The notes under the pieces: generated by a model | Told to the model about the DNA's origin: nothing | Database searches by the model: none | Seen by the model: the letters and a program-made list of their open reading frames with translations, nothing else | Translations under genes and position numbers: made by a program | Shown: positions 1 to 64,000 of the stretch, piece by piece | Numbering within the stretch: position 1 is the first letter of the stretch | Layout: each line of letters starts with the position of its first letter | Source: a virus | Length of the DNA: 64,000 bases | Strand: one strand, 5' to 3' | IMG/VR virus record: IMGVR_UViG_3300009497_000001

Positions 1-1
1 A

Positions 2-3000
2 ATGTTAAGAGTTGGCCCTGGTCAATATGCAAAGAAAAGCAAATACATGCTTAAGTCTATTCCACAAGAAATTAAGGCAGGATTTAAATTAGGTTCTTGG
101 AAAGGTGCTGCAAAAGCTACAGGCGGCATGATGTTTAGATATGGTGCTAGTGGTCTTGTTGAGGGTACACAAGAAGTATCTCAAGAAGCAATATCAGCTG
201 CAGTAGGAGGATACTATAGTGCAGCATTAAGAGAAACTACACAGGGAGGTGCTCTTACTATGTCTGGATTCTATGGTGCTGCTGGTAAAGAAATATTTAC
301 TAAGCAAGGATTAGAAACATTTGCATCTGGATTTTTAATTGGTGGTATGATGGGACCATATCAACAAGTCTTGTTTACAGGAGTACCTTCTATTTTTAGT
401 ACTGCACGTGCTAAAGTTTCTAATAGCAAATATTTTGATCCAAGCGGTGATAAACAAGTTGTTGATTATGCTAAACAACAAAGAGAAAAGGAAGAATCTG
501 TAATTGATGATGTAATATCTCAAGCTAATCAGATGGGCACACAGTTGGGGGAACTTGATTTACTATTAGACCCTGCTAAAATGAGTGCTGCATTGCAGGA
601 CCAAGAAGCAGGTATGGCAAACTTATCTATTGCTTTAAATGATAAGTATGATTATATGAATGGTAGAAACTTTTCACGTTTTTATAATTTATACGGTAAG
701 TATAAAAAGGGTACCATGGGTCTATATAGAGATATGGTTACTGATTTTTCTAAAATGTCTGATACTGAACTAGCTGAAGCATTTGACATAAAAGATTTTG
801 GTAGAAGTCCAGAAAAGTTAAGAGAAGAATTTATAGCTGAGTTAGGTAGGATAAATGAATTTGGTGAAAGGATAGCATCAAAGTCAACAGATGAAATGTT
901 TGAACAAAAGAAAATTGATGTATCAGAGTATGATGAGTCAAGTAAAGGGTATAGAGATGCTATGTTTCATAACAGAGCTGTTGATCAAGCAAAGATGTTA
1001 TATATATTTTCTAAAGAATCATTTATAGATGCAGTAAAAAGACAAGCTGATATAGAACAGTCCTTTGAGAATGAGCCTATTTTTACAAAGCAAAAGTATG
1101 GAGATGTAAGAGTTCTTGTTAATGCAGAAAGCATTGATACAGAAATAAAAATGCTTACCAGAGAAATTAAAGCTAAAGAAGATGCTGGTACACCAGCCTC
1201 TGAACTTAAGAAAGATAAAAGAAAGTTAAAAGATTTAAAAAGATATTATGCTGTTTTAACTGACCCTAAAAATCTAACTAAGAAAGGTTTCTTTAATAGA
1301 GCAAAAACAAAAACAATAAAGAGTGCTTTACAAACTTATTTAAATGGTATTGCAGGTGATAAGTCTGATTATGTTAATCCAGAAGTAGTTGATACTTTAT
1401 TACAAAAATTAATTGATCATCAGGCACTACAAGAAGATGCTTTTGCATTTTCTCAAACAGTTAACATTATGGCAAACCCAGAAGTTACTGCTGAGATTGT
1501 TCAAAGAAATGTAGAGTACTTTGAATATTTATTTAAGAATAGAAAAGAAATATATAGACATCAAACAGAACAATACTTAGAGGCAGATAAAAAAAATAAG
1601 TTAATAAATGCCATAGCTCAGTATGATGTTTACATGAAGCCTGAACTAATTAGAGATTTTTTATCTGGTGAAATAGGCGTTGAGGGTTTATATGAAGGTT
1701 TAAATAGAGGTGAGTTTAGTATTGATGGTAGAGCTCTTGGTGGTGCTATACAGTTAAATGAAGATCAAGAAATACAGAAAAAGATAATTGCTGAAATATT
1801 AAATTATAAACTCTTAACAGAAAGAGAACAAGATGTTAGAGACCTTAAATCTAATGAAAGCACTCAGCAACAAATAGATGTTGAAGAAACTTTACAGGAT
1901 GCAGGCATAGATGATATACAAATAGGAGATACTACAAGATCACCTATGTTAAAGAATATACTTGAAACAGAGTACCGTAAATATAAAGAATCTGCATTTA
2001 CTAAAGATGCAAAAGAATTTGCAGATTGGAGAGTTTCAGATGATGGTAAAAGAATTAAAACCGCATATGATGCATTAAAAAGAGTATGGGGTAAAGGATA
2101 TGATATTTTTGTAACAGAAAATGGTCAACAAGTATCACGTAGAAGAGTACCAACTCAGAAAGATTTAAATACAGAAAAAGGATTTCAAGATTATTTAAAT
2201 AGTAAAGTAGCATTAGAAGATCCAACAGTTGTAGATATACTTAATGCATTAGACCTAACAATGGATATATTTACTACTGAAAATAGTCAAACTGTATCTA
2301 AATCAAAACCCCCTGTAGCAGAAGGTGTAATGTTTGACATTACAGAAGTAGTAACTGATGGTGGGTCATTTTATAAGATTATAGATAAACAAGGAGGTAG
2401 CTTATCACAAGTTCAGTTAGATATTATATCAACAGATATAAGAGAGACAGGTACTTTTACAGATCTATCTAAAGCTAAAAGATTATTGGATATACTTGAT
2501 AGAGAAATATCTGATGGTTCTACGTTTATGTTTGATGGACAAGCTGTGTCAAAAGGCATGTCTATATATGATAAAAACACAGGTGAAGAATTTAGAATAA
2601 ATAGTACAGCTAATAAGGGAGGTATGATTAGTATTGTTCCTTCTGAGTTTTATACTAATGACTATAAGACAAGATACAACAATAGTAAACCTGTAAGTGA
2701 ATTAGATTTCTTTGTTAATTATGAATTAGAAAAATTATCTTTTGATACTTTGCCAACTAATACATACAAGTTATACTCTGATAGAGTAACCAAAGCATAT
2801 ACTCCTTTATCACCAGAAGCTTATAAGTTTCTTCTTAATTCATTGACACCTGCTGATTTCCAAAATTTAATTGTGGACATTCAAGAGAATGAAATGATAA
2901 ATGAGCCTATAAAGGATAATAGATTTTATGGTAATGATGAAAGTAAGGCTAACCCATATATTAAAAAACAAAGAGAGAGATATACTATTGCTCTTAAGTT

Positions 3001-6000
3001 AAGTAAAGATCAGACTGTAGATTTTAATAAAATGCTAACAGACAACAAGCTACCTATAATAGAAGGCAGGCTTGTAAATGAAAGGGGTGAAGGTACTATT
3101 GCTTTCTTACCTAATGATTCTTTATATTTTGTTGATGCTAAAGGTAAGGTTGTTGTTCCATCAGCTATGACAACTGATTTTGCTAAAAACATAATTATAC
3201 CTTCAAGCAACAATCAAGGTATGCAATCTGCATTAGATCAAGTTAGTAATGATTATGATACACAGGCAGTTCTAGTTTCATTTGCTAATGATATGATATC
3301 TAAGGATCAGACTGTAGGTACTTTATCAGAAGGGTTAAAGATAACAAGAAGTGATGGTATACCTGCTTATAAAAAAGGAACTAACCCAGAAATTTCATTA
3401 AGTCAATTATCTCAAAGTACTACTACAGATGGTGCTATAATTATCTATGATATAAAAAGAGATTCTGCTGGTAATATGGTAGGTGATGAACCTACAATTA
3501 TATCTAATTTAAAATCTGATGCTAAAACTGAATTGGCAGATAGAATAGAAAATAATCTTAAAGATGCAGGTCTTTGGAATAAAATGATAAGCGGTGATAA
3601 GACTGGTCCAAATGGAGGTTATACTGATAGATATATAATGCCTATTGAACAGCCTAACGGATTAATGACATTAGCAACTGCAAAAGCAATTAGAGTAGAA
3701 GAAGATACTGTAATTAAAATGTTTAATGATTTATTGCAGCAAGCAAGTGTTGCTAATAAAGATAACATGACTACTAAGAATGGTAAGAAAGTTATTAAAG
3801 ACAAAGGTTTTAATGATGAGTTTAAATTACAATTTATTAAAGATTATGGTGAGTTCTTTATTAGTGGGCCAAAAGGAGTAAATGTAACTATAGATGTTGC
3901 ACCTGATGGGGCATTAAGAGCAGATCTATTTAATAAGTATACAGGTAAAAAAGGCAAAGTATATTATAATGCAGCTGATCAACAAAAGCAAGGAACTACA
4001 ATACAGCATTTGGAAAGATTTTCTGAAAAGATTATTAGTGATCCAAAAGGAAATGAGGTTGGTGTAGAGACTTTAAGTATCAACAACTTTAGAAAGTCAA
4101 TACCATTAGATGCTTCTATAGACATGTTAATGCAAGACTTAGTTACCAAGCTAGGTCCAGAAATTAGAACAGGTCAGTTTATTAATGTTGAGGCAAGTGC
4201 TAGTGCTATCCAAGCTACAAAAGATAAAGGTATATTCTTAGCTAGACCTAGAACAGAACTTGAGCCAGATAAATTAAAAAGAGTAGAAGATACTGAAGAA
4301 AGAAGAGAGGATCCTGCTAGAGCAAGAGCTAGAGCAATTACTAATCTTGGTGATAAGATAAGTCAAGAAAATGTTGAAAAAGCATTTGACAAGTCTGAAG
4401 ATGATACTATATCTAGTGAAGCATTTTTAGAATTTACTAATAATGGTGTAGTAGAAATTAAAGTAATACAATCTATTGCTGATAAAATTAAAACAGGTCA
4501 ACAACTTTCACAAAGAGAGAGGGCAATACGTCAAGCCAAGAGTCAAGAGATTGAAGATATATTAAAAGTTACAGTTACTAAAGATCAAAAAAATGATATT
4601 GACCTTACTCTAATTGCACAAACTCCTATAGATGCAATAAATAATCAGATAGCTGAAAGAGAATTAGAGATATCTGAACAAGTAGGTGAAAAGAAAAAGG
4701 TAAGAGCATTAAGAAAAGATAAAATATATCAAGACTTATTAAAGCAAAGAGAGGACCTGATTGGTCCAGCTAATAAAATTTTATCTCCTAGGTTATCCAA
4801 AAGAGATGTAGAAGACATCAATATATTTACTGAGTGGGCTAAAACAAACTTGCCTTCATTTATTAATATAGCTGATATTGAATCACTAGGTAATAATATG
4901 AAAGCTGGTGGAGTTAGAGTTGGAGCATTTGCTTTAGATCTATCTTCTGTAAGTGGGGGGTTAAGAGCAAGCGGTACATTATATACTGGAGCATCTAATC
5001 CTTTTAGATATCATGAAGCTTTTCATGGTGTATATAGGATGCTACTTACACCACAAGAACAAAAAAGTTTATTGTCTTTTGCTAAAAAACAAAAGAGAGA
5101 ATCACTTAGGTCAGAAGGCAAATCAATTTCAACTGAACTAAAAAAGTTCAGAAACTCTGCAGACACTTATGCTAATATGTCTGATATAGAATTAGAAAAC
5201 AGATACTATGAAGAGTACATGGCGGATCAGTTTGAAATATTTAAAACTAATCCTAAAGAAACAAAAATAGATGCAGAAGTTAAATCATTCTTTACAAGAA
5301 TAATAGAATGGTTTAAATCATTATTTAGTACATACAATAAAAATAAACTGCAAACATTGTTTGAGAATATTGATTCTGCCAAATATGCACAAGCATCAGT
5401 AGTTGCTAATGATTTTACATTAGACCCAAGCCCACAAGTAATTATAGCTAATGCTATATTACCATACGAAGGTTTGCAAGTTAATGGTAGTAAAGGTTAT
5501 TTATATCTAGATAGTAACATTGCTAATAATTTAATTAGTAGTATGGCTGCTAGTTATGTTAGTAGAAAAACTGAAAACATAGATCCAGAAATAAGTAATG
5601 CAGATATATTTGAAGATGTACTAGAAGATTTTGCTTGGTTATATAACGTAACAAACCCAATTAATAGTAAGTATAATTCTTCTCAAGAAGCTTCTAATAT
5701 AGCGGCCATTGAGCAACTTGAAAGAATACATGATGCACTTACATTTAATGCATCAGAAAAGATTGAAGATAGCCCAGTATACAAATCTGTATTTGAAGTT
5801 TTACAACTTATAGATGTACAACAACAAATCATTGATAACAATATTGATGAGTATGAAAACAATGAAGGATTAAGAAATGTAACTCAGTTTGGTAAAGAAG
5901 CATATATGAGTGGAGGGCTGGCATCTTTACCAACATATATAAGACAATACCTTTCTACTATAACAATGCCATATACAGATGCATTTGGTAATGAGCAATT

Positions 6001-9000
6001 AGAAAGTGGTGAAAAATTAGTTATACCAATAAACTCTTTTAAAACTTACAATGGTATAATCAAATCTGTTAAGAATGAGACAGATCCTCTAAAGATATTA
6101 CAACGCATGTATACATTTAGTGGTAATAACCCTAATACTAAAGCTGCAGTAGAAAGCATATTTAATGATATAGGAATAAATTATCATGATGTATCTGAGA
6201 TATCTGATATACAACTGCCTCAGGAAATCAAAAATCCTTTGTTGTTTAATCAAATTACAAAAGGATTTACTAACTATAAAGTAAATTGGATATTCTTACA
6301 ACAAGACAATACCAATGAAGTAATATCTTTTTCAGCGGCTGAGAGAGATGACACACATACTCAAAATGAACTATGGGGTCAAGCTTATACAACTAAGTCT
6401 TTAGATTGGAAAATAAATAAAGAAAAGAAAAAAGCTGCTACAAGATCAGTTAATGCTATTTATGATGAGTTAATTCAACCAGAAGGGTATGAGGATGTTC
6501 CTTTAGATAACATATCTAAAAAATTAGCACAAGATTTATTTGAAGGTGTGGGCATTAAGTTAAGTCCGTTGTATGTTAAGTATAGTATATTGTCTGCCTC
6601 AAATCAAACAGAAACTAGCAATCAAGAATCTATACTTCAATTCAATAATGAAGTAAAGCCTATTCTAGCAGCTGATATGTTTTGGCTACAAGATATTATT
6701 AAAGAGAATGGAGATTTATTTAATTCAGAAAATGAAGGGGCAATTTCAAGATTAAAAAAATTAGCTGTTAATAATGCATTGCTTGATGAGACAGTTGGTT
6801 TGTCAGTATTTAGAAATGTAAATGGTGATTTAGTCAATGCACATCAGAAGCCTACATTTCATTTAGAAAAAGTTTATAATTTAAATAAAGAGGCTGAGAT
6901 AAATAGATTAGAATCAGATAAATTTTTACAAAATAATTATCTATTAAATAGTGAAGAATTCTTAAGCATGTCAGAAGCTAACCAGCTACAAATTTTAAGG
7001 TTATCTGGTTTAAAAGAAGTTAAGACATTAGATAGAAGTGCTAATCTAGATTCATATCAAGATGGTGTTATAGGTACAACAGAGTATGGCAGTTTTACAC
7101 CTAAACAACTTACTACATCTATTATAAACAATTACTTGTTTGATTATAACTCTAGGAATAACACTTTAAAAACTAAAATGGATTCTGCTGCAGTAGCACC
7201 AATCTTAATTAGGATAATGGAATCTTCTAATACAAATGATCAAGTATTATTACCTGTTGTAAAAGCAGTAGATGAAGGGTTAAGAATATCTCCTGACTAC
7301 TTAGGTCATGTATCTGATTTTATAGAAAATGAGTATAATAGAATTGTCAGAGAAAATAGTGAGGAAGGAAATTTACCTTTTCAAGAAATTACTACTAAGA
7401 CAGGTGATGTAATACAGATCCCAAAAGCAATAGAAGGTTACAATGTTCCAGATCAGGATGGTTTGATGAGAATGAATCTTATGTTTAATGCAAAAGATTT
7501 AATCTCTCAAGAGCTAAAAGATTCACTAGAGATATCTGCTACACAAGAAAACCCACCTTCTTTTGATAAGGCAGTTAAAGAAGCTTTAGGTAGTCAGAGT
7601 ATAAACACAATAATAGAAACCCAGCTTGATAAAAAGTTTGAATCTTTTATGGAGATGGTAAACACTTTAGAAGTAGATAGTAAAATATCTAGACTTTTAG
7701 AGAAAGGTTTATTAGATGGAGTTGAAGGAGCTGTAGCACAACAAAATGCAAGAGCAGCATCTAGAAAACTTAACTTAACAGATAATAAAACTCATAACTT
7801 AAAACAAATATTTTTAAATGATTATTTAAATACTAAGTCATTAAATGAATTATTATTAGGTGATCAAGCTGTAATACTTGAAGATTCTATAAAGCAAATT
7901 AAAAGAGCTAAAGGACAGAATGCTGCTGGAGATAGTATATATTCTCCTGTATCTAATCCTGAATTTGGTGTATTTGAAAGTACTGAAAATATAAATGCTA
8001 TAATTTTAAATGAGCCAACAATATTTTCTGAGTTTAATGGTGAATCAATAGATAATGCAGATGCACAAGTATTTACAACAGTTAAGTTTCATAGACATGC
8101 ACAATCATCACTAGGAAATTTAACAAAAGCTGGAGCACTAGCATTGGACAAAATTGAGGATGGCACACCTCTTACTGCAGAAGATTTATATGGACCTCAA
8201 GGTTTAGCTAAAACTAATCAAATGTTAAACTCTAAGAAGTATGTTTACTTTGATGGTAAGACTTATATAAAGTTTTCTGCTATTGCTTTAACGGAAGATC
8301 TTACAAAAAATAATCCTGATCTGAATAGGTTAAGATTAAACATGGAAGCAATGGAAAGAAACTTAGGTGATATTACTTTTGCCGGACCAAAGAGTGCTTT
8401 TAAAATGTTAAAGACTAATGTGCAATCATTTGGAAATGATATAATAGAACCATCAATACAATTAGATGCAAGGTATTTTAGAGAGCAAGTAAAAACAAAA
8501 ACCAATAAAGATATAATAACTGAGCAATCTCAGATAAAAGCTTTGGCTACATCTGAACAAATAGATAGCACACCTGTACAAATAAAAGGAATGCCTAATG
8601 TTAAAGATATTGGTGATGTAAGAAGGTTGTATAATAAAACGTTAAGTAAAAGAATTGCACTAAAGTTTAAAGACAAAAGAAATCTTATATATACTTTTGA
8701 AGGTTTAATGTCTGAGTTTTCATTAGGCAAGCAAAAAAATACTATTACACCCAATCTACAAGTCTTTTTAAAGTATGCAATAAACTCATTAAAAGCATCT
8801 AAAGCTAGCACGAATCTTATGGAGTTTTTTACTGTTGATCCTACAACTGGTGAAGTAAAATACAATATAAACAATCCTATTAGTATTGCTAAGGCTGAAC
8901 AGTTATTTATGAGTTACTTTAGTCAAGGTGTATTTCAAGAGAAGATACCTGGTCACGGTTTAGCTTTAGTATCAGACAAAGGTTTTACTGTACTTAGACG

Positions 9001-12000
9001 TGTCTTTAGTATGGAGGATAACGGCAGGTTAGGTAGAAATGAAGTTATAAGAGGTGGTGTACCAGAAGGTGAAACTGTTTTAAATCTTGAAGTAAATAAC
9101 TTAGGTGCTGACTTTAAGTTTCCATCTAATGGAAAAGGAATTTTAGTAAGAGATAGATTAAGGTATCAACTAGCTGAGTATGATCAGAATGGAAAACGCA
9201 CTGGACAATATTATAGTGAAGGAGTTTTTGCTGCACATAGTGCTGATATATATAATCAATTACAAAGAAAACCTAATGTTGCTATACCAGATTCTATAGG
9301 TAAAATGTTTGCTGTACGTATACCTTCACAAGATAATCATTCTTCTATGAATGTAAAGCTTGTAGATTTTATGCCTGCATACTATGGGTCTTCTGCAATG
9401 TTTGCCTCTGAACTTGTTCAGATATCAGGAGCAGATTTTGATATAGATACAGCATATGTGCAAATAAAAGAATCTTATTATGATAAGAATGATAATACTT
9501 TTTATGCTTATGGTAAGACGCCAGGTAGAGAATATACAGATTATGTAAGATATATAAATCAAGCTGTAAATAAGGATACAATATATTCACAGGCTGCTGC
9601 TTCTTTTACTGATCAAGGAAGTAAGTTAGAAGATTCATTTACTGATGCAGAGCTTATAGATTCTGATTTTTCAGATAGAGCAATAAAGGCTGCCTCAAGG
9701 TTAGGACTTCCAATTACAAGATCACAGTATAACGATTATGTAAAGAAAAATGATGAGCCATATCAAGCACCTTTAAACAATGATGTTTTAGATTATAAGT
9801 ATGCGTTAATGGGTAATGAGGCTGTAAAAGAGATATCAGTTACACCAGCTTCTTTGACTGCTATAGAAGAAGCTTATGAAGAATTAAAGAAGGTTGCACC
9901 AGATTATGTTGCTAGATTAGATAATGAAAATATTGATGTTGATAGTATTACAGGTAAGATAGTATCTTTTGAAGTAAACAAAGGAGCTGCTATTGGTAAA
10001 GCTGTATCACCAAACCTATACTTAAGTTTATTAGGTGAGTATAAAATTAATGTAGGAGGCTCAATTGTTAAAACAAAAGGAGGATACATACAGAGCAGCT
10101 TAGCATTTAATTTAAGAGGGCAAACATATGATAGTTTTGGTACAAAGCTAAACACTTATGGCAAAAGAATTCAAGATGAGATATCTTCTATAATAACAAT
10201 GCTTACAGATAACTCAAAAGAAAACTATGTTGCTAAATTAGGAATGCATCCATCAGCAGTTGGTCTTGCAGTAAATGCAGTTTCCTTAGGTGTACCTTTA
10301 ACTGATGCTGTTTTATTACTGAATGGTAAATTAGTTAGGGACTTATTTGCTGAAGCTAATAACAAAGTAGATAAGTTTGATGCAAGCTTTACATCATTAG
10401 TAAAACAACAACTTAAAGGTTTAAAGAAAGTTAACGCTGGTCCACAGGTTGGATTAGAAACAATAGAAAAAGCTGTAAGAGGAGAAGAACTTACTAAACA
10501 AGAACAAAAATCTATATTGCTTGTTATAAACAATTTAAATTCTATATCAAGTTTTACTGGTAAAATGGCTTCTATAACTTCTATGTCTGGCCGTGGTATT
10601 GGATCTAACTTTAGTGATATACAAAAAAGAGTTGATGACTTTAGAGACATAGGTGTATTACCAGGTACGCAAGAACCAATGATGGATATTAGCCCAATAC
10701 TAGAAAATAGTTGGGTTAAATCAAATATAGATGTATTTAATCAAATTGCTTTTAATTTAATTCCTGCTACATTTATTTCAGGTACTCCAGCATTTAATGA
10801 AATATATAAAAAGATTTCTAGAAATTTAAGCACTAACAAAAAAACGTTTACTGTATTAGATCAACAGAAAGTAAAAAGAGATATGCTTTCTTTCTTTACT
10901 ATACAAGCTTATAGACAAAAGACTAAGGAGTCTGAAGTAAAAGATGGTGCAACACTTACAAACCAATTACTATACCCTAATGAATTTGAGAATTCAATAT
11001 TTGATGCAGTTAATAGATTGAGTCAAGCAGATAAGGGGAACTTCTTTTTAGAAAGTTTTGTTACTATGGTACCCATGTTTGCAGAAACAAACATTACAGG
11101 TATGAATTTATTACAAGCTAACACATGGAGAGGATTAGATAAAGAACAAAAAGTTGATTTGCAAACATCATTTACTAAACTTTATGGCAACCCACTTTTA
11201 AGAAAAGATGCTATGACTATAGTTAACTATATAATGGTTAAAGATGGTTTACAGGCAGCTAAGGGAAGTTTGTTAGATGCTATTTCTCCATTTGTGATGG
11301 ATGAATACTTACAACAAATTAACAATGTTAATGATGTTTTTCTAACTAATAAAGGTTGGTTAGAAACATTTGGTGCTGAGCGTAATGACTTAGTTGATTA
11401 TTTTGAGAATGGTTATTTTAAATCTGCATCAACTAACTCAAAAGTTAAAACAATTACGGTTGGTGATCCTTTAGATATAAATTCACGTTACACATCAAAA
11501 GAAGGTAATGTAGTTTATACTATGGATAAAGATGGTGACCCAGATGCATTACCTAGATATATAAATTTTGCAGATGCAATAACCGGTTTTAGCCAGCTAT
11601 ATGTACTAGATAATATAGATAAGAAAAAAGCAAATTATAAACTAAGTCAAATGGAAGGTTCTTATTATCAAAATGGTATTGGGTTTATGTTTGGAGAAAG
11701 ACCTACTACTTTAGAGAATAGGGATAACATCAGGAATAAAGGTGAAATGAAAAGTGCTTACGGTGCAGAATCATTTGGTGCAATGACAGTAGAGCAAATG
11801 GCACCTCCTGTAAATTCACCACAAAATCAAGCATTAGCAAATGAAAATGCAACAATTGAAGCAACAGAAGATGAAATCAATTTTACAGCTGAAGATTCTC
11901 AAAAAGCCATTAATATTTCAGATACCGGTTTATTAGACTCTATATTAAAGTCAGATGAACAAGCAGAAGAAAATGTTGAAACTGAAGCAACAGGTATAGT

Positions 12001-12286
12001 GGATGCACAAGAAAATATGCCAGTAGAAACAGAAGAGAGACAACAACTTACCTTTGACTTTGATACTGAGATTAGTGATAAATATCCTGTCATTAGTTCA
12101 TTTTATAATAGTATCTTTACAGTGCCTGGGGTTGGAGGAGATATAGTTGCTTATAGAGATATATTAGAAAATAATAATTTAGATTCTCTTGAAGGTATGG
12201 TGGACTTTTATAATAGTCCAAATACTGAGTTCAAATCAGAAGAGGCTTTTGAGGATTATGTAAAGAAATGTATATTAGGAATTTAA
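2..12286 (+). CDS. Giant (>=4094 aa) fusion protein containing a crAss-like virion RNA polymerase module and an upstream HEXXH zincin-like motif; probably 5'-truncated by the window edge
   Basis: Uninterrupted 12.3-kb ORF starting at the window edge. Residues VRIPSQDNHSSMNVKLVDF...ELVQISGADFDIDTAYVQ parallel the NRAPTLH...NADFDGD catalytic double-psi beta-barrel of RNAP beta-prime (GAT TTT GAT ATA GAT at 9434-9448, in frame). HEAFH is at 5012-5026. The N-terminal residues do not look like a true N-terminus. Confidence 0.8.
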   Translation: MLRVGPGQYAKKSKYMLKSIPQEIKAGFKLGSWKGAAKATGGMMFRYGASGLVEGTQEVSQEAISAAVGGYYSAALRETTQGGALTMSGFYGAAGKEIFTKQGLETFASGFLIGGMMGPYQQVLFTGVPSIFSTARAKVSNSKYFDPSGDKQVVDYAKQQREKEESVIDDVISQANQMGTQLGELDLLLDPAKMSAALQDQEAGMANLSIALNDKYDYMNGRNFSRFYNLYGKYKKGTMGLYRDMVTDFSKMSDTELAEAFDIKDFGRSPEKLREEFIAELGRINEFGERIASKSTDEMFEQKKIDVSEYDESSKGYRDAMFHNRAVDQAKMLYIFSKESFIDAVKRQADIEQSFENEPIFTKQKYGDVRVLVNAESIDTEIKMLTREIKAKEDAGTPASELKKDKRKLKDLKRYYAVLTDPKNLTKKGFFNRAKTKTIKSALQTYLNGIAGDKSDYVNPEVVDTLLQKLIDHQALQEDAFAFSQTVNIMANPEVTAEIVQRNVEYFEYLFKNRKEIYRHQTEQYLEADKKNKLINAIAQYDVYMKPELIRDFLSGEIGVEGLYEGLNRGEFSIDGRALGGAIQLNEDQEIQKKIIAEILNYKLLTEREQDVRDLKSNESTQQQIDVEETLQDAGIDDIQIGDTTRSPMLKNILETEYRKYKESAFTKDAKEFADWRVSDDGKRIKTAYDALKRVWGKGYDIFVTENGQQVSRRRVPTQKDLNTEKGFQDYLNSKVALEDPTVVDILNALDLTMDIFTTENSQTVSKSKPPVAEGVMFDITEVVTDGGSFYKIIDKQGGSLSQVQLDIISTDIRETGTFTDLSKAKRLLDILDREISDGSTFMFDGQAVSKGMSIYDKNTGEEFRINSTANKGGMISIVPSEFYTNDYKTRYNNSKPVSELDFFVNYELEKLSFDTLPTNTYKLYSDRVTKAYTPLSPEAYKFLLNSLTPADFQNLIVDIQENEMINEPIKDNRFYGNDESKANPYIKKQRERYTIALKLSKDQTVDFNKMLTDNKLPIIEGRLVNERGEGTIAFLPNDSLYFVDAKGKVVVPSAMTTDFAKNIIIPSSNNQGMQSALDQVSNDYDTQAVLVSFANDMISKDQTVGTLSEGLKITRSDGIPAYKKGTNPEISLSQLSQSTTTDGAIIIYDIKRDSAGNMVGDEPTIISNLKSDAKTELADRIENNLKDAGLWNKMISGDKTGPNGGYTDRYIMPIEQPNGLMTLATAKAIRVEEDTVIKMFNDLLQQASVANKDNMTTKNGKKVIKDKGFNDEFKLQFIKDYGEFFISGPKGVNVTIDVAPDGALRADLFNKYTGKKGKVYYNAADQQKQGTTIQHLERFSEKIISDPKGNEVGVETLSINNFRKSIPLDASIDMLMQDLVTKLGPEIRTGQFINVEASASAIQATKDKGIFLARPRTELEPDKLKRVEDTEERREDPARARARAITNLGDKISQENVEKAFDKSEDDTISSEAFLEFTNNGVVEIKVIQSIADKIKTGQQLSQRERAIRQAKSQEIEDILKVTVTKDQKNDIDLTLIAQTPIDAINNQIAERELEISEQVGEKKKVRALRKDKIYQDLLKQREDLIGPANKILSPRLSKRDVEDINIFTEWAKTNLPSFINIADIESLGNNMKAGGVRVGAFALDLSSVSGGLRASGTLYTGASNPFRYHEAFHGVYRMLLTPQEQKSLLSFAKKQKRESLRSEGKSISTELKKFRNSADTYANMSDIELENRYYEEYMADQFEIFKTNPKETKIDAEVKSFFTRIIEWFKSLFSTYNKNKLQTLFENIDSAKYAQASVVANDFTLDPSPQVIIANAILPYEGLQVNGSKGYLYLDSNIANNLISSMAASYVSRKTENIDPEISNADIFEDVLEDFAWLYNVTNPINSKYNSSQEASNIAAIEQLERIHDALTFNASEKIEDSPVYKSVFEVLQLIDVQQQIIDNNIDEYENNEGLRNVTQFGKEAYMSGGLASLPTYIRQYLSTITMPYTDAFGNEQLESGEKLVIPINSFKTYNGIIKSVKNETDPLKILQRMYTFSGNNPNTKAAVESIFNDIGINYHDVSEISDIQLPQEIKNPLLFNQITKGFTNYKVNWIFLQQDNTNEVISFSAAERDDTHTQNELWGQAYTTKSLDWKINKEKKKAATRSVNAIYDELIQPEGYEDVPLDNISKKLAQDLFEGVGIKLSPLYVKYSILSASNQTETSNQESILQFNNEVKPILAADMFWLQDIIKENGDLFNSENEGAISRLKKLAVNNALLDETVGLSVFRNVNGDLVNAHQKPTFHLEKVYNLNKEAEINRLESDKFLQNNYLLNSEEFLSMSEANQLQILRLSGLKEVKTLDRSANLDSYQDGVIGTTEYGSFTPKQLTTSIINNYLFDYNSRNNTLKTKMDSAAVAPILIRIMESSNTNDQVLLPVVKAVDEGLRISPDYLGHVSDFIENEYNRIVRENSEEGNLPFQEITTKTGDVIQIPKAIEGYNVPDQDGLMRMNLMFNAKDLISQELKDSLEISATQENPPSFDKAVKEALGSQSINTIIETQLDKKFESFMEMVNTLEVDSKISRLLEKGLLDGVEGAVAQQNARAASRKLNLTDNKTHNLKQIFLNDYLNTKSLNELLLGDQAVILEDSIKQIKRAKGQNAAGDSIYSPVSNPEFGVFESTENINAIILNEPTIFSEFNGESIDNADAQVFTTVKFHRHAQSSLGNLTKAGALALDKIEDGTPLTAEDLYGPQGLAKTNQMLNSKKYVYFDGKTYIKFSAIALTEDLTKNNPDLNRLRLNMEAMERNLGDITFAGPKSAFKMLKTNVQSFGNDIIEPSIQLDARYFREQVKTKTNKDIITEQSQIKALATSEQIDSTPVQIKGMPNVKDIGDVRRLYNKTLSKRIALKFKDKRNLIYTFEGLMSEFSLGKQKNTITPNLQVFLKYAINSLKASKASTNLMEFFTVDPTTGEVKYNINNPISIAKAEQLFMSYFSQGVFQEKIPGHGLALVSDKGFTVLRRVFSMEDNGRLGRNEVIRGGVPEGETVLNLEVNNLGADFKFPSNGKGILVRDRLRYQLAEYDQNGKRTGQYYSEGVFAAHSADIYNQLQRKPNVAIPDSIGKMFAVRIPSQDNHSSMNVKLVDFMPAYYGSSAMFASELVQISGADFDIDTAYVQIKESYYDKNDNTFYAYGKTPGREYTDYVRYINQAVNKDTIYSQAAASFTDQGSKLEDSFTDAELIDSDFSDRAIKAASRLGLPITRSQYNDYVKKNDEPYQAPLNNDVLDYKYALMGNEAVKEISVTPASLTAIEEAYEELKKVAPDYVARLDNENIDVDSITGKIVSFEVNKGAAIGKAVSPNLYLSLLGEYKINVGGSIVKTKGGYIQSSLAFNLRGQTYDSFGTKLNTYGKRIQDEISSIITMLTDNSKENYVAKLGMHPSAVGLAVNAVSLGVPLTDAVLLLNGKLVRDLFAEANNKVDKFDASFTSLVKQQLKGLKKVNAGPQVGLETIEKAVRGEELTKQEQKSILLVINNLNSISSFTGKMASITSMSGRGIGSNFSDIQKRVDDFRDIGVLPGTQEPMMDISPILENSWVKSNIDVFNQIAFNLIPATFISGTPAFNEIYKKISRNLSTNKKTFTVLDQQKVKRDMLSFFTIQAYRQKTKESEVKDGATLTNQLLYPNEFENSIFDAVNRLSQADKGNFFLESFVTMVPMFAETNITGMNLLQANTWRGLDKEQKVDLQTSFTKLYGNPLLRKDAMTIVNYIMVKDGLQAAKGSLLDAISPFVMDEYLQQINNVNDVFLTNKGWLETFGAERNDLVDYFENGYFKSASTNSKVKTITVGDPLDINSRYTSKEGNVVYTMDKDGDPDALPRYINFADAITGFSQLYVLDNIDKKKANYKLSQMEGSYYQNGIGFMFGERPTTLENRDNIRNKGEMKSAYGAESFGAMTVEQMAPPVNSPQNQALANENATIEATEDEINFTAEDSQKAINISDTGLLDSILKSDEQAEENVETEATGIVDAQENMPVETEERQQLTFDFDTEISDKYPVISSFYNSIFTVPGVGGDIVAYRDILENNNLDSLEGMVDFYNSPNTEFKSEEAFEDYVKKCILGI

Positions 12287-12295
12287 TAGAAAGCA

Positions 12296-15200
12296 ATGAG
12301 TAAATGTCATAACAAAAATACAGCAGAATACCAGTCTTTAAAACAAGAGTATGGTACGGATGCGGCTACAGGAAATATAATTGATCAGTATCAAGCATTT
12401 ACAAAAACGGATACAATACCTACTGTTGCAGAAGCAATAGAATTTATTACTAATAAACAAACACTTTATAACTTAAAGCAATTAGATTTTGGTCAGTCAT
12501 TACTAAACAATCTAAGAAGACTTAGTATTATACATAGCTTTCAAGGTAAGTATTTTATAAATAATACTGACAGAGATACTTTACAACCAAGTAATGAATT
12601 AGTTGAAGCAAATAGAAGAAGGTTAGAAAGATATTTAGATATAAATAATATTCCGGCTGAGTCAGTGCTTATTTCTAAAACACCAAAGACATATACTGTA
12701 AGTATAGACAGCAGCATGTTTAGCCCAATAGATATGCTTGAGTCATCAAGAGCTTGGGACAAGCCTAGAACAAGACACGTAGTTATGCATTTAATGAAGC
12801 TGATTCCTGGACTAAATGTCTCTATGAAATCAGTAAGTGAAGCAAAAGCACTTTATGAAAAAATACCACAGTGGAGAAAGTCAAAAGTTCCTTTTGATCA
12901 AATTAATTCATTTTATGTAGAGAATAATGTTATTCTTATAAAAGGTAGGGTTACCGATGAGATAGCAATAGAAGAGGTGCTTCACCCATTTGTAGAAGCT
13001 GTAAGAGTAAGTAATATAAAATTATTTGAGGGTTTATTATCAGAAGCAGGTAAAACATTTCCTGTTATGAAACAACAAATAGATGATGCTTATAACAGCA
13101 AAAGAAATGTTAGTGCGGTAGATAGAGAGATGGAATTAATTACTCAAGCATTATCTAGACATTATAATAATGAGTATGAGGAAGCTCCACCACAAAGTTT
13201 TATGGATAAGATCCGTGAATTATTAGAGTGGTTATCAAAAATAATTAAAAACTTAAATGAAGTAATTACCGGTAGAACTATCAATATAGATAATATATCT
13301 GAACGAGCTAGCTTATCTGATATTGCTAAATTATTAAATACAACAGGTATAGTATTTAATATAGATACATCACAAACTAACGGTAAAGTAAAATATAATT
13401 TATCTCCTAGAAAACAAAAGGTGGTAGATGGAGTAAAGGGAAAATCAAATGAATTACAAAAGCGTATTATTGATAGACTAACACACAAAGTAAATGCTTC
13501 AAAACAAGAAGCTGATTCATTATCTGTTAGTGCAGGACCTGAAGTGGCTATACAAAATAGTGATCCACTAGTTATTTTAAATAAAAAAGACGGTAAATTT
13601 TACAACCTAACAAATAGAAAAGAAGTTAAGTCAGTCTCAGATGTTGTTGGTAGAAAGAAAGAATCTCAAAAGACAATTGAAGTTAAACAAGATATAAGTT
13701 TAATGTTGGATGCAATTGCAATTGATGAATCATTTGAAAGTATTCAAGATAAACTTATTGGTTTAACACCTGAGTTTGCTCAAAACGCATTTAATAATTT
13801 AGTACAAGAATTACAAACTACAATGAACACAACTGATAGAATGCTAACAAATGTAGTATTCTATGATCAATTAACTGACACAGCAGGTATTGCTGATGTG
13901 GTTATATTAAATAGAGTTGGTCATTTTAAAATATTAAAGATACAAATCAATGAGGCTAATGTTATGACAAAAAATCCAAAGTCTTGGATTAAAGGTGTAT
14001 TAAAACAAGACCTGGAGAAAAGCTCATACTATCAAGATAAAATTGATTTAGAAGAAGGAAACTTATTAAAGGATGATAAATTAACATTATCAGTTCAAGA
14101 TCAGGTGGAGGTAGGCTTAATTAGAAGAATGGCACAAAATCAAGGATATGATATTGTTTATGGAGATAATGCTGTACAAAGTTTAATATTAAGCTATAAA
14201 GGTAAAGCATTACAATTTCATGGTCATATATCTCATCCTCAATTTCAAAATGATAATCACGTAGATTCTGTAATACCATATGCTGCATATACTGTATCAG
14301 ATGATGAAGTAAAGAAATTATCTAAAGATTTAGAAGAAGGACTTTATGATGTAGATAGAAAAGATTCTGAAATAGAAACTCTAGCTGAGCAAGTAGATCC
14401 ATCATTATATCCTGCAGAAAGCACTATTAGTGTAGCACTAGATAATTATTATGAAGCTTTGGTTGATGAAGCTAGAGTTAGGGAAATGACTGAAGCAAAT
14501 ATATTTAGTGATAGGTCTAAAGAAGATCATAAAGAAACAATTGCTAACACGTTAGCATATATTAATGTTGCTAAGGCAGAAGGTCCTGTGGCTCAGTCTG
14601 TTGCATATACTAAAATACTAAGGGACTCATTAACTGAAATGAAAAAGTTTTCTGCTTATGTTATTGATCCAAAGAATGTTGCTGAAGATCCAAATTATAT
14701 TAGATATGTAATGAACTTTAATAAGTTCTTAACCACATTTGATGGTCTTTATCTAATAGAAGACAACACTGATATTAATGCAACACAAAGATCTTTGATA
14801 GGTCAGATTAATATTGAACTTGTAAAGCTATTAGGTGCACCAACAATAAAAGGAAATGGAGAAGGGGAAGGTATAGTAAATCAAGCTATTCTTAATTATG
14901 TTTATGATTTGACTTTACAATTGTCTCAAGATGGAATGAGTCAAGATAAAAACAACATACTACAGTCACATAGTGGAAAGACATTTACTGTTGATGATAT
15001 AGAAGATATACTTAAGATGGTTCCAGATATTGATGGAGCAGAACTGTATTCAAAAGATCTAGCTACATCAGCTGATTTTCTTTTATCTTCTATGGATAAA
15101 ATATTTAAAATTAAAAGAATTGAGTTTTTAGATAAAGTTAAACTTAGAGAAAAGAGGCTTAGAGAAGGAGGTGCAGCAATACTTTCCTTAGATACAGAAA

Positions 15201-18061
15201 CAGATTTACAAAAGCTGTATGATTTTATGTTGGAGTTTGATGAGGAGGGGAACTTTACAGGTTTGTATACACAAAGAATAGGGCAGCAATACTATTCACA
15301 AAAGACTGCTTTAAGAGATGAGTTATATGATATTAATGGTAAGCCAATTAAATATAGACCTGTACATTCTTTAGTTAATGCTAAACAAAAAGATCTAGAC
15401 TACAACAAACAAGTCTATCTTAAAAGAAAAGCATTTGGAGATTTTATGAATGCAGAAGTTTATGAAGATGGACAACTCCGTTCTGGTAAGTATCATAAGT
15501 ATACAGATGATTTTATTAAGATAAGAGCAAAGTTTGAGTACTTTCAACCTTGGTCTAATGGTGAAGGGGGTAACTGGGTACAAAAATCAGGTGTTTCTAA
15601 ACAAGCTTATGAATCATTTAGAAGAAAATATTATCAAGAACAACCATATACAAAAATGTATAAGGATGCTCAAAAAGATCCTACAGGGGTTATAATAGAA
15701 AATCAATCATATCCTTCTGTTAGGCCTGATTATGTAGAAGCAAAAGATTCTTATATAGATAGTAAAGGGCAAGAAGTTTCTCTACTTAGTAAAAAGTATG
15801 AGGCTATAATGAATCCTACTGATGCGTTAGGTCAAGCAAGAAAAAACTTTTATGATATATTTATAAGTGATTATGAGTCTATGCTTAATGCGTTACCTAA
15901 ATCAGTGAGGAATAAGATGCTAGGTAAAGTGCCAATTATAAGAAACAACTTAGTTAGAGATCTTACAGAAAGACCACCAATATTTACAAAACTTTTACCA
16001 AGAATGGTAAGAAGTGTTAGACAGTTTTTTACAACAACGTCAACACAAAGAATTGTTCAAGTAGATAATGATGGAAACTTGATAGATACTTTACCTGTTT
16101 ATTATACTGGTTCAGCAGGAGTTGATGGTGCTTTGGAGCAGGTGCAGAATGAAATGGAAGTGCTTAGACAAGAAAGAAAAGAAGGTAAGATTACTTTAAA
16201 CGTATTTGAAAAGAAAAGAGCACAGCTAGAGGCACAGTTTGCATCATTGAGAAACAAACCTACAAAAGGTCAGCTTGAAAAAGACATGGTCAAAAGCATG
16301 ATCAAGTTTAGTACAATGGCTGAGAACTTTGAGGCAATGAGTGAAATAGAAGATTCACTTCAGGCTATAGTTAAGGTTATAGAGATGAGACAGTATCAAG
16401 CACCTGGTGCAACAACCTATGTTGGTAAACTATATGATAAAGCAAAAGGCTCTATAACAAAAGAAGTTGGTAAGAAAAACTATGATGGTTTACAAAGTAA
16501 TGCTGCTAGAAGAGCTCATCATTATATGAAGATGACGTTTTATGATAATGATCAGATTACTCAAGGTGCTATAGAAAAAACTACAAACCTACTAGTAAAT
16601 GCATCTTCATTAGCATATGTAGCTTTTAATGTGTTTGGTAACTTTAATAACCTTACTATTGGTCAGTTGAATAATGCAATTGAAGCAATGGGTGGTTTAT
16701 ACTTTACAGGACAAGGATATAAGAGAGCACAACAAGACTTTGCATATACAGCAGTACAGGGGATAATCCAAAGAACTCCTGATACTATAGGAGACTTTGC
16801 AGACTTTACGGGTAGAGTTGCAACTTTAAATAAAGTTAAACTAAAGAAAGGTAATTATGATATAAAGAAACCACTATCATTATATGAATGGTTATCAGAT
16901 CATTATTATATGATGGATAATGATGCAGATATTAGAGAAACATTTAGTGGTAGAGAAGACACTGGAACTTTATGGGAAAGATTCACAAGCTTTGGTTATT
17001 CATTTAACCAAGGTGCTGAATACTATGCACAAAGTACAGTAGGTCATGCTATACTATATAGTACTTTTTTAACAGATGGTAATGAGACGTTGAGTATACG
17101 TGAAGCATGGGATTGGGATGCTGAAACTCAAACAGCAACTTTAAAAGAAGGCTTTGATACAGTTATAGATAAAAGAACTGGATTTACACAACCTTATAAT
17201 AATACTTACAGAGCAAGATTAAGAAACAGAATACGTGAAGTTAACAAGCAAATTCACGGTAACTATGCAAGAGAAGATAGAATGGTAATACAGAATAACT
17301 TCTTAGGTATACTTATAGCACAGTTTCATAAATGGGTTATGCCTGCATTTAGAGCAAGATTCCAACAACAATACTATGACCAAAATTTAGGATGGATTGA
17401 AGGTAGATACAAGTCTATGTATAAGTTTATAAAGTATTTAGGTGGTGTAAGTAAGTATGGTGGTAAAGTAATGCAAGGTCAAGGTATGGGATCATACGGA
17501 ACAAATCTAGGTGCAAGCTTTAAGGAAGCATATGGTTACTCAGAAAACTTAGATGGTGAGGAATTTTATGATGCAAATAAAGGAAACATGCTACTTAAAA
17601 ATGTATACAGAACCTTGGGTGAAGCGTTTTTAATAATGAACTTATTTATTTTAACATCAATATTAAAAGGAGCAGATGATGATGATGAAGGATTAGAAAG
17701 AAAACTTAAAAACTTTATAGCTTATACTGCAGTTAGATCTAGAAAAGAGATGGTAATGTTTGTTCCAGTACCAGGACTTGGTGGATTTCAACAACTATAT
17801 CAAATGGCCAAGACACCTATTGCATCTACAAGAACTTTAGGAGAGCTTGGTGAAGCTATGGAGTTAACTGTACAGACTCCTATTAAGTGGTTATTTTTAT
17901 CTGATGAAGAGTTCTTACAGGATAGCTCTATTGTTTATCAAAATAAGCCAAGAAAAGGAGAATTAAAATTAGCAAAGAACTGGTATGATGTTTTACCTCT
18001 ACTTTATTCAATACAAAAATACTTTTCTTTTGAAAAAAATAATGACTTCTATATTAAATAA
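12296..18061 (+). CDS. Second giant protein (1921 aa), likely virion/ejected cargo-type protein; function unknown
   Basis: ATG lies 9 nt after the stop of the preceding giant ORF. The 5.8-kb ORF is intact. There is a hydrophobic segment near the C-terminus (LGEAFLIMNLFILTSILKG). No catalytic motif recognised. Confidence 0.7.
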   Translation: MSKCHNKNTAEYQSLKQEYGTDAATGNIIDQYQAFTKTDTIPTVAEAIEFITNKQTLYNLKQLDFGQSLLNNLRRLSIIHSFQGKYFINNTDRDTLQPSNELVEANRRRLERYLDINNIPAESVLISKTPKTYTVSIDSSMFSPIDMLESSRAWDKPRTRHVVMHLMKLIPGLNVSMKSVSEAKALYEKIPQWRKSKVPFDQINSFYVENNVILIKGRVTDEIAIEEVLHPFVEAVRVSNIKLFEGLLSEAGKTFPVMKQQIDDAYNSKRNVSAVDREMELITQALSRHYNNEYEEAPPQSFMDKIRELLEWLSKIIKNLNEVITGRTINIDNISERASLSDIAKLLNTTGIVFNIDTSQTNGKVKYNLSPRKQKVVDGVKGKSNELQKRIIDRLTHKVNASKQEADSLSVSAGPEVAIQNSDPLVILNKKDGKFYNLTNRKEVKSVSDVVGRKKESQKTIEVKQDISLMLDAIAIDESFESIQDKLIGLTPEFAQNAFNNLVQELQTTMNTTDRMLTNVVFYDQLTDTAGIADVVILNRVGHFKILKIQINEANVMTKNPKSWIKGVLKQDLEKSSYYQDKIDLEEGNLLKDDKLTLSVQDQVEVGLIRRMAQNQGYDIVYGDNAVQSLILSYKGKALQFHGHISHPQFQNDNHVDSVIPYAAYTVSDDEVKKLSKDLEEGLYDVDRKDSEIETLAEQVDPSLYPAESTISVALDNYYEALVDEARVREMTEANIFSDRSKEDHKETIANTLAYINVAKAEGPVAQSVAYTKILRDSLTEMKKFSAYVIDPKNVAEDPNYIRYVMNFNKFLTTFDGLYLIEDNTDINATQRSLIGQINIELVKLLGAPTIKGNGEGEGIVNQAILNYVYDLTLQLSQDGMSQDKNNILQSHSGKTFTVDDIEDILKMVPDIDGAELYSKDLATSADFLLSSMDKIFKIKRIEFLDKVKLREKRLREGGAAILSLDTETDLQKLYDFMLEFDEEGNFTGLYTQRIGQQYYSQKTALRDELYDINGKPIKYRPVHSLVNAKQKDLDYNKQVYLKRKAFGDFMNAEVYEDGQLRSGKYHKYTDDFIKIRAKFEYFQPWSNGEGGNWVQKSGVSKQAYESFRRKYYQEQPYTKMYKDAQKDPTGVIIENQSYPSVRPDYVEAKDSYIDSKGQEVSLLSKKYEAIMNPTDALGQARKNFYDIFISDYESMLNALPKSVRNKMLGKVPIIRNNLVRDLTERPPIFTKLLPRMVRSVRQFFTTTSTQRIVQVDNDGNLIDTLPVYYTGSAGVDGALEQVQNEMEVLRQERKEGKITLNVFEKKRAQLEAQFASLRNKPTKGQLEKDMVKSMIKFSTMAENFEAMSEIEDSLQAIVKVIEMRQYQAPGATTYVGKLYDKAKGSITKEVGKKNYDGLQSNAARRAHHYMKMTFYDNDQITQGAIEKTTNLLVNASSLAYVAFNVFGNFNNLTIGQLNNAIEAMGGLYFTGQGYKRAQQDFAYTAVQGIIQRTPDTIGDFADFTGRVATLNKVKLKKGNYDIKKPLSLYEWLSDHYYMMDNDADIRETFSGREDTGTLWERFTSFGYSFNQGAEYYAQSTVGHAILYSTFLTDGNETLSIREAWDWDAETQTATLKEGFDTVIDKRTGFTQPYNNTYRARLRNRIREVNKQIHGNYAREDRMVIQNNFLGILIAQFHKWVMPAFRARFQQQYYDQNLGWIEGRYKSMYKFIKYLGGVSKYGGKVMQGQGMGSYGTNLGASFKEAYGYSENLDGEEFYDANKGNMLLKNVYRTLGEAFLIMNLFILTSILKGADDDDEGLERKLKNFIAYTAVRSRKEMVMFVPVPGLGGFQQLYQMAKTPIASTRTLGELGEAMELTVQTPIKWLFLSDEEFLQDSSIVYQNKPRKGELKLAKNWYDVLPLLYSIQKYFSFEKNNDFYIK

Positions 18062-18110
18062 GGTTTACACGTCAAATTTGCAGTGAAATAATTTTTAAGG
18101 ATCATTTAGA

Positions 18111-18123
18111 TTGTGTATATTAT
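18111..18123 (+). promoter_or_regulatory. TTGTGTATATTAT box upstream of the 18166 gene; variant of the TTTGTATATTAT 12-mer at 23091 and 23166
   Basis: Read directly, about 43 nt upstream of ATG 18166 in a 104-nt intergenic gap. Confidence 0.2.
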
Positions 18124-18165
18124 ATTATAAACCAGCAGTACTTAGTAAACAATTAATTTATATAT

Positions 18166-19434
18166 ATGAAAAAATGTATACATCTGCTGGTCATCTTTAT
18201 TCTATTTTATACACCCCTTCAAGCACAAATAGATACTCTTCCAGAAGACCAAATAATTAAACTTAAAAAAGGTTGGGAAAATAAACAATTCTTTAAGGGT
18301 CTTTATAAAGACTTTTTAAAGTATGGTACTATATACGGTGCTGGTGATATAAACAACTCTATAGAAGCTGATGAGTCAACTTATTTTGTTAGAACAGGAG
18401 ATGGAAATGGTTTATATGATATTCCTGTTGTTGTAGATAATACACCTGAATATCCATTTGATTATAGAATAGGTTTTGGTATTAGAAAACTAGCAAGGTT
18501 TAATTATGAAAGAAAACCTAGAAACTTTTATGATGGTACTGAAGAGCAGTTAGCATTTAGTGCACCAACATCTGCATTAGCAGGTTTAGAATATCAATTA
18601 CATTGGGAAAAGGAACGTTGGAGAGGGGAAGACTTCAGCAATCATAGGGTTTTTATAAAACATACAGGCAAACATCATATATTTAAAGTTGAGTCAAGAG
18701 AAGTAGGAAAGATAAACCTAGCTTATGAGTCAGCAGAAGCAAGATTAAGGTTACCTATAGGAGAAAAGTTTAGCATCTCTGCGGGTGCAATCTACCGTAC
18801 TCACACCCGTGCATATGGTTATAATCCAATTGAGATCTGGTTAAATGAAACAGTGATGTATACTGACCCAAATACAGGTGAGGAGTTTGAATATCCAGCA
18901 AACCCTTGGTATACCTTAGGATTTGAATATGGTTATGATGATATTTATTACACAGAAACTGATGAAAATGGTAATCAAACTTCTGGTTGGTATTGGGTAG
19001 ATCCAGATGGTAATAGAGTAGCAGATTCAGATTTAGAATTTAGAGAAACTATATTTACTCAGCTGATGAACCGCTTTAACAATGAGGCATTTTCAGAGAT
19101 AGATGCATTTGGTGAGATAGCACCAATAGTAGGAATGGATTTTTATCATTATAAAAGAAATTTCTGGGTACATGCATATGCAAATTATATACTACCATAT
19201 CACAGATACTTAAAAGGAGATGAAGTTTGTTCTTATTTAAATAGAAATAACTGGGGTAAAGGAGGTTTGAGAGAAGATTCTAAGCTAGAGCAATGGTCAG
19301 ACTATTCTTTTGGTGCTAATTTAGGTTGGAAGATTAATAAAAATTTTGGGGTATTTGTTGAAGGAGAATATTCCAAGATGTGGGACAGTCAACTGTTTCA
19401 ATCAACAGTAGGATTTAATTATACATTTAAGTAA
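18166..19434 (+). CDS. Secreted protein, possible outer-membrane beta-barrel (422 aa)
   Basis: N-terminal signal peptide MKKCIHLLVIFILFYTPLQAQ. Rich in Tyr/Gly/Asn/Trp with alternating patterns. C-terminal VGFNYTFK resembles an OMP C-terminal strand. Confidence 0.4.
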   Translation: MKKCIHLLVIFILFYTPLQAQIDTLPEDQIIKLKKGWENKQFFKGLYKDFLKYGTIYGAGDINNSIEADESTYFVRTGDGNGLYDIPVVVDNTPEYPFDYRIGFGIRKLARFNYERKPRNFYDGTEEQLAFSAPTSALAGLEYQLHWEKERWRGEDFSNHRVFIKHTGKHHIFKVESREVGKINLAYESAEARLRLPIGEKFSISAGAIYRTHTRAYGYNPIEIWLNETVMYTDPNTGEEFEYPANPWYTLGFEYGYDDIYYTETDENGNQTSGWYWVDPDGNRVADSDLEFRETIFTQLMNRFNNEAFSEIDAFGEIAPIVGMDFYHYKRNFWVHAYANYILPYHRYLKGDEVCSYLNRNNWGKGGLREDSKLEQWSDYSFGANLGWKINKNFGVFVEGEYSKMWDSQLFQSTVGFNYTFK

Positions 19435-19448
19435 AAAAAAATAAAACA

Positions 19449-19736
19449 ATGGCAGAAGTACCTCAGATTGGAGAACAAACAAAAGTAACTTTAGATCTTA
19501 AAACAATAGGGATGATAGTGGGGTTTGTAATTTCATTATCAACCATGTGGTTTACATTAAAGGCAGATATAGCTCAGGCTATGGAAAATCCTAAACCACC
19601 AATAGAAAGAGTAGAATATGATTTAAAAGATGAACTTGTAAGACAGACCATAATGGAAACTCAGGAAGACGTGGAGATGTTACTTCAGAAGTTTGAAAAG
19701 ATGGAAGAAAGAATCTATGAGTTAACCAAAAAATAA
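19449..19736 (+). CDS. Single-pass membrane protein with charged coiled-coil tail (95 aa)
   Basis: Hydrophobic helix IGMIVGFVISLSTMWFTL followed by a Glu/Lys-rich helical region. ATG lies 12 nt after the upstream stop. Confidence 0.6.
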   Translation: MAEVPQIGEQTKVTLDLKTIGMIVGFVISLSTMWFTLKADIAQAMENPKPPIERVEYDLKDELVRQTIMETQEDVEMLLQKFEKMEERIYELTKK

Positions 19737-19740
19737 TATT

Positions 19741-20154
19741 ATGAAAAAGGTTCTGTTGTTTATTCTAGCATTGTTTATTACCTCAACTATACAGGGTCAA
19801 CAATGGGTTAGTGATGATAGCTTTGTTAATGAAATAAATGGACACTCAGGTGATCAAGATGAAGATATAGTTATTATAGAATTTTGGGCAGAGTTTAATA
19901 AAGACAATGCTTTTATAGACTGGAAGAAGATAGATGATCTTGATGGTGTAAAATATTTAAGAGCTAACATAGCTCAGTGCCCATCATTAAAGAAAGAATT
20001 TAGAATTAGAATGGTGCCCACCATATTAATTTTTTCAGGAGGAGACGCATTTATAAAGTTTAAAGCTAAAGCCGGTCTAGACCTCCTATGCCCTATAGAC
20101 TATCCTAAGATGGTTAGAGCAATAGAGGTTGTTAGACGAGAAGCTTCTTACTAG
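19741..20154 (+). CDS. Secreted thioredoxin-fold protein lacking the CxxC active site (137 aa)
   Basis: Signal peptide MKKVLLFILALFITSTIQGQ. IIEFWAEFNKDNA aligns with thioredoxin vvdFWApWCgpCk but has no cysteines. MVPTILIFSGGD matches the cis-Pro loop region. Confidence 0.55.
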   Translation: MKKVLLFILALFITSTIQGQQWVSDDSFVNEINGHSGDQDEDIVIIEFWAEFNKDNAFIDWKKIDDLDGVKYLRANIAQCPSLKKEFRIRMVPTILIFSGGDAFIKFKAKAGLDLLCPIDYPKMVRAIEVVRREASY

Positions 20155-21776
20155 CCTTCACAGCTAGAACACTCTAAAATATTTCTTGCAAAATCTTGAG
20201 CACTGCTTTTACTAAATTGATAGTATAAAGTTTTTACACCCTCTTCCCAAGCATACATATATAACTTATTTATATCTTTAGCTGATACAGAAGGATCTAT
20301 CATTAAGTTTAATGACTGAGACTGATCAATATACTTTTGTCTTTGTGCTGCCTGCAATACAATCTCTTTTGGAGATATCTCAACAAATGATTTAAATACT
20401 TCTTTGGTAGGAAAATCTAAGTGTTGTACACTACCATCTTTCTTTAAGATAGACTTCCAAGTCTTGTCTGTATTTAGACCGTGCTTCTCAAGCTCCTCTT
20501 CCAAAAATGGATTCTTGTAGATAGTCTTAGACTTAGCAAGATCTTTAATAAAGTAGTTAGACTTGATAGGCTCTATACCCATAGACACAGCACCGTGTAT
20601 AAATGAACTAGACTTAGTAGGAGCAATGGCCATAAGAGTAGTATTAGCATATCCTTCTCTAAGAGATGTGTATCCATAGTCATTATGTAACTCTCTAGAA
20701 GCAATTTCACTTCTGTCTTTTAGTGTTCTAAAGATTTCACTATTTAATCCTTTAGCTTGTAGTGAGTCAAACTCAAGAAGCTTTGATTGAAACAAAGAAT
20801 GATAACCTAACACACCAAGGCCAATAGCTCTATGTTTCTCAGCAAAGTTAAATGCTCTCTTCATACCCGGCATAGTCTCAGACTTAATAATGAATTCATC
20901 CATTACTGCATTTAAGAAATACACATACGTCTCAATTGCATCAGTTTCTTTTATCTGATCCCAGTGTAATAAGTTAATAGACCCAAGACAGCATACAAAA
21001 GAGTTATAACTATCTGTAGGAAGCTGAATTTCTGAACATAAGTTTGAAGCTGTGATCTCCATTCCAAGCTCTTTGTAAGGAGAGTTATTGTTAGAGTTGT
21101 CTTTAAACATAATATAAGGAAAGCCAAACTCACTTCTGTTCTGAATAATTTTTGCCCACACCTTACGCTTACCTTTATCTCCTTCTTTCATTTCATTCAT
21201 CCACTGATCTGTAACTGTAACTCCATACTGTAAGTTTTGTATAGGATTACCTTCTGTCCCTATGTCTAAGAACTCTGAGATGTCTGGATGTTCAACTGGT
21301 AGGTACACTGCACAAGCACCACGTCTTGCTTCAGATTGCTTGCATACATCTACTACTGTATCATAAATCTTAGCATAATGAACTGGACCATCAGCAAAAC
21401 CACCTGTAGATATTTCTGTTCCTCTTGCTCTAATGTTGCCAATAAAAGCACTTGTACCTCCCCCATATTTACTCATCATTCCAATTTCACGCCCTGCATT
21501 TAATATGCTGTCTAAGTTGTCATCAACATTAGATCCGTAACAGCTTATAGGCAAACCTTTTTGTTTACCAAAATTAATCCATACAGGAGTAGACAGAGAG
21601 TAAAACCCTCTTGCCATGTAGTCCTCAAACTTTTCTGCAAAGCCTTTTATATTCAAATACTTTTCTGCTTTTATAGCAATGTCTTTGATTCTTTGTTCAG
21701 GGCTTTCTGATATATACCCTCTTGATAAAAATGTGCGGCTGTCTTCATTCAGCCAGTAGTATTTATTATATTCCAT
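20151..21776 (-). CDS. nrdA: Ribonucleotide reductase class I large subunit, compact form without ATP-cone (541 aa)
   Basis: NLCSEI active-site motif, CCLGSINL, YY pair (KTLYYQF) and a C-terminal CSSC redox tail. Adjacent nrdB. Confidence 0.85.
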   Translation of the reverse strand: MEYNKYYWLNEDSRTFLSRGYISESPEQRIKDIAIKAEKYLNIKGFAEKFEDYMARGFYSLSTPVWINFGKQKGLPISCYGSNVDDNLDSILNAGREIGMMSKYGGGTSAFIGNIRARGTEISTGGFADGPVHYAKIYDTVVDVCKQSEARRGACAVYLPVEHPDISEFLDIGTEGNPIQNLQYGVTVTDQWMNEMKEGDKGKRKVWAKIIQNRSEFGFPYIMFKDNSNNNSPYKELGMEITASNLCSEIQLPTDSYNSFVCCLGSINLLHWDQIKETDAIETYVYFLNAVMDEFIIKSETMPGMKRAFNFAEKHRAIGLGVLGYHSLFQSKLLEFDSLQAKGLNSEIFRTLKDRSEIASRELHNDYGYTSLREGYANTTLMAIAPTKSSSFIHGAVSMGIEPIKSNYFIKDLAKSKTIYKNPFLEEELEKHGLNTDKTWKSILKKDGSVQHLDFPTKEVFKSFVEISPKEIVLQAAQRQKYIDQSQSLNLMIDPSVSAKDINKLYMYAWEEGVKTLYYQFSKSSAQDFARNILECSSCEG

Positions 21777-21788
21777 TGGTTTTTGTTT

Positions 21789-22769
21789 TTAAAATAAATC
21801 ATCAACTGTGATGCTTTTACTTTTTTTATTGTAGTCTACACTCTTTTTGTAAAAGAAGTCTCCTTCTTTGGTTCCAGTTATCTCTATGTCAAACCATTCC
21901 ACTGATTTTAATAATTCATTATCTACTTCAAAGATTGGTTTCATACCTATCTTTTCTAAAGAGTTATTAAATCTATTTTTTATAAAGTGATAGACAGTTT
22001 GCTTAGGTAGGAAATCTAATTCTCCTTGCTCAAAGATCCAATCTAGTATACCACATTCTGCTCTATACGCTTTTCTACATGCAGAATAGATGAGCTCTTC
22101 AAACTCTGCATCAAACCATTCAGGGTTTTCTTTTTTAATAATATTGATAATTTCAGCACCAAAGTTTCCGTGTATCTCTTCTTCTTTACTAGTGGCCTCA
22201 ACAACATTAGATATACCTTTAAGTACATTTTTTTCTTTGTTGAAACTCATCATAATTAGGAACTGACTGAATAGACTTACGTGCTCTATAAATAAAGAGA
22301 ACAGTAATACAGACTTAGTATACATTTTATTATCTCTAGAACGTGTACCATCTAAGTACTTTTTTAAATACTTAAGTCTACCTTCTATTGCCGGTACTTC
22401 AACTACTGATTGAAATTCTTTTTCTAATCCTAGTATTCTAAGCAGTCTGGCGTAAGCATCTTTGTGTCTTACTTCTGACTCAGCAAAAGTAAAACCAACA
22501 TCACCTATTTCTGTAATAGGCATACGCTTATAAAGATCTCCCCAAAAAGTTTTTACATTAACCTCTATTTGAGCAATAGCAAGCATTGTCTTTTTAATAA
22601 CATCTTTTTCTTTATTAGATATAGTGACCTTAAAGTCTTGAATGTCTTCTGTAAAATTAAACTCAGTGTCTATCCAGTAAGAATGTCTTATAGCATCCTT
22701 GTATGCTAATAGTTGAGGGTACTCATAAGGTAATATATTTGTTCTAGGTTTAAAGATGTCTTTGTTCAT
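21789..22769 (-). CDS. nrdB: Ribonucleotide reductase class I small subunit (326 aa)
   Basis: Diiron/tyrosyl signature ESEVRHKDAY (ExxHxxxY), second EEEIHGNF (ExxH), acidic C-terminal VDDLF. Confidence 0.85.
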   Translation of the reverse strand: MNKDIFKPRTNILPYEYPQLLAYKDAIRHSYWIDTEFNFTEDIQDFKVTISNKEKDVIKKTMLAIAQIEVNVKTFWGDLYKRMPITEIGDVGFTFAESEVRHKDAYARLLRILGLEKEFQSVVEVPAIEGRLKYLKKYLDGTRSRDNKMYTKSVLLFSLFIEHVSLFSQFLIMMSFNKEKNVLKGISNVVEATSKEEEIHGNFGAEIINIIKKENPEWFDAEFEELIYSACRKAYRAECGILDWIFEQGELDFLPKQTVYHFIKNRFNNSLEKIGMKPIFEVDNELLKSVEWFDIEITGTKEGDFFYKKSVDYNKKSKSITVDDLF

Positions 22770-22860
22770 AAGGTTATTTATTAAGGATTAAAAAGCCACA
22801 CCCTGAAAAGAGTGCAGCTAGGTAAGTATAATTTAGTCAAAATTTTTTAGACAGTAAAAT

Positions 22861-23049
22861 TTATGACTTCATATTTGCATATGTGAATGTAAAAAATACA
22901 AGACCTATTTCTATACCATTTACCCAACGGTATTCATTGTCTTCACATAGTACTTCACAATTAATAGTTTTTAAACCAAGGAGTGTCTCAGTAGGTAAAA
23001 ACTCAATGCTGAATTTATTTTTAAAAATTATTGGATCTACTTTATTCAT
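22861..23049 (-). CDS. Hypothetical protein (62 aa)
   Basis: ATG start. More natural composition than the overlapping + strand ORF 22883-23074. Lies upstream of nrdBA on the same strand. Confidence 0.4.
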   Translation of the reverse strand: MNKVDPIIFKNKFSIEFLPTETLLGLKTINCEVLCEDNEYRWVNGIEIGLVFFTFTYANMKS

Positions 23050-23090
23050 AAGTTTGTTATTAAAAGATTTATAAATTTTTTAAGAGAAAT

Positions 23091-23112
23091 TTTGTATATT
23101 ATCTATATACAA
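23091..23112 (+). promoter_or_regulatory. TTTGTATATTAT box embedded in an 8-bp inverted repeat (TTGTATAT-5 nt-ATATACAA); candidate promoter/operator in a divergent intergenic region
   Basis: Read directly. The same 12-mer recurs at 23166-23177. The region separates the minus nrd block from the plus structural block. Confidence 0.3.
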
Positions 23113-23165
23113 TTCTGACCAACTATTTACAAATATACTATTATATTTGATTAGGTTCTTTAAAA

Positions 23166-23177
23166 TTTGTATATTAT
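23166..23177 (+). promoter_or_regulatory. Second copy of the TTTGTATATTAT box, 24 nt upstream of ATG 23201
   Basis: Exact 12-nt direct repeat of 23091-23102. Confidence 0.3.
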
Positions 23178-23200
23178 TAGTATAGTAATGTAAATTAAAA

Positions 23201-23368
23201 ATGATGATTAAGAAAATTTTACACGTAGTATGGACATTTAGCCTACAGGACTATTGGAAATGGGCCTGGTCTAAGACAGAAGTTGATGAAAAAGTTATTG
23301 CTGGTGCTAAAGAAACTAAGAAAAGAACTAAAGCTGCAGTAAAAGCACTTAAAGGTAAAAAGAAGTAA
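23201..23368 (+). CDS. Micro-ORF, 55 aa, basic C-terminus (below the ORF-track cutoff)
   Basis: Translates to MMIKKILHVVWTFSLQDYWKWAWSKTEVDEKVIAGAKETKKRTKAAVKALKGKKK. Its TAA overlaps the next ATG (TAATG). Confidence 0.35.
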   Translation: MMIKKILHVVWTFSLQDYWKWAWSKTEVDEKVIAGAKETKKRTKAAVKALKGKKK

Positions 23369-23469
23369 TGAGACAAGTGTGTTTATTAATACAATGGTTA
23401 TCATGTGGCAGAATATGTTTAGGGTATTGCCGTCAAGGACTATGTAAAAAAACTAAAAGCAATATATAA
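23368..23469 (+). CDS. Micro-ORF, 33 aa, Cys-rich
   Basis: MRQVCLLIQWLSCGRICLGYCRQGLCKKTKSNI. TAATG coupling at both ends. Confidence 0.3.
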   Translation: MRQVCLLIQWLSCGRICLGYCRQGLCKKTKSNI

Positions 23470-23618
23470 TGAATGATTGGCAATTACAAATAGCTTTTCA
23501 CTGGCCACATAATAGACTAGCCTTGGGTTGGGATTACATTGCACCAGATGAGACAGCTGATTATACAACAGTTAAACTTTACTTGCTCATAGCAACATTA
23601 ACATTTGATGTATCATGA
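23469..23618 (+). CDS. Micro-ORF, 49 aa
   Basis: MNDWQLQIAFHWPHNRLALGWDYIAPDETADYTTVKLYLLIATLTFDVS. ATGA overlap with the 23615 gene. Confidence 0.35.
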   Translation: MNDWQLQIAFHWPHNRLALGWDYIAPDETADYTTVKLYLLIATLTFDVS

Positions 23619-23851
23619 AGAAATATAGAAAAGGCGGAGGCCTAAAAGCTCAAAAAATGACAAGACAAAAAGCTAAACTACTTTGTAAAATGGCTGAGGG
23701 TGGTGAAGCAGCAATGGATAATATCATGATGAGCTCTATGGAGCAAAAGATGACTAAAGGTGGAGATGCTAAAAGAGTTGCATCATCTGCTGATGGCACA
23801 TCAAAAATGCAGTCATATAAATTAGGTGGTTGGACCCACTCAGGAAAATAA
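23615..23851 (+). CDS. Small Gly/Met/Lys-rich protein (78 aa), paralogue of 25595-25843
   Basis: KMAEGGEAAMDNIMMSSMEQKMTKGGDAKR and SYKLGGW resemble KMGGAMGTKDVMDVIQGSSAMQMKRGGGTKK and SYKVGGA in the paralogue. Confidence 0.6.
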   Translation: MKKYRKGGGLKAQKMTRQKAKLLCKMAEGGEAAMDNIMMSSMEQKMTKGGDAKRVASSADGTSKMQSYKLGGWTHSGK

Positions 23852-23854
23852 GAT

Positions 23855-25099
23855 ATGAATATATTAACTGACATACTAAGTTTAATACAAAGAGGGAAGT
23901 TTACTAACGTTGCAGGAAAAGATGACGTTGTTGTATTAGGTATGTGGAATGAGAAACCTGAAATGACAGGTGTTGCTTCTCCTATACCATATAAGTCAGT
24001 TAAGCTGATTAAAGTTAAGGACCTTGCATCTTCAGAAAACTGTGACTATACCAATACAGATACTACCAGTACTTCTATTGGTGTATTTCAAAAAGAAGAT
24101 ATAGATCCAGCAACTGGAAAGTGTGCTGTATTCTTTAGATCTTTTAAATCTTTAAATCCAAACTTAACTATTCAACTATCAGCAGATGATAATTATATTG
24201 AGTTTGATTCAGAAGGAGAGCCAAACTTAGCAGCTAATGTTGGTGGTGGCAAACAAGTATGGAAAGATAAAGTTGGTGAGACACTTAATTTCAGAACATT
24301 AGTTGAGGGCAGTGGAATTACTATTGCTCAATCAACAAATGAAATCACTATAAGTGCTGCTGATAATGATACAACATATACTTATAATAGTTCTCAATCA
24401 GGTGTTAATGTAGACTTAAAACTAATCGGTTCTGATGGATCATTAGGCAATGTAAAATTAGTTGCTGGTAACAATATAACTTTATCTGATAGTGGATCTA
24501 ATGAAGTAACTATCAGTTCTACTGGAGGAGGTAGTTCAATTAGTCTTACTACTACAGGTACATCTGGTGCAGCTACCTTAAATAGTGGAGTGCTTAACAT
24601 ACCTCAGTATACTACAAGTTTTTCAGTATATGATGAAGAAGGAGGACCTGGTTTTACTGTTGATGATGGTGAAACTGTTTTAATGTTTAGCACCCCTACA
24701 ATTAAAGCAATAACAGGTGTACCAATTGGTTCTCCACCCAATCCTAATTCTATTAGTCTGGGCTTAGGTTGGGACAACCATGTTTCTCTTCTTACTCAAT
24801 CAGGAACTTCTGCTCCTGCAATGATTATGCTTTTAGATAATGGAGTTTCACCTATTACTTGGACTTATACAGCTGTTGGAACATATCAAGCTACTTTTGC
24901 TACTTCTTTTACAGATCTAAATAAAGTAAGTTTTGAAATACAAAATAAGTTTAGTGGTAATGGAACTATTCCATATATAGCAAATATAGTAAATGTAACT
25001 ACATCAGGTTTTACAGTAAAAACTTTTAGAGTAGATACAGGTGCAGCAGTAGACGGTGTATTAGAAAACACACCATTAGAAATTAAAAAATACCCTTAA
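23855..25099 (+). CDS. Tail-fibre-like protein 1 (414 aa)
   Basis: Thr/Ser/Gly/Asn-rich beta-type sequence. Shares the N-terminal motif, the GSDG...VAG...GSN module and LTTTGTSGAATL..LNIPQY with the 1342-aa protein. Confidence 0.65.
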   Translation: MNILTDILSLIQRGKFTNVAGKDDVVVLGMWNEKPEMTGVASPIPYKSVKLIKVKDLASSENCDYTNTDTTSTSIGVFQKEDIDPATGKCAVFFRSFKSLNPNLTIQLSADDNYIEFDSEGEPNLAANVGGGKQVWKDKVGETLNFRTLVEGSGITIAQSTNEITISAADNDTTYTYNSSQSGVNVDLKLIGSDGSLGNVKLVAGNNITLSDSGSNEVTISSTGGGSSISLTTTGTSGAATLNSGVLNIPQYTTSFSVYDEEGGPGFTVDDGETVLMFSTPTIKAITGVPIGSPPNPNSISLGLGWDNHVSLLTQSGTSAPAMIMLLDNGVSPITWTYTAVGTYQATFATSFTDLNKVSFEIQNKFSGNGTIPYIANIVNVTTSGFTVKTFRVDTGAAVDGVLENTPLEIKKYP

Positions 25100-25108
25100 A
25101 TTAAAGAG

Positions 25109-25576
25109 ATGAGTGATAAAAAACCTAAAAAGAAATTTAAAAATACCAAGGTAGGACAGTTCCTTACAGAGAAGGTTCCTAGTATACTTGGTATTGCAGG
25201 AGAGTTACTTCCAGATGCAGGTGTTTTAGGCATGGTTAAATCTTTAATAGAAAAGGAACCAGCTTTATCACCGGTAGATAAAGAGCATGCATTGAAACTA
25301 CTTGAACAAGATATGGTTGAAATGCAAGAGGTAAGCAAGCGTTGGGAAGCAGATATGACTTCTGATTCTTGGCTTAGTAAAAATACAAGACCTATGACTT
25401 TGATATTTTTAACTATATCAATGGTAATATTTATGTTATTGGACAGCTCTGATATTGACTTTAAAGTAGATTCAATCTGGGTTGATTTGTTAAAATCATT
25501 ACTAATAACAGTTTATGTAGCATACTTTGGTTCAAGGGGTGCTGAGAAATTTAAGTCAATAAGCAATAAAAATTAA
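25109..25576 (+). CDS. Membrane protein, possible holin (3-TM GTA-holin-like pattern), 155 aa
   Basis: Hydrophobic segments MTLIFLTISMVIFMLL and LLKSLLITVYVAYFGS. The central segment EADMTSDSWLSKNTRP, just before the first TM, resembles the GTA_holin_3TM family pattern as I remember it. Confidence 0.35.
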   Translation: MSDKKPKKKFKNTKVGQFLTEKVPSILGIAGELLPDAGVLGMVKSLIEKEPALSPVDKEHALKLLEQDMVEMQEVSKRWEADMTSDSWLSKNTRPMTLIFLTISMVIFMLLDSSDIDFKVDSIWVDLLKSLLITVYVAYFGSRGAEKFKSISNKN

Positions 25577-25594
25577 TAATTAAAAATAAAAATT

Positions 25595-25843
25595 ATGCCA
25601 AATAATATGAAAAATGCTGGAATGTCTTACAAGGTAGGAGGAGCCAGAAAAAAGAAAGACTCTTATGGAGATGGTGGTATGGATTATTCATACCAAAATA
25701 TGTTTGCTAAAATGGGTGGTGCTATGGGTACTAAGGATGTAATGGATGTTATCCAAGGATCAAGTGCTATGCAAATGAAAAGAGGTGGTGGTACCAAAAA
25801 AGGTATGGTTAGAAAAACTGCACGTAGAGCATATAAAAAATAA
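25595..25843 (+). CDS. Small Gly/Met/Lys-rich protein (82 aa), paralogue of 23615-23851
   Basis: See 23615-23851. Low-complexity GG/MK-rich sequence with a basic C-terminus. Confidence 0.6.
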   Translation: MPNNMKNAGMSYKVGGARKKKDSYGDGGMDYSYQNMFAKMGGAMGTKDVMDVIQGSSAMQMKRGGGTKKGMVRKTARRAYKK

Positions 25844-25846
25844 GAT

Positions 25847-25933
25847 ATGAGTAATAGTAAACAACAATGTCAATGTGGTAACACTCAAAATCCTGATGGG
25901 CTTTGTGATGGATCTCACTTGATTAAAAAATAA
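25847..25933 (+). CDS. 28-aa micro-ORF with a CDGSH-type iron-sulfur/zinc-finger-like motif
   Basis: MSNSKQQCQCGNTQNPDGLCDGSHLIKK. CxC...T..P...CDGSH resembles the CDGSH signature with one extra residue. ATG is 3 nt after the upstream stop, and the stop is 6 nt before the next ATG. Confidence 0.4.
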   Translation: MSNSKQQCQCGNTQNPDGLCDGSHLIKK

Positions 25934-25939
25934 ACAATT

Positions 25940-26167
25940 ATGGCAAAGAAAATATCATTCCCAATGGGAGACGGAAAGGTAGAGAATGGGTATTATGACC
26001 CAACTTCTATACCATCAAAAATTCAAGCAAAAAAGAATGCAACTGCTACAGCAACTAGAATGAGACTAGCTGCACAAGGAGTTGAGATTAAACGTATGTC
26101 TACTAGAGCATCTGAACCAGTTCAATCAGAAGCTTTTAAAAATGGATATAGAAACGGTAAAAAATAA
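25940..26167 (+). CDS. Hypothetical small protein (75 aa)
   Basis: ATG start, tight packing, no motif recognised. Confidence 0.6.
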   Translation: MAKKISFPMGDGKVENGYYDPTSIPSKIQAKKNATATATRMRLAAQGVEIKRMSTRASEPVQSEAFKNGYRNGKK

Positions 26168-26173
26168 ATTACT

Positions 26174-26518
26174 ATGGCAACATTAACAGCACAACAAATA
26201 AGTCAAGCAGGTATAGTACCTGTAACAGTAACTCCTGAATCAACAGGTGATAAACTTGCAAATACTGGAAAGCAGTTTTTTCATATTGAAAATGCTAGTG
26301 GTTCATCAGTAACAGCTACAGTTGTTCCTGTAGTTACTACTGTTGTAGATCCTTTGTTAGGAGTACTTGCAAAAGAAAATGCTGTTTTAACATTATCTGC
26401 GGGTGAAGAAGGATTTTTAGGACCTTTTGAAGTTGATGCTTTTAATGATGTTGATGGTAATATAACAATAACATGTTCAGCAACAGCTAGTATTAAACTA
26501 TCTGCTCTGTACTTATAA
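26174..26518 (+). CDS. Hypothetical beta-rich small structural-type protein (114 aa)
   Basis: Val/Thr-rich beta-strand-like sequence, located directly upstream of the large fibre gene. Confidence 0.6.
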   Translation: MATLTAQQISQAGIVPVTVTPESTGDKLANTGKQFFHIENASGSSVTATVVPVVTTVVDPLLGVLAKENAVLTLSAGEEGFLGPFEVDAFNDVDGNITITCSATASIKLSALYL

Positions 26519-26528
26519 ATAGAAAACA

Positions 26529-29500
26529 ATGGGCTCATTATTACAAGATGTAATTGGATTATTTTCCAAGAAAAAATATGCACCAAAACCATATGATGTA
26601 AATACAGATGGTAAGGAGGATTACTTAGTTCTATCTACTAAACAAGATAGTTCTTTAAATGTTATGGCGTATCTGCCTAAGTTAGATCAAGAGTTAATCT
26701 CTATATTTGATCTAGCTACAGCAATCAATGGTGCAGGAAATACCACTTATGATTTTGCAAATGTGGATCTAGCTGGTAAAACTAATCTTAACCTGACTGG
26801 TTCAGATGGTACTGTAGATACAGTAAGTCTTGTTGGAAAAACAGGAATAACCGTTGTAAGTAATGGATCTGATGTAGAACTTAGTGTTACATCAGGAACG
26901 TATGTAGAATGTACAGGTAATAATACTGCTAATGTAGTTCCAATGTGGGATGGAGGAACATGTTCTCTTGGTAATAGTGATATTACTTATGATGGAGTAG
27001 ATCTTTATGCTTTGGCTGATACTAAAAAATTAAGAGTAAGATACTTAGATATGGCAAATGCCGTAGCTAAGTTAGAAGCAACTAATGGTACAGGAAATGT
27101 TGGCCAAGTTCTTACTGTATCTGCTGGTGGAGGATTAGAGTGGACAACAAATGGTACTGGCTCAATGTCTTCATGGATTTTATCTGCTGATAATGGTACA
27201 ACATCAGTAATCCAAGATGGAAATACAGCAACTATTGCTGGTGGTACTAAACTATCAACAGCAGATGATACATTAGGAACAGTAACTATAAGCCATGATG
27301 CTACTACAAGAACAAATACTACTTCTTCTGTAACTCCTGGGCCTGGTGTTCAGTTTTCTGTTATAGATACTATAGTATCAGATGCAACAGGTCATATTAC
27401 AGATGTTAATACTAAGAATGTAACAATGCCTACTATAACAGGCGTTACTAGTGTAGGTACTGATACTCCAGATACAATATCTATTGGGGGAACAGCAGAA
27501 GACCCAACTGTAAACACTATTACAGGAGCAGTTGGTGATAATAATACTTGGTTAGTAACAGGAGACGATGTATATGAATATATAACTAATCTTGGTCTTG
27601 TAGAAAGTGTAACTGGTGGTGTTGGTATTAACTTGACAGGAACAGCAGCAGATCCAATAGTCAATATAGACTATGCGGGTGTAGATAATGCAATTATAGT
27701 TGCACCTACAGAAGTAATTACAGATAATGATTACTTATGGTTTAGTGATGCATCAGATAATAATATAAAGAAAGTTAGAGTTTCTGATCTACCGGATAAT
27801 GCTTCTGGTGTTCAGCAAATTATAGCAGGAACAAACATAAATATTACTCCAATAAATGGACAAGGTATAGTTACAATTAATTCAACTGATCAATTTACAG
27901 GAACAGTTACATCAGTAGCTACATCTAATGGTGTATTTGTAGATGTATCAGGTGGAACAATAACTTCAGCAGGAACTATAACAGCAGAGTTATCTGCTAC
28001 AGGTACTCCTGATTCAACTAAATATTTAAGAGGTGATAATACTTGGGCACCTATCCCGGCAGATAATAACACAACATATAATTTATCTTCTACACAGAAT
28101 TTATCTGATGTAGATATTACATTAAATGGTTCAGATGGTACATCAGATATAGTATCAGTAATAGCCGGTACTGGTATAGTATTAACAGATGTTGGAAGTA
28201 ATTTTAGAATTGATGGTAATATAGGATCAGTAACAAGTGTTTCATCTACAACAGCAGGAGATGCTTTAGATGTATTAGTTGCAAATCCAACAAGTACTCC
28301 TGCTCTAGGTTTTACATGGGCGGGTGATGCTACACAATATGTAAACGGTGCAGGTAATTTAGCTTTATTAAGCTCAATACCAACCAATCTAACATTAACT
28401 ACAACAGGAACTAGTGGTGCTGCTACTTTAGTTGGTAATACTTTAAACGTTCCTCAATATGCTTCAGGAGCAGTTAGTATACTAGACAATGGTACATCAT
28501 TAACAACTGCAGTTCAATCAATTGATTTTGTAGGAGCAGGTGTTACATTAACAGAACCAACTTCAGATAATATAGTTGTTACAATACCAGATACAATTTA
28601 TACAAATGACCCTGGTATTACAGTTGACAATACAACTAATACGATAGGACTAGATTACTCAGGAACAGATAACTATATATATTTAAACAACATTAAAGTC
28701 CCAGAAGCAACATCATTAATGAACTGGTCAGAAGGATCAGGTGCTACACCTGTTGTATTTAATACTACAATAGCTGACATTGTTAATATTGGTTCATCAG
28801 GTTGGGATTTAACTGGTGATTTAGGAACTGCTAAAAATATTGGTAATGGTGATACTGCTCTTATACAAGGTGGTGTTGCACTTACCTCATCAACTAGTGG
28901 AACTAATGTTTTAACATTAGACTTAGACAACACAGCAGTTACTGCAGGCTCATATACCAATGCAGATATAACCGTAGATGCACAAGGTAGAATAACAGCA
29001 GCAGTAAATGGCACAGGAGGAGGTGGATCAATGTCAAGCTTCTTTATAACAGATGGTGTTACGACTGAAGAAATTCTAGATGCCAATACTGTAACTTTTT
29101 CTGCAGCAACAGGTATAACTGGAGCAGGTTTAACAGTTGATGTTAGTGCAACAGACACTGTCACTATAGGTGTTGATACAGTAGGTGCTGACAATCTAAT
29201 TATGGCTAGACCTACTCTTGCGGGTATTGCTAGTTTAGATTACTTTATGTTTAGTGATACTAACGGGGGTGATCAACTTTATAAGCAACAGTTTTATTTG
29301 ATGCCAGGATACTATGCAGGTTTCTGGACAAGAGGAGATAATTTAGTTACAGGTAGTGGTCTTGCTTCTCCAACAGATTTTGAATTAAATATTCAAGGAG
29401 GAACAGGTATTACAACTGATGCTACTACTGCAGGCTCAGCTCCGGTTATTAATACAGTAGATATAAGTTTAGATAGCACTGGTGTAACTGCTGGATCTTA

Positions 29501-30557
29501 TACTAATGCAGACATTACAGTAAATGCTCAAGGTCAAATCACTCTAGCAGCTAACGGAACTGGTGGAGGTGGTATGACATCATGGACAGTACAAGCTGAT
29601 GGTGGTACAGATCAGGTTATAACAAATGGAGATACGTTAAACCTAACAGGGACAGCTCCTATTAGCACTTTTGCACAAGCTACAGATGAAGTTGTATTTA
29701 CACATGATACATCAGGTGTTGTAGCAGGAACTTATGTTAATGCCAACATTACTGTAGATACTATGGGGCATATTACTTCTGCTTCTGCTGGTACTGGTGG
29801 TGGAGTTACTGCTGTTAACTTACTATTAGGATCAAGTTCAGGTACTCCTTTAGATGCATCTATTAATAGTAATACTTTAACCATTACATCAAATGTATTT
29901 ACTGGAGGAACTAATGTAGGACATGTACCATCATATGGTTCTGATCCAGGAAATCAGAAGTTTTATTTAGATGCAACAGGTGCTTGGTCTGAGCCAAGTA
30001 ATGCAGGTATTATTGCAGGTTGCGGAATTAATAAGAATGGTAGTACATTAAGTGTAGAATATGGACCTTTAGCAACAAACGTAATTAACTGTGCTGCAAA
30101 TGGCATTAAAGAAAATGTAGATCTTGAGAAAGATACAATAATATATAATGATGTAGACTCAGGAGGTTTAGGAATTGATGAAGTAAAAGAATTAGTAATT
30201 GCTGATTTACTAGATAGAATGGTATCTAGAAGTACTTTTGCTCAGGCAGCAGCATGGTGTTCTTTTGATACTGGTGCAAGCATATTTACAAATTCAGGCA
30301 GATCAGGAATAGGTACATTAACAGTAACTAGTAATGGTACAGCATCATCTACTTTAAGTTGGACAACTCCATTAACAGGAACAAATTATTTAGTATGTTT
30401 AACAACTGAAAGTTCAACTACTGCTTTTCATACATATTGTAGATTAAAGACTACAACTAGTTGTATAATTGGATCAAATAATATTACTAATCCAGGTGTA
30501 CCAGCTGCTACTTTAGTTAACGTTGTAATTTATGATGTTGGATTAAATACTATATAA
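26529..30557 (+). CDS. Tail-fibre-like protein 2 (1342 aa) with internal repeat modules
   Basis: Repeats GSYTNADITVDAQGRITAAVNGTGGGG / GSYTNADITVNAQGQITLAANGTGGGG / GTYVNANITVDTMGHITSASAGTGGG / DATGHITDVNTKNVTMP. Two GSDGT...V..AGTGI...GSN modules. N-terminal motif shared with the other fibre genes. Confidence 0.75.
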   Translation: MGSLLQDVIGLFSKKKYAPKPYDVNTDGKEDYLVLSTKQDSSLNVMAYLPKLDQELISIFDLATAINGAGNTTYDFANVDLAGKTNLNLTGSDGTVDTVSLVGKTGITVVSNGSDVELSVTSGTYVECTGNNTANVVPMWDGGTCSLGNSDITYDGVDLYALADTKKLRVRYLDMANAVAKLEATNGTGNVGQVLTVSAGGGLEWTTNGTGSMSSWILSADNGTTSVIQDGNTATIAGGTKLSTADDTLGTVTISHDATTRTNTTSSVTPGPGVQFSVIDTIVSDATGHITDVNTKNVTMPTITGVTSVGTDTPDTISIGGTAEDPTVNTITGAVGDNNTWLVTGDDVYEYITNLGLVESVTGGVGINLTGTAADPIVNIDYAGVDNAIIVAPTEVITDNDYLWFSDASDNNIKKVRVSDLPDNASGVQQIIAGTNINITPINGQGIVTINSTDQFTGTVTSVATSNGVFVDVSGGTITSAGTITAELSATGTPDSTKYLRGDNTWAPIPADNNTTYNLSSTQNLSDVDITLNGSDGTSDIVSVIAGTGIVLTDVGSNFRIDGNIGSVTSVSSTTAGDALDVLVANPTSTPALGFTWAGDATQYVNGAGNLALLSSIPTNLTLTTTGTSGAATLVGNTLNVPQYASGAVSILDNGTSLTTAVQSIDFVGAGVTLTEPTSDNIVVTIPDTIYTNDPGITVDNTTNTIGLDYSGTDNYIYLNNIKVPEATSLMNWSEGSGATPVVFNTTIADIVNIGSSGWDLTGDLGTAKNIGNGDTALIQGGVALTSSTSGTNVLTLDLDNTAVTAGSYTNADITVDAQGRITAAVNGTGGGGSMSSFFITDGVTTEEILDANTVTFSAATGITGAGLTVDVSATDTVTIGVDTVGADNLIMARPTLAGIASLDYFMFSDTNGGDQLYKQQFYLMPGYYAGFWTRGDNLVTGSGLASPTDFELNIQGGTGITTDATTAGSAPVINTVDISLDSTGVTAGSYTNADITVNAQGQITLAANGTGGGGMTSWTVQADGGTDQVITNGDTLNLTGTAPISTFAQATDEVVFTHDTSGVVAGTYVNANITVDTMGHITSASAGTGGGVTAVNLLLGSSSGTPLDASINSNTLTITSNVFTGGTNVGHVPSYGSDPGNQKFYLDATGAWSEPSNAGIIAGCGINKNGSTLSVEYGPLATNVINCAANGIKENVDLEKDTIIYNDVDSGGLGIDEVKELVIADLLDRMVSRSTFAQAAAWCSFDTGASIFTNSGRSGIGTLTVTSNGTASSTLSWTTPLTGTNYLVCLTTESSTTAFHTYCRLKTTTSCIIGSNNITNPGVPAATLVNVVIYDVGLNTI

Positions 30558-30577
30558 TAAAACTAAAATAAAAAGAA

Positions 30578-33500
30578 ATGAGTGTTTATATACAAGAGGT
30601 CTTAGGGCTACTAAAAAGAAATAAAAAGAAGATAAAGCTAGACAAAATGAGAGATCATTTTGAGTTTGGTAAGCTTTATCAGAACAGTTCCCTGAATACA
30701 GGTGCGGCTTATAACCCTAAGATGGAACCATTTGTAGTTAAGTGGGGTGATCTTGTATGTCAAGCTACTGAAAACTTAACAAGAACACAACCTGGATCAG
30801 GTAATTTAGGAGTTGTTCCTGTATATACAACACCAGAAGGTTCATGTGCATGGGATACATTAATGGATTCTATCATAACACAAAATGCATTAGGTGATAC
30901 TATTAATATTGCAGGTAACTTATATGTACAAGGTACTATAACAACCCCAACATTAACAGAAGACCGTGTTGTTATTGTAGGACCAGGAGGAGTACTAGAA
31001 GATGATGCTAATTTAACAATGGATGGTACAACATTTACAGCTAATGTAGATGTAGTACATGGAACTGATGTACCAGCAGGTACTCCAGCTCAAACAACAA
31101 GAATAAACTCTAATCTTAAACTAGAAGGGCCTGTATATGATTCACTTGGAGTATTAGGTGGATTAAACAAAGTGCTTGTAGGTTTAGCAGATGGTAGAGT
31201 AAAGTGGCAAGATGATGATGTGGTTGAAGCATTAACATATGGTTCACTATGGCAAGGAGATCCTACTAACTATAAGGTAGAACTACCTATAGGAACAGCT
31301 GATCAAATACTTATTTCTGATGGAACTACTTTTGCATGGCAAAATAATCCTGCTGCAATTGTAGGTGAAGTTTGTGATGTATATAGAATTCCATTATGGA
31401 CACCAGATGCTCAAACATTAGGTTGTTCATTACTTATTCAGGATGGAAACTCTGGTACTCCTGCTACTAAAATCACTAATGATGGTCAACTACAACAAGT
31501 AAAAAAAGTATTTTTAGATGAAGTAGTACAGGATGATACTCTTACAGAAGTATTAGTAAGAGATACAGGTGCTTCTAATGAAGTTAAGTTTAGAGATGTA
31601 GCTACAATTGTTCCTCCTGTAGGATTTGATACACTTGTTATGAGTGAAGTCAATGACTGGACACAAACATATCTTAATGCATATGTACCTCTTGATGATA
31701 CAACTGTACCATATATGCGTATAGGTGGTATGACAACTTTAACAGATGGTCAAGAAGGTCATGTAATTGCAAAGAATGTAAAGAGTGGTGCTCTTTTATC
31801 ACAAGATGCTATTAGATTTCCAGATGGTTGGGGAGTTCCAGGTGAACTATGGGACAATCAAGTATCATGGTTAACAGGTGCTAATGGTATGAATGGATAT
31901 AAAGATACAGATACACTGTTATTTGGTGAGACACTTAAATTTAAATATATAAACTACCAAGCACCCGGTCAAGCAAATAATATTTTATTTTGGGATGCTT
32001 GTTGTAAACTTTATTCATCTAATGAATGTCCTGTAGGAACAAACCAAACACTTACAACAGATGAAAATGTAGCTATATCAAGTCAAACTGTAGTTGTTGA
32101 TGATGGATATGGAGGGTATGGTCTTACTTATGCATTACAAACTAATGTTAGTAATGGTACATTAAATTTCAATACAGTTACTGGTCAATATACATATACT
32201 CCAGCTAATAATTATTTTGGTACAGATCAATTTACTTATACAGCCACTGATGGATATTGTATAACAGACCCTATTACTGTAACAATTATTGTTAATGCGG
32301 TAGCTGAACCACCTATATGGACTAGCTCATGCCCTGATACAAGTAATCTTTTGGCAGGAGATGTTTATACATATAATTATACAGTAAGTGATCCAGATCA
32401 CGCATGTAATCAACTCAGTGTAAGTTTTACTTTAACAGATAATGCTACTGGTAATCCAGCTACATGGTTAACTAATACATATAATAATGACTGTACTGGT
32501 ACTATAACAGGAACTTACCCTGCAACAGGTGGCGTATTCACATTGGCGTTGACAGTAACAGATCCTGATACTCCTGCTAACTCTTCAGGTCAAATTTGTA
32601 ATATAGCAGGTCTTGTTCCAGATAAGGATACATTCTTTAACTTTTGGTTTGATGTTTCAGGTTCAATGGATGGGATTGTTAATAAGATAGCACAGAATTC
32701 AAGTTTATCAAAAGTATATGCTCAAGCAAATGATACAACTTCTTCCCCAAACATCCCTGCAGGAACAGGTGCAGGAACAAGTACTCTTCAAATGTGTAAC
32801 AGAAGAGGTGGTCTAAGAAGAGTTGACGTTATAGAAAATTCTCCTACTGGTTGGAATGCTTCTAGTACAGATGGAAATGCTTCATGGTGGTGTGTAAGAG
32901 CAGGGATGAGTGTAACAAATCCTTCAGCCCCAGGTCAAATTCCGGCAGGAACATTTGTTGCAGCTACAAACTTTGATATCATAAAAGGGGAAATGACATT
33001 AGAAGATATCAATGGAAACCCTGTAATTCATAATGTATCTAACTCTTCAGAGTTGTTGTTTGAGTTAACTCCTGCAATGATAGCTGCTGATTATAGTGAT
33101 ATAAATAATTTTAGATATACATTCCAAGACTTTTATGCTACAGGTCAAACATATGCTCAAGAAACAGCAGCTGGTGTACCTCATAATCCAGCAACAAATG
33201 GTGAAGACGGTTATTCTTCACACGTGATTATGAGTTTTGATGCAACTGAACGCCCTATAAGTGGTTTAGCAAACAGAGGTGTAGGTCAAGCACTTAATGG
33301 TGCTTTAGATGTAGGACCAGTTGCAGATACTTCTTTAGCAAATGCAGATTGGTTCTTTGATGCCACTCAAATTTTTATATTTGCAATTTATGATGAGTCT
33401 TCTGTTGGTAATAATAAATATTTCCCTACAACTGGAGTATCTTGGACTGATAGAAATGTAAGTGTAAATAATGACGTTACGGCAGATGCAGGGGAAGTTG

Positions 33501-33907
33501 TTGCTACATTTAATAATACAGCTAACTCTGTAACTTTAAGAGGTATTTGTATGAATATGGAACCTAATGGTGGGCCAGCATTGACATCTATATGGGGTTA
33601 TGATGGTGCATTTACTGTGGGACTTAACACTCCTATTCCTAGCTCTGACCCCCAAAATGTTTTTGCTGCAATACCTGCAAGTGCTTATATAAATCCTAAT
33701 ACATCTCTAAATACCTTATATAATACTTACGCAGCAGGTGGAAACCAAGCAATAAGAAGTTATCCAACTACAGCTGTAGGATTTACACATAATAATGGTG
33801 GTAACGGTACCTATCCTGGTGTAGTAAGTAACAGTGCTGCTAACACAGGTCAATATTATTTTAATACTTTTAAAGCAGCATTATTAGATCACGGATTAAT
33901 ACTATAA
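30578..33907 (+). CDS. Tail-fibre/receptor-binding-like protein 3 (1109 aa) with an Ig/cadherin-like segment and a VWA-like MIDAS motif
   Basis: Shared N-terminal motif. NGTLNFNTVTGQYTYTPANNYFGTDQFTYTATDG...ITVTIIVNAV resembles bacterial Ig-like/cadherin-like repeats. FWFDVSGSMDG (DxSGS) is at 32651-32668. Confidence 0.65.
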   Translation: MSVYIQEVLGLLKRNKKKIKLDKMRDHFEFGKLYQNSSLNTGAAYNPKMEPFVVKWGDLVCQATENLTRTQPGSGNLGVVPVYTTPEGSCAWDTLMDSIITQNALGDTINIAGNLYVQGTITTPTLTEDRVVIVGPGGVLEDDANLTMDGTTFTANVDVVHGTDVPAGTPAQTTRINSNLKLEGPVYDSLGVLGGLNKVLVGLADGRVKWQDDDVVEALTYGSLWQGDPTNYKVELPIGTADQILISDGTTFAWQNNPAAIVGEVCDVYRIPLWTPDAQTLGCSLLIQDGNSGTPATKITNDGQLQQVKKVFLDEVVQDDTLTEVLVRDTGASNEVKFRDVATIVPPVGFDTLVMSEVNDWTQTYLNAYVPLDDTTVPYMRIGGMTTLTDGQEGHVIAKNVKSGALLSQDAIRFPDGWGVPGELWDNQVSWLTGANGMNGYKDTDTLLFGETLKFKYINYQAPGQANNILFWDACCKLYSSNECPVGTNQTLTTDENVAISSQTVVVDDGYGGYGLTYALQTNVSNGTLNFNTVTGQYTYTPANNYFGTDQFTYTATDGYCITDPITVTIIVNAVAEPPIWTSSCPDTSNLLAGDVYTYNYTVSDPDHACNQLSVSFTLTDNATGNPATWLTNTYNNDCTGTITGTYPATGGVFTLALTVTDPDTPANSSGQICNIAGLVPDKDTFFNFWFDVSGSMDGIVNKIAQNSSLSKVYAQANDTTSSPNIPAGTGAGTSTLQMCNRRGGLRRVDVIENSPTGWNASSTDGNASWWCVRAGMSVTNPSAPGQIPAGTFVAATNFDIIKGEMTLEDINGNPVIHNVSNSSELLFELTPAMIAADYSDINNFRYTFQDFYATGQTYAQETAAGVPHNPATNGEDGYSSHVIMSFDATERPISGLANRGVGQALNGALDVGPVADTSLANADWFFDATQIFIFAIYDESSVGNNKYFPTTGVSWTDRNVSVNNDVTADAGEVVATFNNTANSVTLRGICMNMEPNGGPALTSIWGYDGAFTVGLNTPIPSSDPQNVFAAIPASAYINPNTSLNTLYNTYAAGGNQAIRSYPTTAVGFTHNNGGNGTYPGVVSNSAANTGQYYFNTFKAALLDHGLIL

Positions 33908-34131
33908 TGATAATAAGAAATCTTCCATATAATGATAAAGGACTGGACTGGGTTGTAGATCAGTATAATAGAAATAGAGATTTTAAAGATCATATAACAA
34001 TAGATGATCTTGTATCAGCTGAAAAATTAGCTGATGAGATTTCTTTTAGATTAATGGCAACAAAGAAACATCCTGATTACGAATGGTTAAATCAAAAATT
34101 AATAGAATATGTCAAAGCAAATAACAAATAA
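33907..34131 (+). CDS. Hypothetical protein (74 aa)
   Basis: TAATG overlap with the fibre gene stop. Confidence 0.55.
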   Translation: MIIRNLPYNDKGLDWVVDQYNRNRDFKDHITIDDLVSAEKLADEISFRLMATKKHPDYEWLNQKLIEYVKANNK

Positions 34132-34291
34132 AGCAACTAACCCAATGAGCCCACACAGCCCTAAAGTAAAGGCTGGTGGCTCAGTAGTAGTTGATAAGTC
34201 AACAGGTAACGGAGGTTTTGCAACTGGTGGTCCAACTAGTACAAGTAATATGTACGGTATATTATCAGGTAACTTTGAGAGTAAAGACTAA
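34109..34291 (+). CDS. Hypothetical Gly/Ser/Thr-rich small protein (60 aa)
   Basis: ATG start, 23-nt overlap with the upstream ORF. Last gene before the strand switch. Confidence 0.4.
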   Translation: MSKQITNKATNPMSPHSPKVKAGGSVVVDKSTGNGGFATGGPTSTSNMYGILSGNFESKD

Positions 34292-34312
34292 GAAGGCCAG
34301 ATTATTACTAAA

Positions 34313-34597
34313 TCATCTTTCATTTTCTAGTTCTTTTTCTAAACACGCAAGAGCACGCCATGCTACTTTTGCAGTATGACGAATGCCATCATCATCTATA
34401 GTACCTGCATCAATCAGATGCCTAGCTAATGCATCATAGTCATCAGTAGACTTATTACGATCCCAATGTAATGGTTTATCAGGATGATGCTGTTTGTTCC
34501 CTTGTAATGATACACGAGCTATTTCCATAATAGCTTTAGGAAAATATTTTAATACGCCAGTAAAGACTGGTCTTTCTTTTCTTTCTTCTGCTTTCAT
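34313..34597 (-). CDS. DUF5664-like protein (resembles the N-terminal domain of phage dATP/dGTP diphosphohydrolases), 94 aa
   Basis: FPKAIMEIARVSLQGNKQHHPDKPLHWDRNKSTDDYDALARHLIDAGTIDDDGIRHTAKVAWRALACLE fits my recollection of that family pattern (KY..W, RHL, D..G..H.a). Confidence 0.4.
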   Translation of the reverse strand: MKAEERKERPVFTGVLKYFPKAIMEIARVSLQGNKQHHPDKPLHWDRNKSTDDYDALARHLIDAGTIDDDGIRHTAKVAWRALACLEKELENER

Positions 34598-34785
34598 TTA
34601 TCTTTATTTTTACGGTAATCAAGTATAAATCCAATTAGGACGAGCATGTTCAACCCTAGACTTGCTATAATTTCATGCATATCTTTATAAACATTTACGC
34701 TTAGATGTATATGTCCAACGATCCAAAACGGTATTGCCATTTGCTGACTATACCATATTAATGCAAATTCTAAAAACTTTTTCAT
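34594..34785 (-). CDS. Small membrane protein (63 aa from the ATG; the track start at 34794 is TTG)
   Basis: ATG at 34785 forms an ATGA overlap with the upstream stop. Two hydrophobic helices. Confidence 0.5.
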   Translation of the reverse strand: MKKFLEFALIWYSQQMAIPFWIVGHIHLSVNVYKDMHEIIASLGLNMLVLIGFILDYRKNKDK

Positions 34786-35003
34786 GCTAACCAATCTCTT
34801 ATATCTTCACTACTAGAACTCTTTATAGTTATGAATATAACCATAACTTCACCCCAATAATCTATGAGCAAATCATGTTTCATGTTTTCACAGAAGTACT
34901 GCAACTGTAGGATATGTATATGCCCATCAATAGGGCCCAGCCTTTCATATATGCTGTTTGCTCTTTGTTCTGCTTCTGTCATCAAAGTATCTTTCCAATT
35001 CAT
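34782..35003 (-). CDS. Hypothetical protein (73 aa)
   Basis: ATG start, coupled to the downstream ORF. Confidence 0.55.
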   Translation of the reverse strand: MNWKDTLMTEAEQRANSIYERLGPIDGHIHILQLQYFCENMKHDLLIDYWGEVMVIFITIKSSSSEDIRDWLA

Positions 35004-35101
35004 ATATTAAATAGGTGAGGAGGCCCATACAAAGGTTAAAAACATTTAATAATTATTAATTGGCATACGCCTCTTTGTACGGTTGGTTTTGCCTCCCTTA
35101 T

Positions 35102-35185
35102 TTATTCACCCAATTTTTTATTAAAGATTAAATATCCAATGGCTATGGTAAGTATTATAATAGTTACTGTTTGCCAAGGACTCAT
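35102..35185 (-). CDS. Micro-ORF, 27 aa, single hydrophobic helix
   Basis: MSPWQTVTIIILTIAIGYLIFNKKLGE. ATGA overlap with the stop of 35182-36060. Confidence 0.25.
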   Translation of the reverse strand: MSPWQTVTIIILTIAIGYLIFNKKLGE

Positions 35186-36060
35186 AATCTACCCATATAC
35201 ATTTCATGAATCAGTCTCTTGCTTGTGATATCTTCATCAATGACTATATCAACTGCGTCTTCCATTGTTATATCTATTAACTGTGGATCTGTATTTAACT
35301 CTACACCATTATACAAATTCTTGTTAATCAATTCCACTGTAATAAAATCATGAAAGTTCTGTTGATCATTTAACCAGTCCCGTGGGTGTGCTTTCTTTAA
35401 TGCATGCGTTACATGATTATAAAAGGCCCATGCACTGTAATTACTCTGACCATAATCAAAAGATGGTTTGTCCATCTCTTTCTTAATCATAGATGTTTGC
35501 TGTGTGTCAAGAAGATCCTCATCAATAAACAATCTTCCTACTAGCTCTGACTGTTCTTTACAAGTAATATTTATAGATTTAAGATATTCTTTATCAGCAA
35601 TCAACCTTTTATAATACTTCTCAGCATTCTTTATTTGGTCTGACATATGAATCTTAGTATCCATATTGGCTGTACCAGTATGTTTTCTATTATAATTCAT
35701 CATATCACCTGCAACCATGCCGTTACCACATACTTTTACATATGCACCAACACTACATTGAAATCTAGTACTCTTGTCATAAGAGTTTGTCCAGGCAAAC
35801 ATCATACCCAGCTCTTCTTCCTGCATTGCAGTATCATCCGGGTTTGTTGGCCTTAAATAATAGATCCCCTGTGCTACATTAGCATTCATATTAGATCTAT
35901 ATACTTCATTAATTATAGAGAATCCACTTGTTTTAAGTAGATTCTTTGCGTTATCTATCACTTCTTTGTGTGATATAACTGTATAAGATTTACCGTGTAC
36001 TGGTAAAGGTTCATTTTCTAGATATGCTCTAGTAACTTCTTTTGGTTTTGTGTATCCCAT
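35182..36060 (-). CDS. DUF932-like phage/plasmid protein (292 aa)
   Basis: Overall pattern (PLPVHGKSYTVISHKEVID..., central CGNGMV) resembles the DUF932/TIGR03299 family as I remember it. Confidence 0.4.
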   Translation of the reverse strand: MGYTKPKEVTRAYLENEPLPVHGKSYTVISHKEVIDNAKNLLKTSGFSIINEVYRSNMNANVAQGIYYLRPTNPDDTAMQEEELGMMFAWTNSYDKSTRFQCSVGAYVKVCGNGMVAGDMMNYNRKHTGTANMDTKIHMSDQIKNAEKYYKRLIADKEYLKSINITCKEQSELVGRLFIDEDLLDTQQTSMIKKEMDKPSFDYGQSNYSAWAFYNHVTHALKKAHPRDWLNDQQNFHDFITVELINKNLYNGVELNTDPQLIDITMEDAVDIVIDEDITSKRLIHEMYMGRL

Positions 36061-36110
36061 ATTGTAAACTTATTTAGTGTAAATATACTAAATTAATCTG
36101 ACTCAGCAAA

Positions 36111-36944
36111 TTAAAATATGTATCTTATTGTTTCTAAAGGAAAATATTTTTGATATATTTTCTTAAATTCATGTAACAATCTACCTTTATGCTCTAAAGG
36201 ATATCTCATTACACCCGTTTGATTCTTAACTTCACTTGAGCGTCTCATCAACTCTTTTGCTTCTGGTGAAGCCTTGGCCATTTGATGCTTATGATTAGTT
36301 AATGCTATTACTTCACACTTATTTATGCCTGCATATGCATTTACTTCAGAAAACAAATCATTGTACTCTTCTTTCCAACCTGGATAAAAGATAAGAGGGC
36401 TATAATTTAAATGTACTTCCCAGCCCAATTTCTTGAGTCTATTAACATCAGTTATACGGCTCTCTATTGGCTGCATCTTAGGTTCTAATATATTAGAATA
36501 CTTCTGAGGCATAAGACTAACACGGACCCTTGGTGGTTTATTAAAATGATTTACATCTAACTTCAATAAACCTGGATACTTTGTAGCCATAGTAGTATTA
36601 AGCTGCGGGTGATCATCATAACGTTTAAGATAATCAATCAACGGTTCTGGCATATGTTTCTGCATCATAACTAAATCTGAGTTACACGCTACATCTACCA
36701 TAGTATATATAGGGTCTTGCTGATCAGGATTCTTAAAGTAACCTTTTTCCCATTCAACAACAGACTGAAATATTTCATCAACATTTTCATTGACAAAGAC
36801 TCTTTTACCATTATACCTTGACATATAACAATAAGTGTCTACACAGCCTCCAAAACACCCGTAGATTACATTTGGAGCTATGCAGTTTGCACTATTGTTA
36901 TTTGGTTTGGTTACAAGAGTCTTAGTCTTTTGTTTTTTAATCAT
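36111..36944 (-). CDS. Spore-photoproduct-lyase/COG1533-like putative radical-SAM-related protein with an atypical Cys cluster (277 aa)
   Basis: YGCFGGCVDTYCYMS resembles the GC..gC.YCY cluster of SplB-like enzymes, but the spacing is CX3CX4C, not CX3CX2C. Confidence 0.35.
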   Translation of the reverse strand: MIKKQKTKTLVTKPNNNSANCIAPNVIYGCFGGCVDTYCYMSRYNGKRVFVNENVDEIFQSVVEWEKGYFKNPDQQDPIYTMVDVACNSDLVMMQKHMPEPLIDYLKRYDDHPQLNTTMATKYPGLLKLDVNHFNKPPRVRVSLMPQKYSNILEPKMQPIESRITDVNRLKKLGWEVHLNYSPLIFYPGWKEEYNDLFSEVNAYAGINKCEVIALTNHKHQMAKASPEAKELMRRSSEVKNQTGVMRYPLEHKGRLLHEFKKIYQKYFPLETIRYIF

Positions 36945-38935
36945 TAAAATAACTTTAATTGATTAGCTGATACAGACAATATACTATCTATCTCAGACTC
37001 AATTGCTTGCAAGTAGTAAACTTTATTAATATTATAGTTTTCCCATTTAGGTTCTACTTTCATATCATTATATACTGTTTGCAACCAGCGGCCTGCTTCT
37101 AGTTGTATTTCCCTACCATCTTTCTTATTTACTTTTGTAATCTTAACACCTGACTTAGAAATAAAGTATCTATTAATCTTTTGTAGATCTTCTTCTTTAA
37201 GAACACCACCTTCAATAGATCTAGCCACTTGTTTCCAATCACCTTTAGATTTACCACCAATACAATAATCTAAAATATTCTTATTTGTATCTAAATAATC
37301 ATGAGGTAATACATTATTTACAAAGTATTCATAAATAGCTTTTGGTATTACAAGTTTAGACTTGTTCTTATGCAACTGTAGATCATGGAAATCAAAACGC
37401 CCTTTCAGTTTTACAGGAGCAAAGCTAAACTTATCATTATCTACTTTAAATACATAATGAGGTTGACTCTGCTTAATCTCCCTCCACTTTGTTATATCTA
37501 CTTCTACAAAATTATTTACACCTATGTAATTATTTACATCAGATAGAACTAGTTTTTGATATTCATCATGTTCTAATTCTAGATTAGTAGTTTTCTCCCA
37601 CTCTTCACATATTTGCATATATAAATCTATATGTTCTCTAGGAATGATTGTTTCTACACCATCTGTGTTATGTAATAAAGGAATTGCATTTGGTATTCTT
37701 TCCATAATTTGCTCATAAAGCATCATTAAAGTTAGCTGACCGTTAATAGTAATCTTTAAACATAACTCTGGATCATAAAAGAAACTGTTTTCATCATTGC
37801 TAAGACCAAAAGTTGAATTAAGTATAATCTTATATACATAGTTCATTGGATTGCTCTTAGGAATCTTTTTTCTTTCATCAAAGAACCACTCATATTGATT
37901 ACAAAACTCTTCTTTAGGAAAGTGACCTGGTGAAAACTTATTTCTAATAGCTAGATTAGGATAAAAACTAGTAACATCTGATGACATTATAACCATATCA
38001 TCATCTGATTCATACACACCTTTGCTAGCAGCACCATGAACACCACCTAAACCAAAATCTGTTTTTACATTCTTATAGTTTACGCTATACTTAAAGTTAC
38101 CCTTAAGCTTTGATCCATCAACCTCTAAAGATTTAAACCTTTCATGTAGTGTCTGGAATTCAGGAGATGTAAACTTAATATAAGGCAATATAATATCAGA
38201 TATTTTGATACTATCTCTTCTGGTTCTCATCTGCCTTAAGTCTCTCTTCTGAATGTTCAACTTTTGTGTTAGATAATATCCAAAAAGTTCCTTGCTGATT
38301 CTTGGTTCAGATGCACTGTATAGATTAATACCATAAGTATCTGTTAGTTCCTTACGTAGTTTAATCTGTGACTTTGACCTATTAAATACTTCTTTAGTTG
38401 ACTGAACATCATTAACATTATATTCAATGACAGTATCAATCTCTTCAAGAGTTTTAATCTCAGCTGTATGATCTATAGGCATCTCTAATATATTCTGCCA
38501 GTCCATGCTGTATTGTATCCACTTAAGACTAGAACGTTTAGCCGGGTTATCCCAATGATGTAACTTAAATAAATCTATTTGACCTATCTTCATTTTCCAT
38601 ATGGGGTAATCCATAAACTCTTTGTTATTAGACTTATTGATACAGTACTGTGCGTACTTATAAATTATATTAGCTATCTCACATCCACTTAGATTAGACC
38701 ATAGGTAGTGATTATCTATTATATATTGAGTGATCTGACCATCAAAGGCCAAGCCGTTGTATGATATATGCCACTCTTTATTGTTTACATTTTCTTTTAG
38801 GAAATCTATAAACTTATCAAAATCATTTCTCAGATCATGAACAACAAACGTTTTACTTTCATTTGTCTTATAATGTTCAAATACACCTGTGAAACAATTA
38901 GATAAAGTTTCATAATCCATTACCCAATGCTTCAT
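36944..38935 (-). CDS. Family B DNA polymerase with 3'-5' exonuclease domain (663 aa)
   Basis: Exo I VMDYETL, Exo II YNGLAFDGQ, Exo III YNVNDVQST. Pol motif A SDVTSFYPN, motif B KIILNSTFG, motif C HNTDGV. Confidence 0.9.
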   Translation of the reverse strand: MKHWVMDYETLSNCFTGVFEHYKTNESKTFVVHDLRNDFDKFIDFLKENVNNKEWHISYNGLAFDGQITQYIIDNHYLWSNLSGCEIANIIYKYAQYCINKSNNKEFMDYPIWKMKIGQIDLFKLHHWDNPAKRSSLKWIQYSMDWQNILEMPIDHTAEIKTLEEIDTVIEYNVNDVQSTKEVFNRSKSQIKLRKELTDTYGINLYSASEPRISKELFGYYLTQKLNIQKRDLRQMRTRRDSIKISDIILPYIKFTSPEFQTLHERFKSLEVDGSKLKGNFKYSVNYKNVKTDFGLGGVHGAASKGVYESDDDMVIMSSDVTSFYPNLAIRNKFSPGHFPKEEFCNQYEWFFDERKKIPKSNPMNYVYKIILNSTFGLSNDENSFFYDPELCLKITINGQLTLMMLYEQIMERIPNAIPLLHNTDGVETIIPREHIDLYMQICEEWEKTTNLELEHDEYQKLVLSDVNNYIGVNNFVEVDITKWREIKQSQPHYVFKVDNDKFSFAPVKLKGRFDFHDLQLHKNKSKLVIPKAIYEYFVNNVLPHDYLDTNKNILDYCIGGKSKGDWKQVARSIEGGVLKEEDLQKINRYFISKSGVKITKVNKKDGREIQLEAGRWLQTVYNDMKVEPKWENYNINKVYYLQAIESEIDSILSVSANQLKLF

Positions 38936-39210
38936 GCTTTATAATTTTTAAGTGCAACTACTTTGGCTTCTAGTATTAAATCCATAATACTATCATAGAT
39001 ACTCTCTACAGCCTCTTGAGATCCTTCACGCTCTAACTTTCTATCTATTTCTCTTTCATATAAGTCAACCGTTTTAATCACATGCTTGATCTTTCTCTTG
39101 ACTTCTTGACTATGTATATATTGCAATCCATGTGCTAGCTCACCCATACACTTGTTCATTGCTATTAGGATATTAATATCCATTATCTCTTCTTCTTTTA
39201 ATTGTTTCAT
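38932..39210 (-). CDS. Hypothetical protein (92 aa from the ATG; the track start at 39231 is TTG)
   Basis: First ATG is at 39210 (MKQLKEEE...). The stop overlaps the polB start. Confidence 0.55.
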   Translation of the reverse strand: MKQLKEEEIMDINILIAMNKCMGELAHGLQYIHSQEVKRKIKHVIKTVDLYEREIDRKLEREGSQEAVESIYDSIMDLILEAKVVALKNYKA

Positions 39211-39285
39211 AATATAATTTATTAGAGCCAAAAAAAGCCCAAATCAATGAGCTTTTCTTTTTATGATCAATAGAGTTATAGGAGG

Positions 39286-39705
39286 CTATTGACCAGGTAA
39301 TATAATATTAGAGACTTTAGTTTCTTTTACATCTGTTTGCATAAACTGATTGTAATCAAAGTCTTCAGCGTTAACACCAAACATATGAATAAATGTTTCA
39401 ATGTCTTTTTTATCACTTAAATAAAATTCAGAAAAAGTATCAACCAATCTTCTCTCCTCTTTAACTGTTTTACCAGTCTGTTGATTTGGTGTTTTTAATC
39501 TTATAGGGTCTCCGTTATCATCTAACTTTGGTACCATATGATATGATTGTTTCATTACTTTACTGATGACAGCTAAAATGCCTGACGCAGGGTCAAACAT
39601 AGCTTCTGTATATGGTGAGTCTAAACTCACAGGTATCATTGTAAAGGATTTTGCATTTCTGAAGCTAGAGTTAACTAACATCATGTTCTGTCCTATTGTT
39701 GCCAT
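39286..39705 (-). CDS. Hypothetical protein (139 aa)
   Basis: ATG start, replication-module context. Confidence 0.6.
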   Translation of the reverse strand: MATIGQNMMLVNSSFRNAKSFTMIPVSLDSPYTEAMFDPASGILAVISKVMKQSYHMVPKLDDNGDPIRLKTPNQQTGKTVKEERRLVDTFSEFYLSDKKDIETFIHMFGVNAEDFDYNQFMQTDVKETKVSNIILPGQ

Positions 39706-39709
39706 AATT

Positions 39710-40297
39710 TTATTTTGATTTTATTTGGTTCAAAGATATACAAGTATCTTCTAATAACCTAACTAATAGATAATTATTATCTATAAGAGTCTCCTTTTCT
39801 AGATCTGGAGGTGTGCATACTTCATACACATCTACTAGTGATTCTACACTAACATCTAAAAATTTAGCATACTCTTCATGTGAATCCTCTGGTGATAAAA
39901 ATGAATGTATATATTCTGATACTTTATCATCATTACCAAAGAAATCTAGTATTTTAACTTTACTATCAACAGAATATTTTGAATAACTGCCTTTAATAAA
40001 GTTATCATAATCAAACTTAAGCGAACTAAAGTCAAAAACAAATAAATGTTTACCCTCAGCAAGTTCTATGTGCTGATCATAATATTTATTTGAATGTATA
40101 TTTTCAGTAATAAATTTCTGAAAGCTTTCATTCAGTGGAGTTTTATATAAACATAAAAACATTCTATCTTCAACAGAGTACACATCCTCCCAAGCAGAAT
40201 AAGTTTGCTTTGGAACATGTGTTAAGCCTTTCCTTAACTCCAATAATGGATATAGAAAGACCTTACTCTTTTGAAAATAATCTGTGTATACTCCCAT
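39710..40297 (-). CDS. Hypothetical protein (195 aa)
   Basis: ATG start, tight packing. Confidence 0.6.
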   Translation of the reverse strand: MGVYTDYFQKSKVFLYPLLELRKGLTHVPKQTYSAWEDVYSVEDRMFLCLYKTPLNESFQKFITENIHSNKYYDQHIELAEGKHLFVFDFSSLKFDYDNFIKGSYSKYSVDSKVKILDFFGNDDKVSEYIHSFLSPEDSHEEYAKFLDVSVESLVDVYEVCTPPDLEKETLIDNNYLLVRLLEDTCISLNQIKSK

Positions 40298-40298
40298 A

Positions 40299-41294
40299 CT
40301 ATAAGTTAACCTTATTTACTAAGAATTCATAGGGTAAAACATAGTTTCTTTCTTTATAATGGTAATCTGCTGCTTTTAAAACACCACCTAATCCTTCCGC
40401 CCATCCACTTAATGTATCCTGAGTTACATCAAACACATAAGCTTGGTTATATTTGTCTATAACAACAAATTTAAATTCTATAGTATAATCATCACGGTTC
40501 TCTATAGAATCCATAGAGTCCCAAACTAACTTACAATATATAGCTGCCTGTAACCAGTAGTTATAAAAGTCAACAGTCTCTTTAAAATCAGATATAGTCT
40601 TTCCGGTTGTCTTTAAGTCTGATATAACAATGCTCTTTTCTTTATGATCTATGCTATAGAAATCTATATAACCATGTAAACCAAAAGGCATCCCTTTTAA
40701 CTTACAGCTTAAGTATTGTTCTGCATGTGTTTCATAATCATCTAACTCAAAGTCTGTTGACTCATTGCTAAACAATGCCATTACATCTTTCTTATCCTTT
40801 AATATATCAACCTGATCATTTGACCTATCTAATGTCATTTGATCAATTGTATCTTTGTTAGTATTATTTAAGAATTTCCAATAAGACTCATTGTCATCAG
40901 TTCTTACTTTAGCAAGTCTAGCTTCATCAGCTTTCAAAGACTGATATAGATTGACTGACTTTAACGAGTCTAGTATAACAAAGTCTTCACAATCTGCAAG
41001 TGTTTCCGCATCTGTATGAAGTGTTAAATCTTTCAGCACTCTTTTTACAGAATCTGTTGGGATTTTACCAGGCATAAGGTTAAACTTGCTCTCAAAATTT
41101 TCAGGCTCAAATAACAAACAATGTAAAAGCTTGCCTTCTACTAAATGTTTATCCGTTCTTACCTCTCTATCTTTTAATATATAGTCCTTGTAGAACAGGG
41201 ACGGTGAAAATAATAATTTATTTAAAGAAGAGTAGCTAAAGCAGAATTCTTTATCTGCATAAAACTCCTCTTCTTTTTGATAATTTCTATTCAT
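40299..41294 (-). CDS. PD-(D/E)xK (RecB/Cas4-like) nuclease (331 aa)
   Basis: GYIDF...VISDLKTTGK (D...D/ExK) followed by YWLQAAIY (QxxxY). Confidence 0.7.
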   Translation of the reverse strand: MNRNYQKEEEFYADKEFCFSYSSLNKLLFSPSLFYKDYILKDREVRTDKHLVEGKLLHCLLFEPENFESKFNLMPGKIPTDSVKRVLKDLTLHTDAETLADCEDFVILDSLKSVNLYQSLKADEARLAKVRTDDNESYWKFLNNTNKDTIDQMTLDRSNDQVDILKDKKDVMALFSNESTDFELDDYETHAEQYLSCKLKGMPFGLHGYIDFYSIDHKEKSIVISDLKTTGKTISDFKETVDFYNYWLQAAIYCKLVWDSMDSIENRDDYTIEFKFVVIDKYNQAYVFDVTQDTLSGWAEGLGGVLKAADYHYKERNYVLPYEFLVNKVNL

Positions 41295-42456
41295 TTATCA
41301 TTTTTTCTAATTTATCTGCAATATACAAATTTTCTAAGTCAACTTTAAATACTTGAGCACTTTTACCAACCATAGGGTCCATTAGAGTATTCATGAGTTT
41401 TTCTCTTGTTCTGTCTACTGCAAACCTTGTTAATTTTCTATCATTCATTAATGTATTCAGATAACTATTAAATGACCATATACCATTACTGTTATGATTA
41501 CCTTCATAATGTTTTAATCTAGTACGCATTGCTTTGACATTGACTGAATTCCAGTTATTAGTATTTTTGAACCAATCATAATGCCAAAAATATAAACCTG
41601 ATACCACATCAAATGATTTTTCTATGTTACAGTTAGCCAACATCTCCACAGCTAAAGATCTATTATCTATATCTGTACTAGTTATCATCTTTTCAATGTC
41701 ATCATACTTATCATTTTCAATTACGGCTAGCTCAGAATCAATTATAGCTGATATTGATGAATCTAGAACTAGTTGACTAGTAGAGCTTAATAAATTATTA
41801 AAAGCTACATAGTTTTTCTTTGGTAAGATCCAATCAAATCCACTATCATAATCATTGAGCTCTTCTTTTTTCATCCATTTAACTAGATCATCATACATCT
41901 GTTCTCTTATATTTTTACTTTTATGATTGATACTATAATAACCTTGGTTCAGACGAAATTCAATCATACATGCAGGAGTAGCATTACTAAGAAAACCTCT
42001 AAGTACATCTAAAGCTTCATCAGTAAACCAATCAAAGTCTTTCATATGCTTAATTATCTTATAGGCATCACTATATGCTATAGATTTATTCCATGTTCTT
42101 TCAAAAAGAGTATCAAATAATTTTAAGGATACAATAGATATGTCTGCTTTTGTATTATCTCTAATAACCTTGCAGTTATATCTTTCCTTTAATAAATCTA
42201 CCTTTTGTCTAGGTAGAGTTAATTTAGGAAACCTATATATCTTTTTGTCTTGTAAATCTATATTGTCTACATTATCAGGTATAGGCAATCCTAACAATTT
42301 AAAGTCTTCTTCTTCAATTTGATACTTATAATTGCTATATAAATATTGACATTCCTGTTCACTCCATTTTACAGCCACACCTGATAACTGATTTTTATCC
42401 CAATTACCAGTACCTTCAGGATACATATTAAATTCTAATTTAAATCTTTTTTTCAT
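41287..42456 (-). CDS. Hypothetical protein (389 aa), tandem paralogue of 42461-43492; tentative BRCT-like segment
   Basis: KKIYRFPKLTLPRQKVDLLKERYNCKVIRDNTKADISIV aligns with KKAFILPRCNVSQDRLKAALKEHGITVTNDYELADLIIG. C-terminal halves are also similar (DNRSLAVEML.. vs DDKALALKII..). Confidence 0.6.
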   Translation of the reverse strand: MKKRFKLEFNMYPEGTGNWDKNQLSGVAVKWSEQECQYLYSNYKYQIEEEDFKLLGLPIPDNVDNIDLQDKKIYRFPKLTLPRQKVDLLKERYNCKVIRDNTKADISIVSLKLFDTLFERTWNKSIAYSDAYKIIKHMKDFDWFTDEALDVLRGFLSNATPACMIEFRLNQGYYSINHKSKNIREQMYDDLVKWMKKEELNDYDSGFDWILPKKNYVAFNNLLSSTSQLVLDSSISAIIDSELAVIENDKYDDIEKMITSTDIDNRSLAVEMLANCNIEKSFDVVSGLYFWHYDWFKNTNNWNSVNVKAMRTRLKHYEGNHNSNGIWSFNSYLNTLMNDRKLTRFAVDRTREKLMNTLMDPMVGKSAQVFKVDLENLYIADKLEKMINE

Positions 42457-42460
42457 AATT

Positions 42461-43492
42461 TTATTTTAAATATTTTTGATACTCTTTTTTAACATCCACT
42501 TGAAACGTATAAAGGTCTCTATTGTGAATGCTTATTTCTCTTCTTACTATAGGCTCAAGATACTTAAATGTTACTTTATCAAGCTTATCTTGCTCCTCTA
42601 ACCATAATATCATGTCTTGTGCACTCTTACGGTAAAAATCATTAAAGTTTGATACATCTAGCCAATACTGCAAATCTTTATCTCTATTATCTGCATATGT
42701 TATACTATTACAGTCTTGTGCAAACTGCCACAATAAATGATAGTTTTTCTTATAGTCAATAGTAGGAATGATTTTAAGAGCCAAAGCTTTATCATCACCA
42801 TATGAATTTAACTGAGTCTTAAGATCATTAAGAAGCTGTTCATCAAGAGTCATTTTAGTAGCAGACGCATGAAGTACTGTCTCAGGATCAATAACACTAA
42901 CATCTGTAGTATCAATTATATGAGCCAGATTCAAAGCCATACCAGTAATTATCCAGTTATCATATAGGCTTTCTTCTACGTCTATATCATAGTATCTTAC
43001 TGTATCAGTAACCTTGGCTGTAATAATACATTCTAGGCCTGAATCAGCAATTTTTTTAAGAACACCAAGTTTATTAACATCTCCTTTTGTAGTTTCATAA
43101 TTCCATATCTTATTCATCATTATTGTAGTAGGAATATTTTCTGCATTACTTAATTTATGAGTAGTTATTTCCTCATGACCTATAATTAGATCTGCTAATT
43201 CATAATCATTTGTTACAGTTATACCATGCTCTTTAAGAGCAGCCTTTAATCTATCTTGTGATACATTACATCTAGGTAGTATAAAAGCTTTCTTTTTAGT
43301 TCTAAAAGTTTGGTCATCCTCTGTAGGTTCCAATAGTATAGTGTTTATCTTTTCATATGTTGTCTGATCTTGAGTACATAATACTTTATTAATACCTGTA
43401 CTAGAAACTAACCCATATGTAGGGTCAGTCTCTAGTCCAAAGTATACTAAAGCATCAGTATCAAAATTTTGATATACTGATTTATTTGCCAT
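42461..43492 (-). CDS. Hypothetical protein (343 aa), tandem paralogue of 41287-42456; tentative BRCT-like segment
   Basis: See 41287-42456. Confidence 0.6.
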   Translation of the reverse strand: MANKSVYQNFDTDALVYFGLETDPTYGLVSSTGINKVLCTQDQTTYEKINTILLEPTEDDQTFRTKKKAFILPRCNVSQDRLKAALKEHGITVTNDYELADLIIGHEEITTHKLSNAENIPTTIMMNKIWNYETTKGDVNKLGVLKKIADSGLECIITAKVTDTVRYYDIDVEESLYDNWIITGMALNLAHIIDTTDVSVIDPETVLHASATKMTLDEQLLNDLKTQLNSYGDDKALALKIIPTIDYKKNYHLLWQFAQDCNSITYADNRDKDLQYWLDVSNFNDFYRKSAQDMILWLEEQDKLDKVTFKYLEPIVRREISIHNRDLYTFQVDVKKEYQKYLK

Positions 43493-43493
43493 T

Positions 43494-44762
43494 TTATTTC
43501 ATTGTCATTTGGACAATCTCTGGGATCATCATCAATTTGTTAAACTTCTTTTTATTACCATTAAAGATGGTACGTACAATTAAATACTTAAGATCATTAG
43601 TAAAATAATCTTTAGTACATAAAGCCTTCAACCTATCAGTTACTTTCTGGTTAATAGTATTATCCTGTGAATATACTACAGCATAATTACCAAGTCTTGT
43701 AGCTAATGTTGATGCAATATCTGCACGATATGTATCATCTTTACCTATACAAGATCTTAACTCATTAAAGATATATTGTTCTCCATCATGTGTCAATAAA
43801 TCTTTAGGTGTAACCAGTTTATCTAGCTTGTTATTAATGAATGTAGTAAACATAGAAGCAAATGCATCTCCAACACTACCCTCACCAATCATCTGAATCA
43901 TGCTGAGGTTATCTTCAAAAGATTCAAAGCTTGATATAGAGTTAAAGAATGTTGTTATAGATCTAGCATTAGTCTCTTGCGTTACTAATTCAGGATGAAG
44001 TAATAAAAAGTTAATACATCTACTATCTATACCTGCACCTTCTGCCCACTGAGCCCATACATTTACATCAAACTTAAGATTAGCTGTAACATATCTAGTC
44101 TTCTGTGCACTATCTACACTGTTAACCATATAGTCACCATTATCCGGGTTAGCTGTTAATATAATATGCCAGTTCTTAGGTAGTGTCCAAGATATATAAG
44201 ACTGTCTATCTATCAATTCCATAACTGCTTGAATAAATCTTGTGTCAGCTCTATTCCAGTCATCTAATAATAGTATACCACCTTCTTTAGCATCAGCTAT
44301 CCATTCAGGTGCACAATAAGACATTCTATTTTTACCAGTAATTTTATATCCTTGTTTAAGATATTCTTGTACAGCAAGTTCATCAACCCATTGACCAACT
44401 TTCTTGGTTACAGTTTGATTTAAGTTAGCTAGACTAGCACCTGCAGCTCTTTGTGCTGCTGTAACCATAGCAATGTCATTATTCTTTACTGCTATTTTCT
44501 TTTCTTTATACATCTGAAACTGTCTTACAGGGAAACCTACAAGATCACCTAGCTCCTCAATCTGTGCTAAGTTTAATTTTACAAATGCTAAATCATTTTC
44601 TTTAGCCAGCTCTACTATTGTAGAAGTTTTACCTATACCTGATTCACCCACAACTTCCACTGATACTGGTCCTTTACCATTATCTTGAAGATATCTGTTA
44701 TTAGATATAATGTGATTTACAAATCCTTTTAGTTCTGTTACATTTAAATTTACTTGTGCCAT
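43494..44762 (-). CDS. MoxR/AAA_5-type AAA+ ATPase (422 aa)
   Basis: Walker A VVGESGIGKTS, Walker B GGILLLDDWNRAD. Adjacent to its usual VWA partner. Confidence 0.75.
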   Translation of the reverse strand: MAQVNLNVTELKGFVNHIISNNRYLQDNGKGPVSVEVVGESGIGKTSTIVELAKENDLAFVKLNLAQIEELGDLVGFPVRQFQMYKEKKIAVKNNDIAMVTAAQRAAGASLANLNQTVTKKVGQWVDELAVQEYLKQGYKITGKNRMSYCAPEWIADAKEGGILLLDDWNRADTRFIQAVMELIDRQSYISWTLPKNWHIILTANPDNGDYMVNSVDSAQKTRYVTANLKFDVNVWAQWAEGAGIDSRCINFLLLHPELVTQETNARSITTFFNSISSFESFEDNLSMIQMIGEGSVGDAFASMFTTFINNKLDKLVTPKDLLTHDGEQYIFNELRSCIGKDDTYRADIASTLATRLGNYAVVYSQDNTINQKVTDRLKALCTKDYFTNDLKYLIVRTIFNGNKKKFNKLMMIPEIVQMTMK

Positions 44763-44771
44763 TTTCTTTTA

Positions 44772-45935
44772 TTAATTAAGTTGAATTTTCTGTCCTGGTA
44801 ACACTTCATTTATACTGCAGTTAGAACTATGAACCCATAAAGTATTATTAGGGCAGTTCTCTGGAGCATATGCTTCACCATCTGTTAAATATATAAGAGC
44901 TGTATATTGCCCTTTGTTTTCATTATAGTAGTCTATTACTGGTTGGAAGCTTGTTCCACCACGACCATGTATTTCCCAATCTTTTCTTGGATTAAACTCT
45001 TTTACACTATTTAGTTTAGTATCACATTGAGCTACTGTAATCTTATGACCTGTCTTATGCATATGCGTAAGTTCACTAAAGAATTCCTTTAGCTCATCAT
45101 TGTTTACAGATCCGCTTGTGTCAACACCAACAAGTATATGATTCTTAAATTTAATCTTAAGACCTGGGTTAGCTGCATAACGTTTATTATACTTACGTCT
45201 CAGCTTCTTTGTATAAACTACACTAGAGTTACCTGCAAATCTTCTTAGATAAGCTTTCCAATCAAACTTAGGAGGTTCTATATGCATCAGCCTATGTATA
45301 AGCTCAGCTAACTCACCCGGTATATTACCTTGTTTCTTTACTGTTTGCTCAGCAGATTCTTTTAACTGATGCTCAATTTGTTTTTGCATTAGTTTTTTAT
45401 CAGCTTCAGGTAATGAATCAAAATCATCCCATGTACCATGACAATATTGTGACTCACCATTCATCTGATCCATAAGATTATCTAAAGAAGGTGAAGTACC
45501 ATCTTGGTGTGCCTGTTCAAGTAATTCATAGTATTTATCCGTACCAGCCTTCCTAGGTAAATTTATCTCAGGAAAACTTGATAGTAATAAACCACCTTCA
45601 GGTAGTTTACTTTCCAGTATGTACTGGTTGATTTCTAAATCTGCAGCTATATTAAATAATTTATGATCTGAATATAGACTTCTAGTTATAAGATGACCAA
45701 ATGCAATATGCAATAGCTCATGCTTAATTAAACCAAATCTATGATCTTCACTAAGGTTATTATAAAACTCAGGGTTTATAGTCAATTGACATCCAATATT
45801 ATGTTTGCTTACTCCTGCAGTAGGCAGTTGCATGCTATACTTTTTATTGATACCAATTAAAAAGAGCCCGTAAAAGGGCTCTGCAAATATTAAACTTTTG
45901 GTTGTCCTAGCAACCTGATCTTGTATGTTAATCAT
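44772..45935 (-). CDS. VWA-domain protein with an N-terminal HEXXH metallopeptidase-like domain (DUF2201-like), 387 aa
   Basis: HELLH in LIKHELLHIAFGH. MIDAS ILVGVDTSGS (DxSGS). Confidence 0.7.
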   Translation of the reverse strand: MINIQDQVARTTKSLIFAEPFYGLFLIGINKKYSMQLPTAGVSKHNIGCQLTINPEFYNNLSEDHRFGLIKHELLHIAFGHLITRSLYSDHKLFNIAADLEINQYILESKLPEGGLLLSSFPEINLPRKAGTDKYYELLEQAHQDGTSPSLDNLMDQMNGESQYCHGTWDDFDSLPEADKKLMQKQIEHQLKESAEQTVKKQGNIPGELAELIHRLMHIEPPKFDWKAYLRRFAGNSSVVYTKKLRRKYNKRYAANPGLKIKFKNHILVGVDTSGSVNNDELKEFFSELTHMHKTGHKITVAQCDTKLNSVKEFNPRKDWEIHGRGGTSFQPVIDYYNENKGQYTALIYLTDGEAYAPENCPNNTLWVHSSNCSINEVLPGQKIQLN

Positions 45936-46236
45936 TATCTTTTATTTTTCTAAGTATGTCCATATAAACTTTATCTGCTTTGCTTTTTTCTATATATGCA
46001 TAAACTCTATTTGTATTAAAAGACCCTATCTCAAAGCTATACTCTACTGCTATACAAAAATCTACACGATCTTTAAATAGCAATGCTTTAGCCATAAGCT
46101 TATCTATAATGTCTTTGTCTTTATAGTTTGCATTATTATATATTTCACAAGCTAAAGCTCTATCTTCAAGTAATCCTGAAAACATTTCTTTATATGTAAA
46201 AAACTCATCTATTGTTATTATTCTCTTCTTTGCCAT
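45928..46236 (-). CDS. Hypothetical protein (102 aa from the ATG; the track start at 46242 is TTG)
   Basis: ATG at 46236 (MAKKRIITIDE...). Confidence 0.55.
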   Translation of the reverse strand: MAKKRIITIDEFFTYKEMFSGLLEDRALACEIYNNANYKDKDIIDKLMAKALLFKDRVDFCIAVEYSFEIGSFNTNRVYAYIEKSKADKVYMDILRKIKDND

Positions 46237-46609
46237 TTTCAATTAATTCTATCCATACACCGGGGTTTTTTTTATCATAAGAATATTGTTCAAATGCTGG
46301 TATAATAAACTCAGCATTATCATCTTCAATCCATCCGTGTTTAACCATATCATCTTGTACTGTCTGTGCAGGATTAATATAATCAAACTTATGACGGCTT
46401 CCTCTTATAAACTCAAATGATACTTTAACAGGTAGATCATTCTTAGCAACTTCAGCTTTAAAATCCTCAGCATACTTAGCATATATATCTTTGGTAGCCT
46501 TTCTATAATTCATTACAGCTTTGCTAGCAATAAAATATTTACCTGTCCAACGCCTACCGTTTTTACTTGAGGGAACATTGCCTGGTATCCACCATCTTAT
46601 TTTTGTCAT
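46205..46609 (-). CDS. RusA-like Holliday junction resolvase (134 aa)
   Basis: IPGNVPSSKN..., PVKVSFEF..., KFDYINPAQTVQDDMVKHGWIEDDNAEFI parallels the RusA pattern (vpPS.N ... rrDlDNl.K.v.Dal...gvi.DD.qi). Confidence 0.5.
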   Translation of the reverse strand: MTKIRWWIPGNVPSSKNGRRWTGKYFIASKAVMNYRKATKDIYAKYAEDFKAEVAKNDLPVKVSFEFIRGSRHKFDYINPAQTVQDDMVKHGWIEDDNAEFIIPAFEQYSYDKKNPGVWIELIENGKEENNNNR

Positions 46610-46611
46610 AA

Positions 46612-47589
46612 TTATTTATTTAATGTTGTTTTTAATAATGGTTTTAGCATAGCATGTGTCTTATCAAATCCTATTTCTACCATAGCATCTGATATGTCTT
46701 TGCATATAGTTGGTGTACATCCATTTATATTATATGCATCTGCATATCTTTTAACTGCATGTTTACCTGCATCATCATTATCAAACAACGTTATTATACT
46801 TTTGTACTTTTTCTTAAGATTTGCTATGATATGGGGTTTAATCATAGTGTTCTCAGAGTCTGGACTAATAACTTCTAGGTTATAACCCATACCTTTTAAA
46901 CACATTGCATCTTTAAGAGATGAGCAAATCACCAAGTAAGGTTCTTTATACTGCAGCTGATCTATTCCCTGGATATAGTTCTTTACTTTATGAAACTTAT
47001 GCTTTTTACTATGAGGCTGATATATTTTATATACTTCACCATTTCTATCAAAGTAACCATAGCAATGTTTGCTTCCAATCTTTAAAGATTCTATTTCCAA
47101 TGCATCTTGCTTAATCATATTAAAATATTCTATTGGCTTTACATTATACTGATCTAATAATGTTTTGCCTATTCTATATGATAGCCAGTAATTAGCATCA
47201 TCCTGATTCCATTTTCTATACTTTATAAAGTCAATCTCCCATTTAGCCTGAGGCACAAACTCAACACTGACTTTACCATTTTCCTGTATATACTTATTGT
47301 AATCTTCTATTATTCTTCTTGTAGCCTGAGGATAACCCAACTTAAACATGTGTCTAATTAAGTCTGACTTGTTACCTCCAATACCTGTAGAAAAGTCTTT
47401 AAACTTATATTGCATTATGGTTTTATCCACGTATATGCAAAAGCTTGGAGTCTTGTCATTAGGATTAAATATTGAATTAATCTTAATGTCTTGACCTGTT
47501 AGCTGTTCAGGTAAGTCTAGATAATACTGAAACACCCAGTAACTTGGTACGTCTGTTTCTTCTAATATTAAATTTTTAGTGCTGAACAT
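46612..47589 (-). CDS. DnaG-like/Toprim DNA primase (325 aa)
   Basis: Toprim acidic motif ITLFDNDDAGK. KTPSFCIY resembles the primase zinc-binding-region remnant but lacks the upstream Cys/His ligands. Confidence 0.7.
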   Translation of the reverse strand: MFSTKNLILEETDVPSYWVFQYYLDLPEQLTGQDIKINSIFNPNDKTPSFCIYVDKTIMQYKFKDFSTGIGGNKSDLIRHMFKLGYPQATRRIIEDYNKYIQENGKVSVEFVPQAKWEIDFIKYRKWNQDDANYWLSYRIGKTLLDQYNVKPIEYFNMIKQDALEIESLKIGSKHCYGYFDRNGEVYKIYQPHSKKHKFHKVKNYIQGIDQLQYKEPYLVICSSLKDAMCLKGMGYNLEVISPDSENTMIKPHIIANLKKKYKSIITLFDNDDAGKHAVKRYADAYNINGCTPTICKDISDAMVEIGFDKTHAMLKPLLKTTLNK

Positions 47590-47653
47590 AATCCAAATAT
47601 ATTAAAAAGATATGGGCCCAGCATTATACTGAGCCCACTCTTTTGGTTTTATA

Positions 47654-48325
47654 TTACAGATCAAAGTCACTTCCAGAAGCTGTTGCAGGCTCAAAATTTG
47701 AAGCTGTTGTTTCTTTCTTTAAATAAGGTCTAAAATGATTTGTATTATTTCTATCAAATGTTAATAGGTTAGAGCTTTCTTTATCTAACTCTTCTAATGG
47801 CATACCATCTTTACTTCTCTTAGGTAAAAACAAGTCATTATTTACATAACCTTCTTTGTTTTCCCACTCACGTGCACCTAAGCAAGCATTGATATATCCT
47901 GTTTCAGAACATACATTAGCAGCCTTAACCATAAAGTCTTCAATTGTATTTGCCTCAATAGCATCAAGCTCATTTCTTTTACCTACTACTTCAGATAAAA
48001 ATACCATAGCTTTTAATACTTCAGTATCACGGCTAATCTCATTACCATTTGCTAATGTTGCATCTTTAAATGGATATGGTGAGAATCTAACTCTACCTAC
48101 TTGGCCTGCATAACGCTCACCATTAGGATTATTCATATCTTTTAAGAAACCATTAAATTCTCCAGTAACAGGCTCAGACTCTACATGTAATGTAATATTA
48201 TATGCATCTGAATCATAAGGTGTTTGGTCAAATGTAATAGAATTGATTTTGATTTTGTGGTTACCCACTCCAATAACTGGTTTGATGCTACCTGATCCGG
48301 CAGACATGTCTTTAGTACTTAACAT
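47654..48325 (-). CDS. Hypothetical protein (223 aa); sits where the ssDNA-binding partner usually lies next to Sak4-type ATPases
   Basis: Gene context only. ATG start. Confidence 0.55.
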   Translation of the reverse strand: MLSTKDMSAGSGSIKPVIGVGNHKIKINSITFDQTPYDSDAYNITLHVESEPVTGEFNGFLKDMNNPNGERYAGQVGRVRFSPYPFKDATLANGNEISRDTEVLKAMVFLSEVVGKRNELDAIEANTIEDFMVKAANVCSETGYINACLGAREWENKEGYVNNDLFLPKRSKDGMPLEELDKESSNLLTFDRNNTNHFRPYLKKETTASNFEPATASGSDFDL

Positions 48326-48350
48326 AATTTACTTTTTTATTAATTATTAA

Positions 48351-49034
48351 TTATTGATTATATTTTTCAATACAATCTTTTACAAATTGTAGGTCATTTG
48401 GAATAAACTTATCCTCAAACATACCCATAGGTGATTTACATGTGTTCTCTCCATTGTTTTGAGTTTCAAAACCATATTCAAGTTCACCATCATCATTTTT
48501 ATTTACTTTACCAAATAATACTATAGAGAATAGTCCTTCTAAAGTTAGTGTATTGTCAATCATTTTGCCAATAGTTTTTGCTTTAACTTTTCTATTTCCA
48601 TTTATATCAGTTGAATCTTCTGAGTGAGTTAAGAAAATGATAGTCAAATCTTCTCTCAAGTCTTTAGGAAGTTTTGCAACCATTGCTAAGTTAGCTGCAA
48701 TCTGAGTGAATTTATCATAACCTTTCTCATTAGCTCTGTCAAAATATTCAAAAGAACTCATATACTGCCAATCATCTACTACTAATGTTTTGATATGGCT
48801 CATTTTTTCATCTACATGCTTTATTGCTTTTATTATTCCTGCACTTGATGAAGCTGATGTCAGATTACCTTTTGGGTTATCTTTACTAATTTGTGTGTAT
48901 TTGCTTTTCCATCCCTGGAACGGTAATGGTTTGTTAGCAATGTTTATAATGAAAGTCTCTTTAGGATTTAATGTTCTGATTGAGGTAGACTTTCCTGTAC
49001 CTGAGTCAGCAATTACTAATACGCTGTTTGCCAT
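48351..49034 (-). CDS. Sak4-like/AAA_24 RecA-fold ATPase (227 aa)
   Basis: Walker A LVIADSGTGKST, Walker B TLVVDDW, IIFLTHSE. Confidence 0.7.
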   Translation of the reverse strand: MANSVLVIADSGTGKSTSIRTLNPKETFIINIANKPLPFQGWKSKYTQISKDNPKGNLTSASSSAGIIKAIKHVDEKMSHIKTLVVDDWQYMSSFEYFDRANEKGYDKFTQIAANLAMVAKLPKDLREDLTIIFLTHSEDSTDINGNRKVKAKTIGKMIDNTLTLEGLFSIVLFGKVNKNDDGELEYGFETQNNGENTCKSPMGMFEDKFIPNDLQFVKDCIEKYNQ

Positions 49035-49035
49035 A

Positions 49036-49590
49036 TTACTTTTTTTGAATTACGTTAATTAATTTATTTAATGTTGCATTTATTTCTGATAATGCGTTTA
49101 TCAGCTCTGCATTGGAGAGGAGGGGAGCAGTGTCAGTGCTTTCATCTGGATTAGGCAAATCTGGATTTGCAAAATCTATTATAGCTTTACCCCTATTTGT
49201 TACATCATTTATAACCTTTAGTTCACTAACAGGTATAATGTGTCTCTGAAATCCTGAATTACTTGTTATGATTTCATACTCTTCCTGCCAGTGTGGATTA
49301 TGTTTATGATAATATAGTGTCCTTTTTGGATCTTCTGTATCATAATCTATAGATACAAATTCTGTATATATATCTTCTCCTTTTTCAAATTCACTTGGAA
49401 AAAAGCTTACATGTAGCTCATCCTTTCCAGTTGGCCTGTAAGCCATCTTAGGTATGTATAATGCATTAATCTTTCCTTCTGTCTGAAAGTAATCTTCATG
49501 CTCTTCTCTTAGTGATGCAACCTTCTGCTTTCTTTCTTGCGGTGTTAGTCCCATCTTTTTTTTGTTATTTAAGTTTTTAGTATTTATCAT
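49036..49590 (-). CDS. Hypothetical protein (184 aa)
   Basis: ATG start; overlaps the helicase stop by 4 nt. Confidence 0.6.
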   Translation of the reverse strand: MINTKNLNNKKKMGLTPQERKQKVASLREEHEDYFQTEGKINALYIPKMAYRPTGKDELHVSFFPSEFEKGEDIYTEFVSIDYDTEDPKRTLYYHKHNPHWQEEYEIITSNSGFQRHIIPVSELKVINDVTNRGKAIIDFANPDLPNPDESTDTAPLLSNAELINALSEINATLNKLINVIQKK

Positions 49591-50540
49591 CTGCGTTCTT
49601 GTTGTTGAGGTGTTGCCATTTCTTCTATTTGCATTTGTTCAAACTTAGCTTTGAAAAATGACATACGTGCATCACCATTTCTTGCTTTAAGAAAATGTAA
49701 AACCAATGTTCTATCATTTTCTATTATATATCTATCTGGTCCATAATATCTAATCTTTTGTTTAGCTGGGCGGTTGATACCTATTAACATATCTGCATGC
49801 TGTAGCATTGCATCTGAGCCAAATATATCTGACTCAAGTATATAGTTACCATACTTACCATCTATAGCCCTGTCCGGATTATCTATGTTCCTATTTAGTT
49901 GTGATAAAGCAATAAACAAACAAGGATAATCTCTCTTACACTGTGTAAAGAATTCACCTAACTCAAATAACATATCTAATGTGTTATTCTGGTATGGTGC
50001 TCTCTTGACTAACATTGTATGATCAAGTGTTATCATTGTATTTACTCCTTTATGCTGTGTCATATACTGATCAATTTGCTCACGCATCTGATTAACAGTC
50101 ATAGGTGTACTAATTATATCAACCGGGTGCTTTACTCTTTCTTTAGCATATAAATGGCATTTATTTAATGTATCTGTATTTAATATTGATCCTGCACTAC
50201 ATAATTCTTTGTATGTTTTACCAGTTATAGAACTAAATTCTCTGATAGCTGAGGTTCTCCCTACCATCTCAAACTGAAATTCTAATACTCTAAACTTATC
50301 ATTTGGATTTAAAGCAAATGATTCTCTAATGATTTGATCCTTAATCAGTGTCTTACCTGAACCAGGTCTACCACCAATTACTGTCAAAGTATTCCATTCT
50401 ATACCATCAGTGGCAGCATCATTAAACTTAGGCCACGGAGTATAGATTGATTTCTCTTCTCCTGTTGACCTAGCATACATATATTTAAGTGCATCATTAA
50501 ATGCAGCATATTGCCCAATCCATGATGGTTTATTTTTCAT
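49587..50540 (-). CDS. DnaB-like replicative helicase, C-terminal RecA-type domain only (317 aa)
   Basis: H1 VIGGRPGSGKT, H2 MITLDH, H3 ALSQLNR, H4 LKARNG. Confidence 0.8.
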   Translation of the reverse strand: MKNKPSWIGQYAAFNDALKYMYARSTGEEKSIYTPWPKFNDAATDGIEWNTLTVIGGRPGSGKTLIKDQIIRESFALNPNDKFRVLEFQFEMVGRTSAIREFSSITGKTYKELCSAGSILNTDTLNKCHLYAKERVKHPVDIISTPMTVNQMREQIDQYMTQHKGVNTMITLDHTMLVKRAPYQNNTLDMLFELGEFFTQCKRDYPCLFIALSQLNRNIDNPDRAIDGKYGNYILESDIFGSDAMLQHADMLIGINRPAKQKIRYYGPDRYIIENDRTLVLHFLKARNGDARMSFFKAKFEQMQIEEMATPQQQERR

Positions 50541-51127
50541 ACAACGTTTTCTTTAAAGTGTTCTTTTTCTGTTTCTACCCCATCAATAATCATATCACAA
50601 TAGTCAGCTAATGTAGAGTGTTTAACCCTATGCTTGTCTTGCTTTGATATAAAGTATTGACTTGTCTGCATATACATATATTCTGTATCTCTATATTCAT
50701 TGACATACATCTTAGTTGCTTTGATTATCTCATCCCAACCATAGTCATATGTTTCAAAAAACCATCTAAAGTTTTCTCCTAAAGCTTTGATATTATTTCT
50801 AGCTGGCTTACCGCTTGGTAGTTTCCTTGCTGGAAATATCTCTCTGTATGTGTGGATCTTATCATTAAAGTCCTTACCCATGAGTTGTATATCAGTTTTT
50901 TTCTTTGCTTTAACAAAATAGTTATCAAGCCTAGCACAAAATGCTTTAGCTTCAGCAGTCATTTTATATTGGTTTTCTTCTTTTATTAATAAACCTTTTT
51001 CAATTAACTTTTCTTTATCTTCAGACTTAACATTTGGTAAGGATACGCCTTGCTTCATCCCAAACAGTATTAGGGCTTGGTTTGGTGTTATCTTCATCAT
51101 CAGTATTTTCTGAAATAGTTCCCACAT
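50537..51127 (-). CDS. Hypothetical replication-module protein (196 aa; start uncertain)
   Basis: ATG at 51127 overlaps the upstream ORF by 101 nt. Internal Met codons (MMKITP..., GMKQG...) are alternative starts. Confidence 0.55.
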   Translation of the reverse strand: MWELFQKILMMKITPNQALILFGMKQGVSLPNVKSEDKEKLIEKGLLIKEENQYKMTAEAKAFCARLDNYFVKAKKKTDIQLMGKDFNDKIHTYREIFPARKLPSGKPARNNIKALGENFRWFFETYDYGWDEIIKATKMYVNEYRDTEYMYMQTSQYFISKQDKHRVKHSTLADYCDMIIDGVETEKEHFKENVV

Positions 51128-51542
51128 ATTCTTTTATTTTTATTAAAGTGTTATTATATGCATTCATTACAGATTCATCATTAGTAAAAAATCCATTCTC
51201 AATCATTTTACATGAATTAATGATGGTTGCATGATTGCGTTTTAAAAATCTACCTATACTTGTTTTAGTATGCCCTTCTTTATGAGCCAAGTATGACATA
51301 ACTTGAACGTATACAAGAAACTCCCTCAATCTAGTCCTGTGTTGTAGAGTTTTGATACTCTGAAACTTAGGATGATTTTCATGTAATGCAAGTAAAGCAC
51401 TGTCATGAAATATACCTAATGGGATCTTTTTGTTTTGATCTTGAGGGGTGTAAATATACAATTTAATCCCATGACTTAAATAAAAAGACTTCTTAAATTC
51501 TGAAATTTGTTTCTTCTGGTTAAGTTCTTGATTATCAGACAT
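51027..51542 (-). CDS. DnaA C-terminal-domain-like HTH protein (171 aa)
   Basis: YLAHKEGHTKTSIGRFLKRNHATIINSCKMIEN parallels DnaA domain IV (yL.r.lt..S...IG..fgrdHsTVlhac.kie). Confidence 0.5.
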   Translation of the reverse strand: MSDNQELNQKKQISEFKKSFYLSHGIKLYIYTPQDQNKKIPLGIFHDSALLALHENHPKFQSIKTLQHRTRLREFLVYVQVMSYLAHKEGHTKTSIGRFLKRNHATIINSCKMIENGFFTNDESVMNAYNNTLIKIKEYVGTISENTDDEDNTKPSPNTVWDEARRILTKC

Positions 51543-51564
51543 TTATATTATAATTAAAGGTTAT

Positions 51565-51572
51565 CAAAGATA
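51565..51572 (-). promoter_or_regulatory. Bacteroidota-type -7 box TATCTTTG (TAnnTTTG) upstream of the 51542 start
   Basis: Plus strand reads CAAAGATA. The box ends 22 nt upstream of the ATG. Confidence 0.3.
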
Positions 51573-51579
51573 GTAAAAT

Positions 51580-52269
51580 TTACCAATCTATGCAAGGTTT
51601 ATCTTGATTTTCTAGTTCTGTATTAACTTTGTTAAAGACATCTTTACAGTCCCATTCACCACCTCTATATGCAGCTGATGCCGGGTGTGCTACCTTAAAT
51701 ATTTTTTGTCTATCTAATAGTAGTTGCCATGCTTCTGCTTTCTTACCCATTAATATAGATGGTACTTGTTTATTGTGTCTATTTATATTTTCAAACAAGT
51801 ATTCTGTAAATGGTTTCCATATAGAATAATGTGACCCTATAGAATTTATCTCTACTGTAAAAGCTGTATTAATTAATAATACACCCTGGTTAGCCCAACA
51901 CCTTAGATCAGTGTGGTCTGTACCAATTGCTTTGTTTATGTATTGTAAAGACTTTTCTGCTTTACCTTTTCTGCTACAGCTAAAAGCTATACCATCTGCA
52001 ACTCCAAGCTGAGGATATGGATCTTGCCCTATGATTATACATTTAAGTTCATCATATGGACATTCTAAGAATGCATTAAATATATCTTTAAATCTTGGTG
52101 TAAATCTTTTCTCTGCATTTACACATTCTACTAGTTTATTCATGATCATATCAAACTCAAGTCCATTTATAAATGGTGAGAGCATAGGTGCCCATCCTGA
52201 ATCTTCTAATTTATTATTGACATCATTTCTTAATTGTTCTATGTCAATTTCTATTAAGTTATTATTCAT
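51580..52269 (-). CDS. ung: Uracil-DNA glycosylase, family 1-like (229 aa)
   Basis: IIGQDPYP (GQDPYH-type motif), GVLLINTAFTV, C-terminal AHPAS (HPSPLS-type). Confidence 0.8.
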   Translation of the reverse strand: MNNNLIEIDIEQLRNDVNNKLEDSGWAPMLSPFINGLEFDMIMNKLVECVNAEKRFTPRFKDIFNAFLECPYDELKCIIIGQDPYPQLGVADGIAFSCSRKGKAEKSLQYINKAIGTDHTDLRCWANQGVLLINTAFTVEINSIGSHYSIWKPFTEYLFENINRHNKQVPSILMGKKAEAWQLLLDRQKIFKVAHPASAAYRGGEWDCKDVFNKVNTELENQDKPCIDW

Positions 52270-52286
52270 ATTCTATTTCTTTTTTG

Positions 52287-52294
52287 TATCTTTG
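52287..52294 (+). promoter_or_regulatory. Bacteroidota-type -7 box TATCTTTG upstream of the 52314 start
   Basis: Identical octamer to the one at 51565-51572 on the opposite strand. Lies 19 nt before the ATG. Confidence 0.3.
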
Positions 52295-52313
52295 ATTAAT
52301 TAATACAGTTACT

Positions 52314-52736
52314 ATGTCAGATAAAAAACAATTCATCACTTATGATACTACTAAAAACTTAGTAGCAGATATTAATCCTGCTTTTATCTCAGGACTACAA
52401 GCAATATATGGTAGATACCTTCTTGAATTCTATCCAGATGCTAGCAAATTTGGTATACTTATACAAGACTTCAATGAAACAATTATGGAGCCTGAAAAAG
52501 CCAAGCTCAAAAATAGACAGTTTACTCCAATTGAGAGTGAACTATATACTTTATATTCTATCATTAATATATTCAAGGCTTTTGCAAAAGAGCAAGGGCT
52601 TGAACAGTATGAAGACCTTAAAGTAACTGAAAATGACTTTGCTAAAGTTGTGTCTGATCTTAAAGAAGAGACTAACAACCCAACGGAGATGCTACAAAAA
52701 TTAGCTGTTAAGCTAGATGAAATGAAATCATCTTAA
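52314..52736 (+). CDS. Hypothetical protein (140 aa); lone plus-strand gene inside the minus-strand module
   Basis: ATG start. Convergent 9-nt overlap with 52728-53111. Confidence 0.55.
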   Translation: MSDKKQFITYDTTKNLVADINPAFISGLQAIYGRYLLEFYPDASKFGILIQDFNETIMEPEKAKLKNRQFTPIESELYTLYSIINIFKAFAKEQGLEQYEDLKVTENDFAKVVSDLKEETNNPTEMLQKLAVKLDEMKSS

Positions 52737-53111
52737 TTGCATACCTGCAAAGTCACCTATTTCTAAAGCTGCTTGTATAGCAAGATTCAATTCTTCTTTA
52801 TCACACTTAGCAAATGATTTACAATATTCTTTATTGTTTTTCATAAAGCATAAGCCTGCTTTTCTTTTTACTTGTAACTTTACCTCTTCAAAGGTATAAC
52901 CAAGTTCATTTGCTATCTCACGTATCATTGCGTGTACTCTAGCTAACTGTGGATTACTACCTTTACCATCTTGTATACCAATAAATATCTCTACTCTTGC
53001 ACCATCCTTATGGTCCTTGAAGAAGCCTTCATATTTATTCTTGAATGCTTTTATAGGAAAATGTAACTTTCCATCTTTTACTGTACCTTCTATAAATAAC
53101 TGATCTTTCAT
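52728..53111 (-). CDS. Hypothetical protein (127 aa)
   Basis: ATG start, ATGA coupling to the upstream micro-ORF. Confidence 0.6.
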   Translation of the reverse strand: MKDQLFIEGTVKDGKLHFPIKAFKNKYEGFFKDHKDGARVEIFIGIQDGKGSNPQLARVHAMIREIANELGYTFEEVKLQVKRKAGLCFMKNNKEYCKSFAKCDKEELNLAIQAALEIGDFAGMQLR

Positions 53112-53263
53112 TTTATTAAGTTATGTACAATTAGTACTGCAATACCTATAACAAACATCCAGGCTACATATTCTATAATTTTGTAGGTTTGTTCCATCTT
53201 TTCACGTGTTCTACCTTGGTTATGATGCTTTAATCCATCATGTATTTTTTTAAGATCTTTCAT
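53108..53263 (-). CDS. Micro-ORF, 51 aa, C-terminal hydrophobic helix
   Basis: MKDLKKIHDGLKHHNQGRTREKMEQTYKIIEYVAWMFVIGIAVLIVHNLIK. ATGA overlap with 52728-53111. Confidence 0.3.
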   Translation of the reverse strand: MKDLKKIHDGLKHHNQGRTREKMEQTYKIIEYVAWMFVIGIAVLIVHNLIK

Positions 53264-53390
53264 TTGTATTTTTTTTTAGTTGTGCTTCTAATATCTCAAT
53301 AGCTACTTCCAAGTTCCTTCTTGAGGAACCTGGTAAAGTATCTACATTATCTAATAGATTAATTATATCCTTTATAATTATATTATTCAT
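53250..53390 (-). CDS. Micro-ORF, 46 aa
   Basis: MNNIIIKDIINLLDNVDTLPGSSRRNLEVAIEILEAQLKKNTNERS. Fills an otherwise ORF-free gap. Confidence 0.25.
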   Translation of the reverse strand: MNNIIIKDIINLLDNVDTLPGSSRRNLEVAIEILEAQLKKNTNERS

Positions 53391-53631
53391 GTGTTTCTAA
53401 TATTCTTTCTTCAAAGTCTTCTTCTAATAAATCTTGCACGTCTACAGATACAAGGTTACCCACTCTATCTTTAGTAATATACCATACGTGATGTACTTCA
53501 ACACTTGGTCCATAACCTGGCGTACCTGGATCTCCATTAGAATCATACCATTGGTCTGGTTCTCCTGGATCATAAGAATACTGTATACATACAGTTTCTC
53601 CTGAGTCTGTTATTAAATCTATTTCACTCAT
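53383..53631 (-). CDS. Hypothetical acidic protein (82 aa from the ATG; the track start at 53688 is GTG)
   Basis: ATG at 53631 overlaps the upstream TGA (TGATG). Confidence 0.55.
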   Translation of the reverse strand: MSEIDLITDSGETVCIQYSYDPGEPDQWYDSNGDPGTPGYGPSVEVHHVWYITKDRVGNLVSVDVQDLLEEDFEERILETHE

Positions 53632-53870
53632 CACAAAAATCTTAAGGCATCTCCAACATAAACAAACTCCTGAGCACACTCTGTGCACTTAGCATTAGAT
53701 TCATTTCTGATTAATGCTGGGTCACCACAGTTTGGGCATGGAGTTTCATCATGGGTATCTATATACTCTTCAATTGCTTTTCTTGATAGTCCGTGTATCA
53801 TTGCATCATGCGTACCACGGTACTCTAATTCTTCTTGTTGCTCAATAAAGAGCTCTTTCATTCTTCCCAT
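53631..53870 (-). CDS. Small zinc-ribbon protein (79 aa)
   Basis: CPNCGD...18 aa...CTEC forms a four-Cys ribbon pattern. Confidence 0.55.
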   Translation of the reverse strand: MGRMKELFIEQQEELEYRGTHDAMIHGLSRKAIEEYIDTHDETPCPNCGDPALIRNESNAKCTECAQEFVYVGDALRFL

Positions 53871-53874
53871 AATT

Positions 53875-55005
53875 TTATCTGTTTAAAGGGTTATAACGTT
53901 TAATTTTAGATTGATCAAAGGATTTAAGTGCAGATGACACCCAGTTTACATCTTGAGTATTTTTGTAACACAATATATGACATATTGCTGTCTCAGTTGG
54001 ATTTAATCTAAGTAATCTACCTATCCTTTGTGCTGTTTTCTTTTCATTACCATATGCATGCATAATAATACCTTGTTTTAACCTTGGTATTGTAACACCT
54101 TCTGATAACTGTAACACACATGATAGAGTGTGTATCCTTCCATCTGAAAATAATTCTAAATTTTCTTCTGACTTAGGGTTACCTGAATGATAACTATGCT
54201 TACTGATACGGTCTGCCTGCTTTTGTGTATTAGCAAATACTATACACTTATCCTCTATATTCTTAACCATAGATTTTACATATGATTCTTTAGTTGGATA
54301 ATCCATCAAAGCTCTCATTCTCATGATCCTTGCAAATTGCATTTGTTTAGGAGACTGTGCCTCTGCCACTCTACCATTACAATAATCATAATCTTTCTTC
54401 TCATTAGTAAACCAGTGCCCACCATTTTTATTTTTCTTTTTCAATGTAGGCAAACCAGATAGCTCTAACTCATGTATAATTATCTTATAATCATTAAGTA
54501 TATTACTTTCTGTTGCATCATCTACATCAAAGGTATATCTGATTGGACAATACTTGTTTACAAGCATGCCTTTTACAGACTTCTTATCTCTTGGTGGTGT
54601 ACCTGTTAAACCTAATATTTTACCTTGAAACTGTGATAAGAATATTTCATGACCTGGTAGTAATGAGTGACACTCATCTAAATAAACTATATCATAGTCA
54701 TTTGGATTGTGTTTTTTTAATGATAGATAAGTAGTAAACGTTATATGCTTAACTAACTTTTCAACTTTCATCTTACCTAATTCATCTATCCATGATTGAG
54801 ATACTGAATGTTTAGGTATTACTACTAAAGCCTGTACAAAAGGATTAAAGTTCCTTTGAAGGTGTTGTATAGCTATACGTGTTTTACCAACACCCATAGA
54901 AATGCCCAGACCACATCTTTTATGCTGAGCTGCTATATTTAATGCTTCTAGTTGAACTACATGTCTATTATTTACAGAGTAATCCAACTGAATATTTTTT
55001 GCCAT
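53875..55005 (-). CDS. Compact SF2 (DEAH/SNF2-related) helicase (376 aa)
   Basis: Motif I GISMGVGKT, motif II VYLDECH, motif III LGLTGTP, motif VI TAQRIGRLLR. Confidence 0.8.
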   Translation of the reverse strand: MAKNIQLDYSVNNRHVVQLEALNIAAQHKRCGLGISMGVGKTRIAIQHLQRNFNPFVQALVVIPKHSVSQSWIDELGKMKVEKLVKHITFTTYLSLKKHNPNDYDIVYLDECHSLLPGHEIFLSQFQGKILGLTGTPPRDKKSVKGMLVNKYCPIRYTFDVDDATESNILNDYKIIIHELELSGLPTLKKKNKNGGHWFTNEKKDYDYCNGRVAEAQSPKQMQFARIMRMRALMDYPTKESYVKSMVKNIEDKCIVFANTQKQADRISKHSYHSGNPKSEENLELFSDGRIHTLSCVLQLSEGVTIPRLKQGIIMHAYGNEKKTAQRIGRLLRLNPTETAICHILCYKNTQDVNWVSSALKSFDQSKIKRYNPLNR

Positions 55006-55083
55006 ATAATAATTGTTGTTGCCAGAACTAATGTCCAGGTTAGTATTCTAATTAATTTGTTTTTCATAATGTTACATTTAAGG

Positions 55084-55157
55084 TGGACCCTATAGGACTT
55101 GAACCTATGACCTATCCGTTATGAGCGGAGTGCTCTGACCAACTGAGCTAAGAGTCC
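55084..55157 (-). tRNA. tRNA with anticodon CAT (elongator Met or lysidine-modified Ile2), 74 nt
   Basis: Manual cloverleaf: GGACTCT-TA-GCTC-AGTTGGTCA-GAGC-A-CTCCG-CTCATAA-CGGAT-AGGTC-ATAGG-TTCAAGT-CCTAT-AGGGTCC-A. G1-C72 paired, so not an initiator. Followed by CC then T. Confidence 0.85.
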
Positions 55158-55246
55158 TGGTAGCCGGAGTGGGACTTGAACCCACACGAACTATCCAGTT
55201 CAACAGATTTTAAGTCTGTCATGTCTACCAATTCCATCATCCGGCC
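55158..55246 (-). tRNA. tRNA-Leu (anticodon TAA), 89 nt with long variable arm and encoded CCA
   Basis: Anticodon stem-loop ACAGA-CTTAAAA-TCTGT, variable arm GAAC-TGGATA-GTTC, T arm GTGGG-TTCAAGT-CCCAC, acceptor GGCCGGA/TCCGGCT, ACCA end. Confidence 0.9.
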
Positions 55247-55323
55247 TGGTGATCCCACTAGGATTTGAACCTAGAACCTACAGCTTAGAAGGCTGTTGCT
55301 CTATCCAGTTGAGCTATAGGACC
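55247..55323 (-). tRNA. tRNA-Arg (anticodon TCT), 77 nt with encoded CCA
   Basis: GGTCCTA-TA-GCTC-AACTGGATA-GAGC-A-ACAGC-CTTCTAA-GCTGT-AGGTT-CTAGG-TTCAAAT-CCTAG-TGGGATC-A-CCA. Confidence 0.9.
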
Positions 55324-55329
55324 ATAAAG

Positions 55330-55599
55330 TTATGATCTTGAGCCTGAGAAACCTAATTCATAGGCTTCAGCTGGGTGTTCTTCTATCCACATGTGACAGT
55401 TTCTGCAAACTGGTAACCATGTAGATGTATCCAAGTAGTATACGCCACGTCCATGTTTATGATGTACATCAGTAGCCTGCAAAGAACACTTATGGATCTT
55501 TGCATGACACATTGGTTTGTCTGTTAAATACTGCCTACGCTTTTTAGAATAGGCAGTATTCAGTTTAGACATTTTATTTGAGACTTTTTTGATGCTCAT
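55330..55599 (-). CDS. HNH endonuclease-like protein (89 aa; an alternative ATG at 55572 gives 80 aa)
   Basis: CHAKIHKC...DVHHKHGRG...CRNCHMWIEEHP, an HNH/zinc-finger pattern. Confidence 0.6.
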   Translation of the reverse strand: MSIKKVSNKMSKLNTAYSKKRRQYLTDKPMCHAKIHKCSLQATDVHHKHGRGVYYLDTSTWLPVCRNCHMWIEEHPAEAYELGFSGSRS

Positions 55600-56113
55600 T
55601 TTTTAGTTCTAAATAGTTTTTAGGGAGTAATCCCAAAGACATAAATTTTAATATTACATCCTCATAAGTCATACCTAACTCTTTGAAACTCATAGTGTTA
55701 GTGTAATCATCTAATACTTCACTAGCTGGTATATTTGCAATATACTGTGCTAATGGAGAATGCTTGAATGTATTGCTAAGATAAGCATTTACACGCTTAT
55801 TACAAATAGTTTGCTTCCAAGCATTTATCTCTCTCTGTCCACGTTTCCAAACCTTAGTTATTCTACGTTTCTTGTCCCAATGTAGCTTCCTAACTTCTTC
55901 AGGTTTATAAACCTTAAGGCCATGAAGTACACGTTTAAACAAAAAATGTTGATACGGATTTAGCTTGGTGTAACTTAAAGAGTTTACTAATGATGGCGGA
56001 TGAAGCTGATATTCAGCTAATATACCAAAGTAGCTGTAACGTTCTTCCCTTCTGGAAAGATTGTCTAGTTGTTGTTGTTGTTGAAGTTGTTCTAATTGTT
56101 CCTGAGATAGCAT
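55574..56113 (-). CDS. Hypothetical early-type protein (179 aa)
   Basis: ATG start, preceded by box A. Confidence 0.6.
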   Translation of the reverse strand: MLSQEQLEQLQQQQQLDNLSRREERYSYFGILAEYQLHPPSLVNSLSYTKLNPYQHFLFKRVLHGLKVYKPEEVRKLHWDKKRRITKVWKRGQREINAWKQTICNKRVNAYLSNTFKHSPLAQYIANIPASEVLDDYTNTMSFKELGMTYEDVILKFMSLGLLPKNYLELKNEHQKSLK

Positions 56114-56160
56114 AATTGTTTAGTTGTTATTGATTAGTAAAAGGTTGTCCTCATATTTGA

Positions 56161-56173
56161 GGAAGGGAGTAGT
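56161..56173 (-). promoter_or_regulatory. Box A: GGAAGGGAGTAGT (plus-strand reading), 48 nt upstream of ATG 56113; candidate phage-specific promoter element
   Basis: One of 5-6 copies of the GGAAGGGAGCAGT box, each 43-69 nt upstream of a minus-strand start. Flanking similarity continues (..AAAGTTA..GGnTnGTATAAG). Confidence 0.45.
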
Positions 56174-56185
56174 TAAAGTTAATTA

Positions 56186-56223
56186 GGGTTGTATAAGAAT
56201 TACTTAAAAAACTTACACAACCC
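56186..56223 (-). terminator. 12-bp hairpin (GGGTTGTATAAG-14 nt-CTTACACAACCC) downstream of 56256 gene and abutting box A; terminator, processing or promoter hairpin
   Basis: The single A/C mismatch on the plus strand becomes a G-U pair in the minus-sense RNA. The loop contains U6. No clean U-tract follows the stem. Confidence 0.35.
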
Positions 56224-56255
56224 CTTTTAACCAAACAAATTATTAATAACTACTC

Positions 56256-56873
56256 TTATAGTTCAAAGGTTTCAGCCTCTTCTTCTACAAGTTCTTCTAC
56301 TTTATCAGTAACTTCTTCTGTCTCAGTATCATTGCTTTCTTCTAAATCATCTACATCATCTACTGTAGAATTATCAAAACCTTCTGTTTTAATATCAAAT
56401 GCTTCTTCTACACTAGCTGCAGGTACACTTATAGAATTAGATTTTGCACTGCTAGTACCATTAGCATCTTTGATGTCTTGCCCATTAGTGTGAGCTATTA
56501 GCACGTCTTGAGCTGTTGTATCAGCTGTAAACATTGCTTTCCTATATATAGGTTGACCATCAACACAGCATACTATACCAGTATCACCTGCATATTTATA
56601 ATCTCTTTCAGGATCATTAGAATTAAATGGATCTAATTGTTCTTTGATAACAATCTTACCAGCTATTTCATCACCTGCTTTAAAGTTTAGGGATTGTAAG
56701 TCTTCTACCTTACCCTGTAGTAACGTTGATACATTAGACTTTTTAACCCAGCCATTGTTACCAAATGTAACTCTAACTTGTTGCAGTCTTACATAACCAT
56801 ACTCTGAATTGTTTTTTGATTGATTGATAACATTACCCATGTCATCTGCACATACATTGACTTTGCTTTGCAT
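56256..56873 (-). CDS. Protein with a globular N-domain and a highly acidic C-terminal tail (205 aa); SSB-like or DNA-mimic candidate
   Basis: The C-terminal ~50 aa are almost entirely D/E/T/V and end in EEEAETFEL. Confidence 0.6.
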   Translation of the reverse strand: MQSKVNVCADDMGNVINQSKNNSEYGYVRLQQVRVTFGNNGWVKKSNVSTLLQGKVEDLQSLNFKAGDEIAGKIVIKEQLDPFNSNDPERDYKYAGDTGIVCCVDGQPIYRKAMFTADTTAQDVLIAHTNGQDIKDANGTSSAKSNSISVPAASVEEAFDIKTEGFDNSTVDDVDDLEESNDTETEEVTDKVEELVEEEAETFEL

Positions 56874-56914
56874 TTTTTTTGATTTTAAAAAATTAATAAT
56901 TGATTTTGTGATGA

Positions 56915-57181
56915 CTACACGTCATCTGAATGAAAATATGGGTCATCAAGCTTTTCATATGCTTCTATCTCATCTAATGCAGGTTCATTTTCATCTATGA
57001 ACTCTAGTTCATAGTCTACTACTACTGTTTTACCTGAGAAAGCATTATAAAAGGGATTAACCACTTCTTTTGTGTATGCTGAACTTAAGCCATTAAGATC
57101 TTTTACCTCATCATCAGTTAACGAGAGGTATTGCTCTACTGAGCACTCAATTATACGGCCATTGGGTAGTTGTACTATCAT
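56915..57181 (-). CDS. Hypothetical acidic protein (88 aa from the ATG; the track start at 57193 is TTG)
   Basis: First ATG is at 57181 (MIVQLPNG...). Confidence 0.5.
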   Translation of the reverse strand: MIVQLPNGRIIECSVEQYLSLTDDEVKDLNGLSSAYTKEVVNPFYNAFSGKTVVVDYELEFIDENEPALDEIEAYEKLDDPYFHSDDV

Positions 57182-57280
57182 ATCTATTAACAAAGATATA
57201 AATATAACTTACCTTGGCTCACTAATTATAAGAAATTATTAGTTAAATTCAAAAATAAACTGCACTTATATAGCTATCAC

Positions 57281-57532
57281 TTAAATAATAACTAGTTTGC
57301 CTTTTACTCTTTTTATGTAATTATGCTGTCTCAACTCTTTTAAGAGCTTAAAGACATATCTTTGTGATACATCCATTGAGTCAGCAAGTGTTGAAGCAGA
57401 CGGATATGCTTCACGGTTTTTATCTGCATAGCATGCTATGAGACTATATAACCCTTTTGCTTGAATAGATAAATTGGGATCTGACAAGACTTTATACTTA
57501 ACTATGCCAAATCTATCTGATTTCTTTGACAT
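57281..57532 (-). CDS. Winged-helix/HTH_36-like DNA-binding protein (83 aa)
   Basis: LSIQAKGLYSLIACYADKNREAYPSASTLADSMDVSQRYVFKLLKELRQHNYI matches the HTH_36 pattern. Confidence 0.6.
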   Translation of the reverse strand: MSKKSDRFGIVKYKVLSDPNLSIQAKGLYSLIACYADKNREAYPSASTLADSMDVSQRYVFKLLKELRQHNYIKRVKGKLVII

Positions 57533-57725
57533 GGTCCTTTAATAGTATAAGTACGGCCAAAGACTCACTTTCTTCATTAGCAAGTTTGTCATTACCCATA
57601 TTATACTTATTATTCATATATCTCCCAAAAGACATATTCTTTCCATCTACACGGTTTAATGCATTATCTAATGCACGCCATGCTTTTTGTTCACTTTGTA
57701 GTAACTCCATTGATATATCTGCCAT
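57513..57725 (-). CDS. Hypothetical protein (70 aa)
   Basis: ATG start; 20-nt overlap with the downstream HTH gene. Confidence 0.5.
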   Translation of the reverse strand: MADISMELLQSEQKAWRALDNALNRVDGKNMSFGRYMNNKYNMGNDKLANEESESLAVLILLKDHVKEIR

Positions 57726-57726
57726 T

Positions 57727-58254
57727 TTAATCTGTTTTATCTTCTGGAAATAATTCCTCTTGATTTATAACTACGTCTGTATCTAATATATCAAAATATT
57801 TTATATCAGACTCATTAACCTTGGTCAAATCTAATGGATTTACTTGGTGATCATATGTTTTTAGCTTCTTTTGTTTATCATGATAGAATAAATCTACTTT
57901 GATAGAGCTATAAAATGGGTTAAACTTATCATTACCCCATGATGAATCACCTGTGACTTTACCATATACTCTTCCATTACCTGGGCTTAGGCCCATATCT
58001 TCAAGTATATCCCATTCAAACTCTGATCCTGGGTGGTAACTTAATGGTTCTAATGTTACAAAATCACCTATACTAACAGTATTATACTCATCTTTAGATA
58101 AACTTAGATGTAATATAATCTCTTTAGCATGATCTGGTAACTCTCTCATTATAATATTGAATATATGTTCATTATTACACGGTGTGTTTGGTATTAAAAC
58201 ATTTTTTAATATGTTATTTACTATGATCTCATTGATCTTAAATTGATTTGCCAT
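57727..58254 (-). CDS. Hypothetical early-type protein (175 aa)
   Basis: ATG start, preceded by box B. Confidence 0.6.
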   Translation of the reverse strand: MANQFKINEIIVNNILKNVLIPNTPCNNEHIFNIIMRELPDHAKEIILHLSLSKDEYNTVSIGDFVTLEPLSYHPGSEFEWDILEDMGLSPGNGRVYGKVTGDSSWGNDKFNPFYSSIKVDLFYHDKQKKLKTYDHQVNPLDLTKVNESDIKYFDILDTDVVINQEELFPEDKTD

Positions 58255-58296
58255 GATTATTTTAATTGATTATTATTTAATTTATTCCATAAGTGA

Positions 58297-58309
58297 GGAA
58301 GGGAGCAGT
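58297..58309 (-). promoter_or_regulatory. Box B: GGAAGGGAGCAGT, 43 nt upstream of ATG 58254
   Basis: Exact consensus copy, preceded (plus-sense) by CATAAGTGA as in box C (CATAAGAAA). Confidence 0.45.
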
Positions 58310-58322
58310 TAGAGTAACAAGT

Positions 58323-58376
58323 ATGGATAGTAACGCAACCCTAAACAATTATATAAAAGGTATTATTACTATCCAT
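58323..58376 (-). repeat. 11-bp perfect inverted repeat ATGGATAGTAA-32 nt-TTACTATCCAT abutting box B
   Basis: Read directly. The proximal arm is the conserved ATGGAT.GTA part of the extended box. Confidence 0.5.
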
Positions 58377-58472
58377 TTTGCCCACCACTCATTATTTTAT
58401 TCTACAAGGCCTAACTACAGTAGTATATATTATATATAACTAACTACTGGTACTGTTTGTATGAACTGTGGT

Positions 58473-58802
58473 TCACTTTTTTGATGTAAATTCTATTGAT
58501 ACAAACGGTAATAGCATCAACCAAGAGATTTCATCAATCTTGTGATGAGGATCTACACCAAATGCAAATCCAAATATTGGTACTATTTCTATAGATGCTT
58601 TAGGTAACATTCTTACCTTGGACATAAAGACTAAATACACAACAGAGTTAGCTACTATTGCTATGCCCACTAACAGTAAAGTTATAAGTATAACTGCGGA
58701 TGTCTCATACATGGTTAGTATCATGTATGCTCCTACTATAAATAATATAGGTAGTACTACTACGAATAATAATTTTAATAATGACCTGAATAAATGTTTC
58801 AT
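58473..58802 (-). CDS. Multi-pass small membrane protein (109 aa)
   Basis: Three hydrophobic stretches (LLFVVVLPILFIVGAYMIL, AVILITLLLVGIAIVANSVVYLVF, ISWLMLLPFV). Confidence 0.6.
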   Translation of the reverse strand: MKHLFRSLLKLLFVVVLPILFIVGAYMILTMYETSAVILITLLLVGIAIVANSVVYLVFMSKVRMLPKASIEIVPIFGFAFGVDPHHKIDEISWLMLLPFVSIEFTSKK

Positions 58803-58837
58803 AATTTCTAATTGTTTATTGATTAATTAATTTGTTT

Positions 58838-59269
58838 TTATAATGGTACGATTGAATCACCGTTGATTATTAGATCTGATAAGTCTAACTGATTATACTC
58901 ATAGTCTCCATTCCAATATGATACATCATATAGACTCATATAGTAATTTGATGTAGTATATATAAAGTAATCCGGATTTGTATTTGATGTGTCCATAGCC
59001 CACTCTAACCAATCACTTTGTGTATCAGTTGGTGGGTTTGTTGCAAACCATGCTAGCATATATACTGGCATATCAAAGCTATCCCATGCATAATACTTAT
59101 AATTTATGATTGTAGTATTATTAACACTATCCCATACATATGATTCCACATTCACAGCATACACTGTGAGTGTATCAACAGGCGGTTGTTGTACCTCTAC
59201 TATTTCAAGAGGCTCTTTTTCACAGCTCATTATAGATACTAAGAGAAAGAATATTGATATATATTTCAT
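58838..59269 (-). CDS. Putative lipoprotein (143 aa)
   Basis: MKYISIFFLLVSIMSCEKE is a signal peptide with a lipobox-like IMSC. Trp/Tyr/Asp-rich mature part. Confidence 0.55.
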   Translation of the reverse strand: MKYISIFFLLVSIMSCEKEPLEIVEVQQPPVDTLTVYAVNVESYVWDSVNNTTIINYKYYAWDSFDMPVYMLAWFATNPPTDTQSDWLEWAMDTSNTNPDYFIYTTSNYYMSLYDVSYWNGDYEYNQLDLSDLIINGDSIVPL

Positions 59270-59273
59270 AAGA

Positions 59274-59465
59274 TTAATTATTATGGAGATTACAATACGA
59301 TATATATTCTCTCTCCTGGTTATGTTTGATTACTTTTAATGTGTGTTCTGCTTCTTGCTTAGTTTTATGATAACGTGACTGTCTATCATAAGGCATACCA
59401 TTCTCTGTACGACCTATGTAATATCCAGCTGCTGATCTTAAAACCTTTACTGATGAAATTTTCAT
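59274..59465 (-). CDS. Hypothetical basic protein (63 aa)
   Basis: ATG start, 4 nt upstream of the lipoprotein gene. Confidence 0.5.
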   Translation of the reverse strand: MKISSVKVLRSAAGYYIGRTENGMPYDRQSRYHKTKQEAEHTLKVIKHNQEREYISYCNLHNN

Positions 59466-59531
59466 AATTGTTTATTTAATTTAGACATTTGATTAATAAG
59501 ATTCCGGGTACTATGTCTATTATCCTATAGA

Positions 59532-59544
59532 GGAAGAGACAGAC
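59532..59544 (-). promoter_or_regulatory. Degenerate box copy GGAAGAGACAGAC, 67 nt upstream of ATG 59465
   Basis: Preceded by GA as in boxes A and B, giving a shared GAGGAAG. The 3' half diverges. A 7-bp hairpin TAGACAT/ATGTCTA (59482-59519) lies between it and the gene. Confidence 0.25.
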
Positions 59545-59792
59545 ATTACCCATGTAGTATTGTTGAGTGTAATAGTTACTCTTGTAATATAAGCTAGCAT
59601 AAGAGTGATGATAAACGTGGACGCATGACTTGCAAATCAATTGTCAATCTCCGTACCATACCCAATTTAATGTTTATGCTCTTATGTTAGCTATATTAAT
59701 ATATTAATGTGCTATGATAGTTATGATAGTGGTAAAAGGTGGTATATTGTGGGTATGAGACCTCACATTTATAATGCTATACACATTTAAAT

Positions 59793-59835
59793 AAAAAAAA
59801 CAACTACAAACCTGGTTGTTACACCAGATCTGTAG
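59793..59835 (-). terminator. Intrinsic terminator after 59859-60197
   Basis: Minus-sense CTACA-gat-CTGGT-gtaaca-ACCAG-gtt-TGTAG followed by ttg+T8. Confidence 0.6.
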
Positions 59836-59858
59836 AGTTTTTACCTTTTACTGCAGGT

Positions 59859-60197
59859 TTACACTGCTTCTATCCAAAACATACCTGATTCTTCTCCTGT
59901 TGTTAGGTTTAACACAGGATTATCAGATAGCTTGAAGCCTTTCATCTCATCACCTCTATTAAGTTTAGCACTTAACTGTTTGATGACTGGATGATCAGAA
60001 CGCATTACTTGTCCAGTCTCTGGATCTATTAGGCTTAATACGCCAAATGTGATGTTGTTCTGTGTTCTTGTTGCTACATTAACGCCTGCTAATGTAGTAG
60101 CTTTTTGTATCAATGGTACATCTGATGCAATAATAGTTGCACTTCCTGTTGACTCATTGATATTGAGCTTTCTAAAATAAACTGAATTTGTTTCCAT
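59859..60197 (-). CDS. Small protein, paralogue A of a tandem pair (112 aa)
   Basis: VYFRKLNINESTGSATII...FGVLSLIDPETGQVMRSDHP.IKQL.AKLN.GDE...FKLSD is shared with 60754-61083. Confidence 0.7.
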   Translation of the reverse strand: METNSVYFRKLNINESTGSATIIASDVPLIQKATTLAGVNVATRTQNNITFGVLSLIDPETGQVMRSDHPVIKQLSAKLNRGDEMKGFKLSDNPVLNLTTGEESGMFWIEAV

Positions 60198-60241
60198 AAT
60201 TTTAATTATAATTAATGATTAATAAATATTTGCATAAGAAA

Positions 60242-60254
60242 GGAAGGGAGCAGT
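60242..60254 (-). promoter_or_regulatory. Box C: GGAAGGGAGCAGT, 45 nt upstream of ATG 60197
   Basis: Exact consensus copy. Confidence 0.45.
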
Positions 60255-60285
60255 GAAAGTTATATGGATGGTATAAGATTGTATG

Positions 60286-60400
60286 ACCAGTAGCAGTTAA
60301 AATAAAAAAAGTACTGGTGCATCCGTAGAACCTCCTCTGGTAGGTGTATTAAGCAGTAGCCTCCGCAGGCCTTGCTTCCCCAGGATGCATTCCCAGTACA
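60286..60400 (-). ncRNA. Candidate structured small RNA: GC-rich multi-stem element between boxes D and C
   Basis: Minus-sense GTACTGG(60399-60393)/CCAGTAC(60317-60311) plus GCATCC/GGATGC form a 13-bp outer stem. Inner hairpins are AAGCA-AG-GCCT-GCGG-AGGC-TAC-TGCTT and ACCT-ACCAGAGG-AGGT. An alternative pairing is ACCAGTA/TACTGGT (60318-60286). Local G+C is clearly above the surroundings. The strand is assumed from the flanking boxes. Confidence 0.3.
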
Positions 60401-60407
60401 TATTATG

Positions 60408-60420
60408 GGAAGGGAGCAGT
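60408..60420 (-). promoter_or_regulatory. Box D: GGAAGGGAGCAGT with no protein gene directly downstream; sits just after a terminator and before the structured element
   Basis: Exact consensus copy. Confidence 0.4.
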
Positions 60421-60425
60421 TGTTT

Positions 60426-60452
60426 AAAAAAAGATGTGCTTTTACACACACC
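60426..60452 (-). terminator. Intrinsic terminator after 60461-60679
   Basis: Minus-sense GGUGUGU-GUAAAA-GCACAUC (7 bp including G-U pairs valid only in this sense) followed by U7. Confidence 0.55.
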
Positions 60453-60460
60453 TTTATTTA

Positions 60461-60679
60461 CTACCATTCATCCATCATATCCATCTCACTAAACTCTGCA
60501 TCAATCATATCTTCTTGGAATCTACGGTCAATGCCTGTTAGTTTAGGTTTAGTAGCCTTTTGTTTAAGTGATTCATACACTTTCATAAACTCTTCTACAT
60601 TCATATCTCCTGCCTCTTGGCAGATAGCATCAAGTTGTAGTTTTATCTTGTGATGCATTTTGTACAATCTGTTTTCCAT
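60461..60679 (-). CDS. Hypothetical acidic protein (72 aa)
   Basis: ATG start, bracketed by two terminators. Confidence 0.6.
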   Translation of the reverse strand: MENRLYKMHHKIKLQLDAICQEAGDMNVEEFMKVYESLKQKATKPKLTGIDRRFQEDMIDAEFSEMDMMDEW

Positions 60680-60711
60680 AATTTAGTGAGTACGCTCTCC
60701 AGCTTTTAGTT

Positions 60712-60743
60712 AAAAAAAAGAGGTGTGCTGTTACACACACCCC
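60712..60743 (-). terminator. Intrinsic terminator after 60754-61083
   Basis: Minus-sense GGTGTG-tgtaacag-CACACC followed by TC+T8. Stem sequence is related to the 60426 terminator. Confidence 0.6.
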
Positions 60744-60753
60744 TGTACTTCAT

Positions 60754-61083
60754 CTAGGCTTGTTCAACCCAGAAGAGGTTCTCATTCTCCTCACCAGTCT
60801 GTAGGTTGACAACCTTTTGGTCAGACAGTTTGAAGTTAGGTAGCTCATCACCTACATTCAACTTAGCTCCAAGCTGTTTGATTGTAGGGTGGTCACTACG
60901 CATCACCTGATTAGTTTCAGGGTCTATTAGTGAAAGAACACCAAAGGAGATGTTTCCTTGAGTTCTTGTTCCCACAGACAAACCAGCAAGTGTAGTTTGT
61001 TTCTGTGACATTGGAGCAGAGCTCACAATGATTGTTGCTGAGCCAGTAGACTCATTGATGTTTAGTTTTCTAAAGTAAACCAT
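60754..61083 (-). CDS. Small protein, paralogue B of the tandem pair (109 aa)
   Basis: See 59859-60197. Confidence 0.7.
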   Translation of the reverse strand: MVYFRKLNINESTGSATIIVSSAPMSQKQTTLAGLSVGTRTQGNISFGVLSLIDPETNQVMRSDHPTIKQLGAKLNVGDELPNFKLSDQKVVNLQTGEENENLFWVEQA

Positions 61084-61151
61084 TTGTAAAAGTATTAAGT
61101 TAATTAATTAAGTGTGGATAATTACGGGGGGTGACCCAACCACAAACATTA

Positions 61152-61164
61152 GGCGGGGAGCAGT
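61152..61164 (-). promoter_or_regulatory. Box E: GGCGGGGAGCAGT variant, 69 nt upstream of ATG 61083
   Basis: Shares the GGGAGCAGT core. Lies in the G-tract-rich divergent region. Confidence 0.35.
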
Positions 61165-61211
61165 TTTATATAGGGTCTCACCTATGCCAAATACATAATT
61201 TTGCCAGGACC

Positions 61212-61287
61212 GGTGGGGGGATATAAAATTTTTTTAATCAGGTGGGGGCTATGTTCTGAGTCAAAAGTTTTTATAGGTTGGGGGAAT
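61212..61287. repeat. Three direct G-tract repeats GGTGGGGGGATAT / GGTGGGGGCTAT / GGTTGGGGGAAT, starts spaced 29 and 35 nt apart; a further G6 lies at 61126-61131
   Basis: Read directly. G5-6 runs are conspicuous in this AT-rich genome. Located at the minus/plus divergent strand switch. Confidence 0.6.
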
Positions 61288-61333
61288 TTAGTATATTGTT
61301 CTTATAGACGCAGTGTAACTTAAATAATAGAAT

Positions 61334-61654
61334 ATGGGACAATGGGATGACAATAATGGAGAAGATCACGGGCTGAGTGAAATAGAACAAATGCAATTAG
61401 ATGCAATACTACTTGAGACAGCATATGAGAACTCTTTTCTAGTATTAACTAATCAGATAACATTTGAAGAGTTAATGATTAAGAAGTTTAAGAAGGGTCA
61501 TGAGGCCGTACTGGCGTTTGATCCTGACAATGGTCCTGAACTAACCGAATTTGAAAATATGTTAGCGTACTATATAGAAATTGAAGAGTATGAAAGGTGT
61601 GCTAAAATTAGAGACATAATGAATAGGGCGTATCCAGAATGTATAAATAATTAG
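61334..61654 (+). CDS. Small acidic protein with a UVR-like motif (106 aa)
   Basis: YYIEIEEYERCAKIRDIMN matches the UvrB/UvrC UVR-domain pattern (E.YE.AA.lRD.i). Confidence 0.55.
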   Translation: MGQWDDNNGEDHGLSEIEQMQLDAILLETAYENSFLVLTNQITFEELMIKKFKKGHEAVLAFDPDNGPELTEFENMLAYYIEIEEYERCAKIRDIMNRAYPECINN

Positions 61655-61656
61655 TT

Positions 61657-61854
61657 ATGGCAGTAAAGAAAAAAAAGAAAAGCACAGTAAATAGTTCTGG
61701 AAACTATACTAAACCGGGAATGCGTAAAAGGTTATTTAATTCCATCAAGGCTGGAGGTAAAGGAGGAGCACCGGGACAGTGGTCAGCACGTAAAGCTCAA
61801 ATGCTTGCAAAAAGGTATAAAGCAAACGGAGGCGGATATAAAAGTAAAAAGTAA
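61657..61854 (+). CDS. Small lysine-rich basic protein (65 aa)
   Basis: MAVKKKKKST...GQWSARKAQMLAKRYKANGGGYKSKK. ATG is 2 nt after the upstream stop. Confidence 0.6.
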   Translation: MAVKKKKKSTVNSSGNYTKPGMRKRLFNSIKAGGKGGAPGQWSARKAQMLAKRYKANGGGYKSKK

Positions 61855-61865
61855 TTTGCAAGATA

Positions 61866-62108
61866 ATGGCAAAAACAAAACAACAAAAAAGTCTTACTAG
61901 ATGGACCAAACAGAAATGGACAACTGCATCAGGAAAGAAAAGTTCTGAAACAGGTGAGGTATATGCACCAAAGAAAACTATTGATAAGTTAAAGAGCACT
62001 AAAAAGGGTAAGGCTAAGCTAGCTGCAGCTAATAAAAAGAAGCGTGCTGCAACTAAAAAAGGTAAACAACACGCATCTCACGGATTGCATAAAGGAAAGA
62101 AAAGATAA
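61866..62108 (+). CDS. Small lysine-rich basic protein (80 aa)
   Basis: MAKTKQQKSLTRWTKQKWTTASGKKS...KKKRAATKKGKQHASHGLHKGKKR. Confidence 0.6.
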   Translation: MAKTKQQKSLTRWTKQKWTTASGKKSSETGEVYAPKKTIDKLKSTKKGKAKLAAANKKKRAATKKGKQHASHGLHKGKKR

Positions 62109-62398
62109 TGGCAGCAAAGAAAGATAGTAGACTAACAAAAGCAGGGGTATCAGGTTATAATAAACCTAAACGTACTCCGTCACACCCAAAGAAGTCTCAC
62201 GTAGTGGTAGCTAAGGTGGGAGATAAAGTAAAGACAATTAGATTTGGTCAACAGGGTGTAAAGACAGCAGGTAAGCCTAAAGCCGGTGAGTCAGCAAAGC
62301 AAAAGGCTAGACGTAAGAGCTTTAAAGCTAGACATGGTAAAAATATAGCTAAAGGTAAAATGAGTGCAGCATATTGGGCAGACAAAGTAAAATGGTAG
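62108..62398 (+). CDS. Small lysine-rich basic protein (96 aa)
   Basis: TAATG overlap with the previous gene. KPKRTPSHPKKSHVVVAKVGDKVKTIRFGQQG...RRKSFKARHGKNI...SAAYWADKVKW. Confidence 0.6.
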   Translation: MAAKKDSRLTKAGVSGYNKPKRTPSHPKKSHVVVAKVGDKVKTIRFGQQGVKTAGKPKAGESAKQKARRKSFKARHGKNIAKGKMSAAYWADKVKW

Positions 62399-62401
62399 AT
62401 T

Positions 62402-62656
62402 ATGACAGAAGCAGATTTAATAGAATTAGGTTTTACTAAACAAGTACAGGATCCATGCTGTGATCCTCAAATATATACGTTCTATAAACTGGTAGGTAAT
62501 AGTTCCCCTTTTATTACACCAGCCAGTGACACTATTACTGATGATAATTGGCCAGTAGAAAACTATGCCGTCAATTTTAAAACATATATCAAATCGGATG
62601 TAGTAGAAATGATTACTTTACTAGAAAATAATCCGTTATTTCCTCCAACGGAATAA
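62402..62656 (+). CDS. Hypothetical protein (84 aa)
   Basis: ATG 3 nt after the upstream stop. Confidence 0.55.
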   Translation: MTEADLIELGFTKQVQDPCCDPQIYTFYKLVGNSSPFITPASDTITDDNWPVENYAVNFKTYIKSDVVEMITLLENNPLFPPTE

Positions 62657-62695
62657 AAAAAAGCCATTAAACTTTTTTAAGTTAAACTATTTATG

Positions 62696-62703
62696 TATGT
62701 TTG
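62696..62703 (+). promoter_or_regulatory. Bacteroidota-type -7 box TATGTTTG, 31 nt upstream of ATG 62735
   Basis: Matches TAnnTTTG. Lies in a 78-nt intergenic gap. Confidence 0.25.
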
Positions 62704-62734
62704 CATATATGTTTAATTTTTAAAACCAAATAAA

Positions 62735-63028
62735 ATGGCAGACGTAAAAAATTTAGATCCTAACAAGGATCCTCAGCTAAGTAAAGAAGAACTTACTAAG
62801 CGTAGAGAAGAAATCACACAGTTTTATAAAGATAATATTCCACATCTTACTGTTCAAGCAGAATATGAGGATTTATTAGCTACTATTGACAAAGCAAGAG
62901 CTGAAAGACTGCAAGCTCAAATGTTTATGGCACAAACCGCAGCACAACAAGATAATGCAGGAGAGGCTAGTGAAGATGAGAAAGCTTTTAAAGAAGCTAT
63001 GGAAAAAGCGGCAGCAGGTGCAGAGTAA
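62735..63028 (+). CDS. Hypothetical coiled-coil protein (97 aa)
   Basis: Glu/Lys/Ala-rich helical sequence, immediately upstream of the endolysin. Confidence 0.55.
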   Translation: MADVKNLDPNKDPQLSKEELTKRREEITQFYKDNIPHLTVQAEYEDLLATIDKARAERLQAQMFMAQTAAQQDNAGEASEDEKAFKEAMEKAAAGAE

Positions 63029-63030
63029 TT

Positions 63031-63954
63031 ATGAAGATGCTAAAAAAAGGTGATAGAGGCCAAGAAGTAAAGACATTACAACAAAATCTTTTAATTAAAC
63101 CTGACGGAATATTTGGAAGACAAACAGAAAAACATGTTATAAGGTTTCAACTTATGCATAATTTATCTGCTGATGGTATAGTAGGTGCAGAGACATGGAC
63201 TCTTTTATTACAGTTACCAAGTGCGTTAACCATAGCAATAGATGAAGATACTGATACACAAGGTCAAATGTTTGAGACACCTTATGATCAAATTATACAT
63301 AAGCATTATTTACCTAAAGGGGAATATGTAGAAGGACCCGTTAGTAATCATTATATCTTTTTACATCATACTGCAGGTAATGCTAATCCTTATAGATGCA
63401 TTGATCACTGGGGAAGAGATAGCAGGGGACGCATTGCAACTGAATTTGTATTAGGAGGTATCAATCACAGGAATGGTAATGATGAATATAATGGTGTCAT
63501 GGTACAAGCATTTCCTACAGGAGCACAAGGATTTCATTTAGGTAAGACTGGATCAGGATATATGAACAGGCATTCAGTAGGAATTGAAATATGTAACATG
63601 GGATACTTAGATAGTAAAACAATGAAAACATATGTAGGTTCAGTATGTCAGGAAGAACAAGTATGTGAGCTACCTGAACATTTTAAGGATAAACTACACT
63701 GGCATAACTACACAGAAGAACAAATCAAAGCCACAGAAAAGTGGATCAAGTGGGTAGGTGAAAGAGATGGTGTAGATATAAGATTAGGTTTAAAACAATA
63801 TATCAAGAAATATGGTCCATCTAAAGGTTTTGATTTTCAAGAGGATGCATATTATGGAAAGGTAAGAGGTTTATTAACTCACGGTAATGTGAGAACAGGT
63901 AAGTCAGATATATATCCACATCCAGATATGGTTGATATGATAATGAGTTTATAA
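63031..63954 (+). CDS. Endolysin: N-terminal peptidoglycan-binding domain plus N-acetylmuramoyl-L-alanine amidase (Amidase_2/PGRP-like), 307 aa
   Basis: GDRGQEVKTLQQNL...DGIFGRQTEKHVIRFQ...LSADGIVGAETW is a PG_binding_1 pattern. IFLHHTAGN and HSVGIEICNMGY match amidase_2 motifs. Confidence 0.75.
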   Translation: MKMLKKGDRGQEVKTLQQNLLIKPDGIFGRQTEKHVIRFQLMHNLSADGIVGAETWTLLLQLPSALTIAIDEDTDTQGQMFETPYDQIIHKHYLPKGEYVEGPVSNHYIFLHHTAGNANPYRCIDHWGRDSRGRIATEFVLGGINHRNGNDEYNGVMVQAFPTGAQGFHLGKTGSGYMNRHSVGIEICNMGYLDSKTMKTYVGSVCQEEQVCELPEHFKDKLHWHNYTEEQIKATEKWIKWVGERDGVDIRLGLKQYIKKYGPSKGFDFQEDAYYGKVRGLLTHGNVRTGKSDIYPHPDMVDMIMSL

Positions 63955-63956
63955 AA

Positions 63957-64000
63957 TGGCAATAGTAAAAAAAGTAGATTTAAAATTAAAAGTTAATATT
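63957..64000 (+). CDS. Start of a further ORF truncated by the window end
   Basis: ATG 2 nt after the endolysin stop (MAIVKKVDLKLKVNI...). Only 14 codons are visible. Confidence 0.25.

What the first reader, a model, noticed from the sequence alone, without database searches (positions are those of the whole stretch)
2..12286. crAss-like virion RNA polymerase embedded in a >4000-aa fusion protein
The ORF contains a segment (VRIPSQDNHSSMNVKLVDF...ELVQISGADFDIDTAYVQ, DFDID at 9434-9448) that closely mirrors the NRAPTLH...NADFDGD catalytic double-psi beta-barrel of cellular RNAP beta-prime. In phages, a single giant polypeptide carrying this signature is the hallmark of crAss-like viruses. There the enzyme is packaged in the virion and injected to transcribe early genes (characterised for Cellulophaga phage phi14:2 gp66). 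Here the RNAP-like part appears to occupy only the C-terminal ~2300 aa. It is fused to ~1700 aa of unknown function plus a protease-like motif, so the architecture is much larger than the characterised enzyme.
Basis: partly seen in the sequence, partly recalled or inferred. Interest (0 to 1): 0.85.

Follow-up and report, generated by a model that had tools for sequence, protein, structure and literature searches.

The report
Giant crAss-like virion RNA polymerase fusion

Summary
Positions 2-12286 (+) are one open frame of 4,094 codons, and DFDID lies at 9434-9448. The frame is open at the window's 5' end: relatives 94% identical in DNA show that 458 codons are missing, so the protein has about 4,550 residues.

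The RNA polymerase reading is supported. A family profile aligns to phi14:2 gp66 over 1,112 columns (99.3%, E 9e-21). The only PDB sequence hit is 6VR4 (E 1.3e-18), and it is also the only significant Foldseek hit (E 6.7e-15). The next ORF is the gp65 orthologue, and ribonucleotide reductase genes follow on the other strand, as in phi14:2.

The "unknown" N-terminal part has a known counterpart. It is colinear with the 2,322-residue RNA-polymerase-associated cargo protein of crAss001-type phages, including that protein's C-terminal HEAFH domain.

The fusion is real: 16 of 18 related viral contigs carry an uninterrupted ORF of 4,491-5,462 residues. It is not new. RefSeq crassvirus cr4_1 gp26 (4,491 aa) has HEAFH and DFDID at the same spacing, and cr53_1 gp57 (4,645 aa) is a similar giant. 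Of the best 150 database clusters, 100 are 4,000 aa or longer. The literature already describes polyprotein fusions and polymerase genes of up to about 6,000 aa.

Protease function and cleavage remain untested. Verdict: new member of a known kind, modest interest.

The parts
2..12286 (+). Giant ORF, truncated at its 5' end by the window edge: 4,094 of about 4,552 codons. It fuses a cargo protein, an HExxH domain and a two-barrel RNA polymerase.
   Evidence: uninterrupted ORF of 4,491-5,462 aa in 16 of 18 related viral contigs
128..1279 (+). Conserved N-terminal region (aa 43-426), homologous to aa 428-833 of the crAss001-type 2,322-aa RNA-polymerase-associated cargo protein (cr112_1 QOR59226.1)
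   Evidence: hhalign 97.5%, E 5.8e-12, 354 columns
4139..4441 (+). Least conserved, charged stretch (aa about 1380-1480). Candidate inter-domain linker or processing region.
   Evidence: conservation profile; 21 acidic and 17 basic residues in 101; the in-frame TAA of relative L024 maps nearby; inference
4739..5551 (+). HExxH (zincin-like) domain, aa about 1580-1850. With the DFDID region, it is one of the two best-conserved parts of the protein.
   Evidence: tblastn finds 50 phage records at E up to 5, 49 of them crAss-like by name, but only the best few are significant (best 5e-8). BLASTP E 6e-12 to cr4_1 gp26 and 1.3e-8 to cr112_1.
5012..5026 (+). HEAFH motif (aa 1671-1675), the putative metal-binding and catalytic site
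   Evidence: invariant in 14 of 14 family members, and identical in cr4_1 gp26 and the cr112_1 cargo protein
5204..5227 (+). Invariant YYEEYMAD motif (aa 1735-1742). Candidate third metal ligand (Glu) of a gluzincin-type site.
   Evidence: the ligand role is inference
7271..11098 (+). RNA polymerase core (aa 2424-3699), homologous to phi14:2 gp66 residues 687-1919
   Evidence: hhalign 99.3%, E 9.4e-21; 6VR4 is the only PDB hit
8039..8470 (+). Probable beta-like double-psi beta-barrel (aa about 2680-2823). It holds the invariant DAQ (2687-2689) and the Lys residues K2746 and K2757.
   Evidence: It aligns to the gp66 region just upstream of the Connector. Invariant columns. AF2 predicts beta-strands here with block-mean pLDDT mostly 60-84. 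The barrel fold itself was not verified.
8471..9085 (+). Connector between the two barrels (aa 2824-3028; gp66 1095-1238)
9086..9571 (+). Beta-prime-like double-psi beta-barrel region (aa about 3029-3190), with RIPSQ..HS and GADFDID
   Evidence: AF2 confidence here is low
9434..9448 (+). DFDID catalytic metal-binding motif (aa 3145-3149), aligned to gp66 1361-DFDID-1365
9941..10036 (+). Bridge-helix equivalent (aa 3314-3345; gp66 1529-1559)
10166..10282 (+). Trigger-loop equivalent (aa 3389-3427; gp66 1598-1636)
11699..12283 (+). Acidic, poorly conserved C-terminal tail (aa 3900-4094), ending in the conserved KKCILGI (Cys4090)
12296..18061 (+). Downstream 1,921-aa ORF: the orthologue of phi14:2 gp65, crAss001 gp49 and cr4_1 gp27 (RNA-polymerase-associated virion protein). 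Here it has no HExxH motif.
   Evidence: BLASTP E 4e-9; hhalign 95.7-99.6%

Best explanation
The ORF is the transcription-block giant protein of a marine crAss-like phage. One polypeptide of about 4,550 residues joins three modules. The first is the orthologue of the large RNA-polymerase-associated cargo protein (crAss001 gp47 type, phi14:2 gp67). The second is that protein's C-terminal HExxH domain. The third is the orthologue of the two-barrel virion RNA polymerase (phi14:2 gp66, crAss001 gp50). The gp65/gp49-type partner is encoded immediately downstream.

By analogy with phi14:2 and crAss001, the protein would be made late, packed into the capsid as cargo, and pushed partly unfolded through the tail ahead of or with the DNA. 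In the cell the polymerase part would transcribe the early genes without help from the host polymerase, using the DFDID barrel together with the beta-like barrel. The invariant HEAFH/YYEEYMAD domain most likely binds a metal. It may cut the polyprotein or remove an inhibitory segment to activate the polymerase.

Shown here: the homology, the domain order, the reality of the fusion and the synteny. Inferred: packaging, injection, early-gene transcription and any proteolysis.
For: RNA polymerase homology: (37 BFVD hits at E up to 1e-3; those that carry a name are nearly all crAss-like phages, plus phi14:2, the marine Virus NIOZ-UU157 and Azobacteroides phage ProJPt-Bp1).

N-terminal module: hhalign to the cr112_1 2,322-aa cargo protein gives 97.5%, E 5.8e-12, and the HEAFH domain gives BLASTP E 1.3e-8. 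That cargo protein matches phi14:2 gp67 at E 3e-10.

Reality of the fusion: 16 of 18 IMG/VR contigs, 30-97% identical, carry an uninterrupted ORF with invariant HEAFH and DFDID.

Same architecture in named crassviruses: cr4_1 gp26, with HEAFH at 2002 and DFDID at 3433, and cr53_1 gp57 of 4,645 aa.

How common it is: 485 clusters match, and 100 of the best 150 are 4,000 aa or longer.

Synteny with phi14:2: giant ORF, then the gp65-like ORF, then RNR genes on the opposite strand.

Virion presence and early transcription in the model phages.
Against: The capsid, portal and terminase genes are not in the window, so membership of Crassvirales rests on the transcription block and replication genes.

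The AF2 model is poor (pLDDT 59, and below 50 across the catalytic barrel). The Foldseek match to 6VR4 has a low TM-score (0.24), so the fold is supported by local similarity only.

gp66 residues 1-686, which include the cleft-blocking domain, have no detectable counterpart.

The HExxH domain has no Pfam, PHROGs, PDB or Foldseek match. Nothing here shows cleavage, packaging or activity.
Confidence: 0.85

Rival explanations
1. The giant ORF is an assembly or gene-calling artefact, and separate gp67-like and gp66-like genes have been joined by error.
For: Two relatives show breaks. L024 has one in-frame TAA and an N-gap. L023 has several stops and a frameshift. The TARA scaffold L003 is split at a run of N.
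Against: Sixteen of 18 independent viral contigs, 30-97% identical, keep one uninterrupted frame of 4,491-5,462 residues. RefSeq genomes annotate the same giant. One hundred of the best 150 clusters are 4,000 aa or longer. The breaks lie at different positions and partly at scaffold gaps.
Confidence: 0.02
2. The giant protein works as one uncleaved polypeptide of about 500 kDa. The HExxH domain is not a processing protease. It could be a structural metal site, a cell-wall or envelope peptidase used during entry, or another HExxH enzyme.
For: No zincin fold or family match was found. N4-type virion polymerase keeps an HExxH subdomain inside an intact 3,500-residue protein, and the gp65-type HExxH domain matches that subdomain. 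Drobysheva et al. also suggest peptidoglycan digestion as an alternative role.
Against: In crAss001-type phages the HEAFH domain and the polymerase are separate proteins, so covalent linkage is not required. A weakly conserved charged stretch lies upstream of the HEAFH domain, where a cleavage site could be. The published view favours cleavage of the polyproteins.
Confidence: 0.4
3. The DFDID segment is a chance or non-catalytic resemblance in a purely structural or ejection protein.
For: Most of the protein has no recognisable domain. The AF2 model does not resolve the catalytic barrel.
Against: Colinear homology to an enzyme with shown activity runs over 1,112 columns. Invariant residues cluster at both barrels, and the stretches aligned to the gp66 bridge helix and trigger loop are conserved.
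Confidence: 0.03
4. It is an N4-type (T7-like, single-subunit) virion polymerase, not a two-barrel enzyme.
For: Both kinds are giant virion-packaged polymerases with an associated HExxH domain.
Against: A PDB sequence search with the whole ORF finds no N4 polymerase chain. The profile of the core hits only 6VR4. The motif is DxDxD in a beta-prime-like context.
Confidence: 0.01

Closest known systems
Cellulophaga phage phi14:2 gp66 virion RNA polymerase (PDB 6VR4) with its neighbours gp67 and gp65
   Same: The catalytic DFDID aligns. gp66 687-1919 is colinear with window aa 2424-3699, across both barrels, the Connector, the bridge helix and the trigger loop. A gp65 orthologue lies directly downstream, and RNR genes follow on the opposite strand.
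   Different: In phi14:2 the three proteins are separate (1,797, 2,180 and 1,421 aa), and the HExxH motif sits on gp65. Here the gp67-type protein, an HExxH domain and the polymerase form one chain, and the gp65-type ORF has no HExxH. The first 686 residues of gp66, including the cleft-blocking domain, have no detectable counterpart. Identity in the aligned part is about 21%.
crAss001-type cargo proteins gp47 (262 kDa), gp49 and gp50, represented here by cr112_1 QOR59226.1, QOR59225.1 and QOR59224.1
   Same: The N-terminal part of the full-length giant, about 2,300 residues, is colinear with the 2,322-aa protein and ends in an identical HEAFH domain. ORF2 matches the 1,349-aa protein at 99.4%.
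   Different: In crAss001-type genomes the HEAFH protein is a separate gene. It converges on the polymerase and gp49-type genes, which lie on the other strand. Here it is fused in frame to the polymerase.
Suoliviridae crassviruses cr4_1 gp26 (4,491 aa) and cr53_1 gp57 (4,645 aa)
   Same: cr4_1 gp26 has the same fused architecture and size, with HEAFH at 2002 and DFDID at 3433 (1,431 residues apart, against 1,474 here). It is followed by a gp65-type ORF of 1,803 aa. cr53_1 gp57 is a giant of similar size, followed by a 1,709-aa gp65-type ORF. I did not examine its motifs.
   Different: These are gut phages, and cr4_1 gp26 has 38 in-frame stops under the standard code. Sequence identity is low (27-30% in the best segments). 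Their gp65-type proteins keep an HExxH motif. The window phage is marine, has about 32% G+C, uses the standard code, and carries a family A DNA polymerase.
N4-like (Schitoviridae) virion RNA polymerase
   Same: It is also a giant polymerase that is packaged and injected. Its C-terminal domain contains an HExxH subdomain (C1), which matches the gp65-type HExxH domain (BLASTP E 1.3e-9).
   Different: Its catalytic core is a T7-like single-subunit polymerase, unrelated to the two-barrel fold. The window's HEAFH domain matches a gp65/N4-type HExxH alignment (gp65, cr4_1 gp27, cr53_1 gp56, Presley virion polymerase) only weakly (hhalign E 0.007, probability 5.5%).
Thermus phage P23-45 tape-measure-fused two-barrel virion RNA polymerase (5,002 aa)
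   Same: A two-barrel virion polymerase embedded in a giant multifunctional virion protein (abstract listed).
   Different: The fusion partner is different (a tail tape measure protein) and so is the phage lineage. It was not compared by sequence here.

Membership tests
crAss-like two-barrel virion RNA polymerase (phi14:2 gp66 family) | DFDxD metal-binding motif in a beta-prime-like barrel context | tested here: met
   DFDID at aa 3145-3149 aligns to gp66 1361-1365. RIPSQ..HS and GADFDID are invariant in 14 sequences.
crAss-like two-barrel virion RNA polymerase (phi14:2 gp66 family) | Significant colinear sequence homology to gp66 across both barrels, the Connector, the bridge helix and the trigger loop | tested here: met
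   hhalign gives 99.3%, E 9.4e-21, 1,112 columns, covering gp66 687-1919. hmmsearch against the PDB finds only 6VR4, at E 1.3e-18.
crAss-like two-barrel virion RNA polymerase (phi14:2 gp66 family) | Two double-psi beta-barrel folds in one chain, confirmed in three dimensions | tested here: inconclusive
   The AF2 model has mean pLDDT 59 and is below 50 over segment residues 517-718, which include DFDID. Foldseek finds only 6vr4_A (E 6.7e-15, probability 1.00), but TM is 0.24 and rmsd 38 A. The beta-like barrel is placed at aa about 2680-2823 by alignment and predicted strands only.
crAss-like two-barrel virion RNA polymerase (phi14:2 gp66 family) | Sits in a transcription block with gp65-type and gp67/gp47-type giant proteins | tested here: met
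   ORF2 matches gp65, cr4_1 gp27 and the crAss001-type 1,349-aa protein. The N-terminal module matches the cr112_1 2,322-aa protein, which in turn matches gp67.
crAss-like two-barrel virion RNA polymerase (phi14:2 gp66 family) | Packaged in the virion, injected, and transcribes early genes in a rifampicin-resistant way | not testable with these tools
   Known for phi14:2 and, as regards virion presence, for crAss001. Here it is inferred from homology.
Order Crassvirales (taxon) | crAss-type major capsid protein, portal and large terminase | not tested
   These genes lie outside the window. The 10-kb upstream flanks of relatives hold only unannotatable ORFs.
Order Crassvirales (taxon) | Giant-protein transcription block and a shared replication gene set | tested here: met
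   Nine window ORFs have phi14:2 homologues: the polymerase, gp65, both RNR subunits, DNA polymerase, RusA, Sak4, UDG and the SNF2 helicase. The replication genes are also widespread in other phages.
Zincin-like metallopeptidase | HExxH motif on a helix | tested here: met
   HEAFH is invariant in 14 of 14 sequences and is present in cr4_1 and cr112_1. AF2 places it at the start of a helix (segment residues 89-101; block-mean pLDDT 67-75, rising to about 90 just downstream).
Zincin-like metallopeptidase | Third metal ligand downstream, and the zincin fold (a mixed beta-sheet plus the active-site helices) | tested here: inconclusive
   The invariant YYEEYMAD lies 60 residues downstream and is a candidate ligand. 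There is no Pfam match, no PDB sequence match and no Foldseek match. The predicted sheet region has pLDDT below 50.
Zincin-like metallopeptidase | Peptidase activity or self-processing | not testable with these tools
   Proposed but untested in the literature as well.
gp65/N4-C1-type HExxH domain | Significant homology to the HExxH domain of phi14:2 gp65 and of N4-like virion polymerase | tested here: inconclusive
   All four motif blocks align in the same order, but hhalign gives E 0.007 and probability 5.5%. By contrast, gp65 against Presley virion polymerase gives BLASTP E 1.3e-9.
N4-type single-subunit virion RNA polymerase | T7-like polymerase core | tested here: not met
   No N4 or T7 polymerase chain appears among the PDB matches of the whole ORF or of the core profile.

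The most novel reading that the evidence does not exclude
The invariant HEAFH/YYEEYMAD domain is a self-processing metalloprotease. It would cut the polyprotein of about 4,550 residues at poorly conserved linker stretches flanking it, of which only aa about 1380-1480 is supported by the conservation profile. It would release and activate the polymerase only after packaging or ejection. The same module, which sits on different cargo proteins in different crass lineages and is perhaps related to the C1 subdomain of N4 virion polymerase, would then be a general maturation switch for virion-borne RNA polymerases of two unrelated catalytic types.
Probability: 0.2. Interest if true: 0.55.

Novelty: new member of a known kind. 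Interest (0 to 1): 0.27.

Why it matters
The result confirms that a tool-free reading of raw DNA can recognise a highly divergent two-barrel RNA polymerase. It also provides a marine, standard-code, uninterrupted example of the fused crass transcription protein, with 17 related contigs and several hundred database relatives. That set is deep enough to map conserved and variable parts: both barrels, the bridge helix and trigger loop, an invariant HExxH domain, a linker and a C-terminal cysteine.

The open biological question is shared by the whole order and is not peculiar to this locus. How is a 250-500 kDa polymerase kept inactive, threaded through the tail and switched on? Does the HExxH domain do the switching? 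The fused forms are the natural material for testing that.

Tried and rejected
- A search of the 5.8-billion protein set with the whole 4,094-aa ORF timed out.
- Pfam and PHROGs on the whole ORF and on ORF2 gave nothing.
- Pfam on 14 HEAFH-domain sequences gave only noise.
- A PDB sequence search with the HEAFH profile gave only coiled-coil noise.
- AF2 of the HEAFH domain (pLDDT 58) followed by Foldseek against the PDB gave no match below E 0.7.
The models therefore rest on 12-16 sequences and are poor.
- Direct BLASTP and hhalign of the N-terminal part against phi14:2 gp67 were not significant. gp67 has no full-length relatives in the phage collection or in IMG/VR from which to build a profile. 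The link was made through the cr112_1 protein instead.
- The upstream ORFs of relatives showed no similarity to phi14:2 or to PHROGs, so the structural module could not be used for classification.
- A Kyte-Doolittle scan found no transmembrane-like segment in the N-terminal module. The only hydrophobic stretch lies at the C-terminal edge of the trigger-loop equivalent in the polymerase core.
- ORF2 and the gp65 family showed no significant similarity to the C2 part of an N4-like virion polymerase.
- I considered that the apparent splits in L003, L023 and L024 show separate genes. L003 and part of L024 are N-gap artefacts. The rest is unresolved.
Full report
**1. The observation**

Positions 2-12286 on the + strand form a single open frame of 4,094 codons. 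The codons GAT TTT GAT ATA GAT, which spell DFDID, lie at 9434-9448. The frame runs off the 5' end of the window.

Three viral contigs (L005-L007) are 94% identical to the window in DNA and colinear with it. Window position 1 corresponds to L006 position 5800, and the ORF in L006 begins at 4427. The ATG at position 2 is therefore an internal methionine. The window lacks 458 codons, and the real protein has about 4,552 residues.

**2. The polymerase part**

All of the following point to the phi14:2 virion polymerase gp66:

- tblastn of aa 1751-4094 against 50,697 phage records found 60 matching records. All are crAss-like phages. The matches cover only aa about 2894-3451, and the annotated ones among the 30 listed are mostly called RNAP or RNAP catalytic subunit.
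- BLASTP against gp66 aligns aa 3029-3448 with gp66 1239-1657 (E 2e-9) and places ADFDID on SDFDID.
- A profile of 14 family members aligns to gp66 with 99.3% probability and E 9.4e-21 over 1,112 columns, covering window aa 2424-3699 and gp66 687-1919.
- Using the residue ranges given by Drobysheva et al., that span contains the Connector (window aa 2824-3028), the DFDID barrel, the bridge helix (3314-3345) and the trigger loop (3389-3427).
- The region just upstream of the Connector (aa about 2680-2823) is the likely beta-like barrel. It carries the invariant DAQ and two invariant lysines (K2746, K2757), which also align with lysines in gp66.
- The same profile searched against all PDB sequences hits only 6VR4, at E 1.3e-18.

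The structure prediction is weaker evidence. An AlphaFold2 model of aa 2440-3639, built from only 16 sequences, is poor: mean pLDDT is 59, and it is below 50 across the catalytic barrel. Foldseek against the PDB still finds 6vr4_A as its only significant match (E 6.7e-15), but with a low TM-score of 0.24. Against predicted viral structures it gives 37 hits at E up to 1e-3. The named ones are nearly all crAss-like phages, plus phi14:2 itself and a marine virus, NIOZ-UU157, at 34% identity. Homology is therefore firm. Confirmation of the two barrels in three dimensions is still missing.

**3. Gene context**

The next ORF (12296-18061, 1,921 aa) is the orthologue of phi14:2 gp65, called the RNA-polymerase-associated protein. 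BLASTP gives E 4e-9. hhalign gives 95.7% to gp65, 99.6% to cr4_1 gp27 and 99.4% to the crAss001-type 1,349-aa protein.

Ribonucleotide reductase genes follow on the opposite strand, as they do in phi14:2. Nine window ORFs in all have phi14:2 homologues. The capsid, portal and terminase genes are not in the window.

**4. The N-terminal part and the protease-like motif**

The motif is HEAFH at aa 1671-1675 (nt 5012-5026). It lies in one of the two best-conserved stretches of the protein (aa about 1600-1800), together with an invariant YYEEYMAD 60 residues downstream.

tblastn with this domain alone found 50 phage records at a permissive cut-off of E 5. By name, 49 of them are crAss-like, but only the best few are significant (best E 5e-8).

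In crAss001-type phage cr112_1 the match is the C-terminal end of a separate 2,322-aa protein annotated as a putative RNA-polymerase subunit, which has HEAFH at residue 2169. The giant protein's N-terminal conserved region (window aa 43-426) aligns to residues 428-833 of the same protein at 97.5%, E 5.8e-12. That protein in turn matches phi14:2 gp67 at its N-terminus (E 3e-10).

In crAss001 itself, mass spectrometry detected three RNA-polymerase-associated proteins in virions: gp47 (262.5 kDa), gp49 (154.5 kDa) and gp50 (276.9 kDa). By size, the 2,322-aa cr112_1 protein corresponds to gp47.

I could not confirm the protease reading. There is no match in Pfam, PHROGs, PDB sequences or Foldseek. 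Comparison with the HExxH domain of gp65 and of N4-like virion polymerase lines up all motif blocks in the same order but is not significant (E 0.007, probability 5.5%).

**5. Is the fusion real, and is it new?**

It is real. Eighteen related IMG/VR contigs, 30-97% identical, were fetched. Sixteen carry an uninterrupted ORF of 4,491-5,462 residues, and the other two run off the contig end. All keep HEAFH and DFDID. The apparent split in a TARA scaffold is caused by a run of N.

It is not new, on four grounds:

- The RefSeq crassvirus cr4_1 encodes gp26 of 4,491 aa, with HEAFH at 2002 and DFDID at 3433. cr53_1 encodes gp57 of 4,645 aa. Each is followed by a gp65-type gene.
- A profile of the HEAFH region, searched against 1.84 billion cluster representatives, found 485 clusters at E up to 0.001. 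Of the best 150, 100 are 4,000 residues or longer (median 4,624, maximum 6,198).
- A 2023 review describes polymerase genes of up to about 6,000 aa as a hallmark of the group.

**6. Mechanism**

The homology, the domain order and the synteny are shown here. [quoted passage not shown]

It is open whether the HEAFH domain cleaves the polyprotein. One possible site is the poorly conserved, charged stretch at aa about 1380-1480, near where relative L024 has an in-frame TAA followed by GTG. The alternatives are that the domain has another role or that the protein stays intact. I put cleavage by this domain at roughly even odds or lower.

What differs among lineages is where the HExxH domain sits:

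| Lineage | Location of the HExxH domain |
|---|---|
| phi14:2 | on gp65 |
| crAss001 type | C-terminus of the gp47-type protein |
| cr4_1 | on both giant proteins (gp26 and gp27) |
| this window's clade | only in the giant fusion; absent from the gp65-type ORF |

**7. Verdict**

The locus is a new marine member of a known and common kind. Interest is modest. Its main value is as a clean, standard-code, uninterrupted example with a good comparative set.

Noticed in passing
window 12269-12271 (Cys4090); C-termini of the giant ORFs in L006-L022; L002 (gp66); L027 (cr4_1 gp26): Every giant polymerase fusion ends with a cysteine 1-16 residues from the C-terminus. The same holds for phi14:2 gp66 (...TKQECK), cr4_1 gp26 (...MLNCKGK) and the gut crAss polymerases P0013 and P0015. 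In the marine clade it usually appears as (F/Y)xDx(I/V)K(K/S/R)C after an acidic tail. I know of no described function for it.
   Followed up: partly
L024 9112-9117; L023 about 8640-8880: Relative L024 has a single in-frame TAA followed at once by GTG, about 320 codons upstream of HEAFH, in the weakly conserved linker. L023 has several in-frame stops and a frameshift about 730 codons upstream. These could be real gene splits, recoding or sequencing errors.
   Followed up: partly
window 12296-18061: The gp65-type ORF and its three full-length relatives have no HExxH motif, although phi14:2 gp65 (HEIMH at 245) and cr4_1 gp27 (HEILH at 342) do. The HExxH domain of gp65 matches residues 2209-2289 of the N4-like Presley virion polymerase (BLASTP E 1.3e-9), which corresponds to the C1 subdomain described for N4.
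   Followed up: partly
proteins P0010 and P0005 (relatives of the giant ORF): Some relatives carry extra NADAR and DUF7831 domains inserted between the polymerase part and the C-terminal tail. The window protein has only an acidic low-complexity stretch at that position.
   Followed up: partly
window 55082-55323 (-): A tight cluster of three tRNA genes, Met(cat), Leu(taa) and Arg(tct), lies inside the leftward replication module.
   Followed up: no
window 19741-22769 and 35185-36944: A thioredoxin-like ORF (19741-20154, +) lies next to the RNR large and small subunit genes (20151-22769, -). A spore-photoproduct-lyase-like ORF (36114-36944, -) and a DUF932 ORF (35185-36060, -) lie beside the family A DNA polymerase gene (36944-38935, -).
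   Followed up: no
window 25109-33907 (+): A holin-like ORF (25109-25576) is followed by two large ORFs of 1,342 and 1,109 aa. The second has a bacterial Ig (Big_9/cadherin-like) domain. They may be fibre or receptor-binding proteins placed away from the unseen structural module.
   Followed up: no
protein P0001 / locus L004: The closest protein in the large database (49% identity) is labelled as coming from a Sulfurovum sp. metagenome-assembled genome. It sits on a 3.9-kb contig made up entirely of this gene, so it is probably phage DNA binned by mistake. It is not evidence for the host.
   Followed up: no
hit H85 (Leptolyngbya phage Lbo-JY46, record positions 62444-63688): The C-terminal domain of phi14:2 gp65 (aa 971-1421) matches a hypothetical protein of a cyanophage at E 1e-20. 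This RNA-polymerase-associated module therefore occurs outside the recognised crAss-like phages.
   Followed up: no

What the first reader, a model, noticed from the sequence alone, without database searches (positions are those of the whole stretch)
41287..45935. Four-gene cassette: two paralogous BRCT-like proteins plus a MoxR-type AAA+ ATPase plus a VWA/HEXXH protein
An AAA_5/MoxR-like ATPase (GESGIGKTS, LLLDDW) is followed by its classical partner, a VWA protein (VDTSGS) that also carries an HELLH metallopeptidase-like domain. Immediately upstream are two tandem paralogues (389 and 343 aa). They share a segment whose pattern (KK.F.LP......R..LK..L.E.G..V......AD..I.G) is reminiscent of BRCT phosphopeptide/DNA-damage modules. 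MoxR-VWA pairs are chaperone-like remodelling systems. Their role in a phage replication module is undefined, which makes this a candidate uncharacterised system for replisome or host-factor remodelling, or for counter-defence.
Basis: partly seen in the sequence, partly recalled or inferred. Interest (0 to 1): 0.65.

Follow-up and report, generated by a model that had tools for sequence, protein, structure and literature searches.

The report
Phage MoxR–VWA module with BRCT-like paralogues
An abundant, uncultured marine crAss-like phage carries, inside its DNA-replication operon, a known but functionally unexplained ATPase/metalloprotease-VWA pair joined to a new family of BRCT-like proteins, which points to protein remodelling on DNA rather than virion assembly.

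Summary
Four back-to-back ORFs lie exactly at 41287-45935, all on the minus strand.

- **g1** is a DUF2201_N zincin domain plus a DUF2201 VWA domain with an intact MIDAS.
- **g2** is a MoxR/AAA_5-type ATPase. Together g1 and g2 are the family of phage N4 gp25/gp24, core genes of N4-like phages with unknown function.
- **g3 and g4** show no pairwise BLASTP similarity. A profile built from third-party sequences hits both (179 and 51 bits), and hhalign joins the families (E 1.7e-5 direct; 2.5e-17 and 1e-52 through intermediates). They are ancient paralogues.
- **BRCT-like domain:** a confident AlphaFold model of g4 shows BRCT topology at residues 72-140. Foldseek, a profile search of PDB sequences and Pfam all point to BRCT, with PARP1 the best match, but all below formal thresholds.
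- **Fifth member:** the small gene upstream (45928-46242) is a stand-alone copy of the helical module of g3 and g4.

The block is conserved in every related lineage with readable context. The ATPase/VWA pair also occurs widely without the BRCT-like genes. Function is inferred, not shown. It is a new variant of a known kind and moderately interesting.

The parts
45928..46242 (-). h104: small helical protein (104 aa from TTG; more likely 102 aa from the ATG at 46236). It is a stand-alone copy of the helical module found in g3 and g4. Its end overlaps the g1 start by 8 nt.
   Evidence: The h104 family profile against the intermediate (INT) family gives hhalign probability 91.4%, E 8.9e-7 over 95 columns. 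The h104 HMM finds positional orthologues just upstream of the DUF2201 gene in L089 (69 bits), L091 (58 bits) and L085.
44772..45935 (-). g1: zincin-like metallopeptidase domain (DUF2201_N, residues 46-253) plus a VWA-like domain (DUF2201, residues 268-376). This is the N4 gp25 family.
   Evidence: Pfam 9.5e-22 and 4.3e-16. PHROG 1314 at 1.5e-65. tblastn finds 416 phage records, mostly Schitoviridae.
45708..45722 (-). g1 HExxH zinc-binding/catalytic motif (HELLH, residues 72-76).
   Evidence: Translation checked. Conserved in all six lineages of the clade and in the N4-like, AD45 and Moorella homologues.
45108..45122 (-). g1 MIDAS DxSxS motif (DTSGS, residues 272-276). The further MIDAS residues are the Thr of GGT (residue 328) and the Asp of TDGE (44874-44885).
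43494..44762 (-). g2: MoxR/AAA_5-type AAA+ ATPase, N4 gp24 family. It is the most conserved gene of the module.
   Evidence: Pfam AAA_5 22.7 bits (cut-off 22). PHROG 1297 at 1.6e-33. BLASTP to the N4-like, AD45 and Moorella ATPases gives 3e-8 to 8e-10; these pairwise E-values are against a small 11-sequence database. Midasin AAA 1e-5. Median identity of 88% across 80 relatives.
44622..44648 (-). g2 Walker A (GESGIGKTS, residues 39-47).
44256..44273 (-). g2 Walker B variant LLLDDW (residues 164-169). It reads 'DD' instead of the canonical 'DE' and is followed by NRA.
   Evidence: DD is present in all six lineages of this clade. The N4-like, AD45 and Moorella ATPases have DE or EE.
42461..43492 (-). 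g3: 343-aa protein of a new family with no Pfam or PHROG match. It is paralogue A, the 'g3-type'.
   Evidence: 454 metagenomic homologues. The INT HMM scores it at 179 bits. The AlphaFold model is unusable (pLDDT 40.6).
43088..43303 (-). g3 BRCT-like region (residues 64-135: RTKKKAFILPRCNVSQDRLKAALKEHGITVTNDYELADLIIGHE...).
   Evidence: It aligns with the modelled BRCT-like domain of g4. The A4 region profile scores it at 95 bits. That same profile finds PARP1 BRCT in the PDB.
42707..42859 (-). g3 helical (HEAT-like) module core (residues 212-262).
   Evidence: hhalign alignments. The h104 HMM hits residues 217-252.
41287..42456 (-). g4: 389-aa protein, paralogue B, the 'g4-type'. With h104 it is the fastest-evolving gene of the module.
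   Evidence: 344 homologues. AlphaFold pLDDT 88.6, pTM 0.74. The INT HMM scores it at 51 bits, E 3e-15, over HMM positions 17-350. Median identity of 47%.
42037..42255 (-). g4 BRCT-like domain (residues 68-140; model strands and helices b72-75, a83-93, b96-98, b106-109, a111-117, b119-121, a128-140).
   Evidence: DSSP of the model. Foldseek local hits to PARP1 BRCT (2cok probability 0.98, rmsd 2.5 Å over 51 columns; 2le0 probability 0.97), and to the PARP1 BRCT in 7scy_K, MCPH1, BRCA1 and ECT2 BRCTs.
41587..41724 (-). g4 helical module core (residues 245-290: ...YDDIEKMITSTDIDNRSLAVEMLANCNIEKS...).
   Evidence: Model helices 248-258 and 263-274. It is shared with g3, with the INT family and with h104.
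40299..41294 (-). Downstream neighbour: a PD-(D/E)XK nuclease. It always follows the BRCT-like gene or genes and overlaps the end of g4 by 8 nt.
   Evidence: Pfam PDDEXK_1 1.6e-7. PHROG 412 'exonuclease VIII' 2.3e-15. Synteny in all lineages.

Best explanation
**Shown.** The region is part of a long minus-strand replication/recombination operon of an uncultured, cosmopolitan marine crAss-like phage. The gene order is DnaB, Sak4-like annealase, primase, RusA, h104, g1, g2, g3, g4, PD-(D/E)XK nuclease, then a DNA polymerase.
- g1 and g2 are the phage form of a MoxR AAA+ / VWA co-chaperone pair, the N4 gp24/gp25 family. Here the VWA protein carries an N-terminal zincin (HExxH) domain and a complete MIDAS site.
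- g3 and g4 are ancient, strongly diverged paralogues of a new protein family. Each has a BRCT-like alpha/beta domain rich in conserved basic residues, a second alpha/beta region and a C-terminal helical (HEAT-like) module.
- h104 is a free-standing copy of that helical module.

**Inferred.** The five genes form a 'ternary' MoxR-VWA system that acts during genome replication.
- The g2 ring supplies ATP-driven pulling or remodelling.
- g1 grips a target through its MIDAS site and may cut it with its zincin domain.
- g3, g4 and h104 are the lineage-specific third components. The BRCT-like domains would place the machine on DNA ends, nicks or phosphorylated partners. The shared helical module would be the handle recognised by g1 or g2.
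- The likely job is assembly, turnover or removal of protein complexes on replicating or recombining phage DNA. It would work next to the exonuclease and polymerase encoded immediately downstream.
For: - **Domain identities and intact motifs:**
- **Paralogy of g3 and g4.** A profile built only from third-party 'intermediate' proteins hits g3 (179 bits) and g4 (51 bits, E 3e-15) over nearly their full lengths. hhalign gives g3x against g4 E 1.7e-5 over 217 columns, INT against g4 E 2.5e-17, and INT against g3x E 1e-52. BFVD holds two proteins of one virus that both match the g4 model.
- **BRCT-like domain:** model topology, Foldseek, the region profile against PDB sequences with PARP1 BRCT at E 0.0046 and 0.0088, and Pfam BRCT as the commonest family among members (12 of 75, best 2.9e-4). 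The invariant residues of g4 concentrate in this basic region.
- **Linkage.** The order DUF2201 gene, g2 orthologue, one or two BRCT-like genes, PD-(D/E)XK gene is found in 80 close relatives and in all six further contigs, from five more distant lineages, with readable context (L085, L087/L088, L089, L091, L092). The g2-to-g3 junction is always tight (a 1-nt overlap to a 6-nt gap), even where other genes are inserted between g1 and g2 (L085, L091).
- **Helical module on both sides.** Genes carrying it bracket the ATPase/VWA pair.
- **Replication-phase setting.** In the four other phage groups examined, the pair lies near replication or nuclease genes in at least three: N4-like, Moorella and, less clearly, AD45. 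N4 gp24/gp25 are middle-class transcripts (PMC4193335).
- **Expression, weak.** A 2930-nt metatranscriptome contig spans the end of g2, g3 and sequence beyond.
- **Established knowledge.** MoxR-VWA pairs remodel complexes through MIDAS-peptide contacts, as in Midasin, RavA-ViaA and ATV (PMC7159879).
Against: - No physical or genetic data exist for any of the five proteins.
- Synteny of the whole replication module is conserved across all relatives. Adjacency alone therefore cannot separate a functional link between g1/g2 and g3/g4 from mere inheritance.
- The MoxR/DUF2201 pair works without g3/g4 homologues in N4-like, AD45 and Moorella phages, so the BRCT-like proteins are not obligatory partners.
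- BRCT similarity is below formal thresholds everywhere: Foldseek E 0.14, Pfam below gathering, and only about 50 residues aligned.
- g3 has no usable model.
- The Walker B 'DD' may mean slow or altered ATP hydrolysis.
- The MIDAS-handle role of the helical module is pure inference.
Confidence: 0.4

Rival explanations
1. Virion-assembly chaperone. The MoxR/VWA-peptidase pair helps fold, process or load structural or cargo proteins, for example the giant virion RNA polymerase. g3 and g4 would then be unrelated replication accessory proteins that merely sit next to it.
For: Iyer et al. proposed this role for the same peptidase-vWA plus MoxR pair in group 2.2 jumbo phages, by analogy with the tail-development system of the archaeal virus ATV (PMC7824862). 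The pair occurs in N4-like phages. It also occurs in this crAss-like phage, whose giant ORF matches crAss RNAP subunits. Both groups package giant RNA polymerases.
Against: The pair lies among replication and nuclease genes, not structural genes, in this phage, and near such genes in N4-like and Moorella phages and, less clearly, in AD45. N4 gp24/gp25 are middle, not late, transcripts (PMC4193335). The top organism groups among 416 matching records include no Bacteroides crAss phages, which also package RNAPs. This model does not explain the tight g2-g3 coupling or the helical-module genes on both sides.
Confidence: 0.2
2. Host take-over or counter-defence. The ATPase and protease unfold and cut host proteins such as nucleoid proteins or DNA-bound defence complexes. 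The fast-evolving g4 and h104 would be the specificity adaptors.
For: g4 (median 47% identity) and h104 (48%) evolve far faster than g2 (88%), g1 (83%) or the DNA polymerase (81%) in the same 80 genomes. Copy number varies between one and two BRCT-like genes, and L085 has extra small helical genes. Bacterial MoxR-vWA ternary conflict systems likewise combine a conserved pair with a rapidly diverging helical third component (PMC7159879).
Against: There are no matches to defence or anti-defence models (PADLOC). Other non-enzymatic genes of the module evolve just as fast (h195 at 55%), so the rate is not specific. The BRCT-like region and the helical motif are the conserved parts of g4, not the variable parts. 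The position is fixed in the replication core, not in a variable accessory island.
Confidence: 0.2
3. Loader-like AAA+ complex. g2 together with the two inactive-looking paralogues g3 and g4 forms a heteromeric clamp-loader-like or helicase-loader-like assembly. g1 would be a separate protein.
For: Eight of the twelve top full-length Foldseek PDB hits of the g4 model are clamp-loader subunits (RFC, E. coli gamma complex). Clamp-loader entries also appear in the BFVD list. RFC1 uses a BRCT domain beside its AAA+ module to bind 5' DNA (PMC9293004). The arrangement is one ATPase gene plus two paralogous non-ATPase genes of about 350 aa with tight translational coupling.
Against: Those hits are not significant (E 0.12-0.5, probability 0.11 or less, TM about 0.1, rmsd about 24 Å). 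No sliding clamp was found in the module. No sliding clamp is expected for a family A-type polymerase (my own knowledge, not tested here). g2 belongs to the MoxR/Midasin clade, not the RFC clade. Two lineages have only one BRCT-like gene.
Confidence: 0.05

Closest known systems
Phage N4 gp24 (ATPase) / gp25 (vWFA) pair, core genes of N4-like phages (Schitoviridae)
   Same: Both are a MoxR-like ATPase next to a DUF2201_N + DUF2201 (HExxH + VWA/MIDAS) protein. g1 aligns over 94-99% of its length with these proteins, and g2 aligns with their ATPases. In both cases the pair lies in the replication/middle-gene region, and the function is unknown (PMC4193335).
   Different: Identity is only 23-28%. 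The gene order is reversed: ATPase then VWA in N4-like phages, VWA then ATPase here. g2 is about 80 aa longer, with a longer stretch between Walker A and Walker B, and it has Walker B DD instead of DE. N4-like loci have no g3, g4 or h104 homologues.
MoxR / metallopeptidase-vWA pair of group 2.2 jumbo phages (Iyer et al. 2021, PMC7824862)
   Same: The two-gene architecture is the same: a MoxR ATPase with a vWA co-chaperone fused to an N-terminal metallopeptidase. An AD45 record annotation links the family to RaK2 gp25.
   Different: That pair was proposed to act in virion assembly, and no BRCT-like partner was described. Here the setting is a replication operon of a roughly 115-kb crAss-like phage.
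Bacterial MoxR-vWA 'ternary' conflict systems (Kaur et al. 2020, PMC7159879)
   Same: Both combine a conserved MoxR + vWA pair with a third, rapidly diverging component built largely of alpha-helical modules. The third component varies in copy number.
   Different: The third component here is not a VMAP, iSTAND, FtsH or beta-propeller protein. No effector domain is present. The system is phage-encoded and there is no PADLOC match. The g2 orthologues are not the bpMoxR type, although L085 carries an additional bpMoxR gene.
BRCT domains of PARP1, NAD-dependent DNA ligase and RFC1
   Same: The beta1-alpha1-beta2-beta3-alpha2-beta4-alpha3 topology in the g4 model. Sequence-profile and structure searches both pick PARP1 BRCT first and also find LigA BRCT. 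These BRCTs bind DNA, and the phage domain sits in a DNA-metabolism operon.
   Different: The similarity is sub-threshold and covers about 50 residues. The canonical phosphopeptide pocket could not be checked. The domain is embedded in a new multi-domain architecture.
Rea1/Midasin (AAA_5 ring + MIDAS domain) and, by analogy, SPRTN/Wss1 with p97/Cdc48
   Same: Midasin is the best solved-structure sequence match of g2. In Midasin a MIDAS domain grips an acidic residue of assembly factors and the AAA ring pulls them off a nucleoprotein complex (PMC7159879). SPRTN/Wss1 pair a zincin protease with an AAA+ unfoldase on DNA (my own knowledge). g1 gives only a faint SprT hit (E 0.017).
   Different: Here there are separate small proteins instead of one giant polypeptide. 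Protease activity and substrates are unknown. The SprT relation is not established.

Membership tests
MoxR-type AAA+ ATPase (Pfam AAA_5 clade) | Match to the family model above its curated threshold. | tested here: met
   AAA_5 22.7 bits against a cut-off of 22, but over residues 134-221 only. PHROG 1297 'ATPase' 1.6e-33. Midasin AAA domains 1e-5.
MoxR-type AAA+ ATPase (Pfam AAA_5 clade) | Walker A GxxGxGK[ST], sensor-1 Asn and arginine finger. | tested here: met
   GESGIGKTS, TANP and KTR, conserved in six lineages and aligned with the N4-like, AD45 and Moorella ATPases.
MoxR-type AAA+ ATPase (Pfam AAA_5 clade) | Canonical Walker B hhhhDE with a catalytic Glu. | tested here: not met
   The motif is LLLDDWNRA. 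'DD' is present in all six lineages of the clade, while outgroup phage ATPases have DE or EE. The following NRA context is MoxR-like.
MoxR-type AAA+ ATPase (Pfam AAA_5 clade) | Helix-2 insert and hexameric ring. | not testable with these tools
An extra segment of about 60 aa between Walker A and Walker B, relative to the N4-like ATPase, is visible in the alignments.
MoxR-type AAA+ ATPase (Pfam AAA_5 clade) | Adjacent VWA-domain partner gene. | tested here: met
   g1 ends 9 nt before g2. The pairing is conserved in relatives.
DUF2201_N/DUF2201 metallopeptidase-VWA proteins (N4 gp25 family, COG3864) | Both Pfam domains above threshold and in the right order. | tested here: met
   78.3 bits (cut-off 23.2) and 59.6 bits (cut-off 26.4).
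DUF2201_N/DUF2201 metallopeptidase-VWA proteins (N4 gp25 family, COG3864) | HExxH zincin motif and complete MIDAS (DxSxS ... T ... D). | tested here: met
   HELLH, DTSGS, GGT and TDGE, all conserved. Proteolytic activity itself was not tested.
BRCT domain | Fold topology beta1-alpha1-beta2-beta3-alpha2-beta4-alpha3. | tested here: met
   Met for g4: model with pLDDT 88.6, elements at 72-140. For g3 it is only inferred through homology, because the g3 model has pLDDT 40.6.
BRCT domain | Significant structural match to solved BRCT domains. | tested here: inconclusive
   PARP1 BRCT 2cok has probability 0.98 and rmsd 2.5 Å, but E 0.14 and only 51 columns. Several other BRCTs rank among the top local hits.
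BRCT domain | Match to Pfam BRCT models above the gathering score. | tested here: not met
   There is no hit for the full proteins. Among 75 region subsequences, BRCT is the commonest family (12 members, best E 2.9e-4) and BRCT_2 has 4 (best 2e-4), all below threshold. The region profile against PDB sequences gives PARP1 BRCT E 0.0046.
BRCT domain | Phosphate or phosphopeptide pocket (Ser/Thr-Gly after beta1, Lys in alpha2), or DNA binding. | not testable with these tools
   Conserved basic residues lie in and after beta1 and in alpha1: in g3, K66-K68, R81 and K83 are invariant and K87 nearly so; in g4, R75, K85, K90 and R99 are invariant and R83 and K96 nearly so. No coordinates or binding data are available.
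MoxR-vWA ternary conflict systems (VMAP / iSTAND / FtsH / beta-propeller types) | One of the four defined third components, with effector domains. | tested here: not met
   g3, g4 and h104 have no Pfam, PHROG, NCBIfam or PADLOC family. They resemble the idea of a third component, not the family.
AAA+ clamp loader subunits | Significant fold match, and a sliding clamp in the genome. | tested here: not met
   Foldseek E 0.12 or higher, probability 0.11 or lower, TM about 0.1. No clamp was found among the module ORFs.

The most novel reading that the evidence does not exclude
A phage-encoded, DNA-targeted unfoldase/protease machine. BRCT-like adaptors (g3, g4) would dock on DNA ends, nicks or stalled complexes and hand DNA-bound proteins to the MIDAS domain and zincin protease of g1 and to the g2 AAA+ ring. 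This would be functionally analogous to eukaryotic SPRTN/Wss1 working with p97/Cdc48, or to Midasin stripping factors from a nucleoprotein particle. It would clear host nucleoid proteins, DNA-protein crosslinks or DNA-bound defence complexes from the replicating phage genome. It would also give the first functional handle on the N4 gp24/gp25 core genes.
Probability: 0.12. Interest if true: 0.8.

Novelty: new variant of a known kind. Interest (0 to 1): 0.5.

Why it matters
The MoxR/VWA-peptidase pair is one of only 14 core genes of N4-like phages. It recurs in jumbo, Alteromonas, Thermus and Moorella phages, yet its role is unknown. The only published proposal is virion assembly, made by analogy.

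This clade offers a different clue. The pair is fixed inside the replication operon and is flanked by three genes of a previously unrecognised family. Two of them carry a BRCT-like domain, a module that elsewhere binds DNA or phosphoproteins. That makes a DNA-linked remodelling role directly testable by pull-downs, DNA-binding assays and ATPase or protease assays.

It also adds a new BRCT-like protein family that is widespread in marine and freshwater viromes: 454 and 344 homologues at the 90% clustering level, and near-identical sequence in at least 20 marine runs.

Finally, it flags a propagated mis-annotation. DUF2201 proteins are widely labelled 'HNH endonuclease' in PHROGs and RefSeq.

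Tried and rejected
- **Pairwise BLASTP of g3 against g4:** nothing (E 0.89). It would wrongly have rejected paralogy.
- **hhalign with shallow family alignments:** Insufficient until deeper profiles were built.
- **AlphaFold of g3 with 30 close homologues:** pLDDT 40.6, unusable. Both prediction jobs were then spent, so g1, g2 and complexes could not be modelled.
- **Megablast of the region and tblastn of g3 and an intermediate protein against GenBank phages:** no match. No cultured relative carries the family.
- **PADLOC and NCBIfam:** nothing useful.
- **The search for related loci with the intermediate alignment or single proteins:** an error or no loci. Replaced by the look-up of encoding contigs.
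- **Third homologue search with the intermediate profile:** only 41 unnamed hits and no new distant lineage.
- **Literature searches** for DUF2201, COG3864 and Schitoviridae with MoxR: no functional study found.
- **Clamp-loader reading of g4:** considered because of the Foldseek ranking, rejected on the scores and the absence of a clamp.
- **Helical module against Pfam:** no family.
- **Promoter scan:** not above shuffled expectation, 112 against 106.5. The organism probably uses other promoter types.
- **First read-laying run:** The second call gave only weak evidence of expression.
- **Cellulophaga phage phi14:2 and Nitrincola phage 1M3-16** (related polymerases): no g1-g4 or h104 homologues within 12 kb of the polymerase gene.

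Full report
**1. What is in the sequence**

- g1, 44772-45935, 387 aa
- g2, 43494-44762, 422 aa
- g3, 42461-43492, 343 aa
- g4, 41287-42456, 389 aa

The intergenic gaps are 9, 1 and 4 nt. g4 overlaps the next gene by 8 nt, and the small gene upstream (h104, 45928-46242) overlaps the g1 start by 8 nt. Because all genes are on the minus strand, transcription runs h104, g1 (VWA/HExxH), g2 (ATPase), g3, g4. All quoted motifs were verified by translation.

**2. Setting**

The block lies in a long co-directional replication/recombination operon. The genes identified, in transcription order, are:
- an SF-type helicase
- a DnaB-like helicase (49587-50540)
- a Sak4-like annealing protein (48351-49034)
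- a primase (46612-47589)
- a RusA-like resolvase (46205-46609)
- the five genes described here
- a PD-(D/E)XK nuclease (40299-41294)
- two small unknowns
- a DNA polymerase (36944-38935)

A terminator-like hairpin sits just upstream of the primase gene, and no boundary signal lies within the block.

The window's giant ORF (2-12286, at least 4094 aa) matches only the giant RNA polymerase subunits of crAss-like phages. The order DnaB, x, Sak4, x, primase mirrors the crAss-like Cellulophaga phage phi14:2. The source is therefore a marine crAss-like phage. Related contigs are 112-125 kb long, and near-identical sequence is present in at least 20 marine metagenome runs. No cultured phage in GenBank matches the region.

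**3. g1 and g2 are a known pair**

*g1.* It matches Pfam DUF2201_N (putative metallopeptidase, 9.5e-22) and DUF2201 (VWA-like, 4.3e-16). Its HExxH and all MIDAS elements (DxSxS, GGT, TDGE) are conserved across the clade and in distant phage homologues.

*g2.*
- It matches AAA_5 just above threshold and PHROG 1297 at 1.6e-33.
- Its best solved-structure sequence match is Midasin's AAA domains (1e-5).
- It aligns with the 'MoxR-like' ATPases of an N4-like Salmonella phage, Alteromonas phage AD45 and a Moorella phage.
- One deviation is clade-wide: Walker B reads hhhhDD[WYF]NRA instead of DE.

*Distribution and literature.* tblastn of g1 finds 416 phage records. Most are N4-like phages (Schitoviridae), with an adjacent ATPase in each of the three loci I opened. 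In the literature these are N4 gp24 ('unknown') and gp25 ('vWFA'). They are two of the 14 core genes of N4-like phages and belong to the middle transcripts (PMC4193335). Iyer et al. recognised the same MoxR plus peptidase-vWA pair in group 2.2 jumbo phages and proposed a virion-assembly role by analogy to the archaeal virus ATV (PMC7824862). The label 'HNH endonuclease' that PHROG 1314 and RefSeq attach to these proteins is not supported by any motif I saw.

**4. g3 and g4 are paralogues, but only profiles show it**

The evidence came in steps.
1. BLASTP gives nothing.
3. A full HMMER scan of 1.84 billion representatives with the g3 profile returned 181 proteins.
4. About 34 of these, 330-399 aa long, score with both the g3 and the g4 HMMs, and do so collinearly.
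5. With an expanded g3 alignment, hhalign against g4 gives E 1.7e-5 over 217 columns (g3 64-308 against g4 68-346).
6. The intermediate family matches g4 at E 2.5e-17 (310 columns) and g3 at E 1e-52.
7. An HMM built only from the intermediates hits window g3 (179 bits) and g4 (51 bits, E 3e-15, HMM positions 17-350).
8. Independently, the g4 model finds four viral proteins in BFVD, two of them from the same virus.

The duplication is old. In three more distant lineages the first copy is g3-type and the second is g4-type. Two lineages have a single copy.

**5. BRCT-like domain**

The g4 model is confident (pLDDT 88.6, pTM 0.74). Residues 72-140 form beta-alpha-beta-beta-alpha-beta-alpha, which is the BRCT topology.

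Three further searches point the same way.
- **Foldseek against PDB.** It has no significant full-length match. Its high-probability local hits are BRCT domains: PARP1 2cok (probability 0.98, rmsd 2.5 Å over 51 columns), PARP1 2le0 (0.97), then the PARP1 BRCT in 7scy_K and the MCPH1, BRCA1 and ECT2 BRCTs.
- **Sequence profile against PDB chains.** A sequence-only profile of this region, built from 75 members of all three sub-families, ranks PARP1 BRCT first (E 0.0046 and 0.0088). SMARCC1, PARP1 again and the T. thermophilus ligase BRCT follow.
- **Member-by-member Pfam scan.** BRCT is the commonest family (12 of 75, best 2.9e-4), ahead of BRCT_2.

The three lines converge, but none reaches a formal threshold, and only the first half of the domain aligns. 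I therefore call the domain BRCT-like with moderate confidence. For g3 the fold is inferred from homology, because its own model failed. The region holds many of the invariant basic residues of both families.

**6. A fifth member**

The conserved helical motif downstream of the alpha/beta part (g4 '...DDIEKMITSTDIDNRSLAVEMLANCNIEKS', g3 '...LKTQLNSYGDDKALALKIIPTIDYKKN') also occurs in the small protein encoded just upstream of the DUF2201 gene.
- The intermediate-family HMM hits those small proteins in L085 (32 bits) and L089 (26.5 bits), and the window's h104 only weakly.
- The h104 family profile matches the intermediate family at probability 91.4%, E 8.9e-7, over 95 columns.
- The h104 HMM recovers the positional orthologues and then the helical regions of the g3/g4-type proteins.

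The ATPase/VWA pair is thus bracketed by three genes that share one helical module. No Pfam family matches the module.

**7. Co-occurrence**

All 80 IMG/VR relatives keep the order primase, RusA, h104, g1, g2, g3, g4, PD-(D/E)XK..., polymerase. Six further contigs, from five more distant lineages (g2 orthologues 47-59% identical where measured), all show the DUF2201 gene, the g2 orthologue, one or two BRCT-like genes and then the PD-(D/E)XK gene. Insertions occur only between g1 and g2: a bpMoxR plus a 463-aa gene in L085, and a 162-aa gene in L091. The g2-to-g3 junction stays tight throughout.

Two limits apply. The whole module is syntenic in these phages, so adjacency is weak proof of a functional unit. 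And the pair exists without any g3, g4 or h104 homologue in the N4-like, AD45 and Moorella loci, while phi14:2 and Nitrincola phage lack the whole block near their related polymerases.

Evolutionary rates differ sharply. Median identity to the window is g2 88%, g1 83%, polymerase 81%, g3 77%, h104 48% and g4 47%.

**8. Interpretation**

What is shown is the anatomy described above. What I infer is a 'ternary' MoxR-VWA system working in the replication phase. The g2 ring and the g1 MIDAS/zincin co-chaperone would be the engine. g3, g4 and h104 would be lineage-specific adaptors or clients. Their BRCT-like domains would address DNA or phosphorylated partners, and their shared helical module would be the handle.

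Support comes from:
- the replication-gene context of the pair in this phage and in at least three of the four other phage groups examined;
- the middle-gene status of the pair in N4 (PMC4193335);
- the bracketing by module-sharing genes;
- the tight g2-g3 coupling;
- the general MIDAS-grip / AAA-pull mechanism of the family (PMC7159879).

Rivals are a virion or cargo-assembly chaperone with unrelated neighbours, a host take-over or counter-defence protease with fast-evolving adaptors, and a loader-like AAA+ complex. The last rests only on non-significant Foldseek hits to clamp-loader subunits and on no clamp gene being found. No experiment exists for any of these, and my confidence in the mechanism is about 0.4.

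**9. Novelty and verdict**

The ATPase/VWA-peptidase pair is known. The g3/g4/h104 family, its BRCT-like domain, its ancient tandem duplication and its fixed association with the pair in a crAss-like marine phage clade are, as far as the libraries and papers searched show, undescribed. This is a new variant of a known kind. It is of moderate interest because it offers a testable, DNA-linked hypothesis for a long-unexplained core gene pair.

Noticed in passing
window 2-12286 (+), runs off the window start; also 12296-18061 (+): The window begins inside a giant ORF of at least 4094 aa, followed by a 1921-aa ORF. The giant ORF matches only the giant 'RNAP catalytic subunit' proteins of crAss-like phages (23-33% identity over short stretches, E about 1e-6). 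The window phage is therefore crAss-like. Both N4-like phages and this clade package giant RNA polymerases and both carry the MoxR/DUF2201 pair. A link was not tested.
   Followed up: partly
window 44772-45935 and homologues in GenBank phages: PHROG 1314 and many RefSeq records label DUF2201_N + VWA proteins (the N4 gp25 family) as 'HNH endonuclease'. The proteins have an HExxH zincin motif and a MIDAS site and no HNH motif. The label looks like a propagated mis-annotation.
   Followed up: partly
window 44256-44273 (g2 Walker B): The Walker B catalytic Glu is replaced by Asp (hhhhDD[WYF]NRA) in all six lineages of this phage clade. The N4-like, AD45 and Moorella ATPases keep DE or EE. This may indicate slow or regulated hydrolysis.
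   Followed up: partly
L085 4260-6754: One distant relative carries a second MoxR gene (Pfam bpMoxR, 367 aa) and a 463-aa unknown ORF. They are inserted between the DUF2201 gene and the g2 orthologue. The same contig has two small h104-like genes.
   Followed up: partly
window 47612-47638 (-): A strong terminator-like hairpin (12-bp stem, 6 GC pairs) lies in the 64-nt gap between the 223-aa gene and the primase gene. It may mark a transcription-unit boundary or a regulatory site upstream of the primase-to-polymerase stretch.
   Followed up: no
window 41287-42456 (g4 model): Eight of the twelve best full-length Foldseek PDB hits of the g4 model are clamp-loader subunits (RFC, E. coli gamma complex), all at non-significant scores. 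No sliding clamp gene was found in the window.
   Followed up: partly
window 46612-50540 compared with L095 (Cellulophaga phage phi14:2) 15865-22044: The order DnaB, unknown, Sak4-like, unknown, primase is shared with crAss-like phage phi14:2. That phage has no RusA, h104, g1-g4 or PD-(D/E)XK block after its primase. The block therefore behaves as an addition relative to that cultured relative.
   Followed up: partly
window 20151-22769 (-): Ribonucleotide reductase large and small subunit genes lie on the minus strand between plus-strand blocks of very large unknown ORFs (1342 and 1109 aa; the latter has Big_9/cadherin-like domains).
   Followed up: no

Follow-up and report, generated by a model that had tools for sequence, protein, structure and literature searches.

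A repeated C/T-rich box as a candidate promoter for the injected RNA polymerase of a marine crAss-like phage

Few known viruses match the crAss-like phages in abundance, and the polymerase that these phages inject is a structural relative of the eukaryotic RNA-interference polymerases. The sole experimental study reported neither a promoter motif nor specific initiation on double-stranded DNA (bioRxiv 10.1101/2020.03.07.982082). The stretch analysed here, 64,000 nt of an uncultured marine crAss-like phage (IMGVR_UViG_3300009497_000001), hereafter the window, covers only about 60% of the genome and carries a short box repeated in front of minus-strand genes, which raises the question of what this box does and which polymerase reads it. 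Our sequence comparisons suggest that it is probably the promoter recognised by the crAss-type RNA polymerase that the phage injects.

In the sense of the minus-strand genes, the full element at the head of six presumably early units has the consensus aACTGCTCCC(T/C)(T/A)CC-T-N7-G, that is, a C/T-rich block of 14 bases and then a G at a fixed distance, the layout of a candidate promoter. As given in the preliminary description of the locus, the 13-mer GGAAGGGAGCAGT occurs exactly at 58297, 60242 and 60408, with one change at 56161 and with two at 61152; at up to two mismatches the window contains 6 matches against 0.46 expected, and none of 100 shuffles reached 6. A motif scan, which had been suggested as a check, was run on the whole window using a matrix trained on related phages alone. 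Six sites scored 29–36 bits, the next best 4.4 bits and the shuffle maximum was 15.5; all six were in minus-strand sense within 49–61 kb, with none on the opposite strand or across the 34 kb that the plus-strand genes occupy. The stretch 59532–59544 (−), formerly taken for a degenerate copy, is no box, as the scan gave at most 4.4 bits beyond the six sites, and is part of a different conserved noncoding element. Nor is the box confined to the cluster of small genes, as had been claimed: a full-strength copy at 49119–49131 (GGAGGGGAGCAGT) sits before a Sak4-like gene.

The similarity of the flanks had also been pointed out. Downstream of the box it proved stronger than claimed, with a T at +13 in 57 of the 59 distinct instances and a G at +21 in 52 of them, both positions lying outside the search pattern, whereas upstream it is weak (at most 0.5 bit per position). 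In a wider set G+21 was present in 59/71 instances, and 10 of the 12 exceptions were boxes arranged in tandem, each being the more upstream of its pair. The stretch between T+13 and G+21 is AT-rich, and no dyad symmetry was found in the box.

The minus-strand early/replicative module would open with promoter P1 (61143–61165, −; 30.3 bits), made of the box variant ACTGCTCCCCGCC at 61152–61164, T+13 and a predicted start at G 61143, 60 nt from the ATG at 61083. A P1-type variant, CCCC[G/A/T]CC, is kept at this position in all relatives, in which no box copies were found upstream of P1. At P1 only, a conserved block TTRTRTRTTTDGCRT (61184–61198, −) lies 19–20 nt upstream of the box in every case, and may belong to P1 as an upstream element or be a −7-like element of host type. 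If this block were a host-type promoter, the P1 box would lie inside a transcript.

P2 (60399–60421, −; 29.5 bits) has an exact box at 60408–60420, 5 nt past the T-run of the preceding terminator, and its predicted start at G 60399. P3 (60233–60255, −; 35.7 bits), with an exact box at 60242–60254 and predicted start G 60233, precedes by 36 nt the ATG at 60197 of a gene for a 112-aa paralogue of the first gene. At P4 (58288–58310, −; 34.7 bits; exact box 58297–58309) the predicted start G 58288 leaves 34 nt to the ATG at 58254, and the unit comprises 57727–58254, 57513–57725 and, by PHROG matches, an HTH/replication-initiator-like gene (57281–57532). P5 (56152–56174, −; 29.1 bits), with box ACTACTCCCTTCC at 56161–56173 and predicted start G 56152, leaving 39 nt to the ATG at 56113, is followed by gene 55574–56113, an HNH gene (55330–55599), a tRNA cluster and an SNF2 helicase; at the orthologous sites the G-to-A change is retained, as is a CCTC-N6-GAGG inverted repeat spanning the predicted start. 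The distances from box to next ATG given earlier (43, 45, 47 and 69 nt) agree with ours.

The newly found P6 (49110–49132, −; 35.4 bits), with box ACTGCTCCCCTCC at 49119–49131 and predicted start G 49110, falls within the 3' end of ORF 49036–49590, its G+21 being 76 nt before the Sak4-like gene 48351–49034. This copy is present in a subset of relatives only and absent from many. Where it is present, the box is read in two reading frames (TAPL and LLPS), suggesting that selection acts at the DNA level. The proposal that the boxes define the early regulon holds in part, since the replication module also contains one of the boxes and several small, early-looking genes (60461–60679 and 58473–59465) have none of their own.

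Many boxes lie close behind intrinsic terminators. The terminator scan located these after the first gene (60710–60744, −; hairpin AGGGGTGTGTGTAACAGCACACCTCT and T8), after gene 59859–60197 (59794–59835, −) and after gene 47654–48325, closing the P6 unit (47602–47638, −). The one 5 nt upstream of P2 (60426–60455, −; GGTGTGTGTAAAAGCACATC and T7, with G-U pairs) is absent from the scan list and was recognised by sequence inspection; it is nearly a duplicate of that at 60710–60744. In lineages B and C nearly all of the 6–12 boxes come after a GC hairpin with a T-run and before a small ORF. Boxes placed directly behind terminators leave no space for another promoter.

That the copy at 60408 precedes a structured element was confirmed by RNA folding. 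The element is a small RNA of about 96 nt (60304–60399, −; 5'-GUACUGG...CCAGUAC then U7) with a minimum free energy of −38.3 kcal/mol (z −4.2), and P2 would drive its synthesis: nucleotide 1 of the closing stem is G+21 of P2, and the end of the stem leads into the U-run. Homologues were found at 23 viral and 25 metagenome loci, and among 10 of them 11 of the 30 consensus pairs showed compensatory changes, with no match in a search of Rfam. A stem starting at the box G and ending at a U-run is also seen in L004, L005 and distant lineages with other boxes. The RNA, presumably early, is strongly conserved, unclassified and common to several aquatic phage groups.

In 23 related contigs, all copies of the box (75/75) are on the sense strand and at syntenic positions, with diverging flanks. 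In more distant relatives with synteny the boxes differ in sequence (ACTTCTTYTTACT, AACATCTTWTTAC and CTGCTCCCCAACTA) and stand at the same spacing, mostly right after terminators, and ACTGCTCCCTTCC and TCATCTTCTTACT are further lineage-specific variants with constant spacing. The gene content between the boxes differs among relatives, cassettes being gained or lost. The polymerase diverges fast, identity being 90% and then at most 54%, and the box variants are lineage-specific, in a comparison to which few contigs with both regions contributed.

In all sequence comparisons the box behaves as a phage-specific promoter. This conclusion is well supported by the single strand on which it occurs, its syntenic conservation against diverging flanks, the fixed G after an AT-rich stretch, the sRNA stem beginning at that G, the placement after terminators, the reading of one copy in two frames and the lineage-specific variants. 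We propose that the block aACTGCTCCCYWCC-T is recognised at about −21 to −8, that the next 7 nt, AT/pyrimidine-rich, would melt and that transcription would start at the G of each of the six sites. The output would be five mRNAs with leaders of 34–76 nt and one structured RNA of about 96 nt, all from the minus strand, and several units would be ended by intrinsic terminators, forming terminator-promoter-gene cassettes. The reader would most likely be the injected two-barrel virion RNA polymerase from a giant ORF, and the genes led by a box would be the earliest to be expressed once the DNA has entered, with no need of a host sigma factor.

This ORF (2–12286, +) encodes at least 4094 aa, continues past the window edge and includes an RNA polymerase module of crAss type, marked by GADFDIDTAY (DFDID motif) at aa 3145. 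By tblastn the polymerase matched crAss-like RNAP catalytic subunits only, g066 of phi14:2 included, at 21–25% identity (E 2e-7 to 3e-4); a gp66-like two-barrel polymerase with the DFD(I/V)D motif is thus present in this phage. In phi14:2 the injected gp66 transcribes the whole replicative module, which occupies one strand; this transcription is early and resists rifampicin, noncoding RNAs are abundant early on near the start of the module, no common motif was detected at the mapped early 5' ends, and gp66 was active in vitro on single-stranded or denatured DNA only (Drobysheva et al., bioRxiv 10.1101/2020.03.07.982082). The first 14 kb of the phi14:2 genome yielded neither the box nor an sRNA homologue. 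A metagenome scan gave no transcript-like contig ends. By analogy with phi14:2, the box-led genes would be early.

The preliminary description had proposed a promoter for the virion RNA polymerase. The promoter part is upheld by the sequence evidence; the polymerase part we infer from the DFDID polymerase encoded, the variation of the box between related phages, the phi14:2 module transcribed by an injected polymerase and the unlikeness of the box to the Bacteroidota TTG/TAnnTTTG promoter and to any bipartite sigma promoter. On these grounds we favour, with moderate confidence, the explanation that the boxes are single-block promoters read by the injected crAss-type virion polymerase, the start, the activity and the polymerase all being predicted.

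On the other hand, the boxes could serve the host RNA polymerase, redirected by an alternative host sigma or by a phage specificity factor, the latter either injected or produced by the first gene from a host-type promoter upstream of P1. Such a promoter could be seen in the TTRTRTRTTTDGCRT block, which looks like a TnnnTTTG −7 element, but P2–P6 have no upstream block, and in lineages B and C, which have boxes, no counterpart of the first gene could be detected. The hairpin-plus-U terminators bounding the units are typical of bacterial polymerase and phi14:2 gave no motif for gp66, both in favour of this alternative; however, the contiguous −21 to −8 block does not fit a −35/−10, −33/−7 or −24/−12 geometry, and variation of the box between related phages is unexpected for a conserved host sigma. 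We regard a host promoter as unlikely.

It is very improbable that the box acts as RNA, in the form of a leader element, a boxA-like antitermination site or a processing/stability signal. It is pyrimidine-rich and strand-specific, it lies in leaders just past terminators, UGCUCCCUU partially resembles the rrn boxA sequence, UGCUCUUUA, and a possible promoter lies upstream of P1; nevertheless, with strong terminators 5–6 nt upstream of many copies, transcription would seldom pass through the box, the closing stem of the sRNA begins past it, at G+21, and the fixed-distance G and the AT-rich spacer would be left without a role. Variation between lineages also misfits binding by conserved host Nus factors, and a boxA/Nus antitermination RNA was rejected on the terminators, the sRNA start and this variation. 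Similarly improbable is an operator for a phage regulator, such as the HTH protein (57281–57532) encoded within the cluster, or a recombination/cassette-exchange site as the varying gene content between boxes of relatives might suggest, since the box lacks dyad symmetry, its single orientation, fixed G+21 and the sRNA start would go unexplained, and repeated promoters are known to recombine as a side effect, T4-type phages with their PeSL elements being an example, so that such recombination need not compete with a promoter.

Returning to promoters of the virion polymerase, we give an even chance to the wider view that the boxes are the promoter of the crAss-type two-barrel polymerase and that the variants CTGCTCCC..., CTTCTTYTTAC... 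and CATCTTWTTAC... in marine and freshwater relatives co-evolve with the enzyme. If so, a T7-like promoter/polymerase specificity code would exist in an unrelated polymerase lineage, and the conserved RNA of about 96 nt would be one of the polymerase's first products. A candidate promoter of 22 nt, for which natural variants and a predicted +1 are at hand, would make promoter-specific transcription testable in vitro, and would also open the way to structures of promoter complexes and to early-regulon prediction in metagenomic crAss-like genomes.

Several known systems were compared. The Bacteroidota sigma-A promoter, in which about 19 nt separate the TTG at −33 from the TAnnTTTG at −7, differs from the box in sequence and in its bipartite geometry; the logo is a single block without TAnnTTTG, in agreement with the earlier statement that the box does not resemble this host promoter. 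One full TTG/TAnnTTTG match, the consensus of the expected host phylum, is present in the minus-strand replication module (51595–51565), and the plus-strand intergenic regions contain a TTTGTATATTAT motif. A sigma-54 promoter (GG at −24 and GC at −12, with exactly 10 nt between) does not fit the logo, and the TGGCA...TTGGCA upstream of P1 has a spacing of 18.

The early promoters of coliphage N4 are alike in the injected giant virion polymerase, the few phage-specific promoters, the small early genes, the terminators and the independence from host sigma. N4 promoters are hairpins with a 5–7-bp stem and a 3-nt loop on the template strand, used by a T7-like single-subunit enzyme, whereas the boxes lack a conserved hairpin and this phage has a two-barrel DFDID polymerase. 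A hairpin promoter of the N4 type was rejected: no consistent fold was found at the six sites, and stems across box and start did not exceed re-paired controls. The CCTC-N6-GAGG repeat is an exception limited to the P5 orthologues.

Phage phi14:2 belongs to the same virus order and has the same layout, with a one-strand early module, an injected gp66 homologue and early noncoding RNAs, but its early 5' ends were without a common motif (bioRxiv 10.1101/2020.03.07.982082) and here there are boxes. In Thermus phage P23-45 the pre-early starts were mapped by ONT-cappable-seq and ChIP-seq, with an AT-rich motif just upstream (PMC10770324); it is alike in the two-barrel, tail-tape-fused virion polymerase and in a conserved motif common to polymerase-carrying relatives, and differs in that our box is C-rich and known from sequence alone, the polymerases being only distantly related. 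Finally, the T7/T3/SP6 promoters are read by polymerases of an unrelated family. The genes annotated in the window, which makes up about 60% of the genome, include no T7-like polymerase gene, and the box is C/T-rich, not TAATACGACTCACTATAG-like. With these promoters it has in common a contiguous block of about 20 bp next to the predicted start, an upstream recognition part, an AT-rich melting part, a G at the predicted +1 and lineage variants; the box would work like this family without being a member of it.

The window derives from an uncultured crAss-like phage. The motif GADFDIDTAY stands at aa 3145 of its giant ORF (2-12286; 4094 aa or more), and the sole matches of the polymerase segment of this ORF, at 21–25% identity, were catalytic subunits of crAss-like RNA polymerases, among them g066 of phi14:2, the studied crAss-like phage with an injected polymerase; the DNA polymerase shares 32% identity with its phi14:2 counterpart. 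The polymerase half of the giant ORF matched no sequence in the PDB, and no DNA near-identical to the window was found among GenBank phages. Aquatic samples yielded the related IMG/VR contigs, the longest of which measure 108–118 kb, so that the window would represent about 60% of a genome. The replicative module consists of minus-strand genes running from 61083 down to about 35182 (SNF2 helicase, DnaB, Sak4-like annealing protein, primase, RusA, exonuclease and PolA-type polymerase), and small genes with no assigned function come before it. In phi14:2 the equivalent one-strand module belongs to the early class and is transcribed by the injected polymerase gp66 (bioRxiv 10.1101/2020.03.07.982082).

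A 13-mer repeated upstream of the small minus-strand genes had been noticed in the preliminary description, and we found it at the places reported there; six matches occur with up to 2 mismatches, against 0.46 expected. When the window was scanned with a position matrix built from related phages only, six sites scored 29–36 bits, while the rest stayed at or below 4.4 bits and shuffled sequences at or below 15.5. Five of these sites were the good copies already listed (61152, 60408, 60242, 58297 and 56161, here predicted promoters P1 to P5), and the sixth, at 49119-49131 (P6), had gone unreported. The 'degenerate copy' proposed at 59532 is no site; it falls in a separate conserved noncoding element. 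All six sites lie in the gene sense of the minus strand.

An alignment that combined the copies of the window with those of 23 related contigs (59 distinct instances) revealed a T at +13 in 57 and a G at +21 in 52, both positions being outside the search pattern; being near-constant, they indicate an element longer than the 13-mer. Positions +14 to +20 are rich in AT/pyrimidine, and conservation upstream of the box is weak. As read from this alignment, the full element is aACTGCTCCC(T/C)(T/A)CC-T-N7-G, and includes the stretch CTGCTCCC as well as T+13 and G+21. In a wider set G+21 is present in 59 of 71 instances, and 10 of the 12 exceptions are the upstream box of a tandem pair, in which the second box supplies the G. 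The next start codon in the window is 34–76 nt from G+21. The transcription start is best read as this fixed G, which would be +1 and would lie at 61143, 60399, 60233, 58288, 56152 and 49110 for P1 to P6, respectively.

Among the 23 relatives, all 75 copies are gene-sense, intergenic and syntenic, with diverged flanks, and no box was found on the lysis/late-gene side, upstream of the first copy. Only certain relatives carry the box found within ORF 49036-49590, and those that do have it in either of two reading frames (encoding TAPL or LLPS), which means that selection acts on the DNA rather than the peptide. The box is a real, conserved and strand-specific element. P5 (56152-56174) and its orthologous sites in eight related loci (L001-L007 and L020) form a distinct subclass, always ACTACTCCC with A for G, and show an inverted repeat, CCTC-N6-GAGG, across the predicted start, which may have a regulatory role. 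Three tRNA genes (Met-CAT, Leu-TAA and Arg-TCT; 55082-55323, minus strand), placed between an HNH gene and the SNF2 helicase, fall within the unit predicted to start at P5.

Downstream of the P2 box lies a structured small RNA of about 96 nt (60304-60399, minus strand; MFE −38.3 kcal/mol, z −4.2), whose closing stem, GUACUGG...CCAGUAC, has G+21 (60399) as its first nucleotide, with a U7 run at the end. Its homologues are spread over several lineages of phage contigs, both marine and freshwater (L119-L139 and L314-L338), and show compensatory changes in 11 of 30 pairs. The core, CCUGGGGGAGCAAGGCCAGYCGUGGCUACUGCUUAAUAUACCUACGAGAGGWAGUCCUACGG, is almost invariant and was found in 23 viral and 25 metagenome loci, whereas the closing stem co-varies. 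Rfam holds no family for the RNA or its region, a search of the first 14 kb of phi14:2 yielded no homologue, and a scan of metagenomes revealed no contig that ends at the small RNA as a transcript would. Since the P2 box lies just 5 nt past the T-run of the preceding terminator, there is no space for another promoter, and transcripts would rarely include the box.

Some loci bearing the small RNA are syntenic relatives at 33–53% protein identity, in which other pyrimidine-rich boxes stand before the stem at the same spacing of about 8 nt: ACTTCTTYTTACT in lineage B (L121 and L137; 6–8 copies per locus), AACATCTTWTTAC in lineage C (L130; 12 copies), TCATCTTCTTACT in L320, L327 and L338, and ACATCTTAATACT in L319. 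Closer lineages carry CTGCTCCCCAACTA, CTGCTCCCAAACTA or CTGCTCCCCAGCT, and the pattern common to the aligned variants is AC..CT...T.C.T. These variants were better recovered by targeted searches than by a de novo k-mer search of 80 helicase-anchored loci, in which AT-rich words prevailed and little information was gained. In lineages B and C every box is on one strand, and nearly every box has a GC hairpin with a T-run directly before it and a small ORF after it; by crude criteria, terminator adjacency is clear there but only modest in the lineage of the window (13 of 60, against 14% in controls). Lineage-specific letters within one promoter family fit phage-encoded polymerases, and would not be allowed by a conserved host sigma. 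The contigs with both regions are too few to pair polymerase clade with box type. In contig IMGVR_UViG_3300030376_002336 (L117, L143/L295) the Sak4-like protein is 90% identical to that of the window and the polymerase catalytic segment only 43%; judging from these identities, the contig is a mosaic, and it has no box upstream of Sak4.

The small-gene cluster showed further features. The first early gene (60754-61083, minus strand) and the P3 gene (59859-60197, minus strand) are paralogues of 109 and 112 aa, about 72–75% identical, with no PHROG match and not detected in lineages B and C. Two nearly identical terminators (60426-60455 and 60710-60744, minus strand; GGTGTGTGTAA[A/C]AGCACA[T/C]C plus T-run) bracket a 72-aa gene without its own box (60461-60679); the close relatives L002 and L003 lack both this gene and the small RNA, and the comparison suggests that the cassette was gained by recombination at the repeated signals. 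Between genes 59859-60197 and 59274-59465, noncoding segments 59481-59589 and 59684-59799 (minus strand), which include the supposed copy at 59532, are kept in many lineages, are better conserved than the neighbouring genes, and might represent another noncoding RNA, a leader or an origin-like element. The roughly 95-nt insertion between them (59590-59683), flanked by the inverted repeat taatataagctagcataagag / ctcttatgttagctatatta, is missing from the 99%-identical L001, is found elsewhere in L007, and resembles a small element that is mobile or has been duplicated.

On the whole, it is likely that the box is a promoter, as the preliminary description had proposed, and orientation, conservation and G+21 bear this out. 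Its further proposal, that the virion RNA polymerase reads the boxes, is in our opinion probable, with less confidence: we infer it because the phage encodes a crAss-type polymerase and gp66 transcribes the equivalent module of phi14:2. Against this assignment, the early 5' ends of phi14:2 have no common motif and gp66 in vitro needed single-stranded templates (bioRxiv 10.1101/2020.03.07.982082); moreover, searches of phi14:2 revealed neither repeated intergenic words nor, in its first 14 kb, the box. The shortage of contigs on which box and polymerase types can be paired weighs in the same direction.

A strongly conserved block, TTRTRTRTTTDGCRT, stands 19–20 nt upstream of P1, and of P1 only; this block might be of host type, which would also weigh against the virion polymerase. 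In the divergent intergenic region between 61083 and 61334, conservation across lineages is very strong (61184-61290) and there are three C5-6 tracts (plus-strand GGTGGGGGG at 61212, GGTGGGGGC at 61241 and GGTTGGGGG at 61277). C-tracts also stand ahead of the first box in lineages B and C. The region may serve as an upstream element of P1, as a host-type promoter, or as a genome-end/packaging signal. At the predicted start of the P1 transcript (61120-61143, minus strand) there is a conserved GGGG-N2-3-CCCC(C) hairpin, GUGGUUGGGUCACCCCCCGUAAU, whose stem is kept while the loop differs between lineages. On the plus strand, beyond the divergent region, three consecutive small and very lysine-rich proteins (65, 80 and 96 aa; 61657-62398) are encoded just before an amidase-like lysin gene (63031-63954) with a peptidoglycan-binding-like N-terminus, its domains being read from sequence only.

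Reading by a host sigma factor was also considered. In lineage D, 42–58-kb phages with a related replication module, the same small RNA is preceded by a sigma-70-like TTTACG-N17-TATAAT, and a canonical TTG-N20-TATCTTTG match occurs elsewhere in the replicative module of the window, at 51595-51565. The box itself differs in sequence from Bacteroidota sigma-A, sigma-70 and sigma-54 promoters and lacks their two-block geometry, and its unlikeness to the host TAnnTTTG promoter, noted earlier, was borne out on both counts. N4-like hairpin promoters were rejected, as no such hairpin occurs at the boxes. Plus-strand genes have a different, AT-rich motif upstream: TTTGTATATTAT, intergenic at 18112, 23091, 23166 and 61288 (plus strand), exact at two sites and with 1–2 changes at the others, may act as a middle/late promoter element. 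Over the whole window TAnnTTTG and TTTGTATATTAT were no more frequent than in shuffles, for the latter because the genome is AT-rich, and both are useful only at single intergenic sites.

In the literature searched we found no promoter for crAss-like virion polymerases, the word being absent from a 2023 Crassvirales review, and the box motif retrieved unrelated primers only. With a candidate element defined, the open question of this promoter becomes testable at the bench. Our preferred reading of the box is a single-block early promoter whose +1 is the fixed G. The closest analogue in logic is found in Thermus phage P23-45, in which a conserved motif precedes the mapped pre-early starts of the two-barrel virion polymerase (PMC10770324).
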